A stretch of DNA of 64,000 nt from NCBI GenBank assembly GCA_964477895.1, contig CAYZFQ010000011.1, positions 23,825 through 87,824 on the forward strand. The letters are read 5' to 3'. Below the pieces are notes generated by a model, which saw only the letters and a program-made list of their open reading frames with translations, was not told where the DNA came from and did not search any database. Positions within the stretch are counted from its first letter, which is position 1. The number at the start of each line of letters is the position of its first letter. Below are positions 1 to 64,000 of the stretch, piece by piece. The position numbers and the translations under genes are program-made. Origin of the DNA: an uncultured Bacteriovoracaceae bacterium. Lineage in GTDB: Bacteria; Bdellovibrionota; UBA2428.

Positions 1-1
1 C

Positions 2-1639
2 ACCACGTCTCTGTGGGCGCGCACTATGGGAAGAGCTCTGACTGCCTTTGATCGTTTCCAAACTCAGCTCGAAAATGGCTATGAGAAAATTTTGATCAAA
101 ACTCTAGCTCATCCCATCAAAACCCTTCTTTTAGGATTGGGAGTCTTTGTCCTCAGTTTAGTGGCCGCAAAATTTGTTCCTAAAACCTTCTTACCGGCCC
201 AAGACACTGGAGAGTTTTCCGTGGGACTCGACATGCCTCCGGGAACCAGTTTGGATTCCATGTCGCAGACCGCGCAAAAAATCGACGAGATCGTGCGCTC
301 TCACAAAGAAGTGCGAACGGCGGTTTTGACAACCGGAAGTCGGGATGGGGAAGCCAACATAGCCGAAATGTTTGTGGAACTCGTACCCGCCCGCGAACGA
401 AATAAAAATACAAGTGAAGTCAAAGATGCCATCCGAGAAGGGTTGAAAGATTTTGCCTATGCCAATCCTAAGGTCAAAGACTTCGACGCCGTGGGAGCCG
501 GCCAACGCCCTTTTAACGTGAACATTATCGGAGACGATTTGGGAGCGCTTGAAAAATACACCGCCCAGGTCTTTGAGAAGATTCGCCACAACCCCGCCCT
601 CAAAGATCCTGACATTTCGTACCGACCGGGTAAACCTGAATTCCAAATCGTTCTGGATAATAAAAAATCTGAGCGCATGGGAGTTTCGGGAAATCTTCTG
701 GGCCTTGAACTGCGCACTCAAATTGAAGGAGCTAAGCCTGCCGTTTTTCGTGAGAACAGTCGTGAGTACGACATCCGAGTGCGTCTCAAAGATGACCAAC
801 GAAATCTAAAAAATGACTTTGCTCAGGTGTATGTTCCCAACATCAACAACACTCTTGTAAAACTTTCCAACGTAGCCCAACCTGTGGAAACCACCGGCCC
901 AGCCAATATCAACCGTCAAGACCGTGGTCGTTATGTGCAGATTTCAGCCGACATTGCACCCGACGGACCCGGGATGGCAGGAGCCACTCAATTGGTAAGA
1001 GATATTATCAGCAAGGAACTACCCTTGCCCCCGGGTATGCGCTACGCCTTTGTAGGACAGGCTGAGAACTTTGCGGAGTTAATGCAAAATATGCTTGTGG
1101 CGGCTGGCCTTGGGGTTTTGTTTATCTATTTAGTGCTCGCCTCCCTCTATGAGTCTTTCGTAACACCCTTTACCATCATGTTGGTTCTTCCTTTGGCAGC
1201 CTGCGGTGCCTTCTACGCCCTACTTATTTCGGGAAAATCTCTCGACCTTTTTTCCATGATTGGCTGTATCATGCTGCTGGGAGTCGCCACAAAAAACTCC
1301 ATTCTTCTTGTGGATTATACCAATCAAATGCTGGCCGAAGGCATGAACCGACGGGACGCCATCATTCGAGCTGGGAAAGTTCGCTTGCGCCCCATTCTCA
1401 TGACAACCTTCGCCCTTATTGCAGGAATGATCCCCATTGCAGTAGGGTTGAATGAAGCGTCAAAACAGCGCACTTCTATGGGTATTGCCATCATCGGGGG
1501 TTTGATCAGCTCCACCTTATTAACTCTTGTCGTGGTGCCCGCGGCCTTTAGTTATGTGGATCGCTTCCGAGTGTGGATTGGGAAATTTTCCGCAAAGATT
1601 GCCGGCACAGCCTCTGCCACTCCTGGGAGTCATTCATGA
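2..1639 (+). CDS. RND (HAE1/AcrB-like) efflux transporter permease, C-terminal half. The 5' end lies outside the window.
   Basis: The ORF is open to the window edge. The 537-aa translation has the second transmembrane bundle and periplasmic loop architecture of AcrB/MexB-type pumps, ending ...LISSTLLTLVVVPAAFSYVDRF. The reading frame has no stop from base 2. Confidence 0.8.
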   Translation, partial: TTSLWARTMGRALTAFDRFQTQLENGYEKILIKTLAHPIKTLLLGLGVFVLSLVAAKFVPKTFLPAQDTGEFSVGLDMPPGTSLDSMSQTAQKIDEIVRSHKEVRTAVLTTGSRDGEANIAEMFVELVPARERNKNTSEVKDAIREGLKDFAYANPKVKDFDAVGAGQRPFNVNIIGDDLGALEKYTAQVFEKIRHNPALKDPDISYRPGKPEFQIVLDNKKSERMGVSGNLLGLELRTQIEGAKPAVFRENSREYDIRVRLKDDQRNLKNDFAQVYVPNINNTLVKLSNVAQPVETTGPANINRQDRGRYVQISADIAPDGPGMAGATQLVRDIISKELPLPPGMRYAFVGQAENFAELMQNMLVAAGLGVLFIYLVLASLYESFVTPFTIMLVLPLAACGAFYALLISGKSLDLFSMIGCIMLLGVATKNSILLVDYTNQMLAEGMNRRDAIIRAGKVRLRPILMTTFALIAGMIPIAVGLNEASKQRTSMGIAIIGGLISSTLLTLVVVPAAFSYVDRFRVWIGKFSAKIAGTASATPGSHS

Positions 1640-4005
1640 GTTCACATGCCGTAACTACGGCAGTTATACTTGCAGCTGGGGCCGGAGAACGCATTCGTGA
1701 TTCTGAAAAGGGTTTGCCTAAACCTCTCGTGGTTCTGGGGGGACTCTATCTGCTCGAGCGTTCCATCTTAAACTTGGATGCTTGCGGAATTAAGCGCTTT
1801 CGAGTGGTCTTAGGCTACCGCGGACAAGAAATTGAGCGAGTGATTCGCAGTTGCAAAAATCTCGTGAGCTTTAAAATTGAATTTCTTTACAATCCCGACT
1901 TCGAAAAAGGAAACGGCTCTTCGCTCGCCAAAGGAGTGGAAGGTCTCCAGGAGCCCTTTCTTTTGACCATGGCCGACCACCTCTTCGGTCCCGACACCCT
2001 TCGACAATTTATTTCCAAAGCTCTTTTAAACGGCGAACGAGCCCAACTTGGGACGGATAAAAACATCAAAGGTGTTTTTGACCTTCCTGATGCCACTAAG
2101 GTTTTAAGTGAAGCCGGCCGAATTGAAAAAATCGGCAAAGAACTTAGTGACTTCAACGAAATCGATACCGGGCTTTTTTATTTCCCTGAGTGGAGTCCGG
2201 AAAAAATTCAAAGCTCTTTTGCTCAAGGAGCAGATTCCGTAAGTGAAATCGTAGCCGAGATTCGCAAAGATCATGGGTTTTTCACGACTTCTTTGGATAA
2301 TGCTTTTTGGCAGGACGTGGACACGCCCGAGATGAAAAAAGAAGCTGAGCGCAGATTGTTTCGCTCTTTGATTAAGCCCACCGACGGTCCCGTGAGCAAA
2401 AAAATTAACCGTAACTTTTCCTTGCCTGTGAGCAAAATTCTTATCCAACTCGGAATAAGTCCCAACGCTGTCACCACCTTTGTTTTTTTATTTACCCTCG
2501 GTGGAGCCGCCCTCGCCACGTCCACCGATTATATGTGGGTGGCTGTGGCGGGCCTCATTTTTCAGATCGCCTCTATTTTAGATGGTTGCGATGGGGAGAT
2601 CGCCCGCCTAACCTACCAAGGCACGGAAGCCGGCGCGTGGTATGACACGCTTACCGACAATGTGCGCTATGGCGTTTTCTTTTGCGCCTTGGGTGTGCAC
2701 GGCTACCGAGTTTCGGGAGAAACCTACTACCTTTGGGCCATGGCCCTCTTTGCACTTTTACTAACCTACATGGTGAGCATGAATGTGAGCTACCTTCGAG
2801 CCACTCGGTCCAAAGGCACGGGACTGGTGGTGACGGCTCAGGTGGAAAAACTCATGGCCGAGCGCCAGAGCTTTTGGGATCGGTACATTTTGGGAGCCCG
2901 CGTCTTGGTGAAGCAGGATGTGAGCGCCCTCATTGTTTTTATCTGTTGCTTGGCGAATCGGCCCACCTGGATTTTCTGGGGCGGCTTTGTTGGCATTGCC
3001 GCCATGACATTTACAGTGGCGCGAGCCCTTAAAGCCGCCTTGCCCGCAAATTCTCAAGGCTCTCCTAAGATTCGAAGTCTATTTTTTCTTCTTATTGGTG
3101 TGATTATTTTTGCCTATCTTTTGAAGAAAATCGACGCCACGGCGGTGGTGGAAGCTATTAGCCATTTGGGCTCCAGCGTTTTTGTAGCCTTCGCAGTGGC
3201 ACCTCTATGGTTTTTTTTCAATTCTCTTAGCCTTCGCACGCTGCTTAAAAACCGGGTTGGTATTTTTGATTTGCTCTACAACCAAGTGGTGGGTGAATCC
3301 TTTAATGTTTTGATTCCCATGGCGGGTTTAGGCGGCGAACCTTACAAAACCAAGCACCTCACGAAATGGGTAGGCCTGGAAGACGCCACCCACGCCATCA
3401 TCAATGACAAACTGCTGCATATTTTGTCGGGCAACGTTTTTACAGCTTTACTTATGTTCTTTGTGTTGGCTGCTGTGCCCATGGAAGGAGCTACTAAAAG
3501 TGCATTGCTTCTCACCACAGTAGCCGTTTCGGGAATTTCACTTTTTATGATCTTGGTGACTCTCTCGCCACTCCCCACTAAATACGCAGGTCGCCTTCTC
3601 AAAAAGTTCAAAATGCTCGACCAGGCCCGAGCAAGCCACGTCCCCCTCGGCACCTATGCCCTCTCATTTTTGTACAAAATGCTCGCTCGAGCTCCTCAGC
3701 TCTTGGAAACCTATATTATCTTTAAACTCCTCGGCGTTGAAACATCTTGGGTGAATATGATCGCGGTAACTGGCCTTATCTCGGCCTCTGCCATGGTCTT
3801 CTTTTTCATTCCCCAGGGAATCGGCGTGAATGAAGGCGGCGTGGTGAAAGCCTTTTCTTTACTCGGTTTAAGCAGTCCTTTGGGTTTGACTTTCGGCATC
3901 ATTCGTCGAGCCCGGGTTGTGTTCTGGGCCGTGGCCGGTATCCTATTGTACGCAACTGTAAGTTTAGTGCAGAAAGGGAGCGCCACATGGAGACCCAGTT
4001 CTTAG
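1636..4005 (+). CDS. Three-domain membrane enzyme: N-terminal nucleotidyltransferase (cytidylyltransferase-like), central CDP-alcohol phosphotransferase, C-terminal flippase-like / LPG-synthase-TM-like domain.
   Basis: ATG at 1636 overlaps the RND stop (ATGA) and follows GGGAG. N-terminus AVILAAGAGERIRD matches the GxGxR NTP-transferase motif. The exact CDP-OH phosphotransferase signature D-G-x2-A-R-x8-G-x3-D-x3-D is present (DGEIARLTYQGTEAGAWYDTLTD). The C-terminal roughly 300 aa is polytopic and resembles the flippase-like domain found fused to lipid-modifying enzymes. Confidence 0.7.
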   Translation: MSSHAVTTAVILAAGAGERIRDSEKGLPKPLVVLGGLYLLERSILNLDACGIKRFRVVLGYRGQEIERVIRSCKNLVSFKIEFLYNPDFEKGNGSSLAKGVEGLQEPFLLTMADHLFGPDTLRQFISKALLNGERAQLGTDKNIKGVFDLPDATKVLSEAGRIEKIGKELSDFNEIDTGLFYFPEWSPEKIQSSFAQGADSVSEIVAEIRKDHGFFTTSLDNAFWQDVDTPEMKKEAERRLFRSLIKPTDGPVSKKINRNFSLPVSKILIQLGISPNAVTTFVFLFTLGGAALATSTDYMWVAVAGLIFQIASILDGCDGEIARLTYQGTEAGAWYDTLTDNVRYGVFFCALGVHGYRVSGETYYLWAMALFALLLTYMVSMNVSYLRATRSKGTGLVVTAQVEKLMAERQSFWDRYILGARVLVKQDVSALIVFICCLANRPTWIFWGGFVGIAAMTFTVARALKAALPANSQGSPKIRSLFFLLIGVIIFAYLLKKIDATAVVEAISHLGSSVFVAFAVAPLWFFFNSLSLRTLLKNRVGIFDLLYNQVVGESFNVLIPMAGLGGEPYKTKHLTKWVGLEDATHAIINDKLLHILSGNVFTALLMFFVLAAVPMEGATKSALLLTTVAVSGISLFMILVTLSPLPTKYAGRLLKKFKMLDQARASHVPLGTYALSFLYKMLARAPQLLETYIIFKLLGVETSWVNMIAVTGLISASAMVFFFIPQGIGVNEGGVVKAFSLLGLSSPLGLTFGIIRRARVVFWAVAGILLYATVSLVQKGSATWRPSS

Positions 4006-4679
4006 CCAAAAGTTTTTTGTTTTTAGCAGGAGTGCAATGCCTGGCCTCGGGCGCGGCCTCAGACTGCAAAACTTTGGAGAATTTTTCTTCCTCTGAAGCA
4101 GGAAAGTTTCCCTTGGGTTGGATTTCTAAATATCCCGAGCACATGCCCGAGATTCTAGAGAAGAAGCTCTACATTGTAGCTCAAGATTCCGGCTTCAAAG
4201 CCGTCCATGCCACCTATGGAAATCATACCGTCACGATTTTGCGCGAACTCAAGGACTCGTGGAATCTGAGTGAGTACCCCATTTTGAAGTGGAAGTGGAA
4301 GGCCGTAAAACTTCCCAAAGATGCCAACGAAGACAAACTTAAGAAGAACGACTCTGCGGCTTCGGTCTATGTGGCCTGGAAATCCAACTCCCTCATGAAA
4401 GCCAAAGCCATTCGATACGCTTGGAGCAGCACTCAGCCTATTGGAGCTCATTTTTCCCGAAGATTTGGCAACGACCAAATCTCCATCAAAGAGAGCGGCA
4501 CATCGAAACTAAACACCTGGGTAGAAGTCGAAACAAATGTTTTAGACGACTACAAAAAATACATGAAGGAACGCAAAGCTCCCGCGAACCCCATTGCCTT
4601 AGTCCTAACCACCGACGCCGACGCGACCCAATCAGAAGCTGAAGCCTTCTATGCTGACTTTAGGATTTGTCGACCTTAA
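3987..4679 (+). CDS. Secreted hypothetical protein, DUF3047-like.
   Basis: Overlaps the upstream gene by 19 nt. Signal-peptide-like N-terminus (FLFLAGVQCLASGAAS). About 220 aa, with lysine- and tryptophan-rich motifs typical of DUF3047. Confidence 0.5.
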   Translation: METQFLAKSFLFLAGVQCLASGAASDCKTLENFSSSEAGKFPLGWISKYPEHMPEILEKKLYIVAQDSGFKAVHATYGNHTVTILRELKDSWNLSEYPILKWKWKAVKLPKDANEDKLKKNDSAASVYVAWKSNSLMKAKAIRYAWSSTQPIGAHFSRRFGNDQISIKESGTSKLNTWVEVETNVLDDYKKYMKERKAPANPIALVLTTDADATQSEAEAFYADFRICRP

Positions 4680-5662
4680 CTTTCGTCTTCAATCTCAAAG
4701 ATCCAGTCGCGGATGGACTGCCTGAAGAGATGTGAATTTTTTGAAAATTCAAAGGCATGTTCGGATTCCATTTCCTGGATTTGCAAATAGGAACCCCGAT
4801 ACTTATCATTGTAAAAATTTCTAATTGCCTCATTATCCACAATCCGGTCGTCGGAGGCTAAAAATATCAACAAGGGGGCCTTGAGCTGCTGGGATTCTTT
4901 TAACAAAGTTTTGCGAAGTTTTCTCGTGATAAAAAGCATGCGGGTGGTGACTTTGCGCAATCCCCAAAGGTCTTGCTGAATCCACTCTAAACCCTCACCC
5001 GAATCGATAAAGGCCCGATCATCTAAGGGGGTAGGAAAATCCTGCTGCTTTAAAGGCAGAAGAACATCCAAGACCGAGGCGAAACCCAATACGGTTTTTT
5101 CCAGAGGCTGGAAATCTCCATTCTTTTTATTCATATGTGTGGAGGGCGAACTTAAAATTACAGAACGAATTATAGATTCGTTTCTGGTTGCAACGGGCAC
5201 AACCAAGCGAGCCCCAAAACAATTGCCAAAAATATGTATAGGAAGATTTTGCCCTTTTAAAAATTCAATTCCCGCCTGCACATCATTAAAGAGATCTCGA
5301 CTGCTTCCTGCGTGGCCACGAACTCCACGACTATGACCCGAACCTCGGCGATCGAGCGCTAATACGGTAATTCCATGCTGAGCCAAATACACTGCCGTTT
5401 TGCGGTGCCACTCTGAGTGACTCTGCATCCCAGCGATCATCAATAACGCGGCTCGGGGTTGGCGGGCTTTTACAAAAAGGGCCGACAAAGAATGCTGGTC
5501 CTTAAAAAGCAAAGGGACTGAAATGCGATGAAGCTGAGCCGAAGCCAGGTAAGGGATTTTGTCTTCCTTATGAACAATTCCTGAAACAAAGCGAAAGGGC
5601 TGTAGAGCCACCGACCACTGACTTAAGAAACATCCTAAGAAAGCAAGGCGGCCTATATTCAT
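4676..5662 (-). CDS. Alpha/beta-fold hydrolase with a Cys in the nucleophile-elbow position (GNCFG).
   Basis: HGITVLALDRRGSGHS, then the nucleophile elbow IHIFGNCFGARL, a downstream Asp (LASDDRIV) and a C-terminal His (SEHAFE). Start codon overlaps the upstream stop (ATGA). Confidence 0.7.
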   Translation of the reverse strand: MNIGRLAFLGCFLSQWSVALQPFRFVSGIVHKEDKIPYLASAQLHRISVPLLFKDQHSLSALFVKARQPRAALLMIAGMQSHSEWHRKTAVYLAQHGITVLALDRRGSGHSRGVRGHAGSSRDLFNDVQAGIEFLKGQNLPIHIFGNCFGARLVVPVATRNESIIRSVILSSPSTHMNKKNGDFQPLEKTVLGFASVLDVLLPLKQQDFPTPLDDRAFIDSGEGLEWIQQDLWGLRKVTTRMLFITRKLRKTLLKESQQLKAPLLIFLASDDRIVDNEAIRNFYNDKYRGSYLQIQEMESEHAFEFSKNSHLFRQSIRDWIFEIEDES

Positions 5663-6777
5663 ATGGTTTTTTCGAGGCCCAGGCCCTGCAAAGGTCCGGG
5701 CCCGAAGGTGTCGGGGTAGTTTAACAATCCGCCGCGACCAAACATCACCACAGGAGACACTGTGTCCTTTTCCAAAAGAAGAGTCCCAAAGGCGCCTTCC
5801 TGAGCCACCAAAGAGGGTCCACTAGCGCGGGCAACAGTCAGAGCAGCCCGCGAGAGCACAGAAGTCTCGCCCACTTGCGCGCCCACGATAATTCCAAAAT
5901 TCTCACGTCGAAGAATTTCAACAAGCTCGAGCGAACGCAGAAGACCACCCACCTTAGAAACTCGCAAATTAGTGATCCAACGCCCCGGCAGGTCTTTATA
6001 AAGATTCACATCGTCGGCTCGGCAAAGACTTTCATCCAATACAATGCCACACCCCAAGGCCACACTCAGTTGACTTAAACCTTCGGCATCCCGAGGAGCC
6101 AAGGCTTCTTCTATTGCAAAAAGCGGCACGGGAACCTGGCGCAGATAGGCCAAAGCCGCTTCGAGACGTCCCGCCCAAACATTGTTCCCATCCAACCGCA
6201 AACGAAGCTTGCCCTGGAGTCCCTTTGTTTCAGACAAAGATTTAAAAAGAAGAAACTTTTCCTCATCGGCCTTAAAATCTTCTGAAATTTTAAATTTAAA
6301 ATCGGTGAATCCCATATCCATGTAGGTAGTCAGAATTCGTGAAAATTTTTCACCCTTCTCATCACTGAGAACGGCCGTATATTGAAATTTTCCGTCTAAG
6401 GGTGGGATGCCCAGAAGTTCCTCTACACTGATCGACTTTTCTCGGGCCAAGAGATCGAGCAAGGCAATTTCCATAGCTGCCCAGGCCGCGGGATTAAGGT
6501 CAATTTCATTTTTAATCTCTGCAGAAAAGGTCTTGAGCTCCGTCAATGACCTGAGGTTTTCCAAGCGCGACGTCAACGTGTTTAACCACTCAATCGCTCC
6601 TGCGGTAGTTTCTCCTGTCACATACGATCGGGGACAGCCTTCTCCCAGCCCGGCAACTCCACCGCGCTTGGCTTCCACCCACACGCTGTCTGAGACTTTT
6701 CGCTCAGCGGAAGCGTGTTTAAAACTGCTTTTCATAGGAATTTGAATTTGTTCAATCGAGAAGAAAATCTGAGTCAT
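5659..6777 (-). CDS. Enolase-superfamily enzyme, MLE subgroup (N-acylamino-acid racemase / dipeptide epimerase / o-succinylbenzoate synthase-like).
   Basis: KxK motif (FKFKISEDF). Metal ligands D (LRLDGNNVW), E (AIEEAL), D (IVLDESL). Second catalytic Lys in NLRVSKVGGLL. Confidence 0.75.
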   Translation of the reverse strand: MTQIFFSIEQIQIPMKSSFKHASAERKVSDSVWVEAKRGGVAGLGEGCPRSYVTGETTAGAIEWLNTLTSRLENLRSLTELKTFSAEIKNEIDLNPAAWAAMEIALLDLLAREKSISVEELLGIPPLDGKFQYTAVLSDEKGEKFSRILTTYMDMGFTDFKFKISEDFKADEEKFLLFKSLSETKGLQGKLRLRLDGNNVWAGRLEAALAYLRQVPVPLFAIEEALAPRDAEGLSQLSVALGCGIVLDESLCRADDVNLYKDLPGRWITNLRVSKVGGLLRSLELVEILRRENFGIIVGAQVGETSVLSRAALTVARASGPSLVAQEGAFGTLLLEKDTVSPVVMFGRGGLLNYPDTFGPGPLQGLGLEKTI

Positions 6778-6783
6778 TTTTTC

Positions 6784-8577
6784 CTATACCGCCATTTGTG
6801 GGCCTTCGTCAGGCACCTTGGCTTCTTCTGCAGCTACTTCAGGAGCTATGAGATCGTCTGTTGCCGTTGCGATATCAACCACCGCATGATTAGCAAAGCT
6901 AAACTTCACATCTTTTTTGTACTGTAGAGCAATAATCTTAAATTGGGATTCACGCTGCCCTTGCTTCAGACAAAACTTTTTAAATTCCTCAAAAGTTCCG
7001 GGCTTCAAAACCAAAAGCTCCAAAGACAAGAGTCGGCCACTCTTGCGCTTGACATCGTATTCCACGTTGATCTCGGTAAGCCCCTTTTCCACCAATTCTA
7101 CGAGTTCACGGCGCTTGGCCGCGGCCTCTTCCAAATCTTCTACCTTAGGCTCATAAATCAAACGGTAAACGGCTCGATCGGGGTCCGCAATCATCATGTA
7201 AAATGACGAAGAGAGCTGCAAAGCATTCTCAGCCTGGCGCAAGCCAAAAATCACCTGAGACTCATAGAGCTTCTCTCCGGTAATATTGGTGACACCCTTG
7301 CCTTTTTGAACGAAACGCAAAAGAGGTGCCTTGTGGAAAAAACCATCCACCTGCACAATATCGTTCATATTGTAACGATAAAGTCCGCTATCCGTGGTTA
7401 CAAAAATATAATACTGAGACTGATCTTTGAGCTGACCCAATCCGATAAAGTTATGTCTCTCGGCTTCCCAGTCATCTTTTTCTACGAACTCAAAAAAGTA
7501 ATCTCGGAAAGTTGGCACGCCGGCATTGGTGTCCGAAGAAATGGGTACGGTGCCCCGAAACTCCGACGACAAATACCCAATGTCGCGAACCAAAGTGGTC
7601 GGAGGAAATTCATTCTTTAGCTGTTCAAAAAAGATGGCGCAGGAGCCGCCCGTCCAACAGCCCACGGCTTGCAAATCTGGGAAAACATCCTGAATGCGCA
7701 GGCGACCCCGTCGCTTATAAACTTCGTTAAGTTCTTCGGCCCAGGCTCTTTTCGCACCCAGCCGACCCACTAAAGAACGACGCTGTTCCACCGAAAGCTC
7801 TTCCATTCGAGAGAAACCACCGTCGCGCAAGTCCTTGAAGAGCTCTTCCCAGTGAGAATTTAAAAGTTTTACCAGTCGAACGATCGTGCTCGGATTGGCG
7901 GTACTGAGGTACGACACATCCCGGTAGCGGAGCGCTAAGCGCAGAATAAGTTGGTATTTCAAATCATAGTCTTCGATGGAAAAAATTGGCGGCGGTACGA
8001 TATATTTTTTCCGCACTAACTTGGGCATTCCTTGATACATATGGCCTGATGTTGAGCCAAAGCTTGCTCCGGAGTCGGGTCGGTAGCCTTCAATCGCTGG
8101 GCTTACAATAGCGAGAATATGCCCCTTCAGCACGTCCGGACGATCTTTCATCAAGCGGTAAACAAACAAATTCGTGATGTGCTTATGAGAGCGCAAGGTG
8201 GTTTTTAGGACCGGAATAAACTTTGGCTTGCCCGTAGTGCCACTCGTCATGGCATAAAAACTAGGCAAATCCGGATTAATGGTGGGTCGCCCGGTGAGGT
8301 CTTGGCTATCCATCCACGAGCGAAGCGACTCATAGTCATGCACGGGAACATACTTACGAAAATCCGAGAGTTTTTCGATGAGGTTAAACTTATGAATTTT
8401 ACCAAAATAAGTTTCTTGGTGGTCTTCAAGAATTTTTTTCAACAGCCTAAACTGCGCCCCATCAACATCTTTAGCGTCTTTCTCAAGGGCCTCATAAAGC
8501 CGAGCCCCCTCAGTCTTGACTCGCAGCTCCATTAAAGTGTTTACAAATTTGCCTTTAACGCGACTCGTAACTTTCAT
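6784..8577 (-). CDS. GH3-family acyl-acid amido synthetase (adenylate-forming, auxin-responsive GH3-like).
   Basis: All three GH3 motifs are present: MTSGTTGKPKFIPV, GYLSSEF and YRYNMNDIVQV. 597 aa. Confidence 0.75.
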   Translation of the reverse strand: MKVTSRVKGKFVNTLMELRVKTEGARLYEALEKDAKDVDGAQFRLLKKILEDHQETYFGKIHKFNLIEKLSDFRKYVPVHDYESLRSWMDSQDLTGRPTINPDLPSFYAMTSGTTGKPKFIPVLKTTLRSHKHITNLFVYRLMKDRPDVLKGHILAIVSPAIEGYRPDSGASFGSTSGHMYQGMPKLVRKKYIVPPPIFSIEDYDLKYQLILRLALRYRDVSYLSTANPSTIVRLVKLLNSHWEELFKDLRDGGFSRMEELSVEQRRSLVGRLGAKRAWAEELNEVYKRRGRLRIQDVFPDLQAVGCWTGGSCAIFFEQLKNEFPPTTLVRDIGYLSSEFRGTVPISSDTNAGVPTFRDYFFEFVEKDDWEAERHNFIGLGQLKDQSQYYIFVTTDSGLYRYNMNDIVQVDGFFHKAPLLRFVQKGKGVTNITGEKLYESQVIFGLRQAENALQLSSSFYMMIADPDRAVYRLIYEPKVEDLEEAAAKRRELVELVEKGLTEINVEYDVKRKSGRLLSLELLVLKPGTFEEFKKFCLKQGQRESQFKIIALQYKKDVKFSFANHAVVDIATATDDLIAPEVAAEEAKVPDEGPQMAV

Positions 8578-8727
8578 TCAGGTCCTTTCAAAAGAGGAAA
8601 GTCTTTGAGAATACAAAGCCTTCGCCGAACAAAATATGCCCCGCATCATCAACCAAGGCAAGAGATTGAACCCTATGGATGGATATTAAATACAGATACT
8701 TAGGTCTCGTAAAGTTTTATTAAGTCC

Positions 8728-9816
8728 CTAGAGCGAGGTTCCAGGCGGGATTTGAGTCTTGTCGTGAGCATCTATATTAAAATCAGGCGGGAAAAGCGCC
8801 AAAGTGTGGGGACCGCGCGCGGGAATATCGGCCGACACGGCCGTGGCACGGAATGTAACTAAATTAAAGTTATTTAGCAGCTGAGCTTCGGTGTACCACG
8901 TGATTTTACCCGGAATCGAATCAGCGACGGCGTACTCGTAGGCACTATCAGGGTTTTCACTGGGTCGACCATAACCTACCACGGTCATCGCGTGTCCCAC
9001 GTTATCAAAGGTCACAGGCCAATTACCATCCAGCGATCGCCGCACCATCAAAGGAAGTTGGCGGCGATCCATTCGATAGCCCCAGTAGCGTGACTCGAGA
9101 TATTTCACCCAACCCACATTGGCGTCGCTCACGGGTTTGACCAAGACAAAATCATTTACGGTAGATTCCTGAGAAAAATCCGAGCCCAATATCTTAGAAG
9201 CCGACTCTTTTATGGCAATCTCTTCACTTAAAAATGTCGTCCGCACTTGGGCCTCACCGTATTTGGCAGTGAGAAAATCTCGAATGAAAATGTCGGCGCT
9301 AGCGAAGTCTGAAAATTCATTGCTGAGGAGGCGCTCTTTAGCCCTCGGAAACGAAAGACTCGCATCTGCTGCTACGCGGGAAATGTTTTCAAATGGCAGG
9401 TGAATGTTGAAGTTCTGAAACAAAGGATAGACAATATCACTCGTGGCGCTTGCTGCCGAACGCGCAAGAGATTTGCCGTGCTTGATCAAAGTTTCAAAGA
9501 ATTCAATCTGCCACCCCCCCTCATAATCGTCGAGAAAGAAGTCTTTTTTAGACTGATGAATATAGTGCATCCGCTCAAAGTCCACCCAAAATTTTACATC
9601 TCGCTCCACCTCAATCATCACGTCTAGATTCTCGCGACTCAGCGCTCGCGATTCCAAAAGGTGGCTCATGGAATAAGCCCAACAGTGAGCCGTAGTCCCT
9701 TGATCGCGCAAAGTCTTAAGTGGCAAACGCACCCCACCCCAAAGCGAGCCGAGAATTCCCAAGGAAAAATACACTCCGACAAAAGCACGAAGCGCAAAAA
9801 AATTAAAATTGATCAT
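8728..9816 (-). CDS. Papain-like (C1 family-like) cysteine peptidase, secreted or membrane-anchored.
   Basis: QGTTAHCWAYSMSH resembles the QGxCGSCWAF catalytic-Cys motif. NVGHAMTVVGYG resembles the catalytic-His HAVxxVGYG motif. Hydrophobic N-terminus. Confidence 0.6.
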   Translation of the reverse strand: MINFNFFALRAFVGVYFSLGILGSLWGGVRLPLKTLRDQGTTAHCWAYSMSHLLESRALSRENLDVMIEVERDVKFWVDFERMHYIHQSKKDFFLDDYEGGWQIEFFETLIKHGKSLARSAASATSDIVYPLFQNFNIHLPFENISRVAADASLSFPRAKERLLSNEFSDFASADIFIRDFLTAKYGEAQVRTTFLSEEIAIKESASKILGSDFSQESTVNDFVLVKPVSDANVGWVKYLESRYWGYRMDRRQLPLMVRRSLDGNWPVTFDNVGHAMTVVGYGRPSENPDSAYEYAVADSIPGKITWYTEAQLLNNFNLVTFRATAVSADIPARGPHTLALFPPDFNIDAHDKTQIPPGTSL

Positions 9817-9992
9817 GAGCCCCTCCGAAAAATCCAGCTTTTATACGTAGCGTTCTTTGAGCCCCCTCTCAAGCCAGTGTAGTTCTGATATGAAAAATTA
9901 AGGGAAACTGAGGACGTCAACTTGTGCGCCTTGCCGAGGGCGATGGAGCTAAAGCTTTGATTTTTACAAGTGCTGCCCCTACAATCCTAAGA

Positions 9993-11102
9993 ATGAATAA
10001 GCGCTCATTCACTTTTATGCTCCTCACCGCACTTCCATTGTTTTCTTCTTGTGGGCTCTTTCAGCCTCGACAATGCCAACCCGAAGCCGCTCAAAAAATT
10101 GGCTTCGAAGACGCCCTGGCGGGGAATGCAGGTCGCGCCGGCCTCGCCCAAGGTGGCGCCTGCAAAGGGGATTATTCCCCTTCTTCCTTTGAGAAAGATT
10201 ACATGTCGGGCTTTATGCGCGGACGAGAAGAAGCTTGCCAAAGTTCCCGAGCCACAGAATTGGCCGTCCTTGATGCTCGAGAGGGGATGGAGATGAAGCG
10301 CCTGAATATATTTGGAGTCTGTACGGAAGGAAAAAACCTCAAAGAATCTCTCGAAAAGGCTTATCGCAAAGCTTTTGCGTCGGAGTTTTGCAATTTGGAA
10401 AGGGCAAAAAAGTCCGCTCGAAATCAAGCGGATGCTCTGCAGGAAGCCGACTTTTCAGCCTTTAAAAAAGTTTGCGATGCTAAAACTCAAAAAGCACTCA
10501 GCCAAAACTTCACCTTGGAATATGAAACACGGTTGCGAGAGCGCTGCTCGCCTCTGGAACTCCAAGCGCAGGGCATGAAAGATGCTAAGGCTAAAATTGA
10601 CATGATGACATCAATGACGGCTCTCAAAGCCTGCCCCCTAGCCCAACAAGCGGAAGGCCTTGCCGCCTATTCTCGAGGCTATTCCGACACCCAAAGCCTG
10701 ATGTTGAAAGAAGAAGAATTGAAATTAAACCGCGACCGCGAAGAGCGCGAACGACAGCTGCGAGAGCGCGAATTGCAGCTCGGCGAGCAACGACAGCAAA
10801 ATTACACGGCTTCCCAAGGAGGGGGTGTGATTCATAGCGTGAACGGGCAGGACTTACTTGTGCAGTGCGATGTGCGAGCGAGTCGGGCCCAGCTTCTTTT
10901 GAAAAATCTCTCGGAACGCACTTTGTATATGAACGGTCCTATCGAAGTGGACGTTTACGACGAACGGGGCCAGTTTCTCACTCGAGAACGAGACACCCTA
11001 TACAAAACAATTGCGCCCCGCGGCATCGACACTTTGTTTGTGAATATTACTGCGCTGGGCAATCCCACTCGGTGCAGCCTTCGCTTCAGAGGTCCAGGTT
11101 AA
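9993..11102 (+). CDS. Lipoprotein with a coiled-coil, Arg/Glu-rich segment; hypothetical.
   Basis: MNKRSFTFMLLTALPLFSSCG has a lipobox (LFSSC). The internal ATG at 9993 is preferred over the ORF-track start at 9924. Contains an RDREERERQLRERELQLGEQRQQ segment. Confidence 0.5.
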   Translation: MNKRSFTFMLLTALPLFSSCGLFQPRQCQPEAAQKIGFEDALAGNAGRAGLAQGGACKGDYSPSSFEKDYMSGFMRGREEACQSSRATELAVLDAREGMEMKRLNIFGVCTEGKNLKESLEKAYRKAFASEFCNLERAKKSARNQADALQEADFSAFKKVCDAKTQKALSQNFTLEYETRLRERCSPLELQAQGMKDAKAKIDMMTSMTALKACPLAQQAEGLAAYSRGYSDTQSLMLKEEELKLNRDREERERQLRERELQLGEQRQQNYTASQGGGVIHSVNGQDLLVQCDVRASRAQLLLKNLSERTLYMNGPIEVDVYDERGQFLTRERDTLYKTIAPRGIDTLFVNITALGNPTRCSLRFRGPG

Positions 11103-11145
11103 GCCGTCCCCTCAAGAAAATGCCCAAAGTCCCCGATAAAGAGGG

Positions 11146-11628
11146 ATGAAAAGTGAAAACATTGAGAGCCAAGATGAAAGCAATCGCCGCCGCGGATTTC
11201 TGATCAATCCGGAATTTCAGTGGTCCTTTATTCGCCACTGCTTAGGACTCGCGGCCATCATACTTTTGGTGGTTTTTGCCGCTAACAGTCTTTTCTTCTG
11301 GTCCCTTCACAATATGGGACAAAGAGCGGGACTCGACCCCACCCACATCTTTTTTAGATTTTTAGCTCAACAACAATCGCGCATGCTCTGGATATTTATT
11401 GGTACCTCCGGAATTGTTGCGTCTACGATTTTAAGTTTTGGCTTGCGTTTGTCCCACCGAATCGCGGGTCCCCTTTTTAAACTCGACCGATTTCTAAAAG
11501 ATCCTTCCAAGGCTCGGCGGGGGCTGCGCTTTCGTACCGGAGACTACTTTCCTGAACTCGCAGAAAGTGCCAACGAGGCTTTGCGTCCGCGGGCTAAGGT
11601 CGAAACAAAGAAGGCTTCTGGTGAATAG
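11146..11628 (+). CDS. Small integral membrane protein, hypothetical.
   Basis: Two or three hydrophobic helices (LGLAAIILLVVFAANSLFFW; MLWIFIGTSGIVASTILSFGL). Confidence 0.45.
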   Translation: MKSENIESQDESNRRRGFLINPEFQWSFIRHCLGLAAIILLVVFAANSLFFWSLHNMGQRAGLDPTHIFFRFLAQQQSRMLWIFIGTSGIVASTILSFGLRLSHRIAGPLFKLDRFLKDPSKARRGLRFRTGDYFPELAESANEALRPRAKVETKKASGE

Positions 11629-12382
11629 TCGGAACTTTCTTTATCTTTTTCTAGGCCTAGTCATTCTGGGTTTTCATCGCTTAAGTCAAAGCGATCGTAA
11701 ACTCGCGCCTTTAACGGAGACCGAGTTGATCGACAACTTGAACGACGAGTCTCCCACCCAAGAATCGCTAAACTTTGCCTTTCACCAAGTCACCGAGAAC
11801 GCCGAGAGAGAGCCCAGTGACGACGAGTCAGTGGCTCCCAATTCTCTCCAGCCCGCACTGGAAATCATCAACATTGAGGATGCGCGCAGACTCCGACTCG
11901 AGAATACTGACGCCTTTGTCGCAAAGGTCCAAGAAGCACTCGACAAAATCCCCGCCAGCGACACGGTGACTCGGGATGCCTACTTGGAGGAACTCGCAAC
12001 TGTTTTACCGCAACAAGGCGAAATTATTTCTCAACTCGCCATCAATGAAATTAAAAACATCCGCTCAAGCGACGAGGACGCCAATTCCTCTCACAACAAT
12101 GCGCGACTGGAGCGACTTTTGGAAATCTACTACCGCTCAGAAGTTGACCCCGCGCGGCTGCTGAACGGGGCCGTGGATATGGCCCTAGGTGTAGGTGATG
12201 AGAAATTAAAAAGGCAACTCACCCAATCTTTGACGCAACGTTATCCGGAAATGACTGAAGCTTTGGCTGAGCGTTTAGCCAATGATGTGCCCGTCACTCT
12301 CTCGGCCCAACCTGAAGTGCAGTCGCCTGCAAGCCGCGAACGCTATCCCTCTTCTTCTCCTGAATTTTCGCCCGACCGCTAA
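11621..12382 (+). CDS. Acidic secreted hypothetical protein.
   Basis: A GTG at 11621 overlapping the upstream stop gives a clean signal peptide (MNSRNFLYLFLGLVILGFHRLSQS). The alternative ATG at 11567 would overlap the upstream gene by 62 nt. The protein is Asp/Glu-rich. Confidence 0.4.
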   Translation: MNSRNFLYLFLGLVILGFHRLSQSDRKLAPLTETELIDNLNDESPTQESLNFAFHQVTENAEREPSDDESVAPNSLQPALEIINIEDARRLRLENTDAFVAKVQEALDKIPASDTVTRDAYLEELATVLPQQGEIISQLAINEIKNIRSSDEDANSSHNNARLERLLEIYYRSEVDPARLLNGAVDMALGVGDEKLKRQLTQSLTQRYPEMTEALAERLANDVPVTLSAQPEVQSPASRERYPSSSPEFSPDR

Positions 12383-12886
12383 CTAGCTTCGGTAATAGTG
12401 GCAGGTGTAGCCACCAGGATTTTTCTGAAGGTAATCCTGGTGGTATTTTTCCGCGGGATAAAACTTTGTAAAAGCTAAGACTTGTGTCACCACAGGCCGA
12501 GCCCATTTAGCAGAGGCCTCCACTTCTTTAATTTTTGCCTCGGCCGTATTTTTCTGAGCATCGTCTCTGTAAAAAATAACTGAGCGATACTGCGAGCCAT
12601 GATCATTTCCCTGGGAATTAAGTGTGGTGGGATCATGCAATCTAAAAAAATGATCAAGCAGTGTGACTAAGCTCACAATGGCGGGGTCGAATTCAATTTG
12701 CAGAGCCTCAGCATGACCACTTTTACCGCCCTTTACAGTTTCGTAAGTCGGCGACTCTACATGACCGCCGGCATAACCCACCTCGGTATCTATGACCCCT
12801 GGAATTTGCCGAAAGAGTTCTTCCATTCCCCAAAAGCAGCCCCCGGCTAGAGTGAGGATTTCGCTTTTCATCTTGGAATTTGTCAT
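12383..12886 (-). CDS. msrA: Peptide methionine sulfoxide reductase MsrA.
   Basis: LAGGCFWGMEELF contains the GCFWG active-site motif. 167 aa. Confidence 0.9.
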   Translation of the reverse strand: MTNSKMKSEILTLAGGCFWGMEELFRQIPGVIDTEVGYAGGHVESPTYETVKGGKSGHAEALQIEFDPAIVSLVTLLDHFFRLHDPTTLNSQGNDHGSQYRSVIFYRDDAQKNTAEAKIKEVEASAKWARPVVTQVLAFTKFYPAEKYHQDYLQKNPGGYTCHYYRS

Positions 12887-13017
12887 GGGTTGAATAAAGC
12901 TCTCCCGTTCTGCCCAATCAAGCCCAAGCCAGAAGTCCTAGGGAGTTGCTCCACTCAGGCAACACATTGTTGCTTAATTTATTGCGCGAGGCAGCAGTTT
13001 TTTGATAGCCCTCTCTT

Positions 13018-13860
13018 ATGAAAGGTTTCACAGGCAAGGGCCTCCCTACCCATCTGATCTTTTTAAAAGAAGGTCTTGAGCGCCGTTGCCAATCTAACCC
13101 TTCTTACTCCTTACGAGCTTATTCCCGAGATTTAGGAATCTCCGTATCTCAGCTTTCGAGAGTTTTGGGTGGCAAGCAAGGACTCTCGGAGTCTTCCGCA
13201 AAAAAGATTTCTTCCAAATTGGGTCTTGGCCGAAATGAAGCAGAAATTTTTTGCACTTCCGTATTGTCCGCGGATGCAAGGTCTAAGCGTAAAAGACAGC
13301 AGGCTGCAGATCGGCTGATCGCCCTCGCCCCCCACGCAAAGGTACGCAGCCTCGAAGTTGAGCACTTTAAGGTCATCTCGGATTGGTACCACTTTGCCCT
13401 ACTTGAACTCATCGGGAGTCGAGGATTTTCCGAGAATCCTGAGTGGATCGCAAAGCGGCTGGGAATTTCTCGCTACGAAGCACAAAGTGCACTGGAGCGC
13501 TTGGAATCATTGGAATATATAAAAAGAAGTCCTCGGGGGCTAAGAAAGAGCCTTGGCAAAATTTTTACGGTTGCTGAAAATCTTCCCTCGGAAGCCATTC
13601 GAAAATTCACCAAACAAATTCTCGAGAGAGCCCAGAGTTCCATTGATGGGCAAAATTACCAGGAAAGAACTTTTGGCACGGTCACACTGAGCCTGGATCC
13701 TGCCGTTCTTCCTGAGATTTTTCATAAAATGTCTGAGCTCAGACGAGAATTCAACACCTTTGTAGAAAGCCTTGCCCTGCGTCCTAAGTATAAAAAAACA
13801 GAGGTTTATTGCTTCGCCATGCAATTTTTTAGACTCAGTCAAAATCAGGAGAAAGTATGA
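13018..13860 (+). CDS. TIGR02147-family protein with an N-terminal HTH (putative regulator).
   Basis: SYSLRAYSRDLGISVSQLSRVLGGKQGLSESSAKKISSKLGLGRNEAEIF matches the characteristic N-terminal signature of that family. Confidence 0.55.
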   Translation: MKGFTGKGLPTHLIFLKEGLERRCQSNPSYSLRAYSRDLGISVSQLSRVLGGKQGLSESSAKKISSKLGLGRNEAEIFCTSVLSADARSKRKRQQAADRLIALAPHAKVRSLEVEHFKVISDWYHFALLELIGSRGFSENPEWIAKRLGISRYEAQSALERLESLEYIKRSPRGLRKSLGKIFTVAENLPSEAIRKFTKQILERAQSSIDGQNYQERTFGTVTLSLDPAVLPEIFHKMSELRREFNTFVESLALRPKYKKTEVYCFAMQFFRLSQNQEKV

Positions 13861-15236
13861 GAACAAAGTATATTTTTTGGCTTCTTAGTTTATTTGAAGT
13901 GGCCTCGTGGGCTCAAGCCGCAGGAGGGGAAACTGGAAATGGGGGTGGCCTGATTGCACGGGATGGGAACATCATCACCATCGGCTCCTCGGGACTTCGG
14001 CTAGGTCTTGAGCCCATGACCGCAGATGAGATTCCGGGAATGCTTAATTTAATTAAAAATATACAAACTTTGAAAATTCATGGTTATCGAAAAACTCGAA
14101 TCCTGGACGCCGTGCTTCCCTCTCACGAGCGAAAGCCTCACGATCGAGAGTCTCGCGAACGAAGGTATTTCAAAATTAAAAAAGAAGATTTGCCTGCTCT
14201 GCGATACCAACAGCTCATTGATGTCTATGCCAAGATGCTGAAAATTGACCCACAAAATCTTCGCCTGGGGGCCCTGACATCAGGCAAAGAAAGTTATTTT
14301 TTGCCTGAGTTTTTTGAGCTGCAGAACGAATCCCAGCAAGGAGCCATAATTTTTCACGAAGCCAGTTGGATCTTGAAACCCACGGCCCCTTACACCGAGG
14401 TGGTGAAAGCAGAAATGGCGATGGAAAAATATCTCTTGCAAAGTAATAAATGTGGCTATGAACCTCGCCTTTTTCAGAGCCTTGAATATCTTCTTGGAAA
14501 CATCCGCTTTGATGCCCTTATTGGAGCTGCCGAGTGTGACCTTGAGCAACACAAAAAATCCTACAGCTATGAAGATGTCTTTGGAGAAAAATTTCTACGC
14601 TTTGCCTTTAGTCAAATCGACCTTTTTTCAGGAAAGCTCTTACTGGGAGAACAAGGCTCAATTCAGGACCGACACTTTCTAAATCCCGAAGGCCCACGCA
14701 ACTACCAAAACAGAACTTTCAACAGTGTCATAGCTCGAGCGGAATGGAAAAAACACCTCCTCGATTCCACCCTGAAATATCCCAAACTTCATGTTTATCG
14801 AGAGCTTCTTAATTTACAACCTCGACTCGCGTTGTCCGTCATTGCCTTTACCAATGCCTACATTAAAGGCCTTCCCAAGCATGAGTGGGAAATGAACCTT
14901 CCCGACATTCGAATTTTTTTAGTTGAGAACTTTGTTTTGGGTAAAAAACTTTTAATGAATCTCTATATCAACAATCCCACAGTTTATGACTTAGAAATTC
15001 TCAATCCCAAAGCCCGAAGTTCTCTAGGCTATCCCGAAAGACGGGTGCGAGCGACTTATGAGACTAAAGATGCCGGGCTCTTTTTGGATTCCAGTCTGGG
15101 CATTCTTCAGAAGACTTCTTTAACCGAAGATAACTCTGCTTTTAGCCTAAGCCGTCGCGCCCCGCTCCTTGAAGAGGATCAAGTGGCCACAGAACTTCGT
15201 TTGGAAATTTTAGAAAAGAATGAGGCATCGAAATGA
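13857..15236 (+). CDS. Secreted hypothetical protein.
   Basis: Signal peptide MRTKYIFWLLSLFEVASWAQA. Start overlaps the upstream stop (ATGA). Confidence 0.45.
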   Translation: MRTKYIFWLLSLFEVASWAQAAGGETGNGGGLIARDGNIITIGSSGLRLGLEPMTADEIPGMLNLIKNIQTLKIHGYRKTRILDAVLPSHERKPHDRESRERRYFKIKKEDLPALRYQQLIDVYAKMLKIDPQNLRLGALTSGKESYFLPEFFELQNESQQGAIIFHEASWILKPTAPYTEVVKAEMAMEKYLLQSNKCGYEPRLFQSLEYLLGNIRFDALIGAAECDLEQHKKSYSYEDVFGEKFLRFAFSQIDLFSGKLLLGEQGSIQDRHFLNPEGPRNYQNRTFNSVIARAEWKKHLLDSTLKYPKLHVYRELLNLQPRLALSVIAFTNAYIKGLPKHEWEMNLPDIRIFLVENFVLGKKLLMNLYINNPTVYDLEILNPKARSSLGYPERRVRATYETKDAGLFLDSSLGILQKTSLTEDNSAFSLSRRAPLLEEDQVATELRLEILEKNEASK

Positions 15237-15652
15237 AAAAATTCAGTATCATTATTATTGGGGTTATTTTAAGCCTCTCTCAACAGAGTCTTGCCATGGG
15301 GGATCGCTCACCTGGCAAAGGATCCCTCGACAAAGTATTTACGAGCCAAAGTACTAGCGCTGGCCAGGCCCTGAGCTCTGCACTAGCTCAGTGCCAAACT
15401 TATAAAGACTCTTTTTACCCCTCCCAGCTAGCGTGTGGTTCACAGCGAGAAGTAGTTGTGGATAACTCTCTGGCTTTTGAACATCGAAGTGACATAAAAA
15501 CTCACTACTATGCTTATTCCTGCGTGAAAGGTGAGACCCGTAAACTTGGGGACCTCTATGAATACCAAACTCGTTTTGAATGCGTCCATTCCAGAAGTTC
15601 TGAGTGGGAAAAAGTCAGCCGTCCACGCCGAGCTTCAGGACCCAATGGATGA
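15233..15652 (+). CDS. Small secreted Cys-containing hypothetical protein.
   Basis: Signal peptide MKKFSIIIIGVILSLSQQSLA. ATGA overlap with the upstream gene. Confidence 0.4.
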   Translation: MKKFSIIIIGVILSLSQQSLAMGDRSPGKGSLDKVFTSQSTSAGQALSSALAQCQTYKDSFYPSQLACGSQREVVVDNSLAFEHRSDIKTHYYAYSCVKGETRKLGDLYEYQTRFECVHSRSSEWEKVSRPRRASGPNG

Positions 15653-15680
15653 AAGGCTCCTGACCGCACCTGTCATAACC

Positions 15681-16829
15681 TTAAGGAAGCCTCCACTTGG
15701 GAATTTTAAGTTTGGTAATTTTTACAAAGTGATCCACAATTTCATTCACATCTTTCGGAGTCACCCAGCTTGGGTCTCGAAAGGCTTGACCTAGGTCACC
15801 CGAATCTCGAAATCGATTATATATCTCTAACCTAAGATACTCCTGAGAAACATAGGGACTTGTTTGATAGGCATAATTATTTTCATGATCTAAGAGAAAC
15901 CAAATTCCTTCTGCCAGCACTTGCCGCCGTCGCTCTTGGATAGCATCAATATATTCCCGCACCCTTTCGTAACGAGCCACTCGCCACTGTAAATACTCCA
16001 AAAACTTTGCGGCAAAGGTCTTATCGGCATCGTGAACCAATCCTGCTCCGGTTTCGCTGCCGATAGCCCGAGCTAAATTCTCACTATGAATGTGGTCATG
16101 CCAAATAAATTTACCATAACTATACTTTTGGGCGTCCACTCCAAGTCGACGACCTATACGTAGACGAGGACGTTCCACCAAGCCCACGGCCACCACCATC
16201 CGATCATTAATCGCTCGAAAGCCCAAATGAGCCCCTCTCGCATTGAGAAGTGGGAGCTCCACAATGGGTAAAAGTGTTTTTTCTGCTTGCGTAAAATCGA
16301 TCTCAGAAAAAACAGCGGACTCATCACAGAAAAATGAGGAAAATGAAATCAGACTAAGCAGATCCCCGTAGGTCACAAAGCCTCTACGAAGCACTTTCGA
16401 ATGAAAAACTGAAAATTTTTCGTAGGCCGCCTCATACTTTTGCTTCTTTTGAGGTTCAGAGGCTTTTCGCCAATCATAGCTTTTCCAAAATCGTTGATAC
16501 TCTTCAATCTTGGACACAAAGGCGTCGTATTCAGCTTGGAAATCAGGCATGGCAAAATTTAGTACTGAGCTTTGATCAGGATTGAGCTCTTCTTGAGTAT
16601 GTAGGAGACGCAGCTCAGTTGCGACTCGGGCTTCTCTAGGCGGAAGGTAACGAGAATGAATGTCTGTTAGAAATTCGCGAGTGAGGCTCAGGTCAATTGC
16701 CGGTGCAGACCGTATCTTGGCGGCATTGAGGGGACGAGCGCATCTATTTTTGGATTTGGAATAGGCCGAAAAACTTGGTGAGAAAGCAGCACTCAGCAGA
16801 AAGACTCGAACAAGGCACTCACGCAGCAT
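15681..16829 (-). CDS. Hypothetical protein, possibly secreted.
   Basis: 382-aa ORF with a hydrophobic N-terminus (VRVFLLSAAFSPSFSA). No recognisable catalytic motif. Confidence 0.4.
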   Translation of the reverse strand: MLRECLVRVFLLSAAFSPSFSAYSKSKNRCARPLNAAKIRSAPAIDLSLTREFLTDIHSRYLPPREARVATELRLLHTQEELNPDQSSVLNFAMPDFQAEYDAFVSKIEEYQRFWKSYDWRKASEPQKKQKYEAAYEKFSVFHSKVLRRGFVTYGDLLSLISFSSFFCDESAVFSEIDFTQAEKTLLPIVELPLLNARGAHLGFRAINDRMVVAVGLVERPRLRIGRRLGVDAQKYSYGKFIWHDHIHSENLARAIGSETGAGLVHDADKTFAAKFLEYLQWRVARYERVREYIDAIQERRRQVLAEGIWFLLDHENNYAYQTSPYVSQEYLRLEIYNRFRDSGDLGQAFRDPSWVTPKDVNEIVDHFVKITKLKIPKWRLP

Positions 16830-17145
16830 GACTATAGTTCGCGAAGTCGCTTATGGATGCGATGAATCTGAGTGAGATTGCGGGGGGATTTGATCATTAG
16901 GCTAGTAAGTCGAATTCGGAACGACGGGTCAAGATTTATTGCGCAAGCTAAATTTCAGCGGTTAAATCGGAGGCGGCCTAGGCCTGCAATAGAAACCCGG
17001 ATTTATGGCGCGGCATAGCTAAAGCTGGTACTTCCGACCTCAAAGACCCCGAGGAAATGAATGCTTTCCAGACTGAAATTCGCCGGATCGCTTCTTTACT
17101 GTGCTCAACACTTCTTTCGCAGAAAAACCAAGGCGATTTTGACAC

Positions 17146-17190
17146 TGGTACATATGTCTATTTTCCGGTACAATATAGACATATGTACCA
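17146..17190. promoter_or_regulatory. Perfect 16-bp inverted repeat (TGGTACATATGTCTAT n13 ATAGACATATGTACCA) overlapping the probable start codon of the AAA+ ATPase gene. A TTGACA sits just upstream (17139-17144) and a TACAAT lies in the loop (17169-17174).
   Basis: Read directly from the sequence. The arms are exact reverse complements. Confidence 0.45.
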
Positions 17191-18349
17191 AAGACTCATC
17201 TCGCCCCCCTCTACTCAAAGTTTTTTTCTCCTGGGGCCTCGGGGGAGCGGAAAATCAACGTGGCTAAAGACCCATTTCAAAAAGGAAGAAAGTCTCTGGA
17301 TTGATTTGCTCGTGCAAAAAACTGAGCTCAGTCTGGCTCAAGACCCAGATTCTCTCTTGGAAATGTGGCATGGAGCCGGCAAGCCAAAATGGGCTGTCAT
17401 CGATGAGATTCAAAAGTTGCCTGCCCTCCTTGATGTCGTACATCGAGGCATTGAAGAGCATAAGATTCGTTTTGCTCTGACGGGTTCGAGCGCCAGAAAA
17501 CTTCGTAAGGGGCATGCCAATCTACTTGGTGGACGAGCCATAGAGATCCATCTGATGCCCTTTTCCTCACTTGAGCTCGGGAAAGATTTTAAACTCGATC
17601 AAGCCTTGAAGTTTGGTCTTTTGCCACGACTGTGGTCAGACCCCAAAATGACGGACGGCGATCGATCCGACCTTCTCTATTCTTATGTGAGCACCTATCT
17701 GCGTGAAGAGGTTGCAGCAGAACAGCTCGTGCGAAATTTGGACCCCTTCCGAAGATTTTTGCTGGCAGCCGCCCAGTGCAATACGGAACCTTTGAACTAT
17801 TCTAAGATTGGTCGCGATGCCGGGGTAGATTCTAAACAGGTCGAGCGCCATTTTGAGATTCTAGGCGATACCTTGATTGGTAACTATTTGGAACCCTTCC
17901 ATCGATCTGTTCGTAAACGACAAACTGCCAAGAGTAAGTTTTATTTTTTTGATACGGGAGTCGTGAGAGCCTTAACAAATTTAGCGGGCGAGTCCTTGCA
18001 TTCCTCAACTTATGAATATGGAAAACTATTCGAGTCATTTTTGATCAACGAATTCTATAAGCTTCGATCGGGACTCAATAAACGCTGGAATTTTTCGTTT
18101 CTCCGAAGCGAAGACAACGCAGAAATTGACCTCATTGTGGAAAAACCACGGGGAAAGCCCATCCTTGTTGAAATCAAGTCGTTCACGAAGATAACCACGG
18201 AGTCCGTGGCTTCCTTCTCTCGCCTGGCCAAGAAAATGGCACACGAGGAAGCTTTTTTGTTGTCCAATGCCACAACGGCCATCGAGCGAGACGGAATTCG
18301 CTGCGTCAACTGGAAAGAGGGATTGAAAGAAATTTTTATGGTGCCCTAA
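17183..18349 (+). CDS. AAA+ superfamily ATPase with C-terminal DUF4143 (COG1373-type).
   Basis: Walker A LLGPRGSGKSTWL, with DUF4143-like C-terminal half. I chose the ATG at 17183 (388 aa, Walker A about 17 aa from the start). The ORF-track start at 17057 would make the palindrome coding sequence. Confidence 0.75.
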   Translation: MYQRLISPPSTQSFFLLGPRGSGKSTWLKTHFKKEESLWIDLLVQKTELSLAQDPDSLLEMWHGAGKPKWAVIDEIQKLPALLDVVHRGIEEHKIRFALTGSSARKLRKGHANLLGGRAIEIHLMPFSSLELGKDFKLDQALKFGLLPRLWSDPKMTDGDRSDLLYSYVSTYLREEVAAEQLVRNLDPFRRFLLAAAQCNTEPLNYSKIGRDAGVDSKQVERHFEILGDTLIGNYLEPFHRSVRKRQTAKSKFYFFDTGVVRALTNLAGESLHSSTYEYGKLFESFLINEFYKLRSGLNKRWNFSFLRSEDNAEIDLIVEKPRGKPILVEIKSFTKITTESVASFSRLAKKMAHEEAFLLSNATTAIERDGIRCVNWKEGLKEIFMVP

Positions 18350-18425
18350 GGGAGAATCGAACTCCCACGACCTTGCGGCCGGTGGATTTTGAGTCCACTG
18401 CGTCTACCAATTCCGCCATCAGGGC
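18339..18425 (-). tRNA. tRNA-Leu (anticodon CAA).
   Basis: The reverse complement reads GCCCTGATGGCGGAATTGGTAGACGCAGTGGACTCAAAATCCACCGGCCGCAAGGTCGTGGGAGTTCGATTCTCCCTTAGGGCACCA. It has a 7-bp acceptor stem with one G-U pair, the anticodon loop CTCAAAA, a long variable arm, the T-loop TTCGATT and an encoded CCA. It overlaps the ATPase stop codon. Confidence 0.8.
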
Positions 18426-18466
18426 ATTTTCCATTCCGGAAATTACGGATTACTATATAAGGCCAG

Positions 18467-18895
18467 ATGGTACGTTCGTCAAAAACCCTTACGGGGACCC
18501 TGAAAAAAATTTTTAAACGCATTTTTGTCCCTCCCTTTCTGGAGCTTTCCCGCAGCGGTAAAATCGTTCAGACTCTTTGGGACGCCTCACAATTGCAGAG
18601 CCAGCAGCGCGACTCCTACCGAAAAATCGGGGAAATTGCGGCTCAGCTTGTCAAAGAGGGGAAACTAGAGAATATAAAAATTGCGAGGATAATAGCCAAA
18701 ATAGACCAAGCCGAGCGCATCTTGCAGAGGCAGGAGCTCATGTTACGAAGTTATCAAGCCCGAGGGGACTTAAGAGAAATCTTAGGAACAGGAGCCGAAA
18801 GCTCGGCTCTAGGGGCCTCTGAAGTGGAAGATGAAGTGAACGATGAAAAAATCACGCAAGAGTCCCTTAAGCGTGATCGCCTTGAACCTGTATAA
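18467..18895 (+). CDS. Hypothetical charged/coiled-coil protein. It is not NuoA-like.
   Basis: 142-aa ORF directly upstream of the nuoBD fusion. No transmembrane helices. Confidence 0.35.
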   Translation: MVRSSKTLTGTLKKIFKRIFVPPFLELSRSGKIVQTLWDASQLQSQQRDSYRKIGEIAAQLVKEGKLENIKIARIIAKIDQAERILQRQELMLRSYQARGDLREILGTGAESSALGASEVEDEVNDEKITQESLKRDRLEPV

Positions 18896-18920
18896 GCGCT
18901 ATAACTAGCAACAGAAGAAT

Positions 18921-20627
18921 ATGGGATTAGAATCAAAACTTAGCGAATCTATTTTTACGACAAAGTTGGACTCCCTTATCAGCTGGGGGAGATCGAATTC
19001 ACTTTGGCCCATGCCGATGGGAATTTCTTGCTGCGCCATCGAGATGATGGCTGCCGTGGGACCCAAGTACGACATGGCTCGCTTTGGCTCCGAGGTGATG
19101 CGTTTTTCGCCCCGGCAGGCTGATTTGATGCTGGTGGCTGGCACACTCACTTACAAAATGGCACCCGTTGTGCGCCGCATCTACGACCAAATGATGGAAC
19201 CCAAGTGGGTTGTGGCCATGGGAACCTGCTTGTGTACGGGCGGGATGTTTGATTCCTATCCGGTGGTTCAGGGACTGGATCATGTGCTCCCGGTAGACGT
19301 TTATATTCCGGGCTGCCCCCCTCGACCTGAGGCCGTGATCCAAGCGCTGCTTAAAATCCAAGAAAAAGTGCGCTCCGGTCGGGGCACCCGACCCCTTTCT
19401 CGCTCCGATGAACCTATGCGAATTAGCGTGCCGGAAATCACAACACCGATTCACCGTAAAAAAACCGATACCCTTGTGCTCAACATGGGCCCCCAGCATC
19501 CTTCCACACACGGGGTCCTTCGTTTGATTTTAGAAGTGGATGGGGAAACCGTTATTCAATGTGTTCCCGAAATTGGCTTTCTTCACCGGGGCTTTGAAAA
19601 AATTGCTGAGAACAAACGCTTTCATCAATTTATTCCCTACACAGATCGCCTCGACTACCTAGCTCCGCTCTCCAACAACGTGAGCTACGCTATGGCGGTA
19701 GAAAAACTTTTGCAAATTGAAATTCCTAAGCGCGGCCAATATATCCGGGTTGTAGCCTGTGAATTGGCCCGTATCAGCGCCCACCTGCTCTCGCTCGGCA
19801 CCTATGCCCTCGATGTGGGCGCGGGCACAGTTTTCTTCCACACTTTTGATGAGCGCGAAAAAATTTATGACCTTATTGAAAAACTTTGCGGTCATCGATT
19901 TACCACTAGCTACACTCGGATTGGGGGCGTGTCTCGGGATGCCTCCGATGAATTTATTCGAGAAACAGTGGCCTTCCTAAAGCAGCTTCCCCAAACCTTA
20001 GACGAAATGGATTCGCTTCTAAGCAACAATCGGATTTGGATTGATCGCACTCGTGGTGTGGGAAAAATCTCCCCGCAGTTGGCCATCAGCTACGGTCTTA
20101 CGGGCCCCAACCTTCGGGCTACGGGTGTGAAGTGGGATTTACGCAAAGACATGCCTTACCTTTCTTACCCAGACTTTGATTTTAACGTGGTGGTGGGTAC
20201 CGATGGGGATTCCTACGATCGTTACCGTGTTCGCCTGCAGGAGATGCGGGAAAGTATCAAGATCCTCACCCAAGCCTTGGGTCATATGCCCACAGGTCCC
20301 ATCAATGCGGATGTGCCGGAAGTGGTGATTCCCACTAAAGAAGAAGTTTACACTCAGATGGAAGCCCTTATTTGGCACTTCAAAATCATCTCCGAAGGCT
20401 TCAAGGCTCCCGCGGGGCAAATATATTCCGCCATTGAAAATCCCAAAGGAGAATTTGGTTTCTTCTTAAAGAGCGAGGGTGGCAACAAGCCCGCTCGACT
20501 GCGCATTCACAGTCCCTCCCTGCGAGGGATTCAAATTCTGCCGGAACTCGTCCGAGGCAAACTTATTGCCGACGTCGTTACCACGGTGGCAAGCCTCGAC
20601 CCTGTTTTGGGCGAGATCGACCGATAA
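18921..20627 (+). CDS. NADH-quinone oxidoreductase NuoB-NuoD fusion protein with no NuoC domain.
   Basis: N-terminus carries the NuoB N2-cluster ligands ([27 protein letters not shown]). From about aa 185 the sequence is NuoD ([16 protein letters not shown] ... DPVLGEIDR). There is no room for the roughly 200-aa NuoC domain. Confidence 0.85.
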
Positions 20628-20646
20628 AATCTTTTAAGGAGTAGAG

Positions 20647-22443
20647 TTGGGAATGGAAGCCAAGCCGGGAGTGAAATTAAGTGTAGATGGGGTGGAAGTG
20701 AGCGTGGCTGCAGGCAGCACCGTGATTAAAGCTGCGGAGCTAGCCGGTAAGCTTATTCCCCACTTCTGCTATCACCCAGGACTTAGCGTGGTGGGCCAGT
20801 GCCGAATGTGTTTTGTAGAGATTGAGGGCGCACCAAAACTTGCCACGGCCTGCTCCACACCCGTGGCTGAGGGAATGAAAATTCTTACAGCCACCGACAA
20901 AGTTAAATCCGGGCAAAATGCCACCCTCGAGTTCACCCTTTTGAACCATCCCTTGGATTGCCCCATTTGCGACCGAGGCGGTGAATGCAAACTCCAAGAT
21001 TACACTTATGAGTTTGGCCCACCCCTTTCTCGCATGGTGGACGAGAAAAAAGAAAACGATAAGCATCGTGCGATTTCATCTGACATTGTATTGGACCAAG
21101 AACGCTGCATTCTTTGCACCCGCTGTGTACGCTTTTCATCTGAGGTCGATGGCAAAGCCGAAATTGTGGTTCAAAACCGCGGCTACTTAAACGTGGTGGA
21201 TGTTTTTGAAGGCCGCCCTTTTAGCTCAAATTTTCAAGGCAACGTGGTGGACATATGCCCCGTGGGCGCCCTTACCGCCAAAGACTACCGCTTTGCTGCT
21301 CGTCCCTGGGAATTAAAAACTCATGACGCCCTTTGCACAGGTTGTGCGGTGGGCTGCAACATCGAAGTGCATACTAAAAACCGCCATGGCGGTATCACAA
21401 GACCCGACGGTCTGCCTCCTTTGCCGCAAATCAAGCGCCTTGTTCCTCGCGACAACATGGAAGTCAACACGTGGTGGCTTTGTGACAAGGGTCGGTGGGG
21501 TTACCACTTTAACAACGAAGAAGAAAAGCGCTTAGAGCATCCGCTCGTGCGCCGAAGTCCCTCAGGAGCTCTGGAAAAACTTAGCCTCAAAGAGGCCCAG
21601 CTTTATATTGAAAAGGCCTCGACCGAGAATTTGGGCGAATGGGAATTTTGGGTGGACGACAACGTCCCACACGAAGAGATTTCTTGGGCCAAAGAAATGC
21701 TTAGCAGCTGGCAAAGCCGAGGCCGCAAAGTCCAAAGCCGAATCAATCCATCGGTTTTTGGAGAATCCTTCTTAAAATACTGGGCTAGTCGCGCCACTTC
21801 ACCTTGGTTTGCCGCTCCGGTGAGCTGGCACGATGTGAAAGTTGTGGCCTCCCCTTACGACTACCGCGAACTCGAAAACATTGCGCCCATTTTGGCGCTG
21901 CGCTTGGGCCAAGCCTTTCGCAAGGGTCAGATCAGAATTGAAAAGCTTTCCGAAAGTGAAATGTCCAATTTCAAGGCCGATGCCTATTTGGTGAACTTGC
22001 CAAAAGATGAGAAGGCTCTAGGATTTTTAAATTCTTTGGCAAGCGACGCCAAAGTCATTCCACTCTTCACGCAAGCCAATTCGCGTGGCCTGGTGAATGA
22101 AGGCATTGCTCCCATTGAGGCCCTCAGTTCTGAACTGAAAAACAAAAAGGCTCAGGGCCCAGTCTTTTTGTTTTCTCAGCGCACCCAAAACGCCCCAAGC
22201 CCCGAGCTTGTGGCCTATTTAAAGAGCGCCCCCTTTGTGATTGTGGCTGACTCCTTTCAAAGCCCGCTCACTCAACTGGCTTCACTCGTGCTACCCCTCA
22301 CACCCCTTTATGAGACCCCCGCCACTCTCACAAATTTAGAAAACCGTCGGCAAAAATCCCCCGGAATCCAGGTCAGTCACCCCAACCACTCTACAGTGCA
22401 ACGCGGCGGCCCCTTGGTTCATCCGAGCCTGCGTCTTTTGTAG
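20647..22443 (+). CDS. NuoG-like Fe-S subunit (75-kDa-subunit N-terminal module) with a short, degenerate C-terminal domain.
   Basis: 2Fe-2S region CYHPGLSVVGQCRMCFVEIEG. His-ligated 4Fe-4S HPLDCPICDRGGEC. Additional cluster motifs CILCTRCVRF...CPVGALT. N7-like CTGCAVGC. Then WWLCDKGRWGYHF...EHPLVRR. Only 598 aa, so the molybdopterin-like domain is truncated. Confidence 0.75.
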   Translation: MGMEAKPGVKLSVDGVEVSVAAGSTVIKAAELAGKLIPHFCYHPGLSVVGQCRMCFVEIEGAPKLATACSTPVAEGMKILTATDKVKSGQNATLEFTLLNHPLDCPICDRGGECKLQDYTYEFGPPLSRMVDEKKENDKHRAISSDIVLDQERCILCTRCVRFSSEVDGKAEIVVQNRGYLNVVDVFEGRPFSSNFQGNVVDICPVGALTAKDYRFAARPWELKTHDALCTGCAVGCNIEVHTKNRHGGITRPDGLPPLPQIKRLVPRDNMEVNTWWLCDKGRWGYHFNNEEEKRLEHPLVRRSPSGALEKLSLKEAQLYIEKASTENLGEWEFWVDDNVPHEEISWAKEMLSSWQSRGRKVQSRINPSVFGESFLKYWASRATSPWFAAPVSWHDVKVVASPYDYRELENIAPILALRLGQAFRKGQIRIEKLSESEMSNFKADAYLVNLPKDEKALGFLNSLASDAKVIPLFTQANSRGLVNEGIAPIEALSSELKNKKAQGPVFLFSQRTQNAPSPELVAYLKSAPFVIVADSFQSPLTQLASLVLPLTPLYETPATLTNLENRRQKSPGIQVSHPNHSTVQRGGPLVHPSLRLL

Positions 22444-22500
22444 ACTTCGCTCTTTGCTCCGGTAGATTCTTGCCTGCCTGCAAAAAATTGAATAGGTCTT

Positions 22501-23496
22501 TTGCCTATGTCATCAGCAAAAAAGTCCGGACCCGTTTCGCAGTTTATTGATCATCATTACCGTCATTTCAACGCTGCCGCCTTAAAGGACGCCGCCCAAG
22601 GTTACGTCACGCACTTGGATAAAAACGGCAAAATGTTTGTAACCTTGGCGGGTGCCATGAGCACCGCAGAGCTCGGCCTTTCGCTTGCGGAAATGATTCG
22701 CCAAGATAAGGTTCATGGGATTTGTTGCACAGGAGCCAACTTAGAGGAAGACGTTTTTAACCTCGTGGCTCATGAGCATTACGCACGAATACCCAATTAC
22801 CGCGACCTCACTCCCCAGGATGAGCAAAAGCTTTTAGAAAAGCACATGAACCGAGTGACCGACACGTGCATCCCCGAGCATGAAGCTATGCGCCGAATCG
22901 AAAATGAAATTCTAGAAGAATGGGTGACGGCCGATAAAGCTGGCAAGGCTTTTTTCCCCCATGAGTTTTTCTATAAAATTTTGCTCTCAGGAAAACTAAA
23001 AAAATCCTACCAAATTGATCCCAAAAATAGCTGGCTCTTAGCTGCTGCCGAAAAAAATCTGCCCATGTTTGTGCCAGGCTGGGAAGACTCCACCTTAGGA
23101 AATATGTACACGGGCCACGTGATGACCGGAGATGTAAAAAACGTTCACACGGTGCGCACAGGAATTGAATACATGGCAAGGCTTGCGGAGTGGTACACCG
23201 AACTGACAGCTAAAAACTCTTTGGGCTTTTTCCAGATTGGCGGGGGCATTGCCGGGGATTTTCCAATTTGTGTAGTGCCCATGCTTCACCAAGACCTCCA
23301 GCGCACGAGTGTTCCTTTGTGGGGATATTTTTGCCAGATATCTGATTCCACCACTTCTTATGGTTCTTATTCAGGAGCCGTGCCTAATGAAAAGATCACC
23401 TGGGGCAAACTAGGAGTCGACACTCCAAAATTTATCGTGGAGTCGGACGCCACTATCGTGGCTCCGCTAATTTTTGCCTATATCTTAGGTTGGTAA
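22501..23496 (+). CDS. Deoxyhypusine synthase family protein (DHS-like / homospermidine-synthase-like).
   Basis: FVTLAGAMSTAELGLSLAEMIRQDKVHGICCTGANLEEDVFNL and the overall length match the DHS family. Confidence 0.8.
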   Translation: MPMSSAKKSGPVSQFIDHHYRHFNAAALKDAAQGYVTHLDKNGKMFVTLAGAMSTAELGLSLAEMIRQDKVHGICCTGANLEEDVFNLVAHEHYARIPNYRDLTPQDEQKLLEKHMNRVTDTCIPEHEAMRRIENEILEEWVTADKAGKAFFPHEFFYKILLSGKLKKSYQIDPKNSWLLAAAEKNLPMFVPGWEDSTLGNMYTGHVMTGDVKNVHTVRTGIEYMARLAEWYTELTAKNSLGFFQIGGGIAGDFPICVVPMLHQDLQRTSVPLWGYFCQISDSTTSYGSYSGAVPNEKITWGKLGVDTPKFIVESDATIVAPLIFAYILGW

Positions 23497-23497
23497 A

Positions 23498-23531
23498 AAA
23501 AAAGCCCGGTAGCCTTATCGGCCCCGGGCTT
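23498..23531. terminator. Putative bidirectional Rho-independent terminator between two convergent genes.
   Basis: An A-run, then the 8-bp stem AAGCCCGG/CCGGGCTT around a 14-nt loop, then T-rich sequence. Confidence 0.4.
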
Positions 23532-23557
23532 CCTAAATTTATTTTAGAGTCTAAAAT

Positions 23558-23800
23558 TTATTTCGCTTGGTCACTTCCTGCGGAAGGAGCGTCGGAAGCT
23601 GCACCCGTATCTGCGGGAGCCGTAGCACCAGCATCTGCGGGAGGAACGGCGCCATCAGCAGGAACACCTTCTGCGGTGGTACCAGTGGTAGGAGCTACTT
23701 GAGTCTCATCGGTTTGGGGTTGATCTTTTTTCCAGCAAGCGCTGAGACCAAGAGCCATAACAACTAGGGCCAAAGGGGCAATGCGGAAACTTCTCTTCAT
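23558..23800 (-). CDS. Small Ala/Pro/Thr-rich lipoprotein.
   Basis: MKRSFRIAPLALVVMALGLSAC has a lipobox (LSAC). The rest is low-complexity APADxGA repeats. I prefer the internal ATG to the longer ORF. Confidence 0.4.
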   Translation of the reverse strand: MKRSFRIAPLALVVMALGLSACWKKDQPQTDETQVAPTTGTTAEGVPADGAVPPADAGATAPADTGAASDAPSAGSDQAK

Positions 23801-23918
23801 CTGTAACATAGGGTTTAAAACCCTCCTTTCATATTTAAGCCTTCTAAAAATACACCATGCCATAGGCCTTGCAATAAAGGTCTAGGAAATATTTATCTCT
23901 CCATGCTAAGCCCCTTTC

Positions 23919-24893
23919 ATGGGCGACAGCACGGCGAATGAAATCAAAATCCAAACCCTCAGTTATCTCGACTTAAAATCTACAGACGCTCAAAAGCGTG
24001 GGGATTTTATTTGGAATCTAAAAAAGGCATTTGAGGAGATTGGCTTTGTTGTGATCAAGGACCACCCCGTGAGTGCCGACCTGCAAAAACGAGCTTACGC
24101 CTCCATCTCCACCTTTTTTGACCAGCCGCTCGAGGAAAAGAAAAAGTATGAGATTCCCGGTATTGGCGGGGCCCGAGGCTACACTCCTTTTGGTCGCGAG
24201 CATGCCAAAAATACCAATGTGGGAGATCTCAAAGAATTTTTTCATGTGGGCGTAGAAGTGCCCGTCGCCCACCCTCTTGAACACTCCTATCCAAAAAATG
24301 TTTCGGTCCCCTCGGTGCCGGATTTTGACCGAGATCTGCGCGAGCTTTACTCTTCGCTTTTGAGTTTAGGAATGGACCTGCTCAAAGCCATCGCGATTAT
24401 TTTGGAACTTCGGGAAGATTATTTTGACGAAAAGGTTCGCTATGGAAATTCCATCCTTCGCCCTATTCACTACCCTCCCCTCAAAGGTGGGGAAGAGGCC
24501 AATGCACTTCGCTCCTCAGCTCATGAAGACATCAACCTCATCACACTTCTCATCGGCGCCTCTTCTCCTGGACTTCAGGTTCTCAGCCGCAACGGCCAGT
24601 GGCTTCCCATCCAGACTGAGGCCTCTGAAATTGTGGTGAATGTGGGTGACATGCTGCAGCGACTCACCAACTACCGACTCATCAGCACCACCCACCAAGT
24701 GGTGAATCCTCCGCCGACTCCGGGAGTTCCTAGCCCCACCCGCTACTCCATACCGTTTTTTCTACATCCTGTGTCTGAAATGTCGCTGGAAGCTTTGCCG
24801 AGTTGCGTGAAAGCGGGCGAAAAACCCCGCGACCCCCTCACCACCGCGGGTGAGTATTTGTCGGAGCGCTTGCGCGAGATTGGTCTGACTTAG
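23919..24893 (+). CDS. 2-oxoglutarate/Fe(II)-dependent oxygenase (isopenicillin-N-synthase-like family).
   Basis: HEDINLITLL ... NVGDMLQRLTNYRLISTTHQVV matches the double-stranded beta-helix HxD...H region of that family. Confidence 0.75.
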   Translation: MGDSTANEIKIQTLSYLDLKSTDAQKRGDFIWNLKKAFEEIGFVVIKDHPVSADLQKRAYASISTFFDQPLEEKKKYEIPGIGGARGYTPFGREHAKNTNVGDLKEFFHVGVEVPVAHPLEHSYPKNVSVPSVPDFDRDLRELYSSLLSLGMDLLKAIAIILELREDYFDEKVRYGNSILRPIHYPPLKGGEEANALRSSAHEDINLITLLIGASSPGLQVLSRNGQWLPIQTEASEIVVNVGDMLQRLTNYRLISTTHQVVNPPPTPGVPSPTRYSIPFFLHPVSEMSLEALPSCVKAGEKPRDPLTTAGEYLSERLREIGLT

Positions 24894-24915
24894 TTTCAGC
24901 GCCGGAAGTGCGCTG

Positions 24916-27141
24916 CTATTCGTAAAAGACAGCGTCGGCCAATTCCATAAGATTTGTCACCAAATTGAATGAGGCAAGATTTCCTAGGGAAGCCGTGTTC
25001 ACTAAACTGAATCCACCGCCGAAATAAATTGTGTCACCGGCTACGGCCACGGTGTTTGCTGCGGCGTTGAGTCCGGTGGGATAAAAGGCTGTGAGGCTTC
25101 CGTCGCTCAAATTGACTCCACCTACCCGGCTGCGGGGGGATCCTCCCAAAGTAGTGAACTGCCCTGCCGCGTAAAGGACACCGTCTTTAATGGCTATTGA
25201 ATCCACTCTTGCTCCTGCAGTTGGGTTGAACGAAGTCACAGATCCATCACCAATATTTATTCCAGCCAAGCGCGTTCGACCCTGTCCAGCGACAGTGGTG
25301 AAGTTTCCGCCCAGGTAGAGCACCGTATCTAAAAGAACCGAGCATTGCACAGCATTATTTACAGCTGGACTGAAAGTGAGAGTCGAGGTTCCGTCGCTAA
25401 GATTAATTTCCGCAAGCCGAGTTCTAGCCTGGCCGCCAATATTGGTAAAAGAACCGCCCGCAAAAATGGTGTTTGTTCCAAGAGTCAATGTCGAAACAGT
25501 TCCGTTAGCATTTGGATCGAAGCTTATAATAGCCGTACCATCGCTGGCATTGAGAGCAGCCAGTCGATTTCGGCTTTGTCCCCCAATTGTCGTGAATGAC
25601 CCCCCTGCATAAACTGTGTTTCCCGAAGCCGTGAGAGCAAAGACCGTAGCACTTGGATTCGGATCAAAAGCCGTTACAGAACCCGTCACGGTACTCACGG
25701 CTGCCAACAAATTCCGAGCCTGCCCGCCCAGTGTAGTGAAGTTGCCTGCCAAATAAAGAGTGTCATTAGCCAGTGCCAATTGGGACACCGAACTATTAGC
25801 ATTCGGATTAAAACTCGTTACAGAGCCATCTTCTGTGTTGAGGGCCGCAATACGGTTTCGGGTTACAGCTCCGACAGATGAGAATATTCCACCCGCATAT
25901 AAAACTCCATCCGCAGAGGTCAAGACGTACACATCACCGTTGGGATGAGGATCAAAACTTGTGAGGCTTTCATCTATGGTACTAAAAGCCGCGAGATATT
26001 TTCTGGTTTGCGAAGCGATAGTTGTAAAGTTTCCACCTACAAACAGGCGGTTGCCTGAAATATTTAAAGAGAGTACCGGGAAATCAGCACTAGGATTGAA
26101 ACTCGTCGCCGTTCCATCGCTAATATTTAAACCCGCCAAATACTGCCGGCCTTGGCCACCTACGGTGCTAAAACTGCCACCCACGTAAATTATCCCGTTC
26201 TGTACAGCAAAAGCATTTACTGGGTTGTCGGGTGCTGGATTAAATGTCGCCACCACCGAACTATCGCTGGCGTTCACGGCTCCCAAGTAGGTCCGTGCCT
26301 GACCGCCAATAGTACTGAAACCTCCGCCCAGATACAGAACGCCTGAGTGTAAATAAATTTCACTTACATAGCCGTTAGGGTTGGGGTTGAAGGCTGCGGC
26401 CGAGCCATCGCTTGTGTTTAAAGCTGCAATATAGGGTCGACCCTGGCCCGCGATCGTTGCAAATTGTCCACTCACATAAAGTAGACCACTTGAAAGTATG
26501 AGAGATGAGACAGAGTTATTGGGATTAGGATTAAAAGCTGTGGCCGTGCCGTCACTCACATCAATCGCTGCAAGGAAGTTTCGTGCTTGTCCTCCGATGG
26601 ATGAGAAGTCTCCACCCACATAAAGCGTGTCTCCATCTAAAGCTAAAGCATTGACGGCATTGTTGGCGTTGGGATTAAAATTTAGATCTAAGCTTCCATC
26701 ACTCAATATGTGAGCTAAGTGTCCCCGAGAGCTATTTCCCACAGCAAGAAAAGATCCACCCACGTAAAAACCACCTTCGCCGTCACTTACTACCGCGTAA
26801 ACTGAACCGTGAATTTTTGCCATGCGTGCTAAAGAGAGCCCCGCCTTAAAAGTACTCGTCCCAGTAGCACTTGAAGTCGGATCCAACATAATACCGGCTC
26901 CCGAATAGGGCCCCACATCCGTAAAGGAACCACCCATATACATCAGGTTATTTGCGGGATCCGGTAGAAGGGCTCGCACTGTACCATTGGCCACATAGGG
27001 CACGCCCGCCACGCTTACAGTAGAGCTCTGGGTGCTATCTCCTGCCGGCGCTGGAGCTTTGTTGGGTTCTAAAAACATCCCCGAACACGCACTAAGCGAT
27101 AAGAGAGCCATGGCTGTAAAACCAACGTTAAAGGCCTTCAT
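24916..27141 (-). CDS. Large lipoprotein made of about 12 tandem ~55-60-aa repeats (delta-60 repeat-like).
   Basis: Lipobox MKAFNVGFTAMALLSLSACSG. Repeating unit is approximately LYxGGxFTTIGGQARxxLAAxNxSDGSxTxFNPNxN. Confidence 0.7.
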   Translation of the reverse strand: MKAFNVGFTAMALLSLSACSGMFLEPNKAPAPAGDSTQSSTVSVAGVPYVANGTVRALLPDPANNLMYMGGSFTDVGPYSGAGIMLDPTSSATGTSTFKAGLSLARMAKIHGSVYAVVSDGEGGFYVGGSFLAVGNSSRGHLAHILSDGSLDLNFNPNANNAVNALALDGDTLYVGGDFSSIGGQARNFLAAIDVSDGTATAFNPNPNNSVSSLILSSGLLYVSGQFATIAGQGRPYIAALNTSDGSAAAFNPNPNGYVSEIYLHSGVLYLGGGFSTIGGQARTYLGAVNASDSSVVATFNPAPDNPVNAFAVQNGIIYVGGSFSTVGGQGRQYLAGLNISDGTATSFNPSADFPVLSLNISGNRLFVGGNFTTIASQTRKYLAAFSTIDESLTSFDPHPNGDVYVLTSADGVLYAGGIFSSVGAVTRNRIAALNTEDGSVTSFNPNANSSVSQLALANDTLYLAGNFTTLGGQARNLLAAVSTVTGSVTAFDPNPSATVFALTASGNTVYAGGSFTTIGGQSRNRLAALNASDGTAIISFDPNANGTVSTLTLGTNTIFAGGSFTNIGGQARTRLAEINLSDGTSTLTFSPAVNNAVQCSVLLDTVLYLGGNFTTVAGQGRTRLAGINIGDGSVTSFNPTAGARVDSIAIKDGVLYAAGQFTTLGGSPRSRVGGVNLSDGSLTAFYPTGLNAAANTVAVAGDTIYFGGGFSLVNTASLGNLASFNLVTNLMELADAVFYE

Positions 27142-27270
27142 AGATCTTTATGATATCTCAAATATTTTGGAATTTTTGTTAAGTTTTGATGAAGGAAGGG
27201 GCGGGGAAAGAGCAAAAACACCGTCAATTTATTGCCTCAACTTCCCCCTCTAAAATGACGAAAAAATTAC

Positions 27271-28215
27271 ATGAAACGTGGACTGCAAGTCGCCCTAGGA
27301 CTTTCGCTGTTTTTGCATGCCTTATTGGCCGGATATTTATTTCAAAGCCCCACAACAGGGTCTGCGCCTAGGCAGCCTCTTTCCAATAAAAAACTTTCCG
27401 TGCGCACCCTCACCCAAAATGATTTCGAAAAAGAACTTCGCACGGCTCTCGACTCCAAAGAGGCTCAAATCGTTCAAAGTGACCCCCGTTTAAAATCCGA
27501 GCTCGCTCCCCTAATGAAAGACAAAATTCGCCTTAGCGCCACCCACCAAAAGGTCGACCAAGAAACCCGCAGCGCTCGCTTTGGTAAATTTAAAAATGTC
27601 TTGAACGAGGGCCAAGACACAAAAAATACCGAGATTTCAAAACTGTTTGAACTAGCTGACGACCCCGAACGCGATGCCAAAGTGGCGGCACTGAACAAAA
27701 AATCAAATACCGGCCGCCTGCACACCTTTAAAAATCGCGCACCCGCCTCGGCCCCATCAACTGCTGGCGAAGGCCTCTCTGCCACCGACGACTACCTCCC
27801 CGATGTGGCCATCGGAGTGAATACTCTTCTTAATGCCAAGGAGTATAAATTCTACTCATTCTATGCTCGAGTACGCCAGCAACTTACTGAAGTCTGGCAG
27901 CTCAAACTTCGACATGAATTTCAACGCATCTCAAACAAAGGCCAGAATATCGTGGGGGATCACCTTACCCAGGTCCAAGTTAAGCTCAACGCGAATGGCT
28001 CGCTTAAAACCGTTAAAATCATAGGCAGCTCTGGAGTACGCGAGTTTGACCTTGCGGCAGCTGAGGCCTTCCATCAGGCCGCTCCCTTCCCCAATCCGCC
28101 TCAAGGAATGATATCCAAAGATGACAATTTGGTCTCTCTTCGCTGGGATTTTATTGTTGTTGCCTCGGAGGATTCGGGACTTCGAGTTAAGATGGGCCAA
28201 GGGGGATCTCTGTAA
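27271..28215 (+). CDS. TonB-family protein: N-terminal membrane anchor, C-terminal TonB-like domain.
   Basis: N-terminal helix LQVALGLSLFLHALLAGYLF. C-terminus (...SLKTVKIIGSSGVREFDLAAAEAFHQAAPFPNPPQG...) resembles the TonB C-terminal fold. Confidence 0.5.
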   Translation: MKRGLQVALGLSLFLHALLAGYLFQSPTTGSAPRQPLSNKKLSVRTLTQNDFEKELRTALDSKEAQIVQSDPRLKSELAPLMKDKIRLSATHQKVDQETRSARFGKFKNVLNEGQDTKNTEISKLFELADDPERDAKVAALNKKSNTGRLHTFKNRAPASAPSTAGEGLSATDDYLPDVAIGVNTLLNAKEYKFYSFYARVRQQLTEVWQLKLRHEFQRISNKGQNIVGDHLTQVQVKLNANGSLKTVKIIGSSGVREFDLAAAEAFHQAAPFPNPPQGMISKDDNLVSLRWDFIVVASEDSGLRVKMGQGGSL

Positions 28216-29279
28216 TGCCTAAACTTGAAGTCCTTGAGAGAAAGGTCATGAATTTAAGCCTTCCTCACTATAGCTTTAGCTACCCCTCCTTTGCCTTTTT
28301 GCCTGAAGGTCAGGTGAGTGAGATTTCTGATTTAAAAATTGCCGTGCAGCCACCTCATCCAGAGGGTGTGGTGATCGCAAGAGATTTGGCCCGCTCGCTT
28401 GAAAAACTTTTTGATGAACTCCAGATCACAAAATCTGATGTGATTGCCGTTCAAATCCCCTCCCCTCGTGAATTTATGGAAATCGCGTCTCGGCGCGCAA
28501 CCGTACGTAAAATTTCTCGCGACCCCCAAGATTTAGCGGAAACAGATTTTTCAGCCTTTCGTTTGGTTTTTTTATCTCATCCTAGCGGGGCCGATGGATT
28601 TTATTATCCCAAAGATATCTACGATCGAATTTTGCAACGAGCCCTTTTTAATCCCCGCACGGTTGTTTACTCCGACGAACGCAACATGCTTTTTTCCTTT
28701 AACTCGGTGGTCCCGGGAACGGCAGCTTCCTTTTTGCCCACAGGCCGAGTTTACATTGGGGGTGGAGTGTACCCAGTCATGTGTCCGCAAGGACCCTTTA
28801 CAGCTTGGTATTTCTCCCACAATAAGCCCGCTGCAAATGATGATTTAATTGAGGCCACAGAAATTCAACTCGCTTGCCAAGCCGTTTTATCTTTTCGGAG
28901 TCGGCAGGGTCGGGCACTTCAGGAATTTCAACGAAAACTTTTGGTTTTACAAATGTCGATGCGAGTGATGGCGGATTTATTAAAACCCGCGGTTCTTGCC
29001 AAAAGAGCCCACGTGCCATTTTGGCCCGAAACCGGATTTTACCTTTTGGTGGATATTTCAACTCACTTGCTTTTGAGCGGCCAAACAATGCCCGAACTCT
29101 TGGCCAAGATGGAAAATAATCACGGCCTACTTATAAAAAGCGGTGAGGAATTTGGCTTAAAAGACTCCCTATGGCTTTGCTTTGCTGCTCCGCCACACCG
29201 CCTTAAGGAGCTTTTTGGCCCCTTGCTTGGAGAAATTTCCGGGCAAAATAAGGTGGAAGAGAAGGACTTTAGGCTTTAA
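28215..29279 (+). CDS. Hypothetical protein with a class I/II aminotransferase-like fold lacking the PLP lysine.
   Basis: Start overlaps the upstream stop. Blocks resemble aminotransferase (LVFLSHPSGADG; VVYSDERNM; LLIKSGEEFGLKDSLWLCFAAPPHRLKELF). SFLPTG sits where SxSK would be. Confidence 0.35.
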   Translation: MPKLEVLERKVMNLSLPHYSFSYPSFAFLPEGQVSEISDLKIAVQPPHPEGVVIARDLARSLEKLFDELQITKSDVIAVQIPSPREFMEIASRRATVRKISRDPQDLAETDFSAFRLVFLSHPSGADGFYYPKDIYDRILQRALFNPRTVVYSDERNMLFSFNSVVPGTAASFLPTGRVYIGGGVYPVMCPQGPFTAWYFSHNKPAANDDLIEATEIQLACQAVLSFRSRQGRALQEFQRKLLVLQMSMRVMADLLKPAVLAKRAHVPFWPETGFYLLVDISTHLLLSGQTMPELLAKMENNHGLLIKSGEEFGLKDSLWLCFAAPPHRLKELFGPLLGEISGQNKVEEKDFRL

Positions 29280-29288
29280 AAGGGCTTC

Positions 29289-29963
29289 GTGAATTGCGCC
29301 TTCGACAGCCTTCTGGATTTAACTTTTCCAACAGATTTAAACTACGATTTTTGGCCGGCACTCGAAACGGACTCGCGCAAACTGCTTATCGTATTGCACG
29401 GCCGAGGAGATAGTGCCGAAGGCTACCATTGGCTTCCCGAGGCCCTAGGCATTGATGAATTTAATTTTCTCTTTTTGAATGCCCCCGATCCCTATCAGTT
29501 AGGGTTTTCCTGGTATCCCGTGGCTCCCAACCAAGGCCCTGGAATTTTGCGCTCACGGCAATTGCTTTTTGACCTCCTGGATAAAATTCAAAATAAGTGC
29601 GGACTGCGGTCGACTGAAATATTTCTCTTTGGCTTCTCCCAGGGCTGCCTGATGAGCCTAGACACAGTCCTACGCTATCCCAAGGTCCTCGGAGGGGCTG
29701 TTGGCGCTAGCGGATTTGTCTTTTTTTTGGAAGAGTACCCCAAAGCCCTGAGTCCCGTTGCCAGCCTTCAACATATTATGGTGAACCATGGCCCCGCTGA
29801 CCCGATGCTTCCTTTTGAAAAAACCAAAGCCCAAATCATAAGACTCCAGAATATGGGGCTTTCTATCGACTGGCGGGAATACGACAAAGAACACAGCATC
29901 GACCACAACCTCGAAATACACGATATAAAAGCCTTTTTCAGAAGGCTTCTTGACGCCTCATAA
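29289..29963 (+). CDS. Phospholipase/carboxylesterase-family alpha/beta hydrolase.
   Basis: LIVLHGRGDS, a GxSxG nucleophile elbow (FGFSQGC), and a C-terminal HG...D...H arrangement. GTG start. Confidence 0.7.
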   Translation: MNCAFDSLLDLTFPTDLNYDFWPALETDSRKLLIVLHGRGDSAEGYHWLPEALGIDEFNFLFLNAPDPYQLGFSWYPVAPNQGPGILRSRQLLFDLLDKIQNKCGLRSTEIFLFGFSQGCLMSLDTVLRYPKVLGGAVGASGFVFFLEEYPKALSPVASLQHIMVNHGPADPMLPFEKTKAQIIRLQNMGLSIDWREYDKEHSIDHNLEIHDIKAFFRRLLDAS

Positions 29964-29990
29964 AGGCCTTTTTATGAGTATAATACTCAC

Positions 29991-30440
29991 ATGTTTGATT
30001 ATAGCGACAAATCCAAGCAATTAGCCCTGGAAATTCACGAAGGCATCGGCCAGAAACCTCCGCGCAAAATCAAATTGCCCAAAACGCTCGCCGTCATCAA
30101 CCAATCTGGTTGCACCGGCTGCGAAGCTTGTATTCAGTTTTGTCCGGTGGACTGCATCGAAGTTGTCCCGGGTCCAAAATTCTTAGACTTAGGAAAACTT
30201 GTGGAAGTCGACTTGGACCGCTGCATTGGGTGCAAGCTCTGTGCAAAGCATTGTCCATGGGACACCATTGAGATGATCCCCTCAGCAGACTCTTACGAAC
30301 AAGCCAACGAATGGACCCTGCGTTCAGTGGTGGAGATGAACGAGGGCGCGGCGGCAATTTGGCCACGGCCAGCCCCTGAACCCGAGGCTGCAACCGTTGA
30401 AGTTGCCGCCGCCGGGGGTTCAGAAAAACCTGAAGCCTAG
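29991..30440 (+). CDS. 2x[4Fe-4S] ferredoxin-domain protein.
   Basis: CTGCEACIQFCPVDCI and CIGCKLCAKHCPWDTI, two CxxCxxCxxxCP motifs. Confidence 0.65.
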   Translation: MFDYSDKSKQLALEIHEGIGQKPPRKIKLPKTLAVINQSGCTGCEACIQFCPVDCIEVVPGPKFLDLGKLVEVDLDRCIGCKLCAKHCPWDTIEMIPSADSYEQANEWTLRSVVEMNEGAAAIWPRPAPEPEAATVEVAAAGGSEKPEA

Positions 30441-30451
30441 ATTTTATCCCA

Positions 30452-32482
30452 GTGGAAAAAATTCTTCTTTTTCCACTCCGCGCTCGCTTTGAGGATTCAT
30501 TTTTAACTTCACTCTCTGCAGGCTCTCAAAGCTGGAGCTTTTTTAATCTATCCGAATGGATTCGCATCGCCATGGATTTGCCCAGGCCTCCACCCGAAGC
30601 CAAAGTCGCGGCCCTTTTGTTTTTGCAAAAAGAAAATCCTGAACTTTCCGTGAATGATTTGAATGAAGAGCTGGATATTTTTGCCGAGCTCCATAGCTTA
30701 GCCGTGCCCTTCACGACCTGGTCTCAAATTTTGACCGACTTTGAAAGTGGGGATGCCGAGCTTCACTTGTGGACCGCGAGGATCTTACGATACCTAAGCC
30801 TAGAGGCCCGCTTTCAAAGCAGAGCTGAGATTTTTTTCCCGGGGCATATTCTAGAAAGATTTTTGCAAAGCGAAGAGACCGAGAATCTTGGTCAGGGCAT
30901 TTTGCACCTTTCAACCCTCATGTCCCTTAGCCCCCTCGAAAGAAGGGTTGTGGAAAAAATCAGAAAGTCACGGCCGGTGGAAGAATTAGCGATTTGCCCC
31001 GACGAAGAGAGTTTCCCGGAAGACCTTTTCATATGGAATTCGGAAGCCAAGTTACCAGGCCTTCTCGAGCAGCGCCTGCGTTTTTCTGGGAGCAAAAAGC
31101 TACTTTTAAATCAGAAGCCTCAAATTAGAATTCCAGAAAAATGGCGGAACTTTAAAAGCTTTTTAGAAGCACAAGAAGATTTCCCCTTTACAAAGAGCTT
31201 TGAATTTTCGGGAGAGATCAAAGACTGGGTGAAAATATTTGTGGAGTTGAAAGTAAGAGAGGCTCAAAACCTGGAAGGCGCCACGGCCCTCCTCCTCCAA
31301 CCCATAGAGGCTGCCATGTTTCCATGGAGAAAGGCCCAGATCCTGCCTAGCCCCCTGCCTTTAAAAAATCGAGGGCAGATAGGCCCAAGACTTCCTGGCG
31401 GTATCCGTGGCCTTTTAGAATCCAACGGTCATCAACTCCCCCATCTGAGTCGGGAAGAAAAAAACCTTGAAGCCGCCCTTGATGATATTTCCAAAAGAGA
31501 ACTGAGTCTTTTCACCTCGCCCTCCAATACATCGGGCAGTATTGCGCGCTTAGACCTAGCCCCTCGCTTTAAGACTCAAGTCCTATTGCCCGAACAAATC
31601 TCTCCTTCGGGCCTGGAAGCCCTGAGTCGTTGCTCGGCGGCCTACCTTTTCTCCAATATAGAACGCCTAGATTTTTCTCAAGCCAACGAAGAACGCCTCG
31701 ATCCGCGTCTACTAGGATCCCTTGTGCACAAAGTCTTAGAGAAATTTCTGGGGACGCCAGATTTTAAATCTGTAAAAAGCCAAGTGGAAAAAATTTTTTC
31801 CGATGAAAAATCGAATTTTTTTAAGGATCTTTCTGCAATGGAGTCGGCATTCCTAGAGAGTCGAACTGAGATCTTGTGTGAAGAACTCTCTTTCCATATC
31901 GAAACCTTTGAAAAAGATCTCTTTGAGCTTTTTCCTGCACGAAAAATCGAGACCGAAAAAGTCCTGGCCGCACCTTTAAACAACATGCGTATCCGTGGCC
32001 GGGTGGACCGCCTCGATGAAATTCCTTCGGACGCTGCGCCGCCCTGGTACCTTCTCTTTGATTATAAAACCGGCAAGAACACAGGCAAGGCTTTGACTCA
32101 GGTAAAAAATGCCAAGTTTCAGTTCTTTATTTACCGCGAAATGCTAATTCAGCTGAAATCTCGAGTGGGTGCGGGCGGCTACCTCAATCCCCTAGATCCC
32201 GAGAAATCATCCCTTTTTATATTGGAAGATTTTCCTCAGTTAGAAAAACTTAAAGGGCTCTACTCTAGGCATGGACATAGCTGTGAGATACTCAGTGCTA
32301 GTCTACTTGAAGAAATCAAAGAAAAGCTCAGCTACTTTTTGGCTTCGGCTCAAGAAGTCTTTAACACCAAAACTTTCATAGCCGAACCTTTGACTAAATC
32401 TCAGTGCGGACTTTGCGACTATCGCTTTGTTTGCGGTCGTCCCCATTTTTTAAAAGAAGGCAGCACTGATGGCACGACGTGA
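30452..32482 (+). CDS. AddB/RexB-like subunit: divergent N-terminus, C-terminal PD-(D/E)XK nuclease with Fe-S cysteines.
   Basis: GRVDRLDEIP...LLFDYKTGK...QFFIY (D/DxK/QxxxY nuclease motifs). CGLCDYRFVCG (CxxCx5C) after an upstream Cys. No Walker A is visible. Confidence 0.5.
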   Translation: MEKILLFPLRARFEDSFLTSLSAGSQSWSFFNLSEWIRIAMDLPRPPPEAKVAALLFLQKENPELSVNDLNEELDIFAELHSLAVPFTTWSQILTDFESGDAELHLWTARILRYLSLEARFQSRAEIFFPGHILERFLQSEETENLGQGILHLSTLMSLSPLERRVVEKIRKSRPVEELAICPDEESFPEDLFIWNSEAKLPGLLEQRLRFSGSKKLLLNQKPQIRIPEKWRNFKSFLEAQEDFPFTKSFEFSGEIKDWVKIFVELKVREAQNLEGATALLLQPIEAAMFPWRKAQILPSPLPLKNRGQIGPRLPGGIRGLLESNGHQLPHLSREEKNLEAALDDISKRELSLFTSPSNTSGSIARLDLAPRFKTQVLLPEQISPSGLEALSRCSAAYLFSNIERLDFSQANEERLDPRLLGSLVHKVLEKFLGTPDFKSVKSQVEKIFSDEKSNFFKDLSAMESAFLESRTEILCEELSFHIETFEKDLFELFPARKIETEKVLAAPLNNMRIRGRVDRLDEIPSDAAPPWYLLFDYKTGKNTGKALTQVKNAKFQFFIYREMLIQLKSRVGAGGYLNPLDPEKSSLFILEDFPQLEKLKGLYSRHGHSCEILSASLLEEIKEKLSYFLASAQEVFNTKTFIAEPLTKSQCGLCDYRFVCGRPHFLKEGSTDGTT

Positions 32483-34775
32483 ATTAGTAGAGGCCGGTGC
32501 GGGCTGCGGAAAAACTGAATCCCTTGTTCGGCGCTATGCTTCGGCCTTGGGCTGGGATTTAGCTAGCGGAAATTCGCTTTATAAATCACAGCAATCCCTT
32601 CGACCCCGGCAAATTATAGCTCTGACCTTTACCGAGGAAGCGGCTCGCCAAATGCAAGAGCGCTTGACCCAGCGCTTAAAAGGCATCGGTCAAGAAAACC
32701 TGGCCAAGGACGTCGAAGAAGAAGGACAAATTTCCACCTTCCACGGACTTTGCCTGCGCCTGATTCGACCCCACTTGGTAAAACTTGGCTATAAGTCCCA
32801 CCAAGTTCTTCTTCCAAGTTTAGCTCGACTCCTTCGCCGCGAGCACATTATCAAAGCACTCTCTGAGCATCCCGAGAGAAAAGAGATCATCAAAGCCTTT
32901 AGCCCCGCCCAAATTGCCGACATGGGGGCGGACTTTTGGTTTGACCTCAAAGAGCTGGATGCCACTACCGTTAAAAGCTTTTACCTCCTGCAAAATCAGT
33001 CTTTCGCTCATTTCAGAAAAACGTGGCAAGAGTTTTTTGACCATCACCTCTCAGAGGATATTTTTCGGGAACTCAAAGAAGGAACTTGGGTGCAGGCCTT
33101 TCAGCATTTTTTAGAAGATCCTCGAGCCACAGGCCTTGAGTCCTGGAATTTTCGTGGGGCTAAAAAAGTTTCCGATTCTTACCCCCAACTTCAAAGGGCT
33201 GCAAAAAACTACCGAGACTTTCTACTCTCAGGCTATGCCCAGGCTCTCAGCGATGGCTCAGTGGAAGCCGAAATTCATTTATCTCAGGCGCTTATTCACT
33301 TTCTTAAGGACGCAGTAGCTTCTGGCCCCAAAATTCTCGATTTCACTGCCCTTGAAAAAGAACTTTCCGCCCTCATTGACCGTGGGGACTTTGAGCAAAA
33401 ACCTTGTGCCTTACTTATTGTGGATGAGTTCCAAGACACCAACCGAGCTCAGTTTAAAATTCTTCGCGCCCTCTCGGGCGAGCAAACAGATTGGTATTTT
33501 GTGGGCGATCCGAAGCAAAGTATCTACGGATTTCGTGGCGCCGATGTTTCACTCTTTTTAGAGCTGAGAGAGCAACTTGACCGAGTGGAACTCGATACCA
33601 ACTATCGATCTGAAGCCCCGGTCCTTAGTTTCACCAATGAAGCTCAAGAACTACTATTTCAAAGCCGCTTGGCAACGAGTTCACATGAAAAACACTACGA
33701 CCCACCTGCGCAGACGCTCAAAGTGGGACGCAAAGCTACAGGGGCAGAATCTGGGGTCAATGTTCAGACCTTTGCAAAAGACAATGACGGCGAAGCCGAG
33801 CTCGCCCTCTTGCACGATTTAGGCGAAAGCTTTAACGACGAAACGGCTTCCAGCCGCGCCCTGCTTTTTCTCAGCTGGCGCGAACTTTACCGCTACACTG
33901 AAATCCTGGATCAACATGAAGTCCGCTATGAAATCGCGGGCTCCCAGAATTTTCTACAGAGCCCCTTAACTGAAATTTTCGCTCATTTTTTAACAGATTT
34001 AGGAAATGAGAATAAAAACCAAGGGCTTTTTGAAATTTCGCGTTGGCGAAATATTCAAGGAGAAACCTCAGCCTTCCAGCTAAAAAAGGACTTTCAAAGC
34101 TTTGGCTTTAACCCCGAAAGCTTTGCTCATGATTCCCCCTTAGACCTTTTAGATAAATTCTCCACTCTAGTTAAAGCGGCAGACATGAAGGGCGGACCCG
34201 AGTGGACGGCCTCCATGGAGCGACTCCTCCTGGAACTCAGTGACCTAGACTTTGATCTCCATTTTAGCCCCGCGCGACTGGCTATTTTTCTTCAGCGAAA
34301 TATTCGAAAGCTTGAGGCCTCAGTCCCGTCCTTTAAAAATTCTGAGTCAGCAGGTACTCTTAGACTTTTAACTATCCATGGCTCCAAGGGCTTGGAATTT
34401 GACCATGTTTTTTTGCCGGAACTTTATGAGAGCCGCAGTCGCGCAAGTAGCGGCAGCCTGAGTGGGGAAGAGGGACTCAGCATCAAAGTCCCCGAGCCCT
34501 CACTTTTTTTTGAGGCCAAACGCCATGAAGAAAAAATTAAAAAAGAAGCAGAAATGCGAAGACTTTTTTATGTGGCCCTGACCCGGGCTAAGGCCAAAAT
34601 TTTTATTTACACAACTGAGATCTCTGACTCTAAGCGCAGTGAGAAAGCAAATCCTTTTGAGGTTCTGGGATGGCCCGAGCCTAGGATTACGCTTTGGAAT
34701 GAGCTTTTAGGTTGTTTAGGAAAGGCCGAAATCGAAATAGATCGGAATGGCGCCGAGGCCTCCAGTCCTGCTTAA
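32469..34775 (+). CDS. UvrD/AddA-like superfamily-1 helicase without a C-terminal nuclease domain.
   Basis: AGAGCGKT (Walker A), TFTEEAARQMQERL, LLIVDEFQDTN, TNYRSEAPVL, TIHGSKGLEFDHVFL, FYVALTRAKAKIF. 768 aa ending right after motif VI. 14-nt overlap with the upstream gene. Confidence 0.8.
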   Translation: MARRELVEAGAGCGKTESLVRRYASALGWDLASGNSLYKSQQSLRPRQIIALTFTEEAARQMQERLTQRLKGIGQENLAKDVEEEGQISTFHGLCLRLIRPHLVKLGYKSHQVLLPSLARLLRREHIIKALSEHPERKEIIKAFSPAQIADMGADFWFDLKELDATTVKSFYLLQNQSFAHFRKTWQEFFDHHLSEDIFRELKEGTWVQAFQHFLEDPRATGLESWNFRGAKKVSDSYPQLQRAAKNYRDFLLSGYAQALSDGSVEAEIHLSQALIHFLKDAVASGPKILDFTALEKELSALIDRGDFEQKPCALLIVDEFQDTNRAQFKILRALSGEQTDWYFVGDPKQSIYGFRGADVSLFLELREQLDRVELDTNYRSEAPVLSFTNEAQELLFQSRLATSSHEKHYDPPAQTLKVGRKATGAESGVNVQTFAKDNDGEAELALLHDLGESFNDETASSRALLFLSWRELYRYTEILDQHEVRYEIAGSQNFLQSPLTEIFAHFLTDLGNENKNQGLFEISRWRNIQGETSAFQLKKDFQSFGFNPESFAHDSPLDLLDKFSTLVKAADMKGGPEWTASMERLLLELSDLDFDLHFSPARLAIFLQRNIRKLEASVPSFKNSESAGTLRLLTIHGSKGLEFDHVFLPELYESRSRASSGSLSGEEGLSIKVPEPSLFFEAKRHEEKIKKEAEMRRLFYVALTRAKAKIFIYTTEISDSKRSEKANPFEVLGWPEPRITLWNELLGCLGKAEIEIDRNGAEASSPA

Positions 34776-34822
34776 GCCATATTTATTGACTCCTCCCAGC
34801 CCAAACCCTAGCTTTCCCTCGC

Positions 34823-36616
34823 TTGAAACTACATTTATTGGCTTTAGTATTTTCCCTTTTCACCTACTCCGGCCGAGCTCTAGCAATAACGATCCGAAAC
34901 ATTGCCGTGGTCACCCCCGTGTACCGCGAGCTAGAAAATCAAAATCTAGGCTACTTTCTTTTAGCCTACGCTGGGGAGACCAAACGCGCTCCAAACATTA
35001 ACCTTCACCTAGTCTTTGTGGTGAACGACCTTATAGGTACCGATCCGAGCATTCAGGCTGAAAACACAGCAACTCTTAACTTTTTAAAAGCTCTGTGTTT
35101 GAGAAAAACACCAAGTTTAGCGAAGGCTTCTGAGTTTTGGATGGAAGTGGCTACGGCTATTAAAGAATCGTCCATTCAGATTCATCTTTTAGACCAAAGA
35201 GGCCTCGACCTCGAGAAAGCCAACATTGGGCAGGTTCGAAAAGATGGCGGGGACCTTGCCCTTAGAATTTTTGAAGAATCTGAACTTCCCCATACATTAA
35301 TTGATTTAATGGATGCGGACTCCCTACCCGGAATAAACTCACTGAATATTTTAGCCCATGAGTTTAAAGACCCCAGCCTCGACTATAGCCTGGCACGACT
35401 CGAAAGCGTGCTTGACGCTTCCTCTCCTAGTCCTGTGAGCCGGCGCTTTATGGCTTATAAAGCGGGACTCCTCGCTATCGAATGGAATGCCTTTTTTAAA
35501 CACGAACTCCCCATAAGCGGAACTCCGCGGATCACAGTACGCGCGGATAAATACAAAGTCGTAGGAGGGGTGCCCCCCATCGTATATGCCGAAGACATGG
35601 CCCTTCTTAAAAATTTAGGAAGCGTCCATCTGCGTGGAAAGCACCTACCCCACCTTATCAATAAATCTCAACATCGGGGTCGACTTGATGGCTATGATGC
35701 CGCCTCAATTTTAAAGTCACAACATGAACCCGTTGAGCTATCGGATAATGCCCAGAAGAAACTACGAGAAATAAAAATATTTAAAGATGTTCTGACTCAT
35801 TATTCTGTTCAGTTGTCGGAAAAGTTTAAAAGCAATATTAGACTTTTCTCAGCCGAACACCTTTTAGATGTCGGCATGAGGCGGCGCCTGATTCTTGAAA
35901 GAATGAAAGATCCTGAGCTATCTGCTCATTGGAGTCATGATGCCTTTTTAAGAAATGCATGGCTTCCTAACTACCTCAGCGCTTGGCTCGATCAAGCCAA
36001 CCACGATGGGGACGAGGCCCTTCAAAACCTCAGCAGGCATCTGCCCGACCTCTTATCCCTAAAGCTCACCGAGATATCCCAAGCCACGATATCCTTTCAA
36101 GCAGCGATCGAAACGTGGAACAAAAATAACTTTGATATTGAAGACCTCGCACCTTTTGCAAATGCCCAAGCACTTGAAGAGGCCTTGGTCCAAGATGTCT
36201 TTGAAAGTTTTTTCGAAGCAGAAATACTTCAGATTTCTTCAAGAAAAGATAAATGGAATCGCCTTGATGATTTGGCAACTCGTATTCGAGTTTTAGAGTG
36301 GATCGGTCAGCGCTATGAGCTTGAGAGGGTAAATAAGATTTTTTGGGCTATCACTTTGTTTTATTCTGCCCCTCAGGCAAAGGGGTCAAGTTCTCGGATG
36401 AAAGAGCTCAATAACAAGTACCAAAGGGCCTACGATTTTCTCCTAGACTCGATAAGAAAACATGAGAAACGAGAGGCCGAGTCCCTTATACCCTCCTCAT
36501 TTTCATCAACAGCCTTCCGAGCGAAGCTGAAAACACGGCGGGAGGACCGATTGGCGTATTTTAAACACTATGAAGTGATTCACAGAATCTCTAAGTGTGC
36601 ACGGGAGTTGCCTTAG
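34823..36616 (+). CDS. Secreted hypothetical protein (597 aa).
   Basis: Signal peptide MKLHLLALVFSLFTYSGRALA. No recognisable motifs. Confidence 0.45.
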   Translation: MKLHLLALVFSLFTYSGRALAITIRNIAVVTPVYRELENQNLGYFLLAYAGETKRAPNINLHLVFVVNDLIGTDPSIQAENTATLNFLKALCLRKTPSLAKASEFWMEVATAIKESSIQIHLLDQRGLDLEKANIGQVRKDGGDLALRIFEESELPHTLIDLMDADSLPGINSLNILAHEFKDPSLDYSLARLESVLDASSPSPVSRRFMAYKAGLLAIEWNAFFKHELPISGTPRITVRADKYKVVGGVPPIVYAEDMALLKNLGSVHLRGKHLPHLINKSQHRGRLDGYDAASILKSQHEPVELSDNAQKKLREIKIFKDVLTHYSVQLSEKFKSNIRLFSAEHLLDVGMRRRLILERMKDPELSAHWSHDAFLRNAWLPNYLSAWLDQANHDGDEALQNLSRHLPDLLSLKLTEISQATISFQAAIETWNKNNFDIEDLAPFANAQALEEALVQDVFESFFEAEILQISSRKDKWNRLDDLATRIRVLEWIGQRYELERVNKIFWAITLFYSAPQAKGSSSRMKELNNKYQRAYDFLLDSIRKHEKREAESLIPSSFSSTAFRAKLKTRREDRLAYFKHYEVIHRISKCARELP

Positions 36617-36699
36617 GAGATTCTTCTGTCCCGTATCAAAAAAATCCAAAGTCAATTTCATGACTCCCTCTCGCCAACGGCCCATCATATAATATACCC

Positions 36700-37071
36700 A
36701 TGAGATATTTTTTAGTGATAGCCTTTAGCCTCTTAGCATTTTCCATTGATGCCAAAGACAAATCGCCCAAAGCCACTAGGGCGCCTGCAGCCATCTCTAA
36801 CGAACAAAAAGTACAAATGCTTGGGGAACTTTTACTCCCCACGCTTGAAGGCCAATATATTTGTTATGCCGACTGTTTACTGAATGGGGCCTATCAACAG
36901 CTAAGGATCGTTGGTAAATCCAAAAAATCTCTTTATGAGAGCATGAAAAAAATGTGCCCCAATGGCTTAGAGCATGACGTCGGTCCAGGCATGTTTAAGG
37001 TTCAATCCGCAGACGAGGTTTGCAAAGATGCTCAGTGGTACCTCAATACATTTGTACTTGATAAAAGGTAA
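36700..37071 (+). CDS. Small secreted cysteine-containing hypothetical protein.
   Basis: Signal peptide MRYFLVIAFSLLAFSIDA. Confidence 0.4.
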   Translation: MRYFLVIAFSLLAFSIDAKDKSPKATRAPAAISNEQKVQMLGELLLPTLEGQYICYADCLLNGAYQQLRIVGKSKKSLYESMKKMCPNGLEHDVGPGMFKVQSADEVCKDAQWYLNTFVLDKR

Positions 37072-37077
37072 GCTTGG

Positions 37078-37482
37078 TCACTTCGCAGTGGAAGGTAGCC
37101 CAATTCTAGCCAACTGAGGAATTTGATCAAAGTCCGAATCCCGGTCAAAGAGAACGAGGTTATGTTGTAAAACCAGTGCCGCAATCCAAAGGTCATTGGT
37201 GGGAATGGGCTTTCCTTTTTTGCGCAAATAAGAATAAAGATCTGCATAAAAAAAAGTTGTTTGATCATCGGGAGACAATACAAAGACTCCTTCATTGTTA
37301 AGGAACTTTGTAAGAGTTCTTTCGTTTTTTTCCCGATTGGCCCCGTGAGCAAAGCCAGCTCTTTGCTCAGCGACAACAATCAGGGGAATAAAAATTTCCA
37401 TCGCATTCTCTACGACTTCTACGACTGAAGATAGGCCTCTGCAAAAGTCCGTGTAACTGTTGGAATCGATGGCAAGTCTCAT
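37078..37482 (-). CDS. vapC: PIN-domain toxin (VapC-like).
   Basis: MRLAIDSNSY... shows the PIN acidic-residue pattern. The ATG overlaps the antitoxin stop (ATGA). Confidence 0.7.
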   Translation of the reverse strand: MRLAIDSNSYTDFCRGLSSVVEVVENAMEIFIPLIVVAEQRAGFAHGANREKNERTLTKFLNNEGVFVLSPDDQTTFFYADLYSYLRKKGKPIPTNDLWIAALVLQHNLVLFDRDSDFDQIPQLARIGLPSTAK

Positions 37483-37739
37483 GACTTCCAAAGATCTTCA
37501 TCGATCTGGCGTTGAAGGGTAATTTCTTCCTCGATACGAAGAGCCTCTTTTTCGGTTAACGAACCCACGACTTCGCTAAAATCTCTTTTAGGCCGAAGAG
37601 TCTCACCCGCCCCAGCGCTTAAGGCTTCCAAGGCAACTTGATTAAAGCTTTTACCAGCCAATTTGGCCCTTCTTTTCAAAGCTCGATCCACGGGGTCGGG
37701 GATATTGCGAATGGTGTATTGTCTTGCAGGCTTTGACAT
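37479..37739 (-). CDS. vapB: VapB/FitA-like antitoxin (ribbon-helix-helix family).
   Basis: MSKPARQYTIRNIPDPVDRALKRRAKLAGKSFNQVALEAL. I prefer the ATG at 37739 over the upstream TTG-initiated extension. Confidence 0.65.
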   Translation of the reverse strand: MSKPARQYTIRNIPDPVDRALKRRAKLAGKSFNQVALEALSAGAGETLRPKRDFSEVVGSLTEKEALRIEEEITLQRQIDEDLWKS

Positions 37740-37775
37740 GTATACATTGTATACGAAGTATGTATACAAAGTCAA
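37739..37775. promoter_or_regulatory. vapBC promoter/operator with three GTATAC palindromes.
   Basis: The minus strand reads TTGACT-n16-TATACA-n8-ATG. (T)GTATAC(A) occurs at 37739-37746, 37748-37755 and 37761-37768. Confidence 0.45.
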
Positions 37776-37854
37776 GGGACTGGATTATCGGGTTTTTCAA
37801 GGGAAACGAACGCAACTTTTGACGCGCCGTAAGCGTCGGACTACTCCAGATGTC

Positions 37855-38355
37855 ATGTCCATTTTGAACCGGATTTCGTCAGTTTTTCAAAAGAATGAGA
37901 CCGTCTTAAAGTCTCCCCTAAAAGGCACAGTCGTGCCGCTTGCCCAAGTTCCCGATGAGACTTTCGCGAGCAAGATACTCGGCGACGGCGTCGCAATCGA
38001 TCCCCTTGAGGGCATCCTGCTGTCGCCCGTGGACGGCGAAGTCGTGCAGGTGTTCCGCACGAACCACGCTGTGGGCCTTTTGAGCGCCTCGGGACTGGAA
38101 ATCTTGCTTCACGTGGGCATCGACACCGTGAAAATGAACGGCGAGGGCTTTCGAGCGCTCGTCAAGCCGGGTCAAAAAGTCAAAGCCGGCGATCGACTGC
38201 TGGAGTTCGACTTGGGCCTTGTGAAAGCCAAAGCAAAATCGGCCATCACGCCTATGGTTGTCACAAACATGGAGGTCGTGAAAAATCTCGAAAATCGCGC
38301 CACGGGCGCCATCGAAGCTGGCCAAGAACTCCTTCGCGTCGAAACGAAGGCCTAA
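37855..38355 (+). CDS. crr: PTS glucose-family EIIA component.
   Basis: VVPLAQVPDETFASKILGDGVAIDP...GLEILLHVGIDTVKMNGEGF is the classic EIIA-Glc sequence. I prefer the internal ATG at 37855 (166 aa). Confidence 0.85.
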   Translation: MSILNRISSVFQKNETVLKSPLKGTVVPLAQVPDETFASKILGDGVAIDPLEGILLSPVDGEVVQVFRTNHAVGLLSASGLEILLHVGIDTVKMNGEGFRALVKPGQKVKAGDRLLEFDLGLVKAKAKSAITPMVVTNMEVVKNLENRATGAIEAGQELLRVETKA

Positions 38356-38383
38356 ACCGGAAACTTAAGGAACGAGAGCAAAC

Positions 38384-38644
38384 ATGGAAAAGACTGTTCG
38401 AATCCTGAATGAAGAGGGCTTTCATGCCCGACCGGCCGGGGTCTTCGTGAAAAAAGCCACGGCTTTCGCCTCGGCCATTGAGGTCCGGCATAACGGCGCC
38501 TCGAAAAACGGCAAGTCGATCATGGCCCTCATGAGCCTCGGCCTCGCTAAGGATTCCGAAATCACCATCGCAGCCCAAGGCCCCGACGCCGACGCCGCCG
38601 TCACAGCCCTCGTCGACCTCGTGAATCGCAAGTTTCAAAACTGA
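38384..38644 (+). CDS. ptsH: Phosphocarrier protein HPr.
   Basis: GFHARPAG (His-15 region). 86 aa. Confidence 0.9.
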   Translation: MEKTVRILNEEGFHARPAGVFVKKATAFASAIEVRHNGASKNGKSIMALMSLGLAKDSEITIAAQGPDADAAVTALVDLVNRKFQN

Positions 38645-40383
38645 TGATTCTCGTCGGCAAAAGCGCTTCGAGCGGCATCGTCGTGGGTCGGGCCCTGCTC
38701 CTAAAGCAGGAAGCCCTTGTCGTCGAGGAAACCCGCGTCGACAACACGGACGTCGAAATCGCCAGATTCCGTCGCTCCATCGAGAAGTCCAAAACGGATC
38801 TCGGGACTGTGCGTGAGAACGCGCTTGCCACGATGGGGGCCGACAAAGCCGCTATTTTTGACGCTCACTTGCTCGTACTCGAGGATCCCGAGCTCATCGA
38901 CGAGACGGAGCGGATCATCCGCGACGACAAACTCAACGCCTCAGCAGCGTTTCGAAAAGTCTCCCAGAACTTCATCGTGATCTTTGACGCCATGGAAAAC
39001 GAATATATGCGCGAGCGGGCCGCGGACATCCGCGACATCTCGGACCGTGTGCTGCGGAACCTGGCCGGGCACAACGTCATGGACCTTTCAACTCTGACCG
39101 ACGAGCATATTGTCGTGTGCCACGATCTGACACCTTCCGAGACGGCCACGCTCAATCCCCAAAAGGTTCTGGGAATCTTGGCGGACATCGGAGGCAAAAC
39201 TGGGCACACCGCCATTATGGCCCGGACGCTCGAGATTCCGGCCGTCCTCGGCCTTCGCAAGATCACGCAGCTTGTGCGGAACGGCGACTGGATCGCCTTC
39301 AACGGCGAAACGGGCGAAGTTGTGATCAACCCCGACGAGAAAACGCGGGAAATGCACCTGCAGGCCCGCGCTCGAGAGCTTCAGGACAAAATCGAGCTAC
39401 AAAAGCTGATCGGGCTTCCAAATCAAACGCTCGACGGCCACACCGTGGGCCTCCTTGGGAACATCGGCAGCATTCAGGACCTCGGTGTCTTAAAAAAATA
39501 CGACGCTCGAGGCGTAGGCCTGTATCGCACCGAGTTCTTGTTCATGGATCACGCCCAGATGCCCACCGAACAGGAACAGTTCGTGGCTTATAAAGCCGTA
39601 CTCGAAGCCTTGCCGAGTCTTCCTGTGACGATTCGCACGCTCGACATCGGCGGAGACAAAGCCGTGCCGTATCTCGACATGGGCAAGGAAGAAAACCCGT
39701 TTCTGGGCTACCGCGCGATCCGCTACTGCCTGGAGCACCCAGAGGTGTTTCGTCCCCAGCTTCGCGCCCTGCTGCGAGCGAGCGTCTACGGCAACCTTCG
39801 CATCATGTTCCCGATGATCTCATCGCTCGACGAACTTCTGGCCGCCAAAGAGGCCGTGGCCTCGGTCCGCGCCGAGCTCGTGACGGAGGGCGTGTCCGTG
39901 GCCAACGATCTGCCACTAGGCGTGATGATCGAGATCCCTTCGGCGGCGATCATCTCAGACGTCCTTGCCCAGCATTGCGAGTTCATGAGCATCGGCACGA
40001 ACGACCTCATTCAATATGTTGTCGCCGTCGATCGCCAAAACGAACGCGTGCAGAACCTTTATGATCCTTTCCATCCGGGCGTGCTACGCCTGATCGCCAC
40101 GGTCATCGAAAACGGCCATAAATACGGCCGAAAAGTCAGCATGTGCGGCGAGATGGGCGGCAGCGAGCTGCACTTGCCGCTCTTGCTTGGACTCGGTCTA
40201 GACGAATTCAGCATGGCGCCGACCTACGTTCTTCGGGCCCGTCGGCAGTTGCGCCAATGGACAATCATCGAGGCCCGAAAACTCTCTCAAGACGTCCTGA
40301 AACGATCCCGCTCCGCCGAGATCGAAGCCCTCCTCACAGAAGCCCGCAATCAAAACGCTAAAGCAAAGAGGTCCTCACTATGA
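38644..40383 (+). CDS. ptsI: PTS Enzyme I (phosphoenolpyruvate-protein phosphotransferase).
   Basis: MILVGKSASSGIVVGRALLL. GGKTGHTAIMARTLEIPAV (active-site His). PEP-utilising domain. Confidence 0.9.
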   Translation: MILVGKSASSGIVVGRALLLKQEALVVEETRVDNTDVEIARFRRSIEKSKTDLGTVRENALATMGADKAAIFDAHLLVLEDPELIDETERIIRDDKLNASAAFRKVSQNFIVIFDAMENEYMRERAADIRDISDRVLRNLAGHNVMDLSTLTDEHIVVCHDLTPSETATLNPQKVLGILADIGGKTGHTAIMARTLEIPAVLGLRKITQLVRNGDWIAFNGETGEVVINPDEKTREMHLQARARELQDKIELQKLIGLPNQTLDGHTVGLLGNIGSIQDLGVLKKYDARGVGLYRTEFLFMDHAQMPTEQEQFVAYKAVLEALPSLPVTIRTLDIGGDKAVPYLDMGKEENPFLGYRAIRYCLEHPEVFRPQLRALLRASVYGNLRIMFPMISSLDELLAAKEAVASVRAELVTEGVSVANDLPLGVMIEIPSAAIISDVLAQHCEFMSIGTNDLIQYVVAVDRQNERVQNLYDPFHPGVLRLIATVIENGHKYGRKVSMCGEMGGSELHLPLLLGLGLDEFSMAPTYVLRARRQLRQWTIIEARKLSQDVLKRSRSAEIEALLTEARNQNAKAKRSSL

Positions 40384-41915
40384 AAATATTCTCCACACTT
40401 CAGAAGCTAGGCAAATCCCTTATGCTCCCGGTCTCAGTCTTGCCCGTGGCCGGTATTCTCCTGGGCGTCGGCGGGGGCTTCCTTGCGAGCGCCGACAAAA
40501 CGGGTCTCACGCTAAGCCCCACTGTTCGCACCGTGCTCGAGATCATGCAGAATTCGGGTGGCTCGATTTTCGGCGCCCTCGCGCTGTTGTTTGCGATCGG
40601 CGTAGCGCTTGGTTTCACTGACGACGACGGCGTCGCAGGCTTGGCGGGTGTCGTGGGCTTCGTTGTGCTTCAAGGCACGCTCGGCACGCTCGCAAAAGCT
40701 TTCAACGTGACGACCACCAAGGTCCTAGGCATCGACTCCATCAACACCGGCGTCGCGGGCGGCATCATCGCCGGCCTCATTGCGGCTTACATGTTCAACC
40801 GTTTTTACCGAATCAAACTTCCCTCTTATCTAGGCTTTTTCGCGGGCAAGCGCTTCGTGCCGATCGCCACGGCGTTTGCCTCGATCCTGGCTGGCGCAGT
40901 GCTCATCGTTATTTGGCCTCCCATCGGCCGGGGCATCGACGCCTTCTCTCAATGGGCCTCGAAGGAAAATCTGCTTTTGGCCACGGGCCTGTACGGGATC
41001 GTCGAGCGCTCTCTCATTCCACTCGGCCTGCATCATATCTGGAACGTGCCCTTCTTCTTTGAAATGGGTCAGTACTATCAACCTCTGCAGCCCGGCGTGG
41101 ACTGCGCCGTAGAAGCCGCTCGCACGAACGCCGAGATGTGCAAGCTCGTCACGGGCGAGATCCCGCGCTTCTTCGCGGCCGACCCGACGGCCGGCAATCT
41201 GGCCGGGGGCTTCCTTTTCAAGATGTTCGGCCTTCCGGCTGCGGCCATCGCCATGTGGCATTGCGCGCGTCCCGAAAAGCGCGCCGTCATCGGGAGTCTC
41301 ATGATCTCGGCCGCTTTCACGAGCTTTTTGACCGGCATCACGGAGCCCATTGAGTTCTCGTTCCTCTTCGTGGCCCCAATTCTTTATGTCTTCCACGCGC
41401 TCTTAGCCGGAGGCGCGTTCGTCCTCACGAACCTCGTCGACGCCAAGCTGGGCTTTGCTTTTTCGCATGGCGCGATCGACTACGTCTTACATCACTTCGT
41501 GAGCGGCCTCGGCCGCAACCAGCTCTTGATCATTCCCCTGGGCCTTGCTTACGCAGCCGTGTATTACACGGTCTTCCGTGTAGCCATCACCAAATTGAAT
41601 CTCATGACCCCTGGACGCGAGGCCGATGATGTCTCGAAACCCGCGGCCTCAAAGTTGATGGCAGGACAAGGCGAATTGGCTGCCGAGCTTATCGCGGCCT
41701 TCGGAGGCAGTGCGAACATCGCGAGCCTTGATGCCTGCATCACACGCTTGCGCATTGAGGTGAAAGAGATCGAGCGCGTGGACCAGGCCCGAATCAAGGC
41801 CCTCGGCGCGGCAGGCGTATTCGTGAGCGGCAACGGGATTCAAGCTGTCTTCGGAACTCGCTCGGACAACCTCCGCTCCGACATGGCCGAACTCATAAAA
41901 AAATCAGCGCTATGA
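40380..41915 (+). CDS. PTS glucose/GlcNAc-family EIICB permease.
   Basis: Polytopic EIIC followed by an EIIB domain with LDACITRLRIEV (phospho-Cys). ATGA overlap with ptsI. Confidence 0.85.
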   Translation: MKIFSTLQKLGKSLMLPVSVLPVAGILLGVGGGFLASADKTGLTLSPTVRTVLEIMQNSGGSIFGALALLFAIGVALGFTDDDGVAGLAGVVGFVVLQGTLGTLAKAFNVTTTKVLGIDSINTGVAGGIIAGLIAAYMFNRFYRIKLPSYLGFFAGKRFVPIATAFASILAGAVLIVIWPPIGRGIDAFSQWASKENLLLATGLYGIVERSLIPLGLHHIWNVPFFFEMGQYYQPLQPGVDCAVEAARTNAEMCKLVTGEIPRFFAADPTAGNLAGGFLFKMFGLPAAAIAMWHCARPEKRAVIGSLMISAAFTSFLTGITEPIEFSFLFVAPILYVFHALLAGGAFVLTNLVDAKLGFAFSHGAIDYVLHHFVSGLGRNQLLIIPLGLAYAAVYYTVFRVAITKLNLMTPGREADDVSKPAASKLMAGQGELAAELIAAFGGSANIASLDACITRLRIEVKEIERVDQARIKALGAAGVFVSGNGIQAVFGTRSDNLRSDMAELIKKSAL

Positions 41916-43312
41916 ACCACGTCTTTCCACCTGGCTTCGTCTGGGGATCTGCTACGGCCGCCATCCAAGTCGAGGGCGCCGCTCGAGAAGACGGTAAAGG
42001 ACCCTCGAATTGGGACGTCTTTTGCCGCGAGCATCCGGAACGGATTTACGATCGCGGAAGTCCCGAGGTGGCTTGCGATCATTACCACCGCTTCCGCGAA
42101 GACGTCGGTCTGATGAAAGAAATGGGACACACGGGCTATCGCATGTCGATCGCCTGGACCCGCATTTTTCCCACGGGCGAGGGCCCTCTCAATACCGAAG
42201 GCGTCCGCTTTTACCGCGAGCTTTTCGCCGAGTTGCTCGCGCAGGGCATCGAGCCGAACGTCACGCTTTATCATTGGGATTTACCCCAGGCTCTAGCCGA
42301 GCGCGGCGGTTGGGAGAACAAAAGCACCATCCAGGCCTTCGAAAAATACGCCCGCACCTGCTTTGAACTTTTTGGCGACCAAGTCCGCCTCTGGTCCACA
42401 CTGAATGAGCCTGGGTGGACGACTCTCCAAAGCTACGTGACCGGCCTCCACCCCCCCTGCAAAACGGATCAGCGCGCAGCCATACAAGTTGCGCATAATT
42501 TTTTGGTGGCTCATGCTCGGTCCGTTGCGGCCTTTCGCGAGTCCGGGTGCCCTGGGCTGATCGGGCTCGTGCTCAACATGTCCACCGTTTATCCCGCCAG
42601 CCAAGATTCAGCCGACGCAGATGCCGCACGCATCGCCGACGGCATTCTGAATCGCTGGTTTATCGATCCGGCGCTGAAAGGCTGTTATCCCGACGACATA
42701 TGGCAACTCTATAAATCCTGCGGGCTCTTGCCCGAGCATACACCCGAGGAGCTTGAGCTCTTCGGGCGCCACACGATCGACTTCATTGGCGTCAACTATT
42801 ACTACCCCCACTTCGCGAGCGCCGACGCCCAAGAATCCGCGTATCATCTGAACACCTCGGGGGATAAAAACGAGGACTGCAAATTCTCGATCCGCGGCCT
42901 TTTTCGCTTCGTGAAGAATCCAAACGGACGCTTCACGGATTGGGGCTGGGAGATTTATCCCGACGGCCTCTATGATTTACTGATGCGGGCCCACGAGTAC
43001 CGACCCGGCATTCCTGTTTACATCACCGAGAACGGAATCGGACAGCATGAGTCGCTCGACCAGAACGGCGAGCTCAACGACGATGGACGCATCGAGTTCG
43101 TTCGCGAACATCTCAAGGTGGCCCACCGTGCGTGGCGCGACGGCGTGAATCTGAAGGGCTATTACATGTGGGCGCTCATGGATAATTTTTCGTGGGTCAA
43201 CGGTTTCAAAAAGCGTTACGGATTTTTGTTTGTGGACCGCGTGACACTCGATCGAACAATCAAGGCAAGTGGCCGCTGGTATCGCCAGGTCTCCGAGGCG
43301 AACGGGTTTTAG
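41912..43312 (+). CDS. Glycoside hydrolase family 1 (beta-glucosidase / 6-phospho-beta-glucosidase).
   Basis: FVWGSATAAIQVEGA, TLNEPG and ITENGIG (the two catalytic Glu regions). ATGA overlap with the EIICB gene. Confidence 0.85.
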   Translation: MNHVFPPGFVWGSATAAIQVEGAAREDGKGPSNWDVFCREHPERIYDRGSPEVACDHYHRFREDVGLMKEMGHTGYRMSIAWTRIFPTGEGPLNTEGVRFYRELFAELLAQGIEPNVTLYHWDLPQALAERGGWENKSTIQAFEKYARTCFELFGDQVRLWSTLNEPGWTTLQSYVTGLHPPCKTDQRAAIQVAHNFLVAHARSVAAFRESGCPGLIGLVLNMSTVYPASQDSADADAARIADGILNRWFIDPALKGCYPDDIWQLYKSCGLLPEHTPEELELFGRHTIDFIGVNYYYPHFASADAQESAYHLNTSGDKNEDCKFSIRGLFRFVKNPNGRFTDWGWEIYPDGLYDLLMRAHEYRPGIPVYITENGIGQHESLDQNGELNDDGRIEFVREHLKVAHRAWRDGVNLKGYYMWALMDNFSWVNGFKKRYGFLFVDRVTLDRTIKASGRWYRQVSEANGF

Positions 43313-43755
43313 AGTTAAGTCACGATGTTGCGAATGGCGGAGAATGGGCCCCGAAAGCTAGTAAACACATCAGAGATCTAATCTTTTAATCTTTAAACTT
43401 GCATCCCTAATCGCGAAGTTTTCCGCGCAGGCCGACGCCTACCCAACAAACACGGAAAGCCAATATGTATTTATTTATATATTGGGCATCTAGGAGCTCA
43501 TATGAGAGGCCAGTTTTTTTGGCGGCGGAAATATTTGAAAAAGTCGACCTCTCTAATGAGCGTATAACCCCGCGATATATAAAAATTTGCATATTGGGTT
43601 TTTCGCGAATTTCGCGACCTATAAAAAGGGCTACACAAGTCTCTACATCGGAAGATTTCTTTAATTTCTTGGGTCAGTAAATTGACGGCGACGGGTGGGC
43701 ACCTTTGCTCCGTTTCCGGGAACTTTACGGATCAGAGCTCAGCCCAAATTTAAGA

Positions 43756-44115
43756 CTATCGAAATGCACGGCTAGATATTTGGATAGAGTTTTTCTCAGG
43801 ATCCTTAGCATTTGAGAAAGCGTAACCATCAGACTGATGGATCGAGCCAAAACGAAGTCCAGACTTGAGGCTCTTGGCGCAAAACTTTTCGACGTCTTTT
43901 ACGCTGAAAACTAGCTTAACAGATACTTGTCCAGGTTTTACGGCTTTTCCAGCTGGATGAATTAATAGGCTAAAACCACTCGATCTTTGGATGAGCTCAA
44001 CAATTCCATCGATTTGATTAGTATCTTCCGCGAAACCGAAGTGAGTTTTGTAAAACTCGGCCATCCGATTGACGTTCTTTGCATACATAACGATTCTGTT
44101 AAGTACTGCATCCAT
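43756..44115 (-). CDS. VOC/glyoxalase-family protein.
   Basis: MDAVLNRIVMYAKNVNRMAEFYKTHFGF... is about 120 aa taken from the internal ATG. The longer ORF extends to 44250. Confidence 0.6.
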   Translation of the reverse strand: MDAVLNRIVMYAKNVNRMAEFYKTHFGFAEDTNQIDGIVELIQRSSGFSLLIHPAGKAVKPGQVSVKLVFSVKDVEKFCAKSLKSGLRFGSIHQSDGYAFSNAKDPEKNSIQISSRAFR

Positions 44116-44227
44116 ATAAATATTTGTAACACGCCCAAAGCTGCGCTTCAAAATACAAATGCCTAAATCGTAGCCCCTGCATCGATTAATCCGAGCTTTA
44201 CCGTGCAGCATAGTACCCACACCGCCC

Positions 44228-44950
44228 TCAAAACAATCGCGAACCCTCAAAGTTCCACCGCAGCTTCATCACACCTATCAAAGCTTCCTTAACAATAGAC
44301 CCACTCATCTTAGAAGCCCCCGCCCGACGCTCTTGAAAAATAATCGGCGTCTCCACCAATTTCTTCCCAAGCACCAAAGCCCGGTACTTCATTTCAATCT
44401 GAAAAGCATAGCCCTTGGACTGAATGCTTTCTAAGTGCAATCCGCGAAGTAAATCCGCACGCCATCCGTTAAAGCCACCTGTCCAGTCGTGCAGCGGGTA
44501 CCTCAGCCACAACCTCGAATAAATCGAACCCATTCGCGACAAAAGGAGCCTTCCTTGCGACCAGTTAGACACTCCCCCGCCCTCTATATACCGACTGCCG
44601 CAAACCGCATCGGCACCTTTGCGAAACTCAGCAAAAAAAGCTGGCAGGTGAGCGGCGTCATGCGAAAAATCCGCGTCCATTTCAAAAATAATATCGTAGT
44701 TTTTATCTAGGCCCCACTTAAAGGCATGCAGATAAGCCGTAGCTAATCCTAACTTCCCCGAGCGGTGCTGCACAAAAACCCGGGGGTTTTTGGCAGCTAA
44801 GTCATCTAAAATTTTACCGGTTCCATCGGGACTGCCGTCATCGACAAAAAGAATATCGGTGCCGGCTTCCACAAAAGAAAAAATCCGCTCCGCCAAAGGC
44901 AATACGTTGTCTTTCTCGTTATAGGTAGGAATGCAAAGAAGTGCGCGCAA
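44228..44950 (-). CDS. Family 2 glycosyltransferase, polyprenol-phosphate mannosyl/glucosyltransferase-like (Dpm1-like).
   Basis: LCIPTYNEKDNV...FVDDGSPDGT...EMDADFSHD (DxD region). Confidence 0.8.
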   Translation of the reverse strand: MRALLCIPTYNEKDNVLPLAERIFSFVEAGTDILFVDDGSPDGTGKILDDLAAKNPRVFVQHRSGKLGLATAYLHAFKWGLDKNYDIIFEMDADFSHDAAHLPAFFAEFRKGADAVCGSRYIEGGGVSNWSQGRLLLSRMGSIYSRLWLRYPLHDWTGGFNGWRADLLRGLHLESIQSKGYAFQIEMKYRALVLGKKLVETPIIFQERRAGASKMSGSIVKEALIGVMKLRWNFEGSRLF

Positions 44951-44976
44951 GATGAGTCTACTTTAGCTGATAATTT

Positions 44977-46086
44977 TTAGCCGAGCACTTCTTTGAGGGG
45001 AGTATAGGGAAGATTTAAATCCGAGGCCACTTGTTCGTAGACACAGTGCCCATCCCAACAATTTACTCCTAGCGCCATCGCAGGATCCTTGCGCAGAGAA
45101 CCCACAGGGTCGGCTGCAAGTTTTAGAGCATAAGGCAGGGTGTGGTTTGTGAGTGCCAATGTTGAGGTGCGGGCCACAGCGCCTGGCATATTCGTTACGC
45201 AATAGTGAATCACGTTTTCTTCTATATACGTCGGCTTCTCGTGGGAGGTGGGCTTTGATGTTTCAAAGCAGCCACCCTGATCGATGGCAATGTCTACCAC
45301 TACCGAACCTGGGTTCATGCGTTTAATCATTTCCCGAGTCACAAGCTTCGGGGCTTTGGCTCCAGGAATAAGCACACTTCCAATGACGAGGTCGGACCTC
45401 GCCACACATTCTTCGATGTTCACCTGGTTGCTCATGAGTGTAGAGGCACTGGTACCAAAAATATCGTCCAAATATTCTAAGCGACGCTGATCTCGCTCCA
45501 GAATAATCACTTCGGCTCCAAGCCCCACGGCAATTTTTGCCGCATTGGTCCCGGAAACTCCGCCTCCCACAATGGTAACAACACCTTTGGCCACTCCGGG
45601 CACTCCACCTAAGAGGACACCTCGGCCCCCATTACGTTTTTCCAAAAGGTTTGCACCTATCTGCGGGGCCATGCGGCCTGCCACTTCCGACATGGGTCGA
45701 AGCAAAGGCAAAGTGCGGTCGGGGAGCTGAACGGTTTCATAAGCCACCGCGCGGACTTTTCTTTCCATAAGGGCCTTGGCCAATTTGGGTTCGCTGGCCA
45801 AGTGAAGGTAGGTGAATAAAAAGAGACCCGGGCGCATATGATTATATTCGCTCTCAATCGGCTCTTTTACCTTAATGACCAAATCAGCAGCCCAGGCGTC
45901 TTGGGCCTTGGAAACAATCTGGGCCCCACAGCTTTTGTATTGGTCATCGGTGATCCCAGAGCCTAAGCCGGCGCCTGTTTCAACCAAAACCTTATGGCCT
46001 GCGCCCACTAAGGCCTTGACGCCAGCCATAACGATGGCCACTCTGTTCTCAAGATTTTTTATTTCTTTTGGAATTCCGACTATCAT
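44977..46086 (-). CDS. ald: Alanine dehydrogenase.
   Basis: [18 protein letters not shown]. Rossmann [28 protein letters not shown]. 369 aa from the internal ATG. Confidence 0.85.
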
Positions 46087-46110
46087 AAGTGCAGAGGAGC
46101 CTAGCACGAC

Positions 46111-46536
46111 ATGGAAAATGTCCACAACAGTACGAAACCCCAAACTCCACTTCTTACGGTGGATGTTTTAATTGATATGGGCGCAGGTCTTTTGGTCTTG
46201 GTGGAACGCAAGAACGAGCCCATGGGCTGGGCCATTCCCGGAGGTTTTGTAGATATAGGCGAAACAGTTGAGGAAGCCGCCCTGAGAGAAGTTAAGGAAG
46301 AAACCGGCCTTGATGTGGAACTTGTGAGACAGTTTCATGTCTATTCGGACCCCAAACGTGACGCGCGTGGCCACTCGGCCTCGGTGGTCTTTGTAGCTCG
46401 AGGCTGGGGCGAGCCCCGAGCCGCCAGCGATGCCAAAAATGTCGGGCTTTTCCATGAAGGAAATTTGCCCCCTGAAATTTGCTTTGATCACCGGCAAATC
46501 CTTAGAGACTACTTCACGGAACGCTACCCCCTCTGA
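46111..46536 (+). CDS. Nudix hydrolase.
   Basis: Nudix box [24 protein letters not shown]. Confidence 0.8.
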
Positions 46537-47660
46537 TGTCGGAGAAAATCCTTCCTCGCATCCTCATTGTGGATGACGAAAAAGACAACCTCGAAACCTT
46601 AAAGCGTTTGCTGCGTAAAGATTTTTTAGTTGAGACTTTCACTTCGGGTGAGGCGGCCTTAGAAAAATTCCGCGCCGATCCACACTTTGATGTGCTTTTG
46701 TCGGACCAACGCATGCCTGGAATCTCGGGATCGGAATTCTTTGCCAAAGCGCTCAATGTTAATCCTCTGCCCACCCGCATTCTTTTAACCGGTTACGCCG
46801 ACCTAGAGGCTGTGACCGAAGCCATCAACTTAGGTCATATTTGGAATTACCTCGCCAAACCCTGGGAGCCCACCGAACTGTTACGAATTCTAAAGCTTGG
46901 AGCGGAGCGGGCCCAGATGCAGGCCTCTCTTGAGAGTTCCCGGCGAGAACTACAGAAAGCCGTGCGCGAACTCCGAGCTCGAGATTGGGCGAGGCGACGC
47001 AGTTTCCAGGTTCTTCTTCATGAATTTCGAACGGTCCCCCAAATCCTCCAAGGTATTCGCGACTTAGGCAGTGACGAGGACACGTCGGTGGTCCGGGAGC
47101 AGTTTTTTGAGTCTCTTTTGGGGCGTTTTCGCACCTTAGAAAGTGAAATTGTAGAAGTCTTAGACGAAGAAAAATCTTGGGCCGCTCTATCGCGGCAAAA
47201 TTTCTCGCTAGCGAATTGGCTTCCTCTTTTGTGTGGGAATATTTCTCTACCCCCACCCACAATTTCTCAGGACCTAGAACTCTATTCCAATGTGGAACTT
47301 TTAACCGAGGACATCTCCCAGATTGCTGAACTCCTGCGAAAAAACACAGCCCAAGCCCCACTGGAAATTAACATCGAAAATAACCTCCTTGTTTTTTCCC
47401 TCTCGGCCCCCACGGCTCCCTATCCGGAAGCCTTGGCTCGTGAGGACCTCGATCTTGAAATCGCTTGGCCCGCCCTTATCGAGCCCTTTGTGGGTGCCGA
47501 GGACTTCACTCGGCATTCTCAGGGACTGCGCTTTGACCTTTCACGGCGAATCCGTCGCTTGGCCGCCCTAGGGGTGCGCGTAGAGTTTCAGATTCAAAAA
47601 GAACCCCACAATTTCAAGGTAGAAGCCCTGCTCACTTTGCCCACTGAAATCTTGGCATAA
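46536..47660 (+). CDS. Response regulator: CheY-like receiver with an uncharacterised ~250-aa C-terminal domain.
   Basis: ILIVDDEKDN...VLLSDQRMPGISG...LLTGYAD...LAKP are the receiver residues. Start overlaps the Nudix stop. Confidence 0.7.
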   Translation: MSEKILPRILIVDDEKDNLETLKRLLRKDFLVETFTSGEAALEKFRADPHFDVLLSDQRMPGISGSEFFAKALNVNPLPTRILLTGYADLEAVTEAINLGHIWNYLAKPWEPTELLRILKLGAERAQMQASLESSRRELQKAVRELRARDWARRRSFQVLLHEFRTVPQILQGIRDLGSDEDTSVVREQFFESLLGRFRTLESEIVEVLDEEKSWAALSRQNFSLANWLPLLCGNISLPPPTISQDLELYSNVELLTEDISQIAELLRKNTAQAPLEINIENNLLVFSLSAPTAPYPEALAREDLDLEIAWPALIEPFVGAEDFTRHSQGLRFDLSRRIRRLAALGVRVEFQIQKEPHNFKVEALLTLPTEILA

Positions 47661-47679
47661 GATTTGTAAGGGCATTCCC

Positions 47680-48900
47680 ATGCCCGGGATTATTTTTTCA
47701 GGTTTTTTAGTTTTGGCTTTGGGTGAAAGTTACACTTTTCCCCGTGCTTCCAACACTATTTGGGTTTCGAGCCCCACCTTTGCCGAGACCCAAGTCAAAG
47801 ACGGATCCTTAATTGTGAAAGCAAAGACTGAGGGTGCCTTTTACATCTCCGGTCTGCGTGGTTTTCTCGATCCTCAAAAGATTGTTGTTATAGATGCGCA
47901 AAATTTTTTAGCGTTAAAAAAGTGCCCCGAAGCGCCGCTAAAATTCTCGGAGTCGACTCGTCTGGAACTGGGGCACTACTCTCTGGAGAATCTCAAAAGT
48001 CTGCGTGACTGCGGCTTTCAAAAGATTCGCCTAGGAAAAGACGATCAAAGGCTCAGTGAGTCGCTCTTTTTGACTCGAGAAGCTGCGGCCCGTGAGAAAG
48101 GTTTAAACTTTTCCCACAGCTTTTTTGAGAAGGGTTTGCGAGTTTTAACATTTTCCCAGCCCCAACCCTCGCTTTCTCAAGCTCAAATTTCATTGGATGA
48201 TCTTTATCCCTTCTACGAATTGCGGGGGCGCGAGGGCCCCCGCCCCGGCCGTACTCTCATTTTTCATCTCACCCTTTTTGAGTTTTCCCGCGCCAAGGCC
48301 CAGGCTTTGGGTGTCACCCTCCCCACCCAAATGCAGCTGAATAACCTGCAGGGGCCTAAGGCTCTGGGGATTGGGGTGGATTTTGGAGAGGCTCTCGGGA
48401 TCGGAAAAATTTTAGCCCAGCCGCAGATTCGCACAAAGCCAGGGGAGAAAGCCACCTTTCAAAGCGGAGGAGAGATTCCGATTCCTCAGCGCAGTCTCAG
48501 CAGTGCCCAGACTCTGTGGAAAAATTATGGACTCCTTATAGAACTCGAACCCGATGCCCAACTTCGTAGCGGCGATCCCGAAATCTCTCTACGATTCAAG
48601 GCGGAATTTTCAGAACCCGACCAGGGACTCTCTATTGGGGGGGTGCCAGGCATGCTCACTCGCCGACTCGAAAGTAACTTTGATCTGCGCTGCGATGAAG
48701 AAACGGTGCTGAGCACACTTCTACAGAGTCGGCGCGGCCAGAACCGCCGAGGTCTAGCTGCTCTCACTCAAATTCCACTTTTAGGCCGACTTTTCTCAAA
48801 CGAGCAAAACAACGAACAATCCTCCGAGCTCTGGTTTGCCCTGCGCCCAAGCTGGGAGGAAATAAAGGTTTCCTCTGAATGGACAAAAAAAACTCTTTAA
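47680..48900 (+). CDS. Secretin (type II/IV-pilus/Tad-type outer-membrane channel, CpaC/RcpA-like).
   Basis: Signal peptide. The C-terminal secretin domain reads ...ILAQPQIRTKPGEKATFQSGGEIPI...YGLLIELEPD...GGVPGMLTRRLESNFDLRCDEETVLS...IPLLGRLFS. Confidence 0.7.
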   Translation: MPGIIFSGFLVLALGESYTFPRASNTIWVSSPTFAETQVKDGSLIVKAKTEGAFYISGLRGFLDPQKIVVIDAQNFLALKKCPEAPLKFSESTRLELGHYSLENLKSLRDCGFQKIRLGKDDQRLSESLFLTREAAAREKGLNFSHSFFEKGLRVLTFSQPQPSLSQAQISLDDLYPFYELRGREGPRPGRTLIFHLTLFEFSRAKAQALGVTLPTQMQLNNLQGPKALGIGVDFGEALGIGKILAQPQIRTKPGEKATFQSGGEIPIPQRSLSSAQTLWKNYGLLIELEPDAQLRSGDPEISLRFKAEFSEPDQGLSIGGVPGMLTRRLESNFDLRCDEETVLSTLLQSRRGQNRRGLAALTQIPLLGRLFSNEQNNEQSSELWFALRPSWEEIKVSSEWTKKTL

Positions 48901-49763
48901 CTGTGATCCACGAACTTGTTTCTGATCCCAGGGTTGAGGATTTGCTCCTGAATCCGGAAGGGGTCTTCGCCTATCGCGAAGGCCGTTGGTCTGATGCCTT
49001 AAGTCCTCTCAGCGCGGCTCAGCTTAATGAATGGTCGAGAAAAATCGCCGAACATAGTGGGCAAAATTTAGGACTGACCCAGCCCACCGTGGATGCCTTT
49101 TTGCCCTTTGAAGGAAAATATTTTTTTAGGGCTCATGTGGCTATTTCACCTCTGGTCTTAGCGGGTCCGGTCATCACTTTGCGTCGCCTGCCTCAACTCG
49201 AGGCTTTCTCATTTCGTGATTTTAAAATTCCCCCTCTCTTAGCTGCGCAACTCAGTCGCGGCATCACGGACGGACTTTCTTTTTTAATTTGCGGAAGCAC
49301 GGGATCCGGCAAAAGCAGCTTTCTCACGGCTCTACTACGTCAGGTCGACTCGCATGAACGAGTTCTTATTTTAGAAGACAGTCCAGAACTTCCCCTCCCC
49401 AATGCTCTCTCTACCAAACTCCTTTGCCGTAACGATCGCTTCGGATTTCGAAACGGGGCGACTTGGGACTTGAGTCACCTCCTCTTTGAAAGTCTGCGCA
49501 TGCGTCCCGACCGTTTGGTATTGGGAGAGTGTCGGGGCACTGAGGCCTATGCCGTAGCCCAAGCTCTTCACACGGGACACCGTGGAATCTTCACAACCCT
49601 TCATGCTGGAAGTTGCCTCCAAGGACGCAGGCGCTTTGAGGAACTTTGCCGGGCACACCCCGATTACTCCACACTTCACTTTGAAGAACTTTGGGACTTT
49701 GTCATTTTGCTATCGGAGAATTCCCAAGGGCAGCGCGAAGTCAAAGAATTCTGGAAAAAATAA
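48879..49763 (+). CDS. VirB11/CpaF/TadA-family secretion ATPase (compact, 294 aa).
   Basis: Walker A FLICGSTGSGKSSFL. ILILEDSPEL. DRLVLGECRGTEA. His box GHRGIFTTLHAGS. 22-nt overlap with the secretin gene. Confidence 0.75.
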   Translation: MDKKNSLTVIHELVSDPRVEDLLLNPEGVFAYREGRWSDALSPLSAAQLNEWSRKIAEHSGQNLGLTQPTVDAFLPFEGKYFFRAHVAISPLVLAGPVITLRRLPQLEAFSFRDFKIPPLLAAQLSRGITDGLSFLICGSTGSGKSSFLTALLRQVDSHERVLILEDSPELPLPNALSTKLLCRNDRFGFRNGATWDLSHLLFESLRMRPDRLVLGECRGTEAYAVAQALHTGHRGIFTTLHAGSCLQGRRRFEELCRAHPDYSTLHFEELWDFVILLSENSQGQREVKEFWKK

Positions 49764-49764
49764 A

Positions 49765-50667
49765 ATGCCTGCCTCTAAGAAAATCTCTCAGCTAGCCCTC
49801 AGCTTGGAAATCGTGCTTTTGCGTATTCAAAGCGGCCAGTGCCTCAGCCAAGCTCTCAGACAATTGCCGTCTTTTTCGATGCCCCGTGGACTTTGCGAAA
49901 ATTGGCTTAACCTTCGTCAGCAAATGGAGGAGGGTCGAATCTCCTGCGAACTCGGCCTTAAGTCTTACATTGATCAACTGCGCCTGGAAGAAGAGTTGCT
50001 GGCAAAACTCCACGAGAAAACCCTCCTTCCAAAACTCCAGCTTTACCTTATCATCGCAGGTGCCCTGGCTTTTGGATCAAGCACTCAGTTTTTTTATCCT
50101 CCCCATCTCCAACCCCAACCTAGCCAGTGTGCTTGGTCTTTGGTCTTGCTCGCAACCGCGGCGTTGTGGATGCATTGGGAACTTCGACGCTTTGCGAGCC
50201 AGCTCTGGTATTGTGAATGGATATTCTTCCTCTCTCGACTTCGGGCCCAGCTGGTCTGGGGCCAAACGCTGAGCTCTTCATTTGCAAAAAGTTACTCCAA
50301 AAAGGAGCTGGGCCGCCTACCCAGCTCCCTCAAGGACAGCCTGATTCAATTTGCCACTCACCTTCACCAGGGGCAAATTGATCGCTTTGCTACCGAAAGT
50401 GGAAGAAAAAACTTTCAGGCTTTTTCTGAAGAATGGAAAGTTCAAGAAGAGCTTTGTGCCATGGCCGACCTTGAAGCCCAAGGCCAAGGCCTGGCTGTCT
50501 ATATCGAAAAAACAATCAGTCTTTCGCACTCCACCTTTGAGCGTAAACTTTCTCTGCAAACACAGATTCTCAGTTTGCGGCTCTTAGCCCCACTTTTTTT
50601 ATTCTGTGTCCCCTCTTTTTTATTGATCATCTTTGCCCCGCTGCTGAATGCGCTGAAAGCACTCTAA
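49765..50667 (+). CDS. TadB/TadC/GspF-like inner-membrane platform protein (putative).
   Basis: ATG immediately after the ATPase stop. GspF-like segment LSLEIVLLRIQSGQCLSQAL. C-terminal transmembrane helix LLAPLFLFCVPSFLLIIFAPLL. About 300 aa. Confidence 0.45.
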   Translation: MPASKKISQLALSLEIVLLRIQSGQCLSQALRQLPSFSMPRGLCENWLNLRQQMEEGRISCELGLKSYIDQLRLEEELLAKLHEKTLLPKLQLYLIIAGALAFGSSTQFFYPPHLQPQPSQCAWSLVLLATAALWMHWELRRFASQLWYCEWIFFLSRLRAQLVWGQTLSSSFAKSYSKKELGRLPSSLKDSLIQFATHLHQGQIDRFATESGRKNFQAFSEEWKVQEELCAMADLEAQGQGLAVYIEKTISLSHSTFERKLSLQTQILSLRLLAPLFLFCVPSFLLIIFAPLLNALKAL

Positions 50668-50701
50668 ATTCTGACTTCGGTTTTGGTCGAAGCCCACCTA
50701 G

Positions 50702-50727
50702 TGTAGGACTTAGTCATTTTTTACCAC
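50702..50727. repeat. Left copy of a perfect 26-bp inverted repeat (TGTAGGACTTAGTCATTTTTTACCAC) flanking the XRE-family gene.
   Basis: Exact reverse complement of 51271-51296. Read directly from the sequence. Confidence 0.8.
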
Positions 50728-50774
50728 TTGGCTTCGGCATCTACGCCAGGCCCAGGTTTTGCAAAGGCAAAGCC

Positions 50775-51257
50775 ATGTCTAATCATGAGCACTTTAGTAA
50801 ATTCTCTAAGCAATACTTTCGAAACTTTTTCAAAAGGTGGCATCGGGAATGGGGGCGGTCTCGGCCCTTTATTTTTATACATCTTAATTCTCAAAATTTT
50901 GAACTGACTTTTGTGGACGAACTAGCGACTGGAGATTTATCCACGATTCTCGAGAATCCTCGCAGCCTCCACCTTAAAATGAGAGCTTTTCGAGTTCAGG
51001 CTGGATTGTCGCAGCAAGAATGGGCAAAGAAACTGGGAGTATCTGCTTCCAATGTCACAAAAATCGAACGGGGAAGCCGAGAACCTGGCCTGAAGATTAT
51101 TCGAAAATTTTGCGAATACGTGGCGACATGCTCTGCGCCTCCAACGATAGATAGCACCAGCACTACGGATTCACAGACTCCAAAGAAGCGAAGTCTTCCC
51201 GGAGTAGACGACGATACGGCCATATTAAAATGGCTTAGCTCCCTGCGGCGCCGGTGA
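50775..51257 (+). CDS. XRE-family helix-turn-helix protein.
   Basis: LKMRAFRVQAGLSQQEWAKKLGVSASNVTKIERGSREP (HTH_XRE). Lies between two 26-bp inverted repeats. Confidence 0.6.
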   Translation: MSNHEHFSKFSKQYFRNFFKRWHREWGRSRPFIFIHLNSQNFELTFVDELATGDLSTILENPRSLHLKMRAFRVQAGLSQQEWAKKLGVSASNVTKIERGSREPGLKIIRKFCEYVATCSAPPTIDSTSTTDSQTPKKRSLPGVDDDTAILKWLSSLRRR

Positions 51258-51270
51258 ATCGAAGCCTTGG

Positions 51271-51296
51271 GTGGTAAAAAATGACTAAGTCCTACA
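51271..51296. repeat. Right copy of the 26-bp inverted repeat (GTGGTAAAAAATGACTAAGTCCTACA).
   Basis: Exact reverse complement of 50702-50727. Confidence 0.8.
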
Positions 51297-51339
51297 TGAG
51301 ACGAGGACGCATAATCTATAAGCCGCAAAGCTACCGGCA

Positions 51340-52290
51340 CTAGATCTCCAAAATATTTTTCTTTGCGGGACCCTCTAACAATTCTTTAGGCAAAGATTCC
51401 AAAATGCATTTTTCCAGGGCACCCAAAATATCCGTCTTCCACTGCTCTCGTCGATAGACCAGAGAAATCTCCCGTACCGGTTGCGCACCGGCAAAACTTC
51501 GAAGCTGCGATTTCTTCTCAGCCGAAGTGAGGTGCTCTACAAAAAGCTGGGGCAGCAAAGTGTATCCCCGGCCTCGAAGTATTAAGTAGCGTAGGGTTTC
51601 TAAATTGGCCCCCTCAAAGTGAATATTTTTATAAAGACTTCGAGTGCCACGGGGTGTGCACAGGTGAATGACCTGATTTCTCAAGCAGTGTCCGTCCTTA
51701 AGAAGCCACAAGTCTTCACCCTTAAGATCCTGCGGTCGAATTTCCTGGAGCCTTCCAAGTGAAGAGTTTTTGTGAAAGTACAAATAGAACCTTTCGTAAA
51801 ATAGCTTTCTCTCGAACAAGACTTTCTCATGAAGTGGGGTGGCTAAAATCGCGGCGTCGAGCTGGTCTTTGACCAAGGCCTCTACACAGTCTTCGGTCTT
51901 CATTTCATCCACTAGTAAGTCCACCTGAGGAAAGTCCTTTGAAAATTGTCCTGCAAAAAGAGGCAACAAATAGGGAGCCAGGGTTGGAATCATAGCCAGA
52001 CGAAAGTCTCCACTTAGGATTTTTTCGTCGGCACGACTCATATGCAAAAGCTTATTGTGTTCTCGAAGAACAGCCTGAGCCTGATCAATAAATCTTCGAC
52101 CTTTGTCGGTGGCCAAAATGGGTTTTTTCATCCGATCGAATATCAGAAAACCGATCTCCGCTTCCACCTTCTGAATTTGCATGCTCAAACTGGGTTGGGA
52201 GATGTGACAATGCCTTGAAGCCTGGGCGAAATGCCGAAATTTATCAACGGCCACAATATATTCTAACTGGCTTAGGGTGGGCATAAGCAC
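51340..52290 (-). CDS. oxyR: LysR-family regulator, OxyR-like.
   Basis: N-terminal HTH MPTLSQLEYIVAVDKFRHFAQASRHCHISQPSLSMQIQKVE. GHCLRNQVIHLC gives the Cys-x8-Cys redox pair spacing of OxyR. Divergent from ahpC. Confidence 0.8.
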   Translation of the reverse strand: MLMPTLSQLEYIVAVDKFRHFAQASRHCHISQPSLSMQIQKVEAEIGFLIFDRMKKPILATDKGRRFIDQAQAVLREHNKLLHMSRADEKILSGDFRLAMIPTLAPYLLPLFAGQFSKDFPQVDLLVDEMKTEDCVEALVKDQLDAAILATPLHEKVLFERKLFYERFYLYFHKNSSLGRLQEIRPQDLKGEDLWLLKDGHCLRNQVIHLCTPRGTRSLYKNIHFEGANLETLRYLILRGRGYTLLPQLFVEHLTSAEKKSQLRSFAGAQPVREISLVYRREQWKTDILGALEKCILESLPKELLEGPAKKNILEI

Positions 52291-52301
52291 TCCTTCATTT
52301 T

Positions 52302-52337
52302 ATAGCTTTAAACTATCATTATATAGAAACAATCGAT
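52302..52337. promoter_or_regulatory. Putative OxyR binding site in the oxyR-ahpC divergent region.
   Basis: The sequence ATAG-n7-CTAT-n6-ATAG-n7-CGAT is close to the ATAG-n7-CTAT-n7-ATAG-n7-CTAT consensus. Confidence 0.45.
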
Positions 52338-52405
52338 TTTATATATCTTAAAATTTGGGCCATAGTCAGATCTTCAACCCACTAAAAATTTTAGGAGAAA
52401 ACAAA

Positions 52406-52939
52406 ATGTTAGGAATAGGAAAAAAGTTCCCAGATTTTAAGGTCAAAGCCACAGTGTCCACCGACCCCAAAACCGCCTTTGCGGATATCACTCGCCATGA
52501 TTTCAAAGGGAAGTGGCTTGTGCTCTTTTTTTACCCTAAGGACTTCACCTTCGTGTGCCCCACCGAGATCAAGGCCTTCGGCGACTTAAACGGTCAATTT
52601 AAAGACCGTGACGCTCAACTTCTTACAGCCAGCGTGGACTCAGAATTTGTTCACTTGGCTTGGCGGCAAAATCATGCCGATTTAAAGGACTTGCCCATCC
52701 CCATGTTGGCCGACGTCAAACGAGACCTCTCCACCCAATTGGGCATTTTAGACGAAAACGAAGGTGTCTCTCAAAGAGCCACCTACATCGTGGACCCCGA
52801 TGGCATCATTCGTTTTGTTTATGTGACAGATCTTAATGTAGGTCGAAATCCCAAAGAAGTCTTACGAGTACTCGACGCTTTGCAAACGGATGAACTCTGT
52901 CCCTGCAACTGGGAAAAGGGTCAAAAAACTTTAGGATAA
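52406..52939 (+). CDS. ahpC: 2-Cys peroxiredoxin AhpC.
   Basis: FTFVCPTEI peroxidatic-Cys motif. AGGAG n8 ATG at 52406. Resolving Cys near the C-terminus (ELCPCNWEKG). Confidence 0.9.
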   Translation: MLGIGKKFPDFKVKATVSTDPKTAFADITRHDFKGKWLVLFFYPKDFTFVCPTEIKAFGDLNGQFKDRDAQLLTASVDSEFVHLAWRQNHADLKDLPIPMLADVKRDLSTQLGILDENEGVSQRATYIVDPDGIIRFVYVTDLNVGRNPKEVLRVLDALQTDELCPCNWEKGQKTLG

Positions 52940-52951
52940 TAGGAGGACCCT

Positions 52952-53473
52952 GTGAATCAGATTAGAGAAAAACTAAAAGACTACGCCAAGGATCAAAAAC
53001 TTAACTTAGAGGCGGTGCTGAGCGAGGAAGGCGCTCCGGGCCTCAGCATAGTCCAGCTCTGGGGGGTGGCTCTGGCCTCGGCCTACTTTACAAAAAATCC
53101 GGAGCTCGTGAGTGCCATCGCTAGCGAATCAGCACCGCATCTAAATGCGCAGACCTTAGAGGCCGCCAAAGCCGCTGCCACTGTCATGGCCATGAACAAC
53201 ATTTACTACCGCTTTCTGCACCTGAGTGAAGACAAAGAATATGGCAAAATGCCTGCGAAGTTGCGGATGAATATTTTAGCTCGTCCCGTTATTCCTAAAG
53301 TGGATTTTGAACTGATGGCCTTGGCCGTGTCGGCTCTATCGGGTTGCGGCCTTTGCATCAACTCGCACGTGGCCGAAGTTAAAAAGGCAGGAGTGACTAA
53401 CGAGGGAGTGCAGTCGACGGTGCGTATCGCAGCTGTATTAAATGCCACAGCTCAAGCTCTCAGCATTAACTAA
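52952..53473 (+). CDS. ahpD: Alkylhydroperoxidase AhpD-family (carboxymuconolactone decarboxylase family) protein.
   Basis: LSGCGLCINSHV carries the AhpD CxxxH motif (CINSH). Confidence 0.8.
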   Translation: MNQIREKLKDYAKDQKLNLEAVLSEEGAPGLSIVQLWGVALASAYFTKNPELVSAIASESAPHLNAQTLEAAKAAATVMAMNNIYYRFLHLSEDKEYGKMPAKLRMNILARPVIPKVDFELMALAVSALSGCGLCINSHVAEVKKAGVTNEGVQSTVRIAAVLNATAQALSIN

Positions 53474-53476
53474 CTA

Positions 53477-54070
53477 TTAAGGGAGAGGTGCAAAAATCAG
53501 TGTCACGGCCTGAGGGGCTTCTGCCCAAACCACCGTAAGTTCTGTTTTTTTATCAGGCGAAGTCCAGAAGCTTCGATCAGGCCGAGGCTTGCCCGTAGGA
53601 CTTCGTCTGGTAAATCCCAGCTTTTGAGCGCTGCGGATCCAAAAATCTCGCTGCTTCACGCCTTTGCCATCCAGAGTGATTCGGCGCAAACTTCGCTTGG
53701 TCCCACCCACCAAGTCTTCGTTCAAGGTGAGCACCACCGCCTCAAAACCTTCCTCGCGAAGCACACAAGCAAAGGCGGCAATAGTGCTATTAGCTGCGCT
53801 TTTTCGCCTCAGTTCACAGTCGGCACCCGGATTATCGGAAGTCACCGCCTCACCCCACTGTATGTTTTTAACCACGAGGCCTTTCTCAACCCCTCTCAAG
53901 TCAAAAAAATTAATCACTCCGTTATTTTCGAGAGCAGCATTGAGGATTTCATCTTCTTTTTTAGATTCCGATGAAAGTGAATCTTGGGGGGCGGACTTCT
54001 TAGACGAACACGCCACCATTCCCCACATCACCATGGCACCTAAAAAAACCGGTAAAAATTTATTCGTCAT
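53477..54070 (-). CDS. Lipoprotein, hypothetical.
   Basis: MTNKFLPVFLGAMVMWGMVACSS has a lipobox (VAC). Confidence 0.45.
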   Translation of the reverse strand: MTNKFLPVFLGAMVMWGMVACSSKKSAPQDSLSSESKKEDEILNAALENNGVINFFDLRGVEKGLVVKNIQWGEAVTSDNPGADCELRRKSAANSTIAAFACVLREEGFEAVVLTLNEDLVGGTKRSLRRITLDGKGVKQRDFWIRSAQKLGFTRRSPTGKPRPDRSFWTSPDKKTELTVVWAEAPQAVTLIFAPLP

Positions 54071-54094
54071 TATAAAAATACTCCCTGAAAAATA

Positions 54095-55240
54095 TTAAAA
54101 GCGATATTCCGCTCCGCCGCAAATCCAGGCATAAAAACTAGAAGAAATTAAGGTCCTCAGTCCCGCGTAAGCCAAGATTTGGGGACTAAAAGAGTAGGTC
54201 CCCCGCACTCCTAAATTGAGCCGAAGTCCACTTGTTCCACTTCCCAGTCCCTCGGCATCCATGACCTCTTTGGTGAATCCATTGTTGTTAATTTGCGAAC
54301 GCACATAGGTGAATCCGGCCTCCGGAGCCACACCCCAAGGACCCGGGCTCGGCAGAAAAAAATACCGACCCAAAAAAGAATAAGTGTAATATTTAACGGC
54401 TAGAGTCCGCGTGCCCGAAGACAATTTTTCTCCCATAAAATAGCCAAAGAGAAAGGCGGCCTCAATTCGATCGCTCGGGCGCCCGGCTAAGCCCTTTGGA
54501 TATAAATTCATCGAGTAACCCAAGGCCAAACCGGCATTGTAACCTTGGTTGGCGTAAAGCACTTCAGTCGCCACCGAGTGCATGGAGCCCCGGGGAATCC
54601 GATCTTTTTTATCTAATTTGACATAGGCTGAGGGGAACCACCCCTCTTCGCCGGTTATTTTTAGACGCAGCTTCGACCATTTTTTATTCGAGCTTTTTTG
54701 CACGATCACAACTTCGTCACCTTTTTCAATGAGTCCATAACGCTCAGCCATGGCGAAGGGAGACTGAAAAAATTGGCCACCTCGAGCGGCAATGTAGCGA
54801 TCGTCTTTGGGATCACCCTCGTCGATGAGCTCGTCGTCCAGCTCATTGTCGAGTTCCGCGGCCCTTGGGTCCTCGTCGGACTCGTCTTGAAAGGGAGCGG
54901 GCTTGGGAAAATTTTCATCGTTCTCTGGAGCGGGCGGGAGAGGCTCGGCCCCCGGAGCTGTGGCAATAGAGCCCCCTAGAGAAATATCACTTCGGCGGAC
55001 CCATCCCATTTGAGACCCTACTTTGACCTTTATCCAGGCCCCTGGAGCCTTGCCGATGGCCTCCATACCCTGCCCAGCGCTGAGCTGGCGCAAGGTGACA
55101 GCGCCCGCCTGAGGGGAGCTTTTAAGGGGAACCTGACCGAGGGTGCTTACTGGCAAGGCGCTAGCCGCGAGACCGTAAATGAGGCCAATAGCGACGCCTA
55201 GCCCGCGAAAAGATTGATAAATCACATCCCCACCCTTCAT
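54095..55240 (-). CDS. Outer-membrane beta-barrel protein with two N-terminal SH3-like domains (hypothetical).
   Basis: Signal-like N-terminus. Two SH3b-like segments (GAWIKVKVGSQMGWVRRSDISL; GWFPSAYVKL) separated by an acidic linker. Alternating beta-strand pattern, and the protein ends ...AEYRF with a terminal Phe. Confidence 0.5.
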   Translation of the reverse strand: MKGGDVIYQSFRGLGVAIGLIYGLAASALPVSTLGQVPLKSSPQAGAVTLRQLSAGQGMEAIGKAPGAWIKVKVGSQMGWVRRSDISLGGSIATAPGAEPLPPAPENDENFPKPAPFQDESDEDPRAAELDNELDDELIDEGDPKDDRYIAARGGQFFQSPFAMAERYGLIEKGDEVVIVQKSSNKKWSKLRLKITGEEGWFPSAYVKLDKKDRIPRGSMHSVATEVLYANQGYNAGLALGYSMNLYPKGLAGRPSDRIEAAFLFGYFMGEKLSSGTRTLAVKYYTYSFLGRYFFLPSPGPWGVAPEAGFTYVRSQINNNGFTKEVMDAEGLGSGTSGLRLNLGVRGTYSFSPQILAYAGLRTLISSSFYAWICGGAEYRF

Positions 55241-55294
55241 TTAAATTTAACACACAAAGGACCTAGGACTAGGTTAGGATAGAACTTGTAATGC

Positions 55295-55888
55295 ATGGCG
55301 TTATTTAAGGGGACGCCTCAAAATATGAATATTAATGCAGATTCCTCTGTGCCTTCCGTTGGTTCAGTTCTAATTTTGGAGGACGAGATTCTCATGAGCG
55401 CTCTCCTTGAGAGATACATCCAGAATCTTTCATCAACGGGCCGATATGGAGTTTTAGAACCCGTGGTTTTCCACTCGGGCTTAGACCTCCTCAATCAAGA
55501 CCTAAGTCACTACCGAGTCGCGGTTGTGGATATCCTCCTTCCCCAAATTACGGGCCTCGATTTAATCAGAGACTTTAAAGGCCGCTTTCCTCAAATGGGT
55601 CTTGTTCCCATTTCAGGCATGGCCACCATAACAATGCAGCGTACGCTCAAAGAAATACTTCCCGCGGGAACTGAACTTCTCGCCAAGCCCCTCCACAAAG
55701 AAGCCTTTAACCAAGCCTTTGATAAGGCATGGCTAAATTCCTTTAATCAGCAGCTCCAGCCACGCCCGTCTCACCCCTTGAAGGAGGGGGAAGAGGAACT
55801 GTGGACGGCTGGGAAGTCCCTCAACACGCTTGAGATACCCACCTTGCACCGGAAGCTGCTCCGTAAAAAGACCGGAACCGACAGCTAA
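55295..55888 (+). CDS. Single-domain response regulator (CheY-like receiver).
   Basis: VLILEDEILM...VAVVDILLP...VPISG...LAKP are the receiver residues. Possible later start at 55325. Confidence 0.6.
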   Translation: MALFKGTPQNMNINADSSVPSVGSVLILEDEILMSALLERYIQNLSSTGRYGVLEPVVFHSGLDLLNQDLSHYRVAVVDILLPQITGLDLIRDFKGRFPQMGLVPISGMATITMQRTLKEILPAGTELLAKPLHKEAFNQAFDKAWLNSFNQQLQPRPSHPLKEGEEELWTAGKSLNTLEIPTLHRKLLRKKTGTDS

Positions 55889-55998
55889 GTCGGACCTGGG
55901 TTAGCTACAAAGGAGAGAAAGAATGGCACGTTTAAAACGAAACTTTCATATTTTGGAAATTCTATTCAGACATGCGGGTGGCCCACCCAAATAAATTC

Positions 55999-56042
55999 CC
56001 GGAATTCAGGTATACCGGTTAACCAGTATACCTGAATTCCGG
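55999..56042. repeat. 44-bp near-perfect palindrome (17-bp arms CCGGAATTCAGGTATAC / GTATACCTGAATTCCGG around C-GGTTAACC-A) between the response-regulator gene and rpsA. It may act as a terminator or a protein-binding site.
   Basis: Read directly from the sequence. Followed by TTTGCATTTTGCC. Confidence 0.55.
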
Positions 56043-56156
56043 TTTGCATTTTGCCCGGTTTAAAGCCTTTGACTCCTGTAAAATTCTCTCCTAGCTTCCG
56101 CCTCTGGTTAAAATGCCACTAAGGGATTTTACCAAGGAGGATCAAAAAAACTTTTC

Positions 56157-57974
56157 ATGCCCACTTCAACAACTCAAACAACTTCAACCCCCAAAACAAA
56201 AATTCCAAACGAGAAAGCCAAAGCCTTCACGAAACTCTTTCGTGATGACGATGACGAAGCGCCTTACCAAGAGAACGGACAAACATTCGCCGAACTTTTT
56301 GAAGACAGCTTAGGCGCCAATCCCATTGCTGAAGGCGAGGTTGTCCTCGGACGCGTCGTTTCCATCGGCACCGATAGCGTACTCGTGGATGTGGGTTATA
56401 AATCCGAAGGCGAAGTGGCCCTTTCCGAGTTCAAAAGCCCCCAAGGCGAAGTCGACGTTCAAGTCGGCGACGAAATTTATGTCCTCTTGGAACGAGTAGA
56501 AAACGACAACGGCCTCTTAACTCTCTCTAAAGAAAAAGCCGATGTGCTAAGGGCCTGGGACGAAATCGCAGAAGCTTGTGAAGCTGGCGAAATCCTCGAA
56601 GGTTCCGTTATCGGCGTGGTCAAAGGTGGCCTGGCTGTAGATATTGGCGTGAAAGCCTTTTTGCCCGGCAGCCAAATTGACGTGCGCCCGGTTAAAAACT
56701 TAGATCAGTTTGTAGGCAAGACTTTCAAATTCAAAGTTATTAAATTTAACAAAAAACGCGGCAACATTGTTCTCTCACGCCGAGCCGTTTTGGAATTAGA
56801 GCGCGACAATCTTAAGAGTTCGACCCTTAAACAAATCAAAGTGGGCGCCATCGTGCGCGGTATGGTTAAAAACATTACCGACTACGGCGCATTTGTGGAT
56901 TTGGGCGGGATCGATGGTCTTTTGCACATCACCGACATGAGCTGGGGCCGCATCAAGCACCCCAACGAAGTTGTGGCTGTGGGCTCAGAAATAAACGTAC
57001 GAGTTCTGAAGTACGATACGGAAAAAGAACGAGTTTCCTTGGGTCTTAAGCAAACTCAGCCCGATCCTTGGCAAGAGGTGCAGAGCAAATACGTCATCGG
57101 CCAGCGCATTACTGGAAAAGTTGTGAGCTTGACCGATTACGGCGCCTTCATCGAAATCGAAGCCGGCGTGGAAGGACTCATTCACGTTTCGGAGATGAGC
57201 TGGACCCAACGCGTGAAAGACCCGCGCAAAATGCTCAATGTCGACCAGGACGTGGATGCCATCATTTTGGACATCGACTTTGAAGCTCGCCGCATGAGCT
57301 TAGGAATCAAACAAATTTCACCCAATCCTTGGGACACCCTTGAACTTAAGTACCCCCAAGGTTCGAGAGTGAAGGGCACGATCAAAAACATCACAGACTT
57401 CGGGATCTTTATTGAAATCGAAGAAGGCATTGACGGCCTCGTGCACGTTTCAGACTTGAGCTGGGACCAAAAAGTTTCTCACCCCAGCCAAATGTTTGAG
57501 AAGGGCCATGAAGTAGAAGCCGTTGTTCTTTCGATTGATAAAGAAAACGAGCGCATTTCTCTTTCCATCAAGCTTCTCTCGGGTGATCCGTGGGCGGACA
57601 TGGCCGCGAAGTACACCGTGGGCACGGCTCACGAAGGTACGGTGACTAAACTCACCAACTTCGGCGCCTTTGTGGAAATTGAGAAGGGTTTAGAGGGCAT
57701 GGTTCACGTTTCGGAACTTTCTGAAGAACGCATCATGCACCCAGAAGCCGTTGTTAAAGTGGGCGATCAGGTGAAATTTATGATCACTAACGTCGACCCC
57801 AAAGAACGCAAACTCAGCCTTTCGGTCAAAGCTTTGAAGCGCTCTGAAGAGCGCGAGAACTTAGCCGACTTTAAGAAAAGCCAAGGATCGGCACGATCTT
57901 CACTGGCCGACACTTTGAATCCGGAAATCGCAGCTAAGCTGGGACTTATCGGTAAAAAAGAAGGCGAAGAGTAA
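56157..57974 (+). CDS. rpsA: 30S ribosomal protein S1.
   Basis: Six S1 domains (repeated GxV..I..fGaFV...gxeGL.HxSE... blocks). Conserved FAELFEDSL near the N-terminus, preceded by a ~38-aa Thr-rich extension. Confidence 0.9.
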   Translation: MPTSTTQTTSTPKTKIPNEKAKAFTKLFRDDDDEAPYQENGQTFAELFEDSLGANPIAEGEVVLGRVVSIGTDSVLVDVGYKSEGEVALSEFKSPQGEVDVQVGDEIYVLLERVENDNGLLTLSKEKADVLRAWDEIAEACEAGEILEGSVIGVVKGGLAVDIGVKAFLPGSQIDVRPVKNLDQFVGKTFKFKVIKFNKKRGNIVLSRRAVLELERDNLKSSTLKQIKVGAIVRGMVKNITDYGAFVDLGGIDGLLHITDMSWGRIKHPNEVVAVGSEINVRVLKYDTEKERVSLGLKQTQPDPWQEVQSKYVIGQRITGKVVSLTDYGAFIEIEAGVEGLIHVSEMSWTQRVKDPRKMLNVDQDVDAIILDIDFEARRMSLGIKQISPNPWDTLELKYPQGSRVKGTIKNITDFGIFIEIEEGIDGLVHVSDLSWDQKVSHPSQMFEKGHEVEAVVLSIDKENERISLSIKLLSGDPWADMAAKYTVGTAHEGTVTKLTNFGAFVEIEKGLEGMVHVSELSEERIMHPEAVVKVGDQVKFMITNVDPKERKLSLSVKALKRSEERENLADFKKSQGSARSSLADTLNPEIAAKLGLIGKKEGEE

Positions 57975-57983
57975 AATCTCGCC

Positions 57984-58967
57984 ATGCCTCTAAAAGCAAT
58001 GCGAGGAAGGACCCTTTTTCTGTGGTCCTTCCTCGTGGTTCTTGGTCTCAGTGCCGCCTTCGGATTCTCTATATTTTACAATGTTGAAAAAGTGGTTCGG
58101 CGCCTTGGCGTGGGGTCTACCGAGGAATCTTTTTCCTCGTCCGGAAACCTCGCGGTCTTAGAAATAAAAGGTGTCATCGACGATCCTGAAAGTGCTCTTC
58201 GAGACATCGAGGAACTTGAAGACAAGGCCTCCATCAAAGCCGTCGTGGTGCGCGTGAGCTCGCCAGGCGGAGCGGTGGGTCCGACTCAAGAAATCTACAA
58301 CGCTCTTTTGCGTTTGCGGGCGAAGAAAAAACTTCTTTGTTCTTTTGGAGATATTGCCGCAAGCGGGGGCTATTACCTCGCCGCGGCCTGCGAAAAAATT
58401 TATGCCAACCCCGGCACACTCACAGGATCTATTGGGGTGATCATGCATTTTATGAACCTCAAAGACCTCTACCAATGGGCCAAAGTTCAGCCCGTCACCT
58501 TGAAGGCCGGAAAATTTAAAGACATTGGTAACGAATCCCGCCTGATGACCGACGAAGAAAAAACTCTCATGCAGGAGATGCTCACTGATGTGCACAATCA
58601 GTTCAAAGAGGCCATTCGGAAGAGCCGCAAAATGCCAGCGGATGTGGTGGAAACCTATGCCGATGGCAGAGTTTTTAGTGGAGCTCAGGCGAAGGCCTTA
58701 GGTTTTGTAGATGAACTGGGAGGCGAGTTTGAAGCCATTCGAGCCGCAGCTAAACTGGCCGGGATTACCGGCAAACCAGAAGTGATTCGAGCGAATGAGG
58801 GCCGAGGCCGTCCAAAAATTTCTGATTTTTTTGAGGGGAAATTTGCCAACGCCATTCTCAATCGCTTGCTGCATCAAGTGAAGGCCCCAGGTGCTGTGAC
58901 TTCCTTTAGCCTCAAAGAGGGCGTGCCCTATTTCTTACCCGCAAACTATGCAGGCTCCGCGCCGTGA
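57984..58967 (+). CDS. sppA: Signal peptide peptidase SppA (36-kDa type).
   Basis: N-terminal transmembrane helix. SSPGGAVGPTQEIYNAL. SGGYYLAAACEKIYANPGTLTGSIGV (serine-protease ClpP-fold motifs). Confidence 0.85.
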   Translation: MPLKAMRGRTLFLWSFLVVLGLSAAFGFSIFYNVEKVVRRLGVGSTEESFSSSGNLAVLEIKGVIDDPESALRDIEELEDKASIKAVVVRVSSPGGAVGPTQEIYNALLRLRAKKKLLCSFGDIAASGGYYLAAACEKIYANPGTLTGSIGVIMHFMNLKDLYQWAKVQPVTLKAGKFKDIGNESRLMTDEEKTLMQEMLTDVHNQFKEAIRKSRKMPADVVETYADGRVFSGAQAKALGFVDELGGEFEAIRAAAKLAGITGKPEVIRANEGRGRPKISDFFEGKFANAILNRLLHQVKAPGAVTSFSLKEGVPYFLPANYAGSAP

Positions 58968-59479
58968 GTGTGGATCACCTATGGGCCCCCTGGCGCCTTC
59001 AGTACATCAAAGACCAAAAAGAGATCAATAGCGGACTGAAGGGCTGTCCCTTTTGCCTGATTGGCGCAGCTGAACCCTCTGAAGAAAACCTTTGCCTCTA
59101 CCGGGATTCTGAAATCATGGTTGTGATGAATAAGTTTCCCTACAACCCCGGCCACCTTATGGTGCTGCCCGTAGGTCATGGTGGAAAACCCGAAGAAGTT
59201 GATGCAAAGGTATGGAATCGCTTAAATGCGGCCCTCAAGGCCTCTCTTGAAGTGCTTAAGAAAGTCTATAATCCGCAGGGATTTAACCTAGGCATGAATG
59301 TAGGGTCCGGTGGTGGGGCTGGAATTCCCGAGCATTTGCATTGGCACGTGGTGCCACGTTGGACGGGCGACACCAATTTTATGCCCATTCTCGCTGAGAC
59401 TAAGGCCATTCCTATTCATAATTTGAGCGTCTATCAGGAGCTGGCTCCTGAGTTTAAAAACTTCGACAAGCGGCTGTAG
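58964..59479 (+). CDS. HIT-family hydrolase.
   Basis: HIT motif EHLHWHVVPRW. ATGA overlap with sppA. Confidence 0.85.
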   Translation: MSVDHLWAPWRLQYIKDQKEINSGLKGCPFCLIGAAEPSEENLCLYRDSEIMVVMNKFPYNPGHLMVLPVGHGGKPEEVDAKVWNRLNAALKASLEVLKKVYNPQGFNLGMNVGSGGGAGIPEHLHWHVVPRWTGDTNFMPILAETKAIPIHNLSVYQELAPEFKNFDKRL

Positions 59480-59571
59480 CTCATGTCGCATTCCATCAAA
59501 TTCTTCCGATTCTGGGCCGCCCCCCTCAAGTTCATTGTGAAATCCTCCGAGAAATCCTAAAGGTATTAATC

Positions 59572-59943
59572 ATGAAAACTTTAAAGCTAGGCTTTTGGGC
59601 CCTCTTTACCGTTCTCTTCCTGGTATTTGCGGTGGCGCTCATCGGGCAGAACGGTGAACCCATCACAGTGACTCTTTTTAACTACACCAGCTCCAGCTAT
59701 CCTAAGTGGTTGGTGCTTCTCAGCTGTATCTTGGTAGGTGCCTTGCTTGCGACTCTGTTTTTCATTGTGGAACTTATCGTTCTGGAAACCCGCAACGTTC
59801 GCATTCGTCGCCTGAACCAAAAATTAGAACGAGCTTTGAGCTCCCAGGCGCAGCTCAGCGCCAATGGCAATGGTCCCACCCTCAACGGCACTTCGGTTAC
59901 GACCAGCGTATCTTCCCTGCCCACCCTTGAAGACGACGTTTGA
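59572..59943 (+). CDS. LapA-domain (DUF1049) small membrane protein.
   Basis: Two transmembrane helices followed by RNVRIRRLNQKLERAL and a Ser/Thr-rich tail. Confidence 0.55.
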   Translation: MKTLKLGFWALFTVLFLVFAVALIGQNGEPITVTLFNYTSSSYPKWLVLLSCILVGALLATLFFIVELIVLETRNVRIRRLNQKLERALSSQAQLSANGNGPTLNGTSVTTSVSSLPTLEDDV

Positions 59944-61064
59944 AGAATAATTTTCTCCAAGCACTGCCTCTTATGCCCGCACATCGGGCACGGGGGCAAC
60001 ACCAACCCAATTTTGAAGCTCTCGTTCATGATTTGCGTTTAAATGAGACTTTGCCCAAGTCGAGTTTTGACTTGGCCTCCATGGCCTACCGCTATCGATT
60101 TTTATTTTTACGTGAGAAGGCCAAGTTTTTAGGTTCTAAAAACTTGCGCCCAGCCCTGGTCGAAGACCTCTGGAACCTAGCCTTTGCCGCCCTTATGAGC
60201 CGAGACCAGCAAGCCCCTGCGGTACTAGTCTCTGAGGCCGTTGAAGCGGTCAAAATAAGCTTAGGAGCCACCCCGGTATCGCTCAGCAATGCTTTTTTAC
60301 GGGGCATTTCCCGCCAGTTAAAAACATTGCGAGAGGAAGTGCAGAATCAACCTGAGTTGCTGGTGCCTCCTGAGCTTCGAAAGCGCTGGCAAGACCTCCC
60401 CAATATTATCATCCAGATGGGACAAGACTTGTCTCGACGCCCTCAGGGTGACGACCTGTCCGCTCCCTTTCCGTGGGTCACTCACCTCATGGAATCCCTT
60501 CGTTTCAAAACTAAAAATCCTAGAATTTTACATCAGTCCGCCACTCAAGGTCGAAGTCTTTTGCATTTTTCCGAATTGCTACACCGCCAAGGCTTGGCTC
60601 CTAAATTTGTTGTCACGGAGTCTAAATATAAGCGGTGGATAAAAACAGAAGAGACCTTAAAAAAATCCCTTCCTGAAATTCAACTCGAGTCTCACCTGTG
60701 GGCCTGGGGCGAACAAAAAAATCTCAGCATCCCTACGGAGCAGATGCCCTTCTCACTTGATTTTGACTTAGCCTTTATCGAACTACCCAGCACGAACTGC
60801 ATTTATCTCAGTGCTTACCCCGACTTGATCGTAGGTGATTTTTCCAAAAAGCTTAGTGAGCTCTTGCGCTTGCAAAGGGCTATTTTGGGAGATTTGAACC
60901 ATCGACTAAAGCCGGGAACTCCCTTAGCCCTAAGCCTTGCCTCCTTTGATCCCGAGGAAGTGGGTCAGGTCAGCGCTATTATCGGCTCGCCCCCTTTAAA
61001 AATTGACCTTCCGAAGGGTTCTTCCCTGCTCCCCAGCGTCTGGTTTTGTAAAAGCGGATTCTAG
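59940..61064 (+). CDS. Hypothetical protein with a NusB/RsmB-N-terminal-like segment but no visible SAM-binding motifs.
   Basis: AVLVSEAVEAVKISLGATPVSLSNAFLRGISR resembles the NusB-like domain of Sun/RsmB. No DxCAAPGGKT or PCSG motifs. ATGA overlap with the upstream gene. Confidence 0.4.
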   Translation: MKNNFLQALPLMPAHRARGQHQPNFEALVHDLRLNETLPKSSFDLASMAYRYRFLFLREKAKFLGSKNLRPALVEDLWNLAFAALMSRDQQAPAVLVSEAVEAVKISLGATPVSLSNAFLRGISRQLKTLREEVQNQPELLVPPELRKRWQDLPNIIIQMGQDLSRRPQGDDLSAPFPWVTHLMESLRFKTKNPRILHQSATQGRSLLHFSELLHRQGLAPKFVVTESKYKRWIKTEETLKKSLPEIQLESHLWAWGEQKNLSIPTEQMPFSLDFDLAFIELPSTNCIYLSAYPDLIVGDFSKKLSELLRLQRAILGDLNHRLKPGTPLALSLASFDPEEVGQVSAIIGSPPLKIDLPKGSSLLPSVWFCKSGF

Positions 61065-61081
61065 CGCTATTCTGAAAGTCT

Positions 61082-61933
61082 ATGGATTCAGAGGATCTCA
61101 AAGTCCTAAAATCACGATTGCTCAGCCTCGAGGATAATTTAAAAAAACTCCTGCAAACAACTCAGGAGGATTTGATTCTAGCCCAGGATTTGCAAAAGCT
61201 CCTAAGCCCCAATCGCCTGCCCGAAGTTCCCGGACTCAAGGTTCAGGCTCGCTACCTACCGGCTTTGCAGATTAGCGCAGAAAGTTTCGACATCCTCCCT
61301 ACCAAAGATCACAAACAAATTTATTTTGTTTCCAGCTGGACGGAAAGTTACGGACTCAGCTCACTTCTTTTGCAATCGCTTATTCATTTGCAGTCTCGAG
61401 CCCTACTCGAGGCCAAACCTAAGGCCAGTTTAGAAGAAATTTTTAATGATATTTCTACTCAGCTCACGGCCAGCAAAAAAAATTCCCGTTACCGCTTCAC
61501 ACTTTTACGCTTAGATGTGGCGTCTCTCCAAGTGACGGGTTTGATGATCGGCGGCGCCCCACTTTTACTAAAGAAAAAGCACGAATGGAAAATTGTGGGC
61601 GAAAGTGAGTTGCAAAAGGACTTTTCTTACTGCCAGCCCGCCCAGAGCGCGGCACCCACTCTCGCAGAGAAGGCTTTCCCTGTGCACTTTACTTTTGAAC
61701 CTGGGTCTCGGCTTTTTATTATGGGAGCTTCGTGGAATGCCACGGCCCCAAGTCTCGAGGATTTTTTGCGACCTTTGGAACTGCCACAAATTTCACGCGA
61801 GTCCGCTGACCTGCTCAGTGACTTCAATCATATACTTGTAAAATCCCAAGGCTTTTTAAAAGCTCGGGGCGAAGAGAATGACTTAAGTTTACTAGCCTTA
61901 GAAGTGGATCAAAAAAAGCTGCATTTGGCCTGA
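61082..61933 (+). CDS. Hypothetical protein, possibly a degenerate PP2C/SpoIIE-like domain.
   Basis: SFDIL...YFVSSWTESYGLSS and LLRLDVASLQVTGLMIGGAPLLL echo PP2C blocks, but the catalytic Asp/Gly/His positions are substituted. Confidence 0.35.
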   Translation: MDSEDLKVLKSRLLSLEDNLKKLLQTTQEDLILAQDLQKLLSPNRLPEVPGLKVQARYLPALQISAESFDILPTKDHKQIYFVSSWTESYGLSSLLLQSLIHLQSRALLEAKPKASLEEIFNDISTQLTASKKNSRYRFTLLRLDVASLQVTGLMIGGAPLLLKKKHEWKIVGESELQKDFSYCQPAQSAAPTLAEKAFPVHFTFEPGSRLFIMGASWNATAPSLEDFLRPLELPQISRESADLLSDFNHILVKSQGFLKARGEENDLSLLALEVDQKKLHLA

Positions 61934-62005
61934 GAAGGCGTCAGTGAACTTTTTCCATTCGTCCCCTACCGGGTGGGTGATGCCTGGAAAAAGTGCTCTG
62001 ACGCC

Positions 62006-63043
62006 TTAATCGATCGTAACACCCTTAAGAAGATCCAAGTTCTCCAAAGCCAACCCTGCCCCTAAGGCCACAGCGGACAAAGGGTCTTCGCTTAAGAAAA
62101 CAGGCAGCCCCGTTTCTTCGCGCAAAAGTATATCTAAGTTGCGCAGGAGCGATCCTCCACCGGTCATGACGATGCCTTTGTCTACGATATCGGCAGCCAA
62201 TTCGGGAGGTGTTCGTTCAAGTGTAATTTTTACAGCTTCCACGATGCTATTGACGGTTTCCGACAGAGCTTCTCGAATTTCATCCGATCCCACCTCGATA
62301 GTTTTAGGCACGCCGGCCAAGAGGTCGCGGCCCTTTACTTCCATTGTGGTTTCTTTGCCCGAAGGGTAAGCGTTGCCGATCGTGATTTTAATAAGCTCCG
62401 CCGTGCGCTCGCCTACCGCTAAATTATACTTACGGCGAATGTAGTTCAAAATGGATTCGTTCATTTTGTCGCCGCCTACGCGCACGGACTTCGAGAACAC
62501 GATCCCGCCCAGCGAAATCACGGCCACATCCGTGGTGCCCCCACCGATATCGATGATCATGTTGCCGCTGGATTCCGTAATGGGCAGCCCCGCACCGATG
62601 GCGGCCGCCATGGGCTCTTCAATCAAATAAACTTCGCGGGCGGAGGCCGAAAGTGCCGCTTCTTTAACGGCGCGCTTTTCTACTTCGGTAATTCCGTAAG
62701 GGATACAAATCATAATACGCGGTCGAAAAATAGTTTTCTTCTGCTGCGCTTTATTTATCAGCTGGCGAATCATCACCTGAGTCACTTCAAAGTCGGCGAT
62801 GACCCCGTCTTTCAGAGGACGGATAGCCTGAATATTTCCCGGAGTTTTCCCGAGCATTTCCTTAGCTGCTGTGCCCACCTCGATCACTTTTTTCTGACCG
62901 CGCGAATCTCGCAAAATCGCCACCACACTGGGTTCGTTCACTACGATGCCAAGACCCTTAACGTAAACTAAGGTGTTCGCCGTGCCCAAATCAATTGCGA
63001 TGTCGTTACTTAAAAAACTTCTAACTCCGTTCCAAAATCCCAT
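62006..63043 (-). CDS. mreB: Rod shape-determining protein MreB.
   Basis: [30 protein letters not shown]. Actin-fold phosphate motifs ([11 protein letters not shown]). 345 aa. Confidence 0.9.
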
Positions 63044-63174
63044 TGCTCACCACGATACTTGAGTTTCACTCTTAGGCGCAAGCCTTCTGGCTGCTTGTTT
63101 TTTTCCATGCTTAACGCGTTTTGTCGTGAGGGGCTAAATTTTGATTTTGTCTCTTTTGCGCTTATGCTGAAATT

Positions 63175-63948
63175 GTGGTGACCCCAAAAAAAATTTTACA
63201 CCCTTTTCTTGGGATTTTCTTAGCTTGGAGCGCCGGGGCCAACGCCCCCGACAAAGCCCACCCCCCAGCGCATCCTGAACCTACTCAGACCAGCTCCGGG
63301 GCTAAAAAACTCATGGGCAAATTTGACTGTGAAAGTCTTCCCCAAAAAAGCACCCAAGAGCTCTGGAAAATGTCGGATTGCTACTTCAAACTCGGAAACC
63401 GCAGCAAAGTGATTGAAATACTCAAAGCCATTACCACTCAGAACCCTAAGGATGTAAGCGCCTATGTGTCGAGCGCTTGGTTACTTTGGGAAGAGGGACA
63501 CACCCGGGGAGGAGAGGAAGAAAAGCGCAAAACCGAAGCCGCCTTGGCTGAATTCACCCGAGCCCGAGTTGCCAACCCTACTCACTGGGAACTCGACACC
63601 GAGCTGGGTGACTTTTATCTGCTGCGCCTCAAAAGCCCGGAAAAAGCCTACCCCGAATTTTTAAAAGCCCGCGCCCACTTTAATGGGGATTTCTCCCACG
63701 GAGTGCCTCCTGCTGAGAAGGGTCGCAAGGCCGCCATCGAAGACCGCATTGCCCGGATCGCCGAATCCTTGGGAAATAAGGGCGAGGCGGTTGAAGCCAG
63801 CTGCCGGGCCCTCTACTTTGACCCCGACGATAAATCCGCTGAAAAACGCTTGGAAAGCTTGGGGGGATCCTGCCTGCGTAAAAAGGTGAAGGACCCTAAC
63901 CTCGAAGACGCTGCGACCAACTCTCCAGAAAAGTCCAAGCCGCTTTAG
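63175..63948 (+). CDS. Secreted TPR-like hypothetical protein.
   Basis: Signal peptide (HPFLGIFLAWSAGANA). Helical-repeat character in ...AWLLWEEGH..., ...GDFYLLRLKSPEKAYPEFLKA.... Confidence 0.45.
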   Translation: MVTPKKILHPFLGIFLAWSAGANAPDKAHPPAHPEPTQTSSGAKKLMGKFDCESLPQKSTQELWKMSDCYFKLGNRSKVIEILKAITTQNPKDVSAYVSSAWLLWEEGHTRGGEEEKRKTEAALAEFTRARVANPTHWELDTELGDFYLLRLKSPEKAYPEFLKARAHFNGDFSHGVPPAEKGRKAAIEDRIARIAESLGNKGEAVEASCRALYFDPDDKSAEKRLESLGGSCLRKKVKDPNLEDAATNSPEKSKPL

Positions 63949-64000
63949 GACTGAGGGCCTCTAAGTCCATTTTTTTCATGGTCCGCAAAAGCTCTTCTTC

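Follow-up and report, generated by a model that had tools for sequence, protein, structure and literature searches.

A self-contained operon with the gene order crr-ptsH-ptsI-EIICB-GH1 was identified in the window, the term used here for the whole stretch of 64,000 nucleotides that was analysed. We consider it probable that this operon was inserted laterally, that the donor belonged to the same phylum, and that the genes specify a PTS relay together with a GH1 enzyme that splits 6-phospho-beta-glucosides. Lateral acquisition is the best reading because the block has a foreign composition and because the corresponding slot in relatives holds a single gene. The host was placed in the Bdellovibrionota on account of its alanine dehydrogenase and of synteny. 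The features discussed are collected in Table 1.

Table 1. Positions of the cassette genes, their flanks and the backbone anchors in the window.
Feature	Position	Strand	Matches and remarks
AddA-like UvrD helicase, left backbone anchor	32469..34775	+	PF00580/PF13361; 36-40% identical to the same-position gene in L082-L086
Orphan ORF, 569-597 aa	34823..36616	+	In non-syntenic island; missing from syntenic relatives
Small ORF, 123 aa, hydrophobic N terminus	36700..37071	+	Part of island; gene call also in independent contig L127
vapC-like PIN toxin	37078..37491	-	PF01850 37 bits; GC 0.430; 13-nt overlap with vapB
vapB-like RHH antitoxin, divergent from crr	37479..37739	-	PF22513 FitA-like RHH 32.1 bits; ATG 37737-37739
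Three GTATAC palindromes in 28 bp	37740..37767		Directly upstream of vapB; 3/5 of the GTATAC sites of the window
crr, stand-alone EIIA-Glc, 166 aa	37855..38355	+	PF00358 172 bits; GC3 0.671
ptsH, HPr, 86 aa	38384..38644	+	PF00381 98.9 bits; GC3 0.713
ptsI, Enzyme I, 579 aa	38644..40383	+	TIGR01417 681.8 bits, above the 341.7 cutoff; GC3 0.728
PtsG-type EIICB, 511 aa	40380..41915	+	TIGR02002 635.4 bits; GC3 0.736
GH1 glycosidase, 466 aa, cytoplasmic, anion pocket	41912..43312	+	PF00232 554.6 bits; GC3 0.685
AT-rich spacer, 443 bp	43313..43755		GC 0.433; between convergent GH1 and glyoxalase-like genes
Glyoxalase/VOC-like ORF, 151-164 aa	43756..44250	-	PF00903 23.8 bits; GC 0.428; missing from syntenic relatives
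GT2 glycosyltransferase and alanine dehydrogenase, right backbone anchor	44228..46086	-	PF00535; PF01262/PF05222

Gene content of the cassette

The gene content proposed by a first-pass annotation of this DNA was upheld by Pfam and NCBIfam searches, and all five cassette genes are intact. The crr product exceeded the TIGR00830 cutoff (155.5 bits against 97.5) and keeps both active-site histidines (TNHAVGL, LLHVGIDTV). A longer crr call of 214 amino acids, present in some assemblies, was rejected because it overruns vapB and homologues measure 167-170 amino acids; the start was set at 37855. The HPr protein scored 89.8 bits against TIGR01003 (cutoff 47.9) and contains the GFHARPAG (His-14) and KSIM (Ser-45) motifs, its gene being preceded by an AAGGA ribosome-binding site. 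In Enzyme I the domains PF05524, PF00391 and PF02896 were all found, together with the phospho-histidine motif GHTAIMAR and the CGEMGG motif. The whole phosphorelay of a PTS is encoded, as had been proposed. The ptsH stop and ptsI start share 1 nt, and the chaining of ptsI, EIICB and GH1 by ATGA overlaps at both junctions was verified in the sequence.

The EIICB protein passed the TIGR02002 model (635.4 bits, cutoff 591.8), fell just under the NF008301 cutoff (645.2 against 647) and scored 540 bits against E. coli IICB-Glc structures. Glucose-site and gate residues were mapped onto it from the list given for E. coli IIC-Glc (PMC11393339). All of the glucose-coordinating residues are kept (E202, R203, H211, H212, N215, K257, G295, T297, E298, F337 and S338), as is the phospho-cysteine of the EIIB domain (C421, LDACITRLR). 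The periplasmic gate (H212, Q219, F337) deviates from that of E. coli by replacement of Q219 with Phe, and the periplasmic loops carry two insertions, one of ~11 residues behind TM1 and a Cys-Cys one of 17 residues behind HP1b. Both insertions are common to all Bdellovibrionota copies.

The GH1 enzyme

The GH1 protein contains the catalytic motifs TLNEP (residue 163) and ITENG (residue 371), and no signal peptide was visible in its N terminus. In GH1 enzymes that do not act on phosphorylated substrates, an invariant 'phosphomimetic' Glu (NFEW) excludes such substrates (PMC3605045). By the rule set out in section 3.7 of the same paper, the phosphate ligands of 6-phospho-beta-glycosidases are Ser, Lys and Tyr, corresponding to LacG 428/435/437 and LpPbg1 432/438/440. 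An ungapped alignment of the window segment DNFSWVNGFKKRYG to LacG 417-443 puts Ser, Lys and Tyr at LacG 428/435/437. Ser thus occupies the position of the 'phosphomimetic' Glu (DNFSW); in the aligned structures of non-phospho enzymes, the pocket has Glu and Phe instead. The Ser/Lys/Tyr pocket is invariant across all Bdellovibrionota copies and the 120 closest homologues. Judged by these pocket residues, the enzyme is most likely phospho-specific, in keeping with the first-pass proposal of a phospho-type GH1.

Over its full length, the protein cleared the non-phospho BGL model TIGR03356 (496.8 bits, cutoff 478.5) and stayed under the cutoffs of the phospho models, namely PRK13511 (454.7 against 610), LacG (412.8 against 561) and PRK09852, PRK09593 and PRK09589 (254-282 against 623-639). 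Scores against PDB entries were 429-482 bits for non-phospho beta-glucosidases, 379 for Gan1D and 345 for LacG. The best short-motif match of the pocket was a pyruvylated-galactosidase, so the anionic group recognized need not be phosphate. The subfamily is spread over several phyla under the PGAP name 'GH1 family beta-glucosidase' and is apparently uncharacterised; one member, from Azospirillum thermophilum, is 64% identical, has the same pocket and has no PTS gene adjoining.

Composition of the block

The GC content of positions 37776-43312 is 0.579, against 0.485 for the remainder of the window. A two-change-point likelihood fit placed the shift at 37924..43145 (0.586 against 0.485, log-likelihood gain 98), and the same segment ranked top when the whole window was scanned for GC. 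Windows of 5.5 kb have a mean GC of 0.485 (sd 0.012), which leaves the cassette block 7.8 sd out, and the richest such window without block overlap reached 0.509. The GC3 of the five cassette genes is 0.67-0.74, against 0.497 +/- 0.048 (maximum 0.589) in the 50 other ORFs of the window, and with these as reference the five genes have z = 3.6-5.0. Every non-cassette gene of the window lies at or below 0.589, including those for ribosomal protein S1 and NADH-dehydrogenase. The tetranucleotide distance also peaks at the cassette, and uniform GC is excluded. The GC-rich shift described by the first-pass annotation is thus the strongest segment of the window, although its estimate of ~60% against ~49% becomes 58% against 48.5% on computation. 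The extent that it gave, 37776-43760, holds the five genes but ends so as to take in the non-coding spacer.

The probable insertion site and its flanks

Two lineages of relatives, L082-L084 and L085/L086 (GCA_018266335.1, a 'Bdellovibrionales' MAG), have in common with the window the order TonB ... AddB-AddA-[one gene]-GT2-Ald ... secretin-T2SSE. Identity to these relatives is 62-66% for GT2 and 77-83% for Ald, and they are distant, the AddA-like helicase being only 36-40% identical. Their AddA-GT2 slot measures about 1 kb and carries one unrelated small gene, whereas in the window it measures 9,452 bp and carries the orphan gene, the small ORF, vapBC, the cassette, the spacer and the glyoxalase-like gene. 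The contrast between 9.45 kb and a single small gene supports insertion, and the synteny comparison that had been suggested earlier found the cassette missing from the same site in both lineages. The inserted region, 34776-44227, is larger than the cassette and composite, with lower-GC parts on both sides. Nothing that would show how the block moved was found in searches for an integrase or transposase gene, a tRNA target, flanking or direct repeats and a plasmid relative; the lack of an integrase, noted before, holds for the island and for the large ORFs of the window.

The placement of vapBC to the left and of an AT-rich spacer to the right of the cassette agrees with the first description. 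The PIN toxin follows an overlapping small RHH antitoxin, the arrangement of a VapBC type II pair, which is a neighbour and lies outside the cassette. A promoter-like TTGACT-18-TACAAT on the minus strand at 37775-37746 is overlapped by the GTATAC palindromes, and we infer that these are likely to be a VapB operator. Pfam and PADLOC searches gave no match for the orphan ORF, whose sole match among 5.8 billion proteins was itself, nor for the small ORF. The spacer is unlike the sequences that follow the cassette elsewhere, and blastn alignments end at the GH1 stop; it had no Rfam match, and none of the terminator-like or promoter-like sites listed falls within it. It is covered by the independent contigs L001 and L129.

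Relatives of the operon and the probable donor

The nearest homologues of the five proteins, at 53-82% identity, were found in Bdellovibrionota/Bacteriovoracaceae contigs or in contigs without a taxonomic label (crr 53-70%, ptsH 79-82%, ptsI 65-69%, EIICB 72-76% and GH1 75-76% identity to the window copies). Outside this clade, identity falls to at most 58% for EIICB, 45% for EI and 64% for GH1. The complete operon occurs in the same order in L003 (Bdellovibrionota), L002 (Bacteriovoracaceae) and the unlabelled metagenome or SRA contigs L123-L125 and L087. The EIICB-GH1 pair is present in at least nine distinct contig lineages, its adjacency being kept in unrelated contexts and in hosts whose GC ranges from 38 to 65%, and every cassette-bearing contig has a different gene context. 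Among 80 species-level EIICB loci, EIICB-GH1 adjacency was confined to this clade.

The operon matches local GC in L002, L087 and L123, with 0.584 against 0.545 in L003, and its GC3 offset is z = 3.8 in the window and -0.6 to 1.9 elsewhere. In the EIICB and GH1 trees, the window copy groups with high-GC members from lineages of 58-65% GC; no marker gene is common to the contigs. This grouping of the window copy, together with the native composition of the operon elsewhere, points to a donor probably within the phylum and not to a distant sugar-user. The position of the nearest relatives and the drop in identity elsewhere likewise indicate an intra-phylum transfer and a capability that recurs in the phylum. 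From these sequence comparisons we infer the donor and the direction of transfer. The donor search found none closer than about 70-80% protein identity, so that the word 'recent' depends on composition; the persisting high GC3 suggests that the transfer was recent enough for the block not yet to have adjusted to its host. Note, however, that in the low-GC hosts L005 and L007 the GC3 of EIICB-GH1 lies 8-9 points above that of neighbouring genes, and part of the offset in the window could therefore be intrinsic to these two genes.

The first-pass annotation had proposed horizontal acquisition and had named best hits in the host's own lineage as evidence against it. Such hits were found, at the level of the phylum; acquisition itself is supported by the foreign composition and the break at the slot, but a distant source is not. 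The same annotation called the capability unexpected for a predatory, non-saccharolytic host, a label that is an assumption. Bdellovibrio bacteriovorus has indeed been reported to lack a PTS (PMC11271337, PMC2405797). Within the phylum, the capability recurs, with EIICB-GH1 in at least nine contig lineages. Bdellovibrionota also includes lineages with more carbohydrate genes.

Alternative explanations

The contig is metagenome-derived and its GC changes abruptly at gene borders, as would be seen if assembly or binning had joined a foreign GC-rich fragment into it. Such a chimera is hardly credible, since four independent single-run Logan contigs from two sequencing runs (L127, L128, L001 and L129) tile positions 33923-45187 at 100% identity; L127 spans 33923-42582 and L001 (to 43570) overlaps L129 (43477-45187), so that both junctions are crossed. 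Direct transfer from a distant sugar-user, for example among the Gammaproteobacteria or Betaproteobacteria, was implicit in the first-pass annotation and appears very unlikely. The nearest EIICBs outside the clade are indeed the PtsG proteins of Tolumonas, Aeromonas, Endozoicomonas, Enterobacterales and Chromobacterium (54-58%), and Chromobacterium, Aquitalea and Xenophilus likewise have their genes in the order crr-ptsH-ptsI-EIICB. These EIICBs are, however, 15-20 identity points further off than the Bdellovibrionota copies, the EI proteins are only 35-38% identical, the loci lack both an adjoining GH1 gene and the two EIICB insertions, and Q219F was missing in the three examined (L010, L016, L041). 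The similarity may reflect a deep origin of the module and not the event in the window. Vertical inheritance is improbable, though less so. It would have the operon ancestral in the branch and lost from relatives, with its high GC3 kept by codon selection in highly expressed or conserved genes as drift lowered the GC of the remaining genome from about 57% to 48.5%. The best matches of all five proteins do lie in the same phylum, the syntenic relatives have cassette-like values (GC 56-58%, GC3 0.645), and in L005 and L007 the GC3 of the EIICB-GH1 genes is somewhat above that of the genes around them. Against this, two lineages of relatives have a single small, unrelated gene in the slot, contexts differ among all cassette-bearing contigs, no other gene of the window exceeds the GC3 of 0.589 even among those for ribosomal protein S1 and NADH-dehydrogenase, and a genome-wide mutational drift would not leave out five neighbouring genes with a halt exactly at their borders.

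A different function for the same acquired genes is a more substantial competitor, and one that we regard as possible while doubting it. It could be that a plain glucose PTS is accompanied by a non-phospho cytoplasmic beta-glucosidase, or by a GH1 enzyme for a C6-anionic glycoside unrelated to the transporter. EIICB may carry only free glucose, since it passed the glucose-specific model and keeps all glucose-binding residues; TIGR02002 (glucose IIBC) and TIGR03356 (BGL) were the only specific models passed, and the top PDB matches of GH1 overall are beta-glucosidases. The Azospirillum homologue without PTS linkage and the resemblance of the pocket motif to the pyruvylated-galactosidase also speak for a different function. 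On the other side, all of the 120 closest homologues have Ser where the discriminating Glu (PMC3605045) would stand, and they have the Lys and Tyr phosphate ligands as well. Translational coupling is tight, the adjacency to EIICB is kept in at least nine lineages, and the cassette encodes no importer for disaccharides, on which a beta-glucosidase in the cytoplasm would depend.

Comparison with known systems

The operon resembles the E. coli glucose PTS in all four protein families, in the domain order of EIICB and in its separate EIIA. Its EIICB is, however, only 55-58% identical to enterobacterial PtsG. In E. coli, ptsHI-crr lie together and ptsG is unlinked, whereas the window has all components together as crr-ptsH-ptsI-EIICB; it differs further in the Q219 to Phe replacement, the two loop insertions and the translationally coupled GH1 gene. 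PTS loci for GlcNAc or glucose in Beta- and Gammaproteobacteria (Chromobacterium, Aquitalea) have the same four-function order directly upstream of a Glc-family EIICB. The EIIA-HPr-EI plus EIICB gene order in such loci is of the NagF-NagE type. The window differs from them in its separate genes, in identity (EI 35-38%, EIIA 40-47%) and in its GH1 gene, which those loci lack.

With beta-glucoside PTS operons (E. coli bglGFB and ascFB; B. subtilis bglPH) the cassette shares the principle of a PTS permease gene with a GH1 gene behind it, the latter for cleavage of the phosphorylated sugar that has been imported, and it differs in having its own EI, HPr and EIIA. Assignment of EIICB to the BglF type was rejected, the models making it glucose/PtsG-type: TIGR01995 gave 33 bits (cutoff 614.7), and TIGR01995 and PRK09824 matched the EIIB stretch only, at 22-33 bits against cutoffs of 615-894. 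No regulator gene, and thus none for a BglG/LicT-type PRD antiterminator, was found in the cassette, nor was a RAT/RNA element (Rfam). The GH1 enzyme is also of another type than BglA, BglB and AscB (254-282 bits against cutoffs of 623-639). It is like LacG, Gan1D and the F. mortiferum-type GH1 in its Ser/Lys/Tyr positions, in Trp after Ser and in a short L8a loop; with the same architecture, the enzyme of F. mortiferum is nevertheless a 6-P-beta-glucosidase (PMC3605045). Unlike LacG and Gan1D, it is overall nearer to non-phospho beta-glucosidases and lies below the LacG and PRK13511 cutoffs. The BglA/LpPbg1 type has an L8a loop one residue longer and Ala after Ser, whereas the window enzyme has the LacG loop length and Trp. 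As a whole, the inserted region recalls small integrase-less genomic islets of variable chromosomal slots in its compositional anomaly, synteny break, adjoining toxin-antitoxin pair and orphan genes. It differs in its mosaic make-up, with two lower-GC parts beside the high-GC one, and has neither a mobility gene nor a tRNA target nor direct repeats.

Proposed pathway and significance

The most probable interpretation of these data is that the five-gene operon entered a variable slot between the addA-like gene and GT2-ald of a Bdellovibrionota genome of ~48.5% GC. Its donor was most likely a different lineage of Bdellovibrionota, with a GC of roughly 58-61%, where the operon is compositionally native. 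Phosphoryl groups would pass from PEP to Enzyme I (His, GHTAIMAR), HPr (His-14), EIIA-Glc (His, LLHVG) and the EIIB domain (Cys, LDACITRLR), and from there to the O6 position of the glucosyl group that EIIC binds. The transported substrate would be a beta-glucoside and not free glucose. Once imported, the 6-phospho-beta-glucoside is most likely cleaved in the cytoplasm by the translationally coupled GH1 enzyme, yielding glucose-6-phosphate and an aglycone that may itself be glucose. This is a real but fairly ordinary gene transfer, and the operon is notable mainly since no such system is reported for Bdellovibrio bacteriovorus, the predator of the textbooks.

Composition and gene content of the cassette

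The GC content of positions 37776-43312 was 57.9%, compared with 48.5% for the remainder of the 64-kb window. A two-change-point likelihood fit placed the borders at 37924 and 43145 (58.6% versus 48.5%, with a log-likelihood gain of 98), and the same segment was the best in a scan of the whole window. In 5.5-kb windows outside the block, GC did not exceed 50.9% (mean 48.5%, sd 1.2%). The five cassette genes showed GC3 values of 0.67-0.74, versus 0.497 ± 0.048 (maximum 0.589) in 50 other ORFs; the third codon positions are the source of the shift. The tetranucleotide distance from the window background likewise peaked at the cassette. A codon-usage likelihood score did not discriminate cassette from host genes and was uninformative because host usage is nearly flat, and GC3 and tetranucleotides were used for this comparison in its place. 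The compositional shift described in the first-pass annotation is confirmed, and is sharp.

The five-gene content proposed in that annotation was borne out by Pfam and NCBIfam (see the table below), and the sequence contains the ATGA overlaps described between ptsI and EIICB and between EIICB and GH1; ptsH and ptsI overlap by one base. The flanks were also as described, with a vapBC pair (PIN/RHH) on the opposite strand to the left and an AT-rich spacer (443 bp, 43.3% GC) to the right. For crr, the NCBI record and one Logan contig give a 214-aa call (start 37711), and another contig gives one of 166 aa. The N terminus of the 214-aa call is without homology and overlaps vapB on the opposite strand. 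A crr product of 166 aa, starting at the ATG at 37855, agrees with the homologues.

Positions of the cassette genes and of the contigs tiling the cassette (window coordinates)
Feature	Position	Basis
EIIA-Glc, stand-alone (crr)	37855-38355	Pfam and NCBIfam
HPr (ptsH)	38384-38644	Pfam and NCBIfam
Enzyme I (ptsI)	38644-40383	Pfam and NCBIfam
EIICB	40380-41915	Pfam and NCBIfam
GH1 glycosidase	41912-43312	Pfam and NCBIfam
Tiling contig L127	33923-42582	
Tiling contig L128	37157-40594	
Tiling contig L001	40586-43570	
Tiling contig L129	43477-45187	

An Rfam search of the window, at both gathering and E-value thresholds, returned no leader and no riboswitch, and a promoter and terminator scan of the window gave no more hits than the shuffled expectation. 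Immediately 5' of crr on the + strand the scan found no sigma-70-like site; the only + strand match lay within crr itself (38258-38286), and no site was listed within the 443-bp spacer. Three GTATAC palindromes are packed into 28 bp (37740-37767) directly upstream of the vapB ATG (37737-37739), overlapping a minus-strand promoter-like site, TTGACT-18-TACAAT. The only other GTATAC sites in the window, at 56010 and 56026, are likewise paired, and the cluster is probably the autoregulatory operator of the antitoxin.

An assembly artefact was considered and rejected. Independent assemblies of two single sequencing runs yielded four contigs that were 100% identical to the window and jointly spanned both cassette junctions.

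Host background and insertion slot

Among named sequences, those closest to the alanine dehydrogenase (Ald) encoded just to the right of the block come from 'Bdellovibrionales' and 'Bdellovibrionota' MAGs (72-78% identity). The contigs with the closest Ald were L082-84 (83%) and L085/L086 (77-78%; L086 is GCA_018266335.1). These share with the window a backbone of genes for a TonB-like protein, a conserved hypothetical protein, an AddB-like nuclease, an AddA-like helicase, a GT2 protein and Ald, followed further on by a response regulator, a secretin and a T2SS ATPase. In the relatives, just one small gene lies between helicase and GT2, and it differs between the two lineages (Trypsin_2-like or YkuD). 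The corresponding slot of the window is 9,452 bp long and contains an ORF of 569-597 aa, a 123-aa ORF, vapCB, the five-gene cassette, the spacer and a glyoxalase-like ORF. The portions flanking the cassette have a GC content of 43-45%, slightly under background, and the slot is therefore a mosaic.

The large ORF of this non-syntenic slot (34823-36616, called as 569 aa from 34907) was identical in the assembly and gene call of an independent run. It had no homologue but itself among 5.8 billion proteins and no Pfam or PADLOC match, and PADLOC found nothing among the non-PTS genes of the islet. Elsewhere in the window, a single 568-aa ORF (18921-20627) joins a NuoB-like (Oxidored_q6) to a NuoD-like (Complex1_49kDa) domain and so looks like a fused subunit of NADH dehydrogenase; a NuoG-like gene (20647-22443) follows. 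A DUF4143/AAA_14 ATPase ORF (17057-18349) is overlapped at its 3' end by the minus-strand tRNA at 18342-18425, which is the sole Rfam match in the window and its only tRNA, and no integrase was found nearby.

The syntenic relatives are distant, their helicases being 36-40% identical to that of the window. The host background of 48.5% GC compares with 56-58% (GC3 0.645) in L082, L085 and L086, the only syntenic relatives found, and this difference suggests a marked genome-wide fall in GC in the host lineage. The GC content of the cassette resembles that of the host's own relatives.

Searches of the island and of the large ORFs of the window found no integrase, as the first-pass annotation had stated, and no transposase, tRNA target or flanking repeats were found. 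Direct and inverted repeats around the island were short chance-level matches, none of them flanking the block. A plasmid search recovered no similar cassette and no vector, the partial matches (~ 65-67%) being on chromids only. In genomic terms this is an islet without an integrase, of an ordinary kind, placed in a variable slot.

Distribution and origin of the cassette

A scan for EIICB with one genome per species identified homologues of 70-75% identity in seven MAGs of Bdellovibrionota or Bacteriovoracaceae, after which identity dropped to 54-58% for the PtsG proteins of Tolumonas, Aeromonas, Endozoicomonas, Enterobacterales and Chromobacterium. The full operon was found contiguous and in the same order in L003, labelled Bdellovibrionota, and in the unlabelled JGI and SRA contigs L123-125, and with an insert ahead of GH1 in L002 (Bacteriovoracaceae by label) and in L087, a JGI metagenome contig without a label. 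Across these five-gene operons, identity to the window was 53-70% for EIIA, 79-82% for HPr, 65-69% for EI, 72-76% for EIICB and 75-76% for GH1. Six further contigs (L004-L008 and L122), from hosts of 38-46% GC, carry the adjacent EIICB-GH1 pair alone. A metagenome scan for EI found nothing between the cassette contigs, at 65-69%, and matches at or below 45%. The GH1 gradient was smoother, running from 71-76% in cassette-type contigs through Plesiomonas and Azospirillum (64%), Corallincola (62%) and Riflebacteria (59-61%) to Elusimicrobia (57-58%).

The genomic context differs in each cassette-bearing contig. Substrate clues were sought next to EIICB-GH1 in eight of them (L002, L003, L005, L007, L008, L122, L123 and L126), and the contexts were unrelated and uninformative. 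In L002 (11641-18739), genes for a GNAT protein, a glucose/sorbosone dehydrogenase-like protein, a LytTR two-component pair and a solute-binding protein lie between EIICB and GH1, and in L087 (13252-15084) inserted genes also part the two. Since GH1 is split from EIICB in both, the operon is itself a target for insertions.

In most of these contigs the composition of the genes matched that of their surroundings, as in L002 (64 versus 65% GC), L087 (uniform 61%) and L122 (uniform 46%), and the genes of L003, L005 and L007 lay ~ 4-5 GC points over their flanks. The GC3 offset reached z = 3.8 in the window versus -0.6 to 1.9 elsewhere, in a comparison where mechanically derived ORFs in high-GC loci inflate the flank variance; for L123, called genes were used and gave GC3 values of 0.86-0.89 in the cassette versus 0.77-0.91 in its neighbours, again in line with the local composition. 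In neighbour-joining trees of EIICB and of GH1, the window copy groups with the high-GC five-gene lineages, which are roughly equidistant from each other.

At phylum level, all five proteins have their best matches in the host's own lineage, a result that the first-pass annotation had set as refuting its proposal of horizontal acquisition. This changes the donor and leaves the inference of transfer standing: the first-pass interpretation is partly supported, with lateral acquisition from a donor inside the phylum and of a trait that other genomes also carry. Taken together, these data indicate a module long established in Bdellovibrionota that moves between its lineages. The window copy was most likely received from a lineage of ~ 58-61% GC and its composition has not yet adjusted to the host.

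Features of the permease and the glycosidase

The residues of the phosphorelay are all present, namely GHTAIMAR in EI, His-14 (and Ser-45) in HPr, two histidines in EIIA and LDACITRLR in EIIB. EIICB scored 635 against TIGR02002 (cutoff 592), while the beta-glucoside models aligned to the EIIB stretch only, and its sequence assigns it to the PtsG rather than the BglF type. It matched the E. coli IICB-Glc structures at 540 bits. The 11 residues that coordinate glucose in those structures (E202, R203, H211, H212, N215, K257, G295, T297, E298, F337 and S338; PMC11393339) are all kept in the window EIICB and across the clade. The periplasmic gate residue Q219 is Phe in every Bdellovibrionota copy and in L011, and is kept as Gln in the gammaproteobacterial PtsGs examined. 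Every Bdellovibrionota copy also has a 17-residue insertion with two conserved cysteines after helix HP1b, which neither L011 nor any of the gammaproteobacterial PtsGs examined possesses, and one of ~ 11 residues in the first periplasmic loop, with a similar one in L011. Alignment and published topology would place both insertions in periplasmic loops.

The GH1 protein is without a signal peptide and contains the catalytic motifs TLNEP and ITENG. It passed TIGR03356, failed every phospho-enzyme model and had beta-glucosidases as its top PDB matches, so that its scores over the full sequence are those of an ordinary beta-glucosidase. The C6 pocket says otherwise. Nonphospho GH1 enzymes have an invariant 'phosphomimetic' Glu (NFEW ... 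RFG) that discriminates against phosphorylated substrates (PMC3605045, section 3.7). The corresponding pocket here is DNFSWVNGFKKRYG, with Ser, Lys and Tyr at LacG positions 428, 435 and 437 in an ungapped alignment, and would contradict a plain beta-glucosidase assignment. The loop length and retained Trp correspond to the LacG and F. mortiferum architecture, not to the BglA type, and because of this likeness gluco versus galacto specificity is not readable from the sequence.

All Bdellovibrionota copies have the Ser/Lys/Tyr pocket without variation, as do 120/120 of the closest database homologues. The pattern DNFSW.NG..KRYG was read in each of these homologues (protein matches P0129-P0247 and the contig segment L131:6989-8389), which come from Bdellovibrionota, Plesiomonas, Azospirillum, Corallincola, Riflebacteria and Elusimicrobia. 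The same subfamily is named 'GH1 family beta-glucosidase' by NCBI and mostly '6-phospho-beta-glucosidase' by JGI; it looks uncharacterised and is inconsistently annotated.

Proposed function

The simplest interpretation of these data, which we hold to be reasonably probable, is a beta-glucoside-6-phosphate pathway. The non-reducing glucose of a beta-glucoside would sit in the conserved EIICB site and be phosphorylated at O6 in the course of transport, and GH1 would split the phosphorylated import product into glucose-6-phosphate and aglycone. Adjacency of EIICB and GH1 is kept in at least nine lineages, with hosts of 38-65% GC, and among 80 species-level EIICB loci it occurs only in the Bdellovibrionota clade. 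It could be that the transporter is limited to glucose, and a glucose PTS beside an unrelated glycosidase is judged fairly unlikely. The Azospirillum thermophilum GH1, which is 64% identical and has the same pocket without a PTS neighbour, is a caveat on any pathway linking PTS and GH1. A second caveat concerns phosphate as the anionic group, the best short-motif match of the GH1 pocket being a pyruvylated-galactosidase, which also binds an anionic C6 substituent.

A more specific form of the beta-glucoside pathway, proposed tentatively and considered improbable, is that EIICB and the coupled Ser/Lys/Tyr GH1 form a Bdellovibrionota-specific module of new specificity, in which a PtsG-subfamily importer of a beta-linked glucoside moves between the lineages of the phylum. 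The traits involved may be the Q219F gate, the disulfide-capable 17-residue insertion and the second insertion, over an unchanged glucose site. Example substrates may include cellobiose, laminaribiose, gentiobiose and sophorose-type fragments, possibly drawn from the prey envelope or from periplasmic glucans.

Relation to known systems and to the phylum

Every cassette protein is a member of a well-known family, and the cassette shares with the bgl, asc and bglPH operons the classic PTS logic of a permease followed by a GH1 enzyme. Unlike those operons, however, it has a permease of the PtsG subfamily with modified periplasmic loops and a GH1 of a Ser/Lys/Tyr subfamily that is apparently uncharacterised, holds the general PTS proteins in the same operon and is without an antiterminator-type regulator. 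The order EIIA-HPr-EI-EIICB, with a PtsG-like gene last, is also present in L011, L029, L033, L037, L039, L049 and L051 (at positions ~ 7.3-11.5 kb within each locus). Such loci occur in Chromobacterium, Aquitalea, Xenophilus and a Methylomirabilota MAG, with low EI identity (35-38%), and may reflect a deeper ancestry of the gene order.

The known workings of PTS systems and of genomic islets are unchanged by the cassette. A practical point for annotation is that the name 'beta-glucosidase' is being given to an entire GH1 subfamily whose pocket is of the phosphate type. B. bacteriovorus, the model organism of the phylum, is described as having no PTS, making carbohydrate use unlikely (PMC11271337, PMC2405797), and the searchable literature describes no sugar PTS in Bdellovibrionota; the distribution reported here is on these grounds a modest addition to knowledge. 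Some lineages of the phylum have a richer set of carbohydrate genes. At least nine Bdellovibrionota-type lineages carry an entire and intact sugar PTS together with a dedicated glycosidase, and the window probably shows this module shortly after a move from one lineage to another. These data indicate that parts of the phylum exchange sugar uptake as an accessory trait, which is relevant to how strictly its uncultured members depend on a predatory diet of protein and nucleotides.

Follow-up and report, generated by a model that had tools for sequence, protein, structure and literature searches.

A compact secretin-ATPase-platform gene trio conserved in Bdellovibrionota, probably a minimal Tad-like basal body

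The closest described counterparts of the genes considered here belong to the Tad/Flp systems (type IVc), known as Cpa in Caulobacter, Tad in Aggregatibacter and Rcp/Tad in P. aeruginosa. These systems have the Flp pilin, TadV, TadZ/CpaE, CpaB/RcpC, TadD and TadE/F/G, they use the single-repeat platform proteins TadB and TadC together, their RcpA/CpaC-type secretin has pil_N/BON domains at its N-terminus, and their ATPase CpaF carries an N-terminal region of about 130 aa. A type II secretion system comprises GspD with domains N0-N3, GspE, a GspF of ~400 aa, the pseudopilins GspG-K and GspC/L/M. The P. aeruginosa flp-tad-rcp locus is adjoined by the PprAB two-component system, of which PprB is a DNA-binding regulator. 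In PilC and GspF, each chain contains a tandem pair of T2SSF repeats along with three TM segments, and in type IV secretion a VirB11-type ATPase is accompanied by VirB4/VirD4 and VirB6-10. To our knowledge, every characterized machine that combines T2SSE, T2SSF and secretin proteins uses polymerization of pilins or pseudopilins. For obligate predators of the Bdellovibrionota type, attachment to prey and its invasion depend on pili.

Among predatory bacteria, the Myxococcus Kil machine and its Bdellovibrio counterpart are Tad-derived; their genes are distributed over several loci, and the machines have been linked to contact with prey (PMC8460266, PMC12075869). The canonical Tad/Kil set of B. 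bacteriovorus is split between Bd0110-0114 and Bd0470; the Kil and Bd0111 ATPases are true CpaF orthologues, accompanied by two platform proteins and CpaB (PMC8460266, supplementary file 2). Four flp genes are scattered over the B. bacteriovorus genome, and Bdellovibrio genomes have been reported without TadV (PMC5430801). Such scattering of T4P/Tad genes is the norm in BALOs (PMC3818213, PMC8460266), whose genomes contain a number of incomplete T4b sets as well as orphan cpaF genes (PMC3818213). One orphan pair of strain HD100, listed as "bd3306 pilQ / bd3307 cpaF", is described as associated with pili; bd3307 appears in the list of Type IVb pilus genes that are down in host-independent strains compared with attack-phase HD100 (PMC3818213). 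We found mention of this pair in that paper only, with no function reported, and the Tn-seq supplementary tables searched, apparently predation-fitness lists, contain the neighboring Bd3304 only and none of Bd3305-Bd3309.

Within a 64-kb stretch of DNA, referred to here as the window, a receiver-domain protein, a secretin, an ATPase and an inner-membrane platform protein are encoded one after the other on the plus strand, directly behind a NUDIX hydrolase gene (46111..46536, plus strand; Pfam NUDIX E 5e-20). Re-checking of the open reading frames reproduced the four genes with the coordinates and junctions given in a preliminary description of this DNA, and a public protein collection holds all four proteins with identical sequences and starts. 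As read from the sequence, a 19-nt spacer separates the receiver-protein gene from the secretin gene, the secretin and ATPase genes overlap by 22 nt, and a single base separates the ATPase stop from the platform ATG at 49765. Since the NUDIX stop and the start of the receiver-protein gene overlap as TGATG, the latter is translationally coupled to NUDIX. The NUDIX gene, found in the equivalent position in six loci including one that lacks the receiver-protein gene (L008), is part of a conserved AlaDH-NUDIX backbone and not of the machine, and in the source genome it probably heads the transcript. No sigma-70-like promoter was found between 45.8 and 51.4 kb, the region shows no enrichment of terminator-like sites, and Rfam detected no regulatory RNA across the window, its only match there being one tRNA. 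A hairpin that resembles a terminator and spans the secretin start codon (47670-47685) was considered as an attenuator and rejected at a fold z-score of -0.85.

The ATPase (294 aa; 48879..49763, plus strand) matches Pfam T2SSE with an E of 2.1e-27 and comprises an NTD and a CTD. The preliminary description had depicted a compact enzyme with all Walker and His-box motifs, and this picture stands: the protein has all four motifs (Walker A, Asp box, Walker B and His box), which remain invariant in 30 family members that share 37-62% identity. Among solved relatives, CpaF/TadA comes closest in both sequence and fold. A PDB sequence search gave CpaF at E 1e-22 with VirB11 next, and the AF2 model (pLDDT 92.7) has TadA/CpaF 8rjf as its top Foldseek match (TM 0.79 over 295 columns). 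In contrast to CpaF, the window ATPase lacks the N-terminal extension of about 130 aa, and its NCBIfam scores lie far below the family cutoffs. The best of these matches, all under their cutoffs, are the TadA-family model TIGR03819 (139.9 bits, cutoff 373), VirB11 (117 bits) and TrbB (110 bits), the last two being nearly as good as TadA. Relatives of the protein form ~94 clusters of 287-323 aa, separated by a clear score gap; unlike the Kil and Bd0111 enzymes, they constitute a separate short clade. Taken from sequence and model, these features point to a core-only, CpaF/TadA-like hexameric traffic ATPase. Whereas VirB11-type ATPases of type IV secretion operate with VirB proteins, the window ATPase is accompanied by a secretin and a T2SSF protein, and no T4SS genes occur in the window.

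The gene preceding the ATPase indeed encodes a secretin, as initially proposed, and a compact one (406 aa; 47680..48900, plus strand; Pfam Secretin E 1.4e-21). The secretin domain occupies aa 241-390, while no Pfam domain is matched by the first 235 aa, which begin with a short hydrophobic stretch, a probable atypical signal peptide. Two cysteines of the divergent N-terminal region, C82 and C110, are conserved in eight orthologues (alignment A6) and absent from the secretin of a cousin locus (L011); weak pil_N/BON marks are seen in cousin secretins only. Among solved structures, 8jvb and RcpA, the secretin of Tad (8odn), come nearest, and the gene order secretin-ATPase-platform parallels cpaC-(cpaE)-cpaF-tadB of Tad. 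Models for GspD, GspE and PilB score far below cutoff for the window proteins, and motif scan and Pfam revealed no T2SS partners (pseudopilins, GspC/L/M) in the window.

The platform protein (300 aa; 49765..50667, plus strand) has three hydrophobic TM segments at about residues 86-116, 114-141 and 267-300. Pfam T2SSF matches it in two stretches with 34.9 bits (cutoff 25.2), and 7/8 platform orthologues match T2SSF as well. Both the third and the fourth reading frame of the preliminary description agree with the expected models. Taken alone, the N-terminal halves give a weak T2SSF match in 4/8 orthologues. Alignment of the N-terminal against the C-terminal half with hhalign yielded a probability of 91% and an E of 9e-7 with a 50-sequence alignment, and an E of 1e-4 with 8 platform sequences. 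The protein can thus be best described as two predicted, internally duplicated T2SSF-like repeats within 300 aa, following the logic of PilC/GspF, although it is about 100 aa shorter than these and its first repeat is barely seen by Pfam. With both repeats in one chain, a TadB/TadC pair is not needed. Only one T2SSF gene is found in the window and in every orthologous locus. Of the "one GspF/TadB-like platform" suggested earlier, the single T2SSF gene is therefore retained, while the half-against-half comparison argues against a lone TadB. The family is narrow and fast-evolving: a phmmer search of 1.84 billion representatives returned 63 relatives only, with full-length members of ~285-305 aa and a few shorter fragments, and no canonical T2SSF protein or protein of canonical length among them. 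Identity among eight aligned orthologues is 21-29%, a word-indexed search recovered the self match only, and a PDB profile search with the platform alignment (A2) gave nothing meaningful.

Order and overlaps or short gaps of the three genes are kept in eight distinct orthologous loci of Bdellovibrionota-labelled assemblies. This recurrence of order and tight coupling is far beyond chance, and the conserved unit is the trio, which is invariant and always tightly linked in the loci examined. Most trio loci share a backbone of AlaDH-NUDIX … SH3-OMP, REC, rpsA, sppA and HIT. A conserved orphan receiver of 197 aa is encoded in the window at 55295-55888. The receiver-protein gene is present in 5/9 loci and absent from 3/9; it is accessory, and its absence from these three indicates that it is not essential to the machine. 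Sister modules near metK display the same minimal logic, and in the cousin locus L011 a secretin-ATPase pair is adjoined by a bona fide REC-HisKA-HATPase_c protein. The HD100 pair bd3306/bd3307 resembles the window in that an orphan secretin is followed by cpaF, and judged by its description it may represent this module or a sister of it. The trio is a real conserved core (pore, motor ATPase and one platform) in predatory Bdellovibrio-type bacteria, and a variant, uncharacterized so far, of a known kind of pilus/secretion machine.

Components that would complete a Tad, T4P or T2SS apparatus were searched for around the trio. When the window (in six frames) and the related loci were scanned for motifs, no pilin-like ORF emerged; motif scans of window and loci and Pfam on the window ORFs gave neither a Flp prepilin nor a TadV prepilin peptidase, and the gene tables of window and loci contain no ParA/MinD-like (TadZ/CpaE) or CpaB-like genes. 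Pfam detected no Tad, T4P or T2SS domains in the 41 other window ORFs, which represent nearly all ORFs of at least 150 aa between 1 and 64 kb. Pilin, peptidase, TadZ and a second platform gene are absent over 46 kb upstream and 13 kb downstream of the module, and the same components are missing within 8-10 kb at the orthologous loci. CpaB/RcpC, a pilotin and minor pilins were not found near the trio in the nine loci examined; nor do TadD, TadE/F/G or any Kil accessory genes accompany the window module. The earlier claim that no pilin, prepilin peptidase, TadZ/CpaE or second platform gene is adjacent consequently extends to the 64-kb window and eight orthologous loci, and the flanking 46 and 13 kb show no standard tad operon adjoining the module. 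What was found, a secretin with a CpaF/VirB11-like ATPase and one T2SSF protein, bears out the notion of a stripped-down set resembling Tad and type IV filament systems, which may, as also suggested earlier, serve as a dedicated device for secretion or for a pilus. Small basic ORFs beside the sister modules (L012, L013) were considered as Flp pilins and discarded, being K/R-rich and without a hydrophobic segment.

We favor, with reasonable confidence, the view that Bdellovibrionota have inherited this core vertically as a lineage-specific Tad-like basal body of minimal composition, with pilins in trans and an accessory phosphorelay input. It would consist of an RcpA/CpaC-type outer-membrane secretin, a core-only CpaF-like hexameric ATPase and one two-repeat platform. 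By homology, ATP hydrolysis in the hexamer would drive the platform, by which pilin-type subunits would be inserted, and possibly extracted, at the inner membrane, and these subunits would form a short fiber or pseudopilus through the secretin. Fiber subunits and prepilin peptidase would be encoded elsewhere in the genome and used in trans, as their absence from the locus suggests. Since no pilin or peptidase lies near the trio in nine loci, the use of trans-encoded pilins enters this scheme as an assumption; supply in trans is nevertheless the probable route.

It is doubtful, by comparison, that the three proteins serve as spare or alternative parts, that is, as paralogues plugging into a canonical Tad/Kil or T4a apparatus, for example to supply motor and pore at a particular stage. 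In that case they would share CpaB, TadZ, pilotin and pilins with the canonical apparatus, an arrangement we consider unlikely. The incomplete T4b sets and orphan cpaF genes in BALO genomes and the lack of any alignment or pilotin component in the trio are in line with such sharing. However, pore, platform and motor all come with the trio, and such components normally contact each other and evolve together. In addition, all three are highly diverged relative to their canonical counterparts, with the platform phmmer search reaching no canonical T2SSF protein and the ATPase devoid of the CpaF N-terminal region.

The systematic absence of pilin, peptidase and alignment genes beside the trio, both at nine loci and in sister modules of two types, might also hint at a pilin-independent, self-sufficient trans-envelope conduit that exports or imports cargo such as predation effectors or DNA without a fiber. 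The unusually reduced ATPase and platform and the Bdellovibrio genomes reported without TadV fit this picture, yet BALOs normally have their T4P/Tad genes scattered, the conserved neighborhood contains no candidate cargo gene, and the characterized T2SSE, T2SSF and secretin machines known to us work by pilin or pseudopilin polymerization. We therefore regard a conduit of this type as quite unlikely. Its more specific version, a Bdellovibrionota family of pilin-less three-protein machines forming a fiber-free gated predation conduit that is switched by a REC-pseudokinase phosphorelay, is distinctly improbable; if true, this family would represent a new functional class with its origin in the type IV filament superfamily. 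The incomplete component set, the fast evolution of the platform and the degenerate kinase domain of the receiver protein could be invoked for a tad operon in decay that no longer functions. Such a remnant is highly improbable given ORFs that are intact and translationally coupled at every locus, ATPase catalytic motifs invariant at identities down to 37%, full-length platform relatives of uniform length and synteny held across deep Bdellovibrionota lineages.

If the minimal basal body is autonomous, it would be among the smallest diderm type-IV-filament basal bodies known to us, with a pore, a motor and one 300-aa platform, and it would offer a tractable minimal model of ATPase-platform coupling. 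Conserved across a predator phylum and never characterized, the trio makes a concrete candidate for a surface device related to predation.

The phosphorelay input proposed for the basal body concerns the receiver protein (374 aa; 46536..47660, plus strand), with which the trio would be co-transcribed in the source genome and in about half of its relatives. The receiver (Pfam Response_reg E 1.7e-19, 70.5 bits) retains an intact phospho-acceptor set of D13, D14, D57, T85 and K108; in 8 homologues (alignment A1), D13, D14, D57 and K108 are invariant and position 85 is T or S. It is the sole Pfam match of the protein: HisKA and HATPase_c are not detected in it, and HATPase_c is matched by 0/8 members. 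The AF2 model (pLDDT 78.8) nevertheless displays a long helical hairpin and an alpha/beta sandwich behind REC, and the top Foldseek match is the full-length Leptospira REC-HK hybrid LvrB (8vc9; identity 12-13%), with which the protein has the order of N-terminal REC, DHp and CA fold in common. In the DHp hairpin, H162 is invariant within LLHEFRTxPQ and aligns with the phospho-His of ThkA 3a0r, a PDB profile match, and with the H-box His of the REC-HK from L011. The CA-like domain keeps N270, while the G1 box is lost ("VDTGKP" in the L011 homologue, "LSAPTAP" in the window protein) and the G2 box is degenerate ("GTGLGL" and "SQGLRF", respectively). Sequence and model thus identify the C-terminal part as a predicted diverged histidine-kinase core of DHp and CA-like domains. 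A TadZ/CpaE-like ParA domain, also considered for this region, was rejected on the DHp and CA fold given by model and Foldseek.

The preliminary description had seen a response regulator with an unknown output domain and inferred two-component control. The receiver and its intact acceptor site are upheld, whereas the output is a kinase-like rather than a DNA-binding domain, and control would not be of the classical transcriptional type. The protein is not a transcription factor, and with an HK-like output, control would be exerted by a phosphorelay or protein-level input. As with PprAB, two-component genes are here linked to a Tad-like locus, but in the form of a fused REC-pseudoHK without a DNA-binding domain. 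ChpT and Spo0B are phosphotransferases derived from histidine kinases, and the lost ATP-binding boxes of the window protein recall them. With a receiver that would be phosphorylatable and a kinase-like half that keeps its His but lacks the ATP-binding boxes, the protein is, by this analogy, most likely a phosphotransfer/phosphatase node following ChpT/Spo0B-like logic or a phosphorylation-controlled binding partner of the machine. Its full-length alignment with the L011 REC-HisKA-HATPase_c protein (30% identity, E 2e-41) sets a REC-pseudokinase beside a bona fide REC-HK, and the pair may illustrate how, in connection with an envelope machine, a kinase can degenerate and become an adaptor or phosphotransfer protein.

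Re-derivation of the ORF coordinates placed the four adjacent genes of the module where the preliminary description had put them. The receiver protein (RR, 374 aa, 46536-47660; Pfam Response_reg, E 1.7e-19) is followed by a secretin (406 aa, 47680-48900; Secretin, E 1.4e-21), an ATPase (294 aa, 48879-49763; T2SSE, E 2.1e-27) and a membrane platform protein (300 aa, ATG at 49765, end at 50667), which matches T2SSF above the Pfam cutoff (34.9 versus 25.2 bits); the failed T2SSF match that would have refuted the preliminary description was thus not observed. A public protein collection holds identical sequences with identical starts for all four. The NUDIX gene upstream (46111-46536) ends in a stop codon that overlaps the start of RR (TGATG), and a 19-nt spacer, read from the sequence, separates RR from the secretin gene. 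The junction sequences display the 22-nt overlap by which the ATPase starts inside the secretin end and the near-contiguous stop-ATG before the platform (TAA-A-ATG), as described earlier. A hairpin at 47670-47685 (6-bp, GC-rich, then a U-rich run, with the 3' arm spanning the secretin start codon) showed no significance against shuffles (z -0.85).

Comparison across genomes identifies the secretin-ATPase-platform trio as the conserved unit. Its gene order is constant in eight distinct orthologous loci (ten were retrieved, with L001, L004 and L007 repeating the window, L003 and L006), and its junctions vary between overlaps of up to 28 nt and gaps of up to 14 nt. Close relatives of the ATPase form ~94 clusters of 287-323 aa at 37-62% identity, and a drop in score (180 to 140 bits) sets them apart from ordinary proteins of the CpaF family. 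The organism labels of these relatives, where given, are Bdellovibrionales, Bdellovibrionota or 'bacterium'; one orthologous locus is labelled as a Bacteriovorax stolpii MAG.

The catalytic motifs of the ATPase are invariant in 30 of 30 aligned members: Walker A (G139-x-T-G-x-G-K145), the Asp box (E166 D167), the Walker B region (R209 P210 … G216 E217 C218 R219) and the His box (G233 H234 … H242). Among solved structures, CpaF is the closest in sequence (E 1e-22), with VirB11 next; NCBIfam ranks the TadA-family model TIGR03819, VirB11 and TrbB in this order, every score lying far under its cutoff. The AF2 model (pLDDT 92.7) aligns with the NTD+CTD core of TadA/CpaF at a TM of 0.79 across all 295 columns, followed by VirB11, FlaI and archaeal GspE. 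The protein is a core-only CpaF-like motor that lacks the ~130-aa N-terminal part of CpaF. In the secretin, the secretin domain occupies aa 241-390; among solved structures it is closest to 8jvb and to RcpA, a Tad secretin (8odn), with PilQ next. The N-terminal 235 aa gave no Pfam match; pil_N and BON, which are typical of CpaC/RcpA, are weakly marked in the secretins of the cousin and sister loci L011 and L012. The orthologue alignment displays a short hydrophobic N-terminus, probably an atypical signal peptide, and two cysteines kept in eight orthologues and absent from the L011 cousin.

The platform is fast-evolving, with 21-29% identity among eight aligned orthologues, and a word-indexed search returned its self-match only. 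Exhaustive phmmer against 1.84 billion representatives retrieved 63 relatives, none of canonical platform length; the full-length ones measure ~285-305 aa and align end-to-end, next to a few shorter fragments. T2SSF is matched by seven of the eight orthologues, and hydropathy indicates three TM segments. Profile alignment of the N-terminal half with the C-terminal half gave a probability of 91% (E 9e-7), the halves share the motif "Le.i..R..sG.Tl.qAl…W..lr..i..G", and N-halves alone match T2SSF weakly in 4/8. The protein is therefore a two-repeat PilC/GspF-like pseudo-dimer packed into 300 aa. The single platform gene claimed previously thus stands as one T2SSF gene, corrected to an internally duplicated one; since it holds both repeats, no second TadB/TadC-like gene would be needed.

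The REC domain of RR retains D13, D14, D57, T85 and K108. The C-terminal 250 aa are confined to their own family (eight matches, all REC plus the same domain), whose alignment displays invariant LLHEFR(T)xPQ (H162), N270 and EPFxG…H..GLR; Pfam gave a faint HEF_HK signal only. The AF2 model (pLDDT 78.8) comprises REC, a long helical hairpin and an alpha/beta sandwich, its top Foldseek matches are to the full-length REC-histidine-kinase hybrid LvrB, and a PDB profile search (E 0.008) placed H162 on the phospho-His of ThkA, a sensor kinase. The cousin locus L011 supplies the decisive evidence: a bona fide REC-HisKA-HATPase_c protein (372 aa) directly precedes a secretin and a CpaF-like ATPase of 380 aa, and it aligns with RR over the full length (30% identity, E 2e-41). 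H162 falls on the H-box His and N270 on the N-box Asn, while the G1 box is lost (DTG to SAP) and the G2 box is degenerate (GTGLGL to SQGLRF). RR therefore joins a receiver to a module of kinase origin, in which ATP binding has probably been lost. No DNA-binding domain was found in RR, and its input would be phosphorelay, phosphatase or protein-protein contact. The gene is carried by the window, L002, L003, L006 and L009 and is missing from L005, L008 and L010; RR is dispensable in some lineages. Of the two-component control proposed initially, the intact receiver is retained, but the "unknown output domain" now appears kinase-derived and control by RR does not extend to the three loci without it.

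Related minimal sets occur elsewhere. The second-tier ATPases (313 aa, ~35% identity) lie directly after a secretin, beside metK, as in the sister modules L012 (7706-11241, Bdellovibrionota label) and L013 (7451-12205). Each has a mini-platform of ~345 aa nearby on the opposite strand, matched by the platform HMM at E 2.6e-12 and 3e-5. Minimal secretin-motor-platform sets thus recur in this bacterial group. Both also keep a tiny basic ORF (40-42 aa) in the interval from metK to the secretin. The L011 module (7452-11143; GCA_963852775.1, 3.9-Mb contig; 447-aa secretin) has no platform gene within 10 kb on either side.

The Tad/T2SS-like reading of the preliminary description is largely right, refined by the two-repeat platform, the kinase-derived RR module and the trio as the unit. 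We consider it fairly probable that the module encodes a compact and autonomous basal body of Tad-like type, which would polymerise pilin-type subunits encoded at other sites and receive an accessory input of phosphorelay type. It is not the canonical Tad/Kil system of B. bacteriovorus (Bd0110-0114 and Bd0470), in which two platform proteins and CpaB accompany a true orthologue of CpaF (PMC8460266, supplementary file 2) and which has been linked to the attachment to prey and its invasion (PMC5430801, PMC6561027). That the trio supplies interchangeable parts for canonical Tad or T4a machines seems unlikely. No credible pilin emerged when all six frames of the window were scanned for Flp motifs and class III signal peptides, and Pfam detected no Tad, T4P, T2SS or T4SS domains in 41 other ORFs (nearly all of at least 150 aa, 1-64 kb), reaching 46 kb upstream and 13 kb downstream of the module. 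A pilin-like ORF, CpaB, TadZ and peptidase are absent from all orthologous loci examined, so the absence of an adjacent pilin, peptidase or TadZ reported at first holds in the window and beyond it. A pilin-independent conduit is, to our judgment, more doubtful still. The flp genes are dispersed, and Bdellovibrio genomes reportedly lack TadV (PMC5430801), which makes the use of pilins in trans plausible in these organisms. A decaying remnant is very improbable because the ATPase motifs are invariant, the ORFs are intact and coupled, and the synteny is deep.

The orphan "bd3306 pilQ / bd3307 cpaF" pair, which the literature mentions a single time and notes as pilus-associated (PMC3818213), may represent this module or a sister of it. 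The list of pilus-related genes with lower expression in host-independent strains than in attack-phase HD100 includes bd3307 (PMC3818213); Bd3305-3309 were not in the Tn-seq supplementary tables searched. In databases the module is labelled piecemeal (CpaF, secretin) and is uncharacterised.

In most loci, the backbone comprises GT2, alanine dehydrogenase (minus strand) and NUDIX genes upstream, and a convergent ~200-aa lipoprotein, an SH3/beta-barrel protein, a small REC-like protein, rpsA, sppA and HIT downstream. L009 has an extra 367-aa gene (5611-6714; weak Glyco_hydro_32N match) between RR and secretin. In the window, HTH_3 (XRE), LysR (minus strand), AhpC and AhpD-like (CMD) genes lie between the platform and the conserved lipoprotein (50775-53473), a lineage-specific insertion beside the module, as orthologous loci are without it. 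The SH3-domain protein (54095-55240, minus strand, 381 aa) has a C-terminal half resembling an outer-membrane beta-barrel, ending ...YRF, and aligns solely with the C-terminal 330 aa of its L003 orthologue; elsewhere, SH3-type proteins at this position measure about 380-710 aa and are in most loci convergent to the trio. The stand-alone REC-like protein (55295-55888, 197 aa), whose gene directly precedes rpsA in nearly all loci, scores weakly against Pfam REC (27 bits), but its acidic pocket, Asp, S/T and K positions can be recognised; we speculate that it is a possible phosphotransfer partner of RR.

Further away, a PTS/beta-glucoside block (37663-43312; EIIA, Enzyme I, EIICB and a GH1 6-phospho-beta-glucosidase-like gene) has a G+C of 0.585-0.589 versus about 0.45-0.51 over most of the window. 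The block resembles a sugar-uptake island gained by horizontal transfer, an unusual feature in a genome of Bdellovibrionota type. At 13018-18425, in a stretch of lower GC (0.44), tRNA-Leu(CAA) (minus strand, 18339-18425) directly adjoins the gene of a DUF4143/AAA_14 ATPase, with a DUF4423 gene near; this may be an integrated element. A single 568-aa ORF at 18921-20627 combines two complex I domains, NuoB (20 kDa) and NuoD (49 kDa), and seems to encode a fused NuoB-(C)-D subunit.

Follow-up and report, generated by a model that had tools for sequence, protein, structure and literature searches.

The gene for a 160-aa XRE-type regulator in the window (the whole stretch of DNA analysed, 64,000 nt from an uncultured Bacteriovoracaceae bacterium) is bracketed by a perfect 26-bp inverted repeat. 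A bracket of the same kind is conserved around the genes of distant homologues, where its arms sit near the start and stop and carry an operator-like core, and the product is of a DNA-binding type. We propose, with a probability of roughly 0.55, that the two arms are paired operators for the encoded protein, which would probably close an autoregulatory DNA loop of 0.43–0.57 kb. This reading is favoured because the bracket has been kept around distant homologues of a DNA-binding protein and because the relatives share the operator-like core; it draws on four loci. That the protein binds the arms, that its N-terminal domain mediates oligomerization, that a loop forms and that regulation is negative are what we infer from these sequences.

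A regulator gene within an inverted repeat

The earlier note, made from the sequence alone, had described a perfect 26-bp inverted repeat in the two gaps flanking a 160-aa HTH gene. Reading of the sequence, a repeat finder and a pattern search agreed on both arms, and the description was confirmed by all three methods. The features of the locus are as follows.

50675-50692, + strand: 6-bp hairpin CTTCGG/TCGAAG after the T2SSF-like gene, without a T-run
50702-50727, + strand: left arm, TGTAGGACTTAGTCATTTTTTACCAC, consisting of an outer part TGTAGGACT, hexamer 1 TAGTCA (50711-50716), a T5 spacer and hexamer 2 TACCAC (50722-50727)
50730-50736, + strand: inner extension of the left arm, GGCTTCG, with TT between extension and arm
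50759-50771, + strand: leader TTGCAAAGGCAAA, read from the sequence, directly 5' of the ATG and holding the likely Shine-Dalgarno sequence
50775-51257, + strand: gene for the 160-aa XRE-type regulator (HTH_3 Pfam match)
51260-51266, + strand: inner extension of the right arm, CGAAGCC, complement of 50730-50736, with TTGG between extension and arm
51271-51296, - strand: right arm, exact reverse complement of the left arm

The arms are 26 nt each, 100% complementary and separated by 543 nt, giving a unit of 595 bp. Neither overlaps a gene. The gap from the T2SSF-like gene's stop (50667) to the ATG at 50775 contains the left arm, whose 3' end is 47 nt from that ATG; the right arm begins 14 nt past the regulator stop (51257), within the 82-nt gap to the stop of the convergent oxyR (51340). 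Consistent with the earlier impression, gained by eye from the intergenic regions, that the 26-mer has no further copy in the window, a pattern search of the 64 kb allowing up to 3 mismatches returned the two arms alone, and none of 100 dinucleotide shuffles contained a match. A window-wide scan further showed that this is the sole long-range perfect inverted repeat of such size. The inverted repeat is real and non-random. Inward of the arms, pairing resumes for 7 bp (GGCTTCG/CGAAGCC) after a 2/4-nt offset, and the two offset positions would be U.G wobbles if the + strand were RNA.

The immediate surroundings contain further repeats. The octamer TCGAAGCC occurs as a direct repeat just upstream of both arms, at 50687-50694 and 51259-51266. 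Its left copy forms the 3' half of the CTTCGG/TCGAAG hairpin and could instead pair with GGCTTCGG at 50730-50737, the two pairings being mutually exclusive. Directly upstream of the regulator, positions 46536-50667 (+ strand) form a compact operon-like module encoding a response regulator with a long C-terminal extension, a secretin, a T2SSE-type ATPase and a T2SSF-like protein. The mechanically called T2SSF-like ORF overlaps the ATPase gene by 180 nt; a start at 49765 gives a 300-aa product, as in a metagenome contig. Farther downstream, a 44-bp near-perfect palindrome without a loop (55999-56042, CCGGAATTCAGGTATACCGGTT / AACCAGTATACCTGAATTCCGG), followed by TTTGCATTTTG, lies in the space that separates rpsA (56157) from a response-regulator-like gene.

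The XRE-family identity of the enclosed gene, also proposed in the earlier note, is borne out by a Pfam HTH_3 match (PF01381) at aa 70-115, scoring 44.3 bits against a gathering cut-off of 23. This domain is preceded by a family-specific N-terminal domain of about 65 aa (aa 1-68), predicted to form a helix and a β-hairpin, and is followed by a low-complexity linker and a C-terminal motif, LPGVDDDTAILKWL. Neither the first 68 residues nor the final ~45 matched anything in Pfam, NCBIfam, PHROGs or PDB; the HTH was the sole match across these four collections, and no catalytic domain was detected in them. Among the PDB sequence matches, which are XRE-type domains, C.BclI (E = 1e-6) and C.AhdI (E = 4e-5) are among the better ones. 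An AlphaFold monomer model was confident for the HTH alone and weak in the N-terminal part, where the mean pLDDT of 10-residue blocks over aa 1-60 was 43-68. A fold search with this model matched XRE domains only, through the HTH part.

The likely Shine-Dalgarno sequence, AAGG at 50765-50768, lies outside the arm. Its leader, TTGCAAAGGCAAA, is identical in one relative (L005, 119-131) although the proteins are just ~35-37% identical, and a second relative (L003, 9985-9997) has the similar TTGCTAAGGCAGG; the leader also includes a small TTGC/GCAA inverted repeat. Scans of the window, L003, L004 and L005 found no sigma-70-like promoter near the left arm, and promoter and terminator scans located nothing usable for the regulator gene. 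Within the coding sequence, a terminator-like hairpin with a T-run is present in the window (50851-50869), L004 (3726-3738) and L005 (205-220), that is, at homologous codons (WG...PFIFI) in 3 of 4 family genes. It may just reflect codon composition, G-rich for Trp-Gly and T-rich for Pro-Phe-Ile; alternatively, it may act as an attenuator within the gene.

Bracketed homologues and the anatomy of the arms

The family is small, comprising seven proteins among ~15 billion (P0001, P0002, P0152, P0013, P0034, P0042 and P0057). A word-indexed search of 5.8 billion proteins returned the identical protein, one 57% homologue and nothing else. Exhaustive HMMER searching of 1.84 billion cluster representatives added four more distant full-length relatives at 28-37% identity (P0013, P0034, P0042 and P0057), and a profile search added P0152. 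In alignments, all seven share the N-terminal motif FFKRW..WG..PF.F..FE..F.DE before the HTH, and a C-terminal LPGV[DE]DDxA[IL]xxWL is common to P0001, P0002 and P0152. Each protein is a singleton on one contig, and members are 28-57% identical. No match was found in a species-representative genome collection, nor did two metagenome scans, one queried with the family alignment and the other with P0034, return any. Viral contigs lacked both the family and the 26-mer. The plasmid collection gave HTH-only matches and no full-length family match; likewise, the phage collection gave no full-length match, and its matches were to the HTH region except for one in Bacillus phage vB_BhaS-171, at 26% identity over aa 8-118.

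Four loci were compared as DNA, namely the window, L003, L004 and L005; the loci of P0002, P0152 and P0034 were left out. In each of the three relatives compared as DNA (28-37% identity), an inverted repeat likewise surrounds the gene, which with the window makes 4/4 loci. The brackets of the relatives are listed below.

L003: gene 10001-10489; arms 9944-9974 and 10417-10447; 31 nt, 84% complementary
L004: gene 3642-4046; arms 3604-3634 and 4031-4061; 31 nt, 87% complementary
L005: gene 135-509; arms 11-30 and 506-525; 20 nt, 85% complementary

To assess these repeats statistically, the 130 nt before the ATG were searched against the 220 nt around the stop, with 500 dinucleotide shuffles per locus. 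The observed repeat was reached by 0/500 shuffles in the window, L003 and L004, and the result was weaker for L005. The distance from the end of the left arm to the ATG is 47 nt in the window, 26 nt in L003 and 7 nt in L004. At the other end of the gene, the right arms of L004 and L005 overlap the last codons or stop, and that of L003 lies 72 nt within the ORF. The earlier note had considered that the repeats might prove to be parts of conserved coding sequence; this does not hold in the window. In the relatives, however, the right arm does take in 3'-terminal coding sequence. L005 additionally carries a third, upstream copy of the arm, absent from the other loci; paired with site 1, this site 2 gives a perfect inverted repeat of 28 nt (4-31 / 55-82) with a 23-nt spacer upstream of the gene. 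Inward complementarity past the arms is found in L005 as well (38-51 / 446-459, 13/14).

The genomic contexts of the loci are unrelated and housekeeping: a T2SS-like module, oxyR, ahpC and ahpD in the window; peptidase S8, a second HTH gene and an endonuclease in L003; ComM-like and phosphoribosyltransferase genes and DsbD in L004. The downstream neighbour is convergent in 4/4 loci where it is known, the P0034 contig included. In L003 this neighbour is an ordinary XRE/HTH_3 gene of 138 aa (10523-10939, - strand), which lies 34 nt past the stop of the family gene. In L004, a tandem repeat of 19 bp in 4.1 copies (ATTCTGTTCGGAACATAAA, 4074-4152) starts 13 nt after the right arm and continues into the convergent DsbD-like gene at that gene's 3' end; TGTTCG hexamers resembling those of the arms occur within it.

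The arms of the four loci align in register, as an outer part of ~12-14 nt followed by two hexamers with a 5-nt AT-rich spacer between them, with the following cores.

L004, left arm: TGATCA, TATTT, TGATCA (spacer of the right arm, TTTTT)
L003, left arm: TGATCA, TAATT, TGACCA
L005, site 1: TGTTCA, AAAAC, TGTTCA
Window, both arms identical: TAGTCA, TTTTT, TACCAC

The core of the relatives' arms is an operator-like TGATCA-N5-TGAYCA, and those of L003 and L004 are 17-bp pseudo-palindromes, a form typical of XRE operators. A motif matrix made from these sites gave high scores at the two arms alone in both L003 (14 kb) and L004 (5 kb), and the arms of these two loci are clearly alike (p<0.0005). 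The window arm resembles the L004 arms alone (AGGACTTnnTCATnTTTT, 17/21; p about 0.005-0.009 per arm, uncorrected). When scored with a matrix built without the window, the window arms reached 1.8 bits and a rank of about 790 of 128,000, which is not significant; the shared motif is therefore solid for the relatives and partial for the window locus. The best window match to the family operator matrix, TGATCAAAATTTTCTCA at 82-98 (18.5 bits), lies inside the first large ORF and is probably fortuitous, because ~0.35 such matches are expected by chance. Likeness of the A-tract cores to IHF sites and hix sites was also considered and dropped as too loose.

Within loci, the two arms seldom differ in the hexamers: matches were counted in 46/48 hexamer cells against 15/20 spacer cells (Fisher p=0.02), and in 38/54 outer cells. 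Between loci, 21/31 arm columns changed on both arms together, with complementarity kept within each locus. Residues around the conserved SN..IE of the HTH region vary with the hexamers: SNVTKIE goes with TAGTCA, SNL[CS]AIE with TGATCA and SNLASVE with TGTTCA (n=4). This parallel variation would fit co-evolution of protein and site, in four cases only; the HTH helix to which these residues are assigned is presumptive.

Proposed paired operators weighed against alternatives

If the arms are paired operators, they would serve as cis-regulatory sites of the enclosed gene, mirror-oriented at its 5' and 3' ends. A protein dimer would bind the hexamer pair of each arm, the hexamers lying one helical turn apart, and the N-terminal domain would be the candidate bridge that associates the dimers bound at both arms. 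Looping out the 0.43–0.57-kb gene in this way would make negative autoregulation at the left arm cooperative and switch-like. Transcription entering from the convergent downstream gene may also be blocked at the right arm, a shielding role suggested by the convergent arrangement in 4/4 loci. Sites inside coding sequence, as seen for the right arms of L003, L004 and L005, would suit DNA operators, and the three copies in L005 are as might be expected for multiple operators.

Several observations speak against operators. The scans placed no sigma-70-like promoter relative to the left arm at any of the four loci, and the window arms do not significantly match the matrix of the other loci. Identity of 26/26 exceeds what an operator needs; at the L003/L004 divergence of 0.145 per site, the chance of a perfect 26-mer is 0.017. 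Moreover, complementarity runs inward past the recognizable protein motif in the window and L005, and this extension fits nucleic-acid pairing or recent duplication better than selection on the sites alone. Together, the perfect identity and the inward extension suggest either that pairing itself is selected or that the copies were recently homogenized. For the window arms, being identical throughout probably reflects recent homogenization, for example by gene conversion or template switching.

The earlier note had offered three options, and they fared differently. Paired operators gained from the bracket kept in homologues and from the operator-like core of the relatives, and the MITE-like element lost ground. 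The RNA stem proved thermodynamically possible, but drew no specific support, and the arrangement in L005 argues against it. This last alternative, which we consider unlikely, holds that one transcript contains both arms and that its 5' and 3' flanks pair as a 26-36-bp duplex around the whole mRNA; the duplex would act as an RNase III substrate or a stabilizing clamp, providing post-transcriptional control of the regulator level. Supporting it, the minimum-free-energy folds contain the long-range stem (z = -4.1 for the window, -3.0 for L004 and -2.8 for L003), and the arm sequence varies among loci yet stays complementary within each, as the 21/31 jointly changed columns show. The perfect 26/26 arms and the inward extension with its U.G-wobble offsets also fit selection on a whole duplex, and pairing between the 5' and 3' UTRs of the icaR mRNA provides a precedent (PMC3868564).

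However, a hexamer core common to L003, L004 and L005 would be unexpected for a mere stem, and arm-to-arm mismatches gather outside the hexamers. Sense-strand G.U pairs account for 0/9 arm mismatches in L003 and L004, against 2/2 in the inner extension of the window, a set too small to decide. The first site of L005 pairs perfectly with the second upstream copy, and the predicted fold takes this local hairpin rather than a 5'-3' stem. The right arm of L003 is inside the translated ORF. The distance from arm to ATG ranges from 7 to 47 nt among loci, which precludes a consistent effect on the ribosome-binding site; in the window, pairing over that site was not found, the arm stopping 47 nt short of the ATG. 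A search of Rfam gave no match in window positions 50000-52500.

It is improbable that the locus is either a minimal terminal-inverted-repeat cassette, as a living or domesticated selfish element, or a conserved post-transcriptional device in which the arms clamp the mRNA ends in a perfect 26-bp duplex. Such a cassette would encode nothing but an HTH protein that binds its ends and has a new N-terminal domain, and a factor encoded elsewhere would move or flip the cassette. If the cassette is real, no autonomous bacterial element described so far is as small or as simple.

Decidedly improbable is the view that the arms are the terminal inverted repeats of a tiny IS- or MITE-like element, living or fossil, whose HTH protein would bind the ends with a transposase acting in trans. 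The layout is IS-like, with a left repeat abutting the start codon and a right repeat overlapping or following the stop; the same asymmetric site stands at both ends in mirror orientation, and the four loci occupy unrelated genomic contexts. Yet no target-site duplication is present in the window (CTAG / TGAG), where the earlier note had already reported its lack and is confirmed, or in L004 (CACA / AGCA) and L003 (GCTG / GTAC). The product has no catalytic domain in Pfam, NCBIfam, PHROGs or PDB, no transposase or recombinase was found within ~13 kb, and there is no second copy in the 64 kb. Further arguing against mobility, family proteins are singletons on one contig each and 28-57% rather than nearly 100% identical, and no full-length family match was found in phage or plasmid collections or viral contigs. 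The MITE-like headline of the earlier note is therefore unsupported, given the lack of a target duplication, of a transposase or recombinase and of a second window copy, together with the singleton proteins and housekeeping contexts. An OxyR-based genome scan for an empty site yielded one Oligoflexia MAG (OxyR 55% identity), which keeps ahpC-ahpD and has a membrane-protein gene instead of the regulator locus downstream of oxyR; it is uninformative as an empty site because it lacks synteny downstream of oxyR.

Inversion of the 595-bp segment by a recombinase encoded elsewhere, which would switch the regulator gene relative to outside promoters, is highly improbable: invertons are indeed sought by such a signature, a 0.4-0.6-kb segment with inverted repeats of 26-31 bp on either side, and the hix sites of the Hin system are 26 bp, the length of the window arms, but no recombinase was found near the loci (within ~13 kb in the window, and in L003 and L004), and flipping might change nothing because the segment carries the whole gene, possibly with its own promoter. 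Against inversion also, assembled contigs of run SRR13208906 cross the arms in the reference orientation with 0 mismatches, L007 (48284-51187) the left and L001 (51160-54901) the right; they break at 51160-51187 and not at the arms, and the orientation result covers these two Logan contigs from the one run.

Implications and comparison with known systems

If the arms are indeed paired operators, the locus would be a compact, self-contained module, a 0.5-kb gene within its own mirror-image binding sites. It would be conserved across a rare, uncharacterized regulator family of Oligoflexia-like bacteria and would offer a natural minimal model for DNA-looping autoregulation. The new ~65-aa domain would gain a function, the bridging of dimers at distant sites. 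More generally, the locus shows that a gene can sit within a perfect inverted repeat without having to be mobile.

Several known systems share parts of this design. Controller (C) proteins of restriction-modification systems bind C-boxes of the form GACT..AGTC, and the window arm similarly holds GACT-T-AGTC. In contrast to the window arms, which bracket the gene, C-boxes sit together upstream of it. A C-box reading was rejected, as the arms of L003, L004 and L005 lack the GACT/AGTC palindrome and no restriction or methylase genes are nearby.

Insertion sequences with terminal inverted repeats can encode an end-binding HTH protein, such as InsA of IS1. Like them, the locus is short: inverted repeats of ~25-30 bp enclose an ORF that starts just inside the left one and extends into the right one, and its HTH protein would be expected to bind the ends. 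It differs in having no transposase domain, frame-shifted second ORF or target duplication, and in its single copy, housekeeping contexts and deep divergence.

In Staphylococcus aureus, the Shine-Dalgarno region of the icaR mRNA is the pairing partner of the 3' UTR (PMC3868564). The present locus would resemble it as a regulator mRNA whose 3' flank is complementary to its 5' flank, with a long duplex suiting RNase III. Unlike in icaR, the window arm ends 47 nt before the ATG, this distance varies, the core is protein-site-like and the right arm is coding in the relatives.

Looping repressors are the remaining comparison. Rco of pLS20 is a tetramer that binds two operators, each an array of a repeated short motif, with looping between them (PMC4207663); λ CI (OL-OR) forms a 2.3-kb loop (PMC2685085), phage 186 CI is a looping repressor with flanking FL/FR sites (PMC3675496), and LacI, whose operators are O1, O2 and O3, acts at O3 as a roadblock on lacI transcription (PMC3711431). 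In common with these repressors, the loci described here have at least two matched sites hundreds of bp apart, with one site upstream of the gene, where its own promoter region might be, and one that may lie at its 3' end or inside it. They differ in that the window sites bracket the regulator's own small gene alone, and in that the sites are asymmetric, ~30 bp long and strictly mirror-oriented, in a layout conserved across the family. Finally, where the looping repressors use a C-terminal oligomerization domain, the candidate for this role here is an uncharacterized N-terminal domain.
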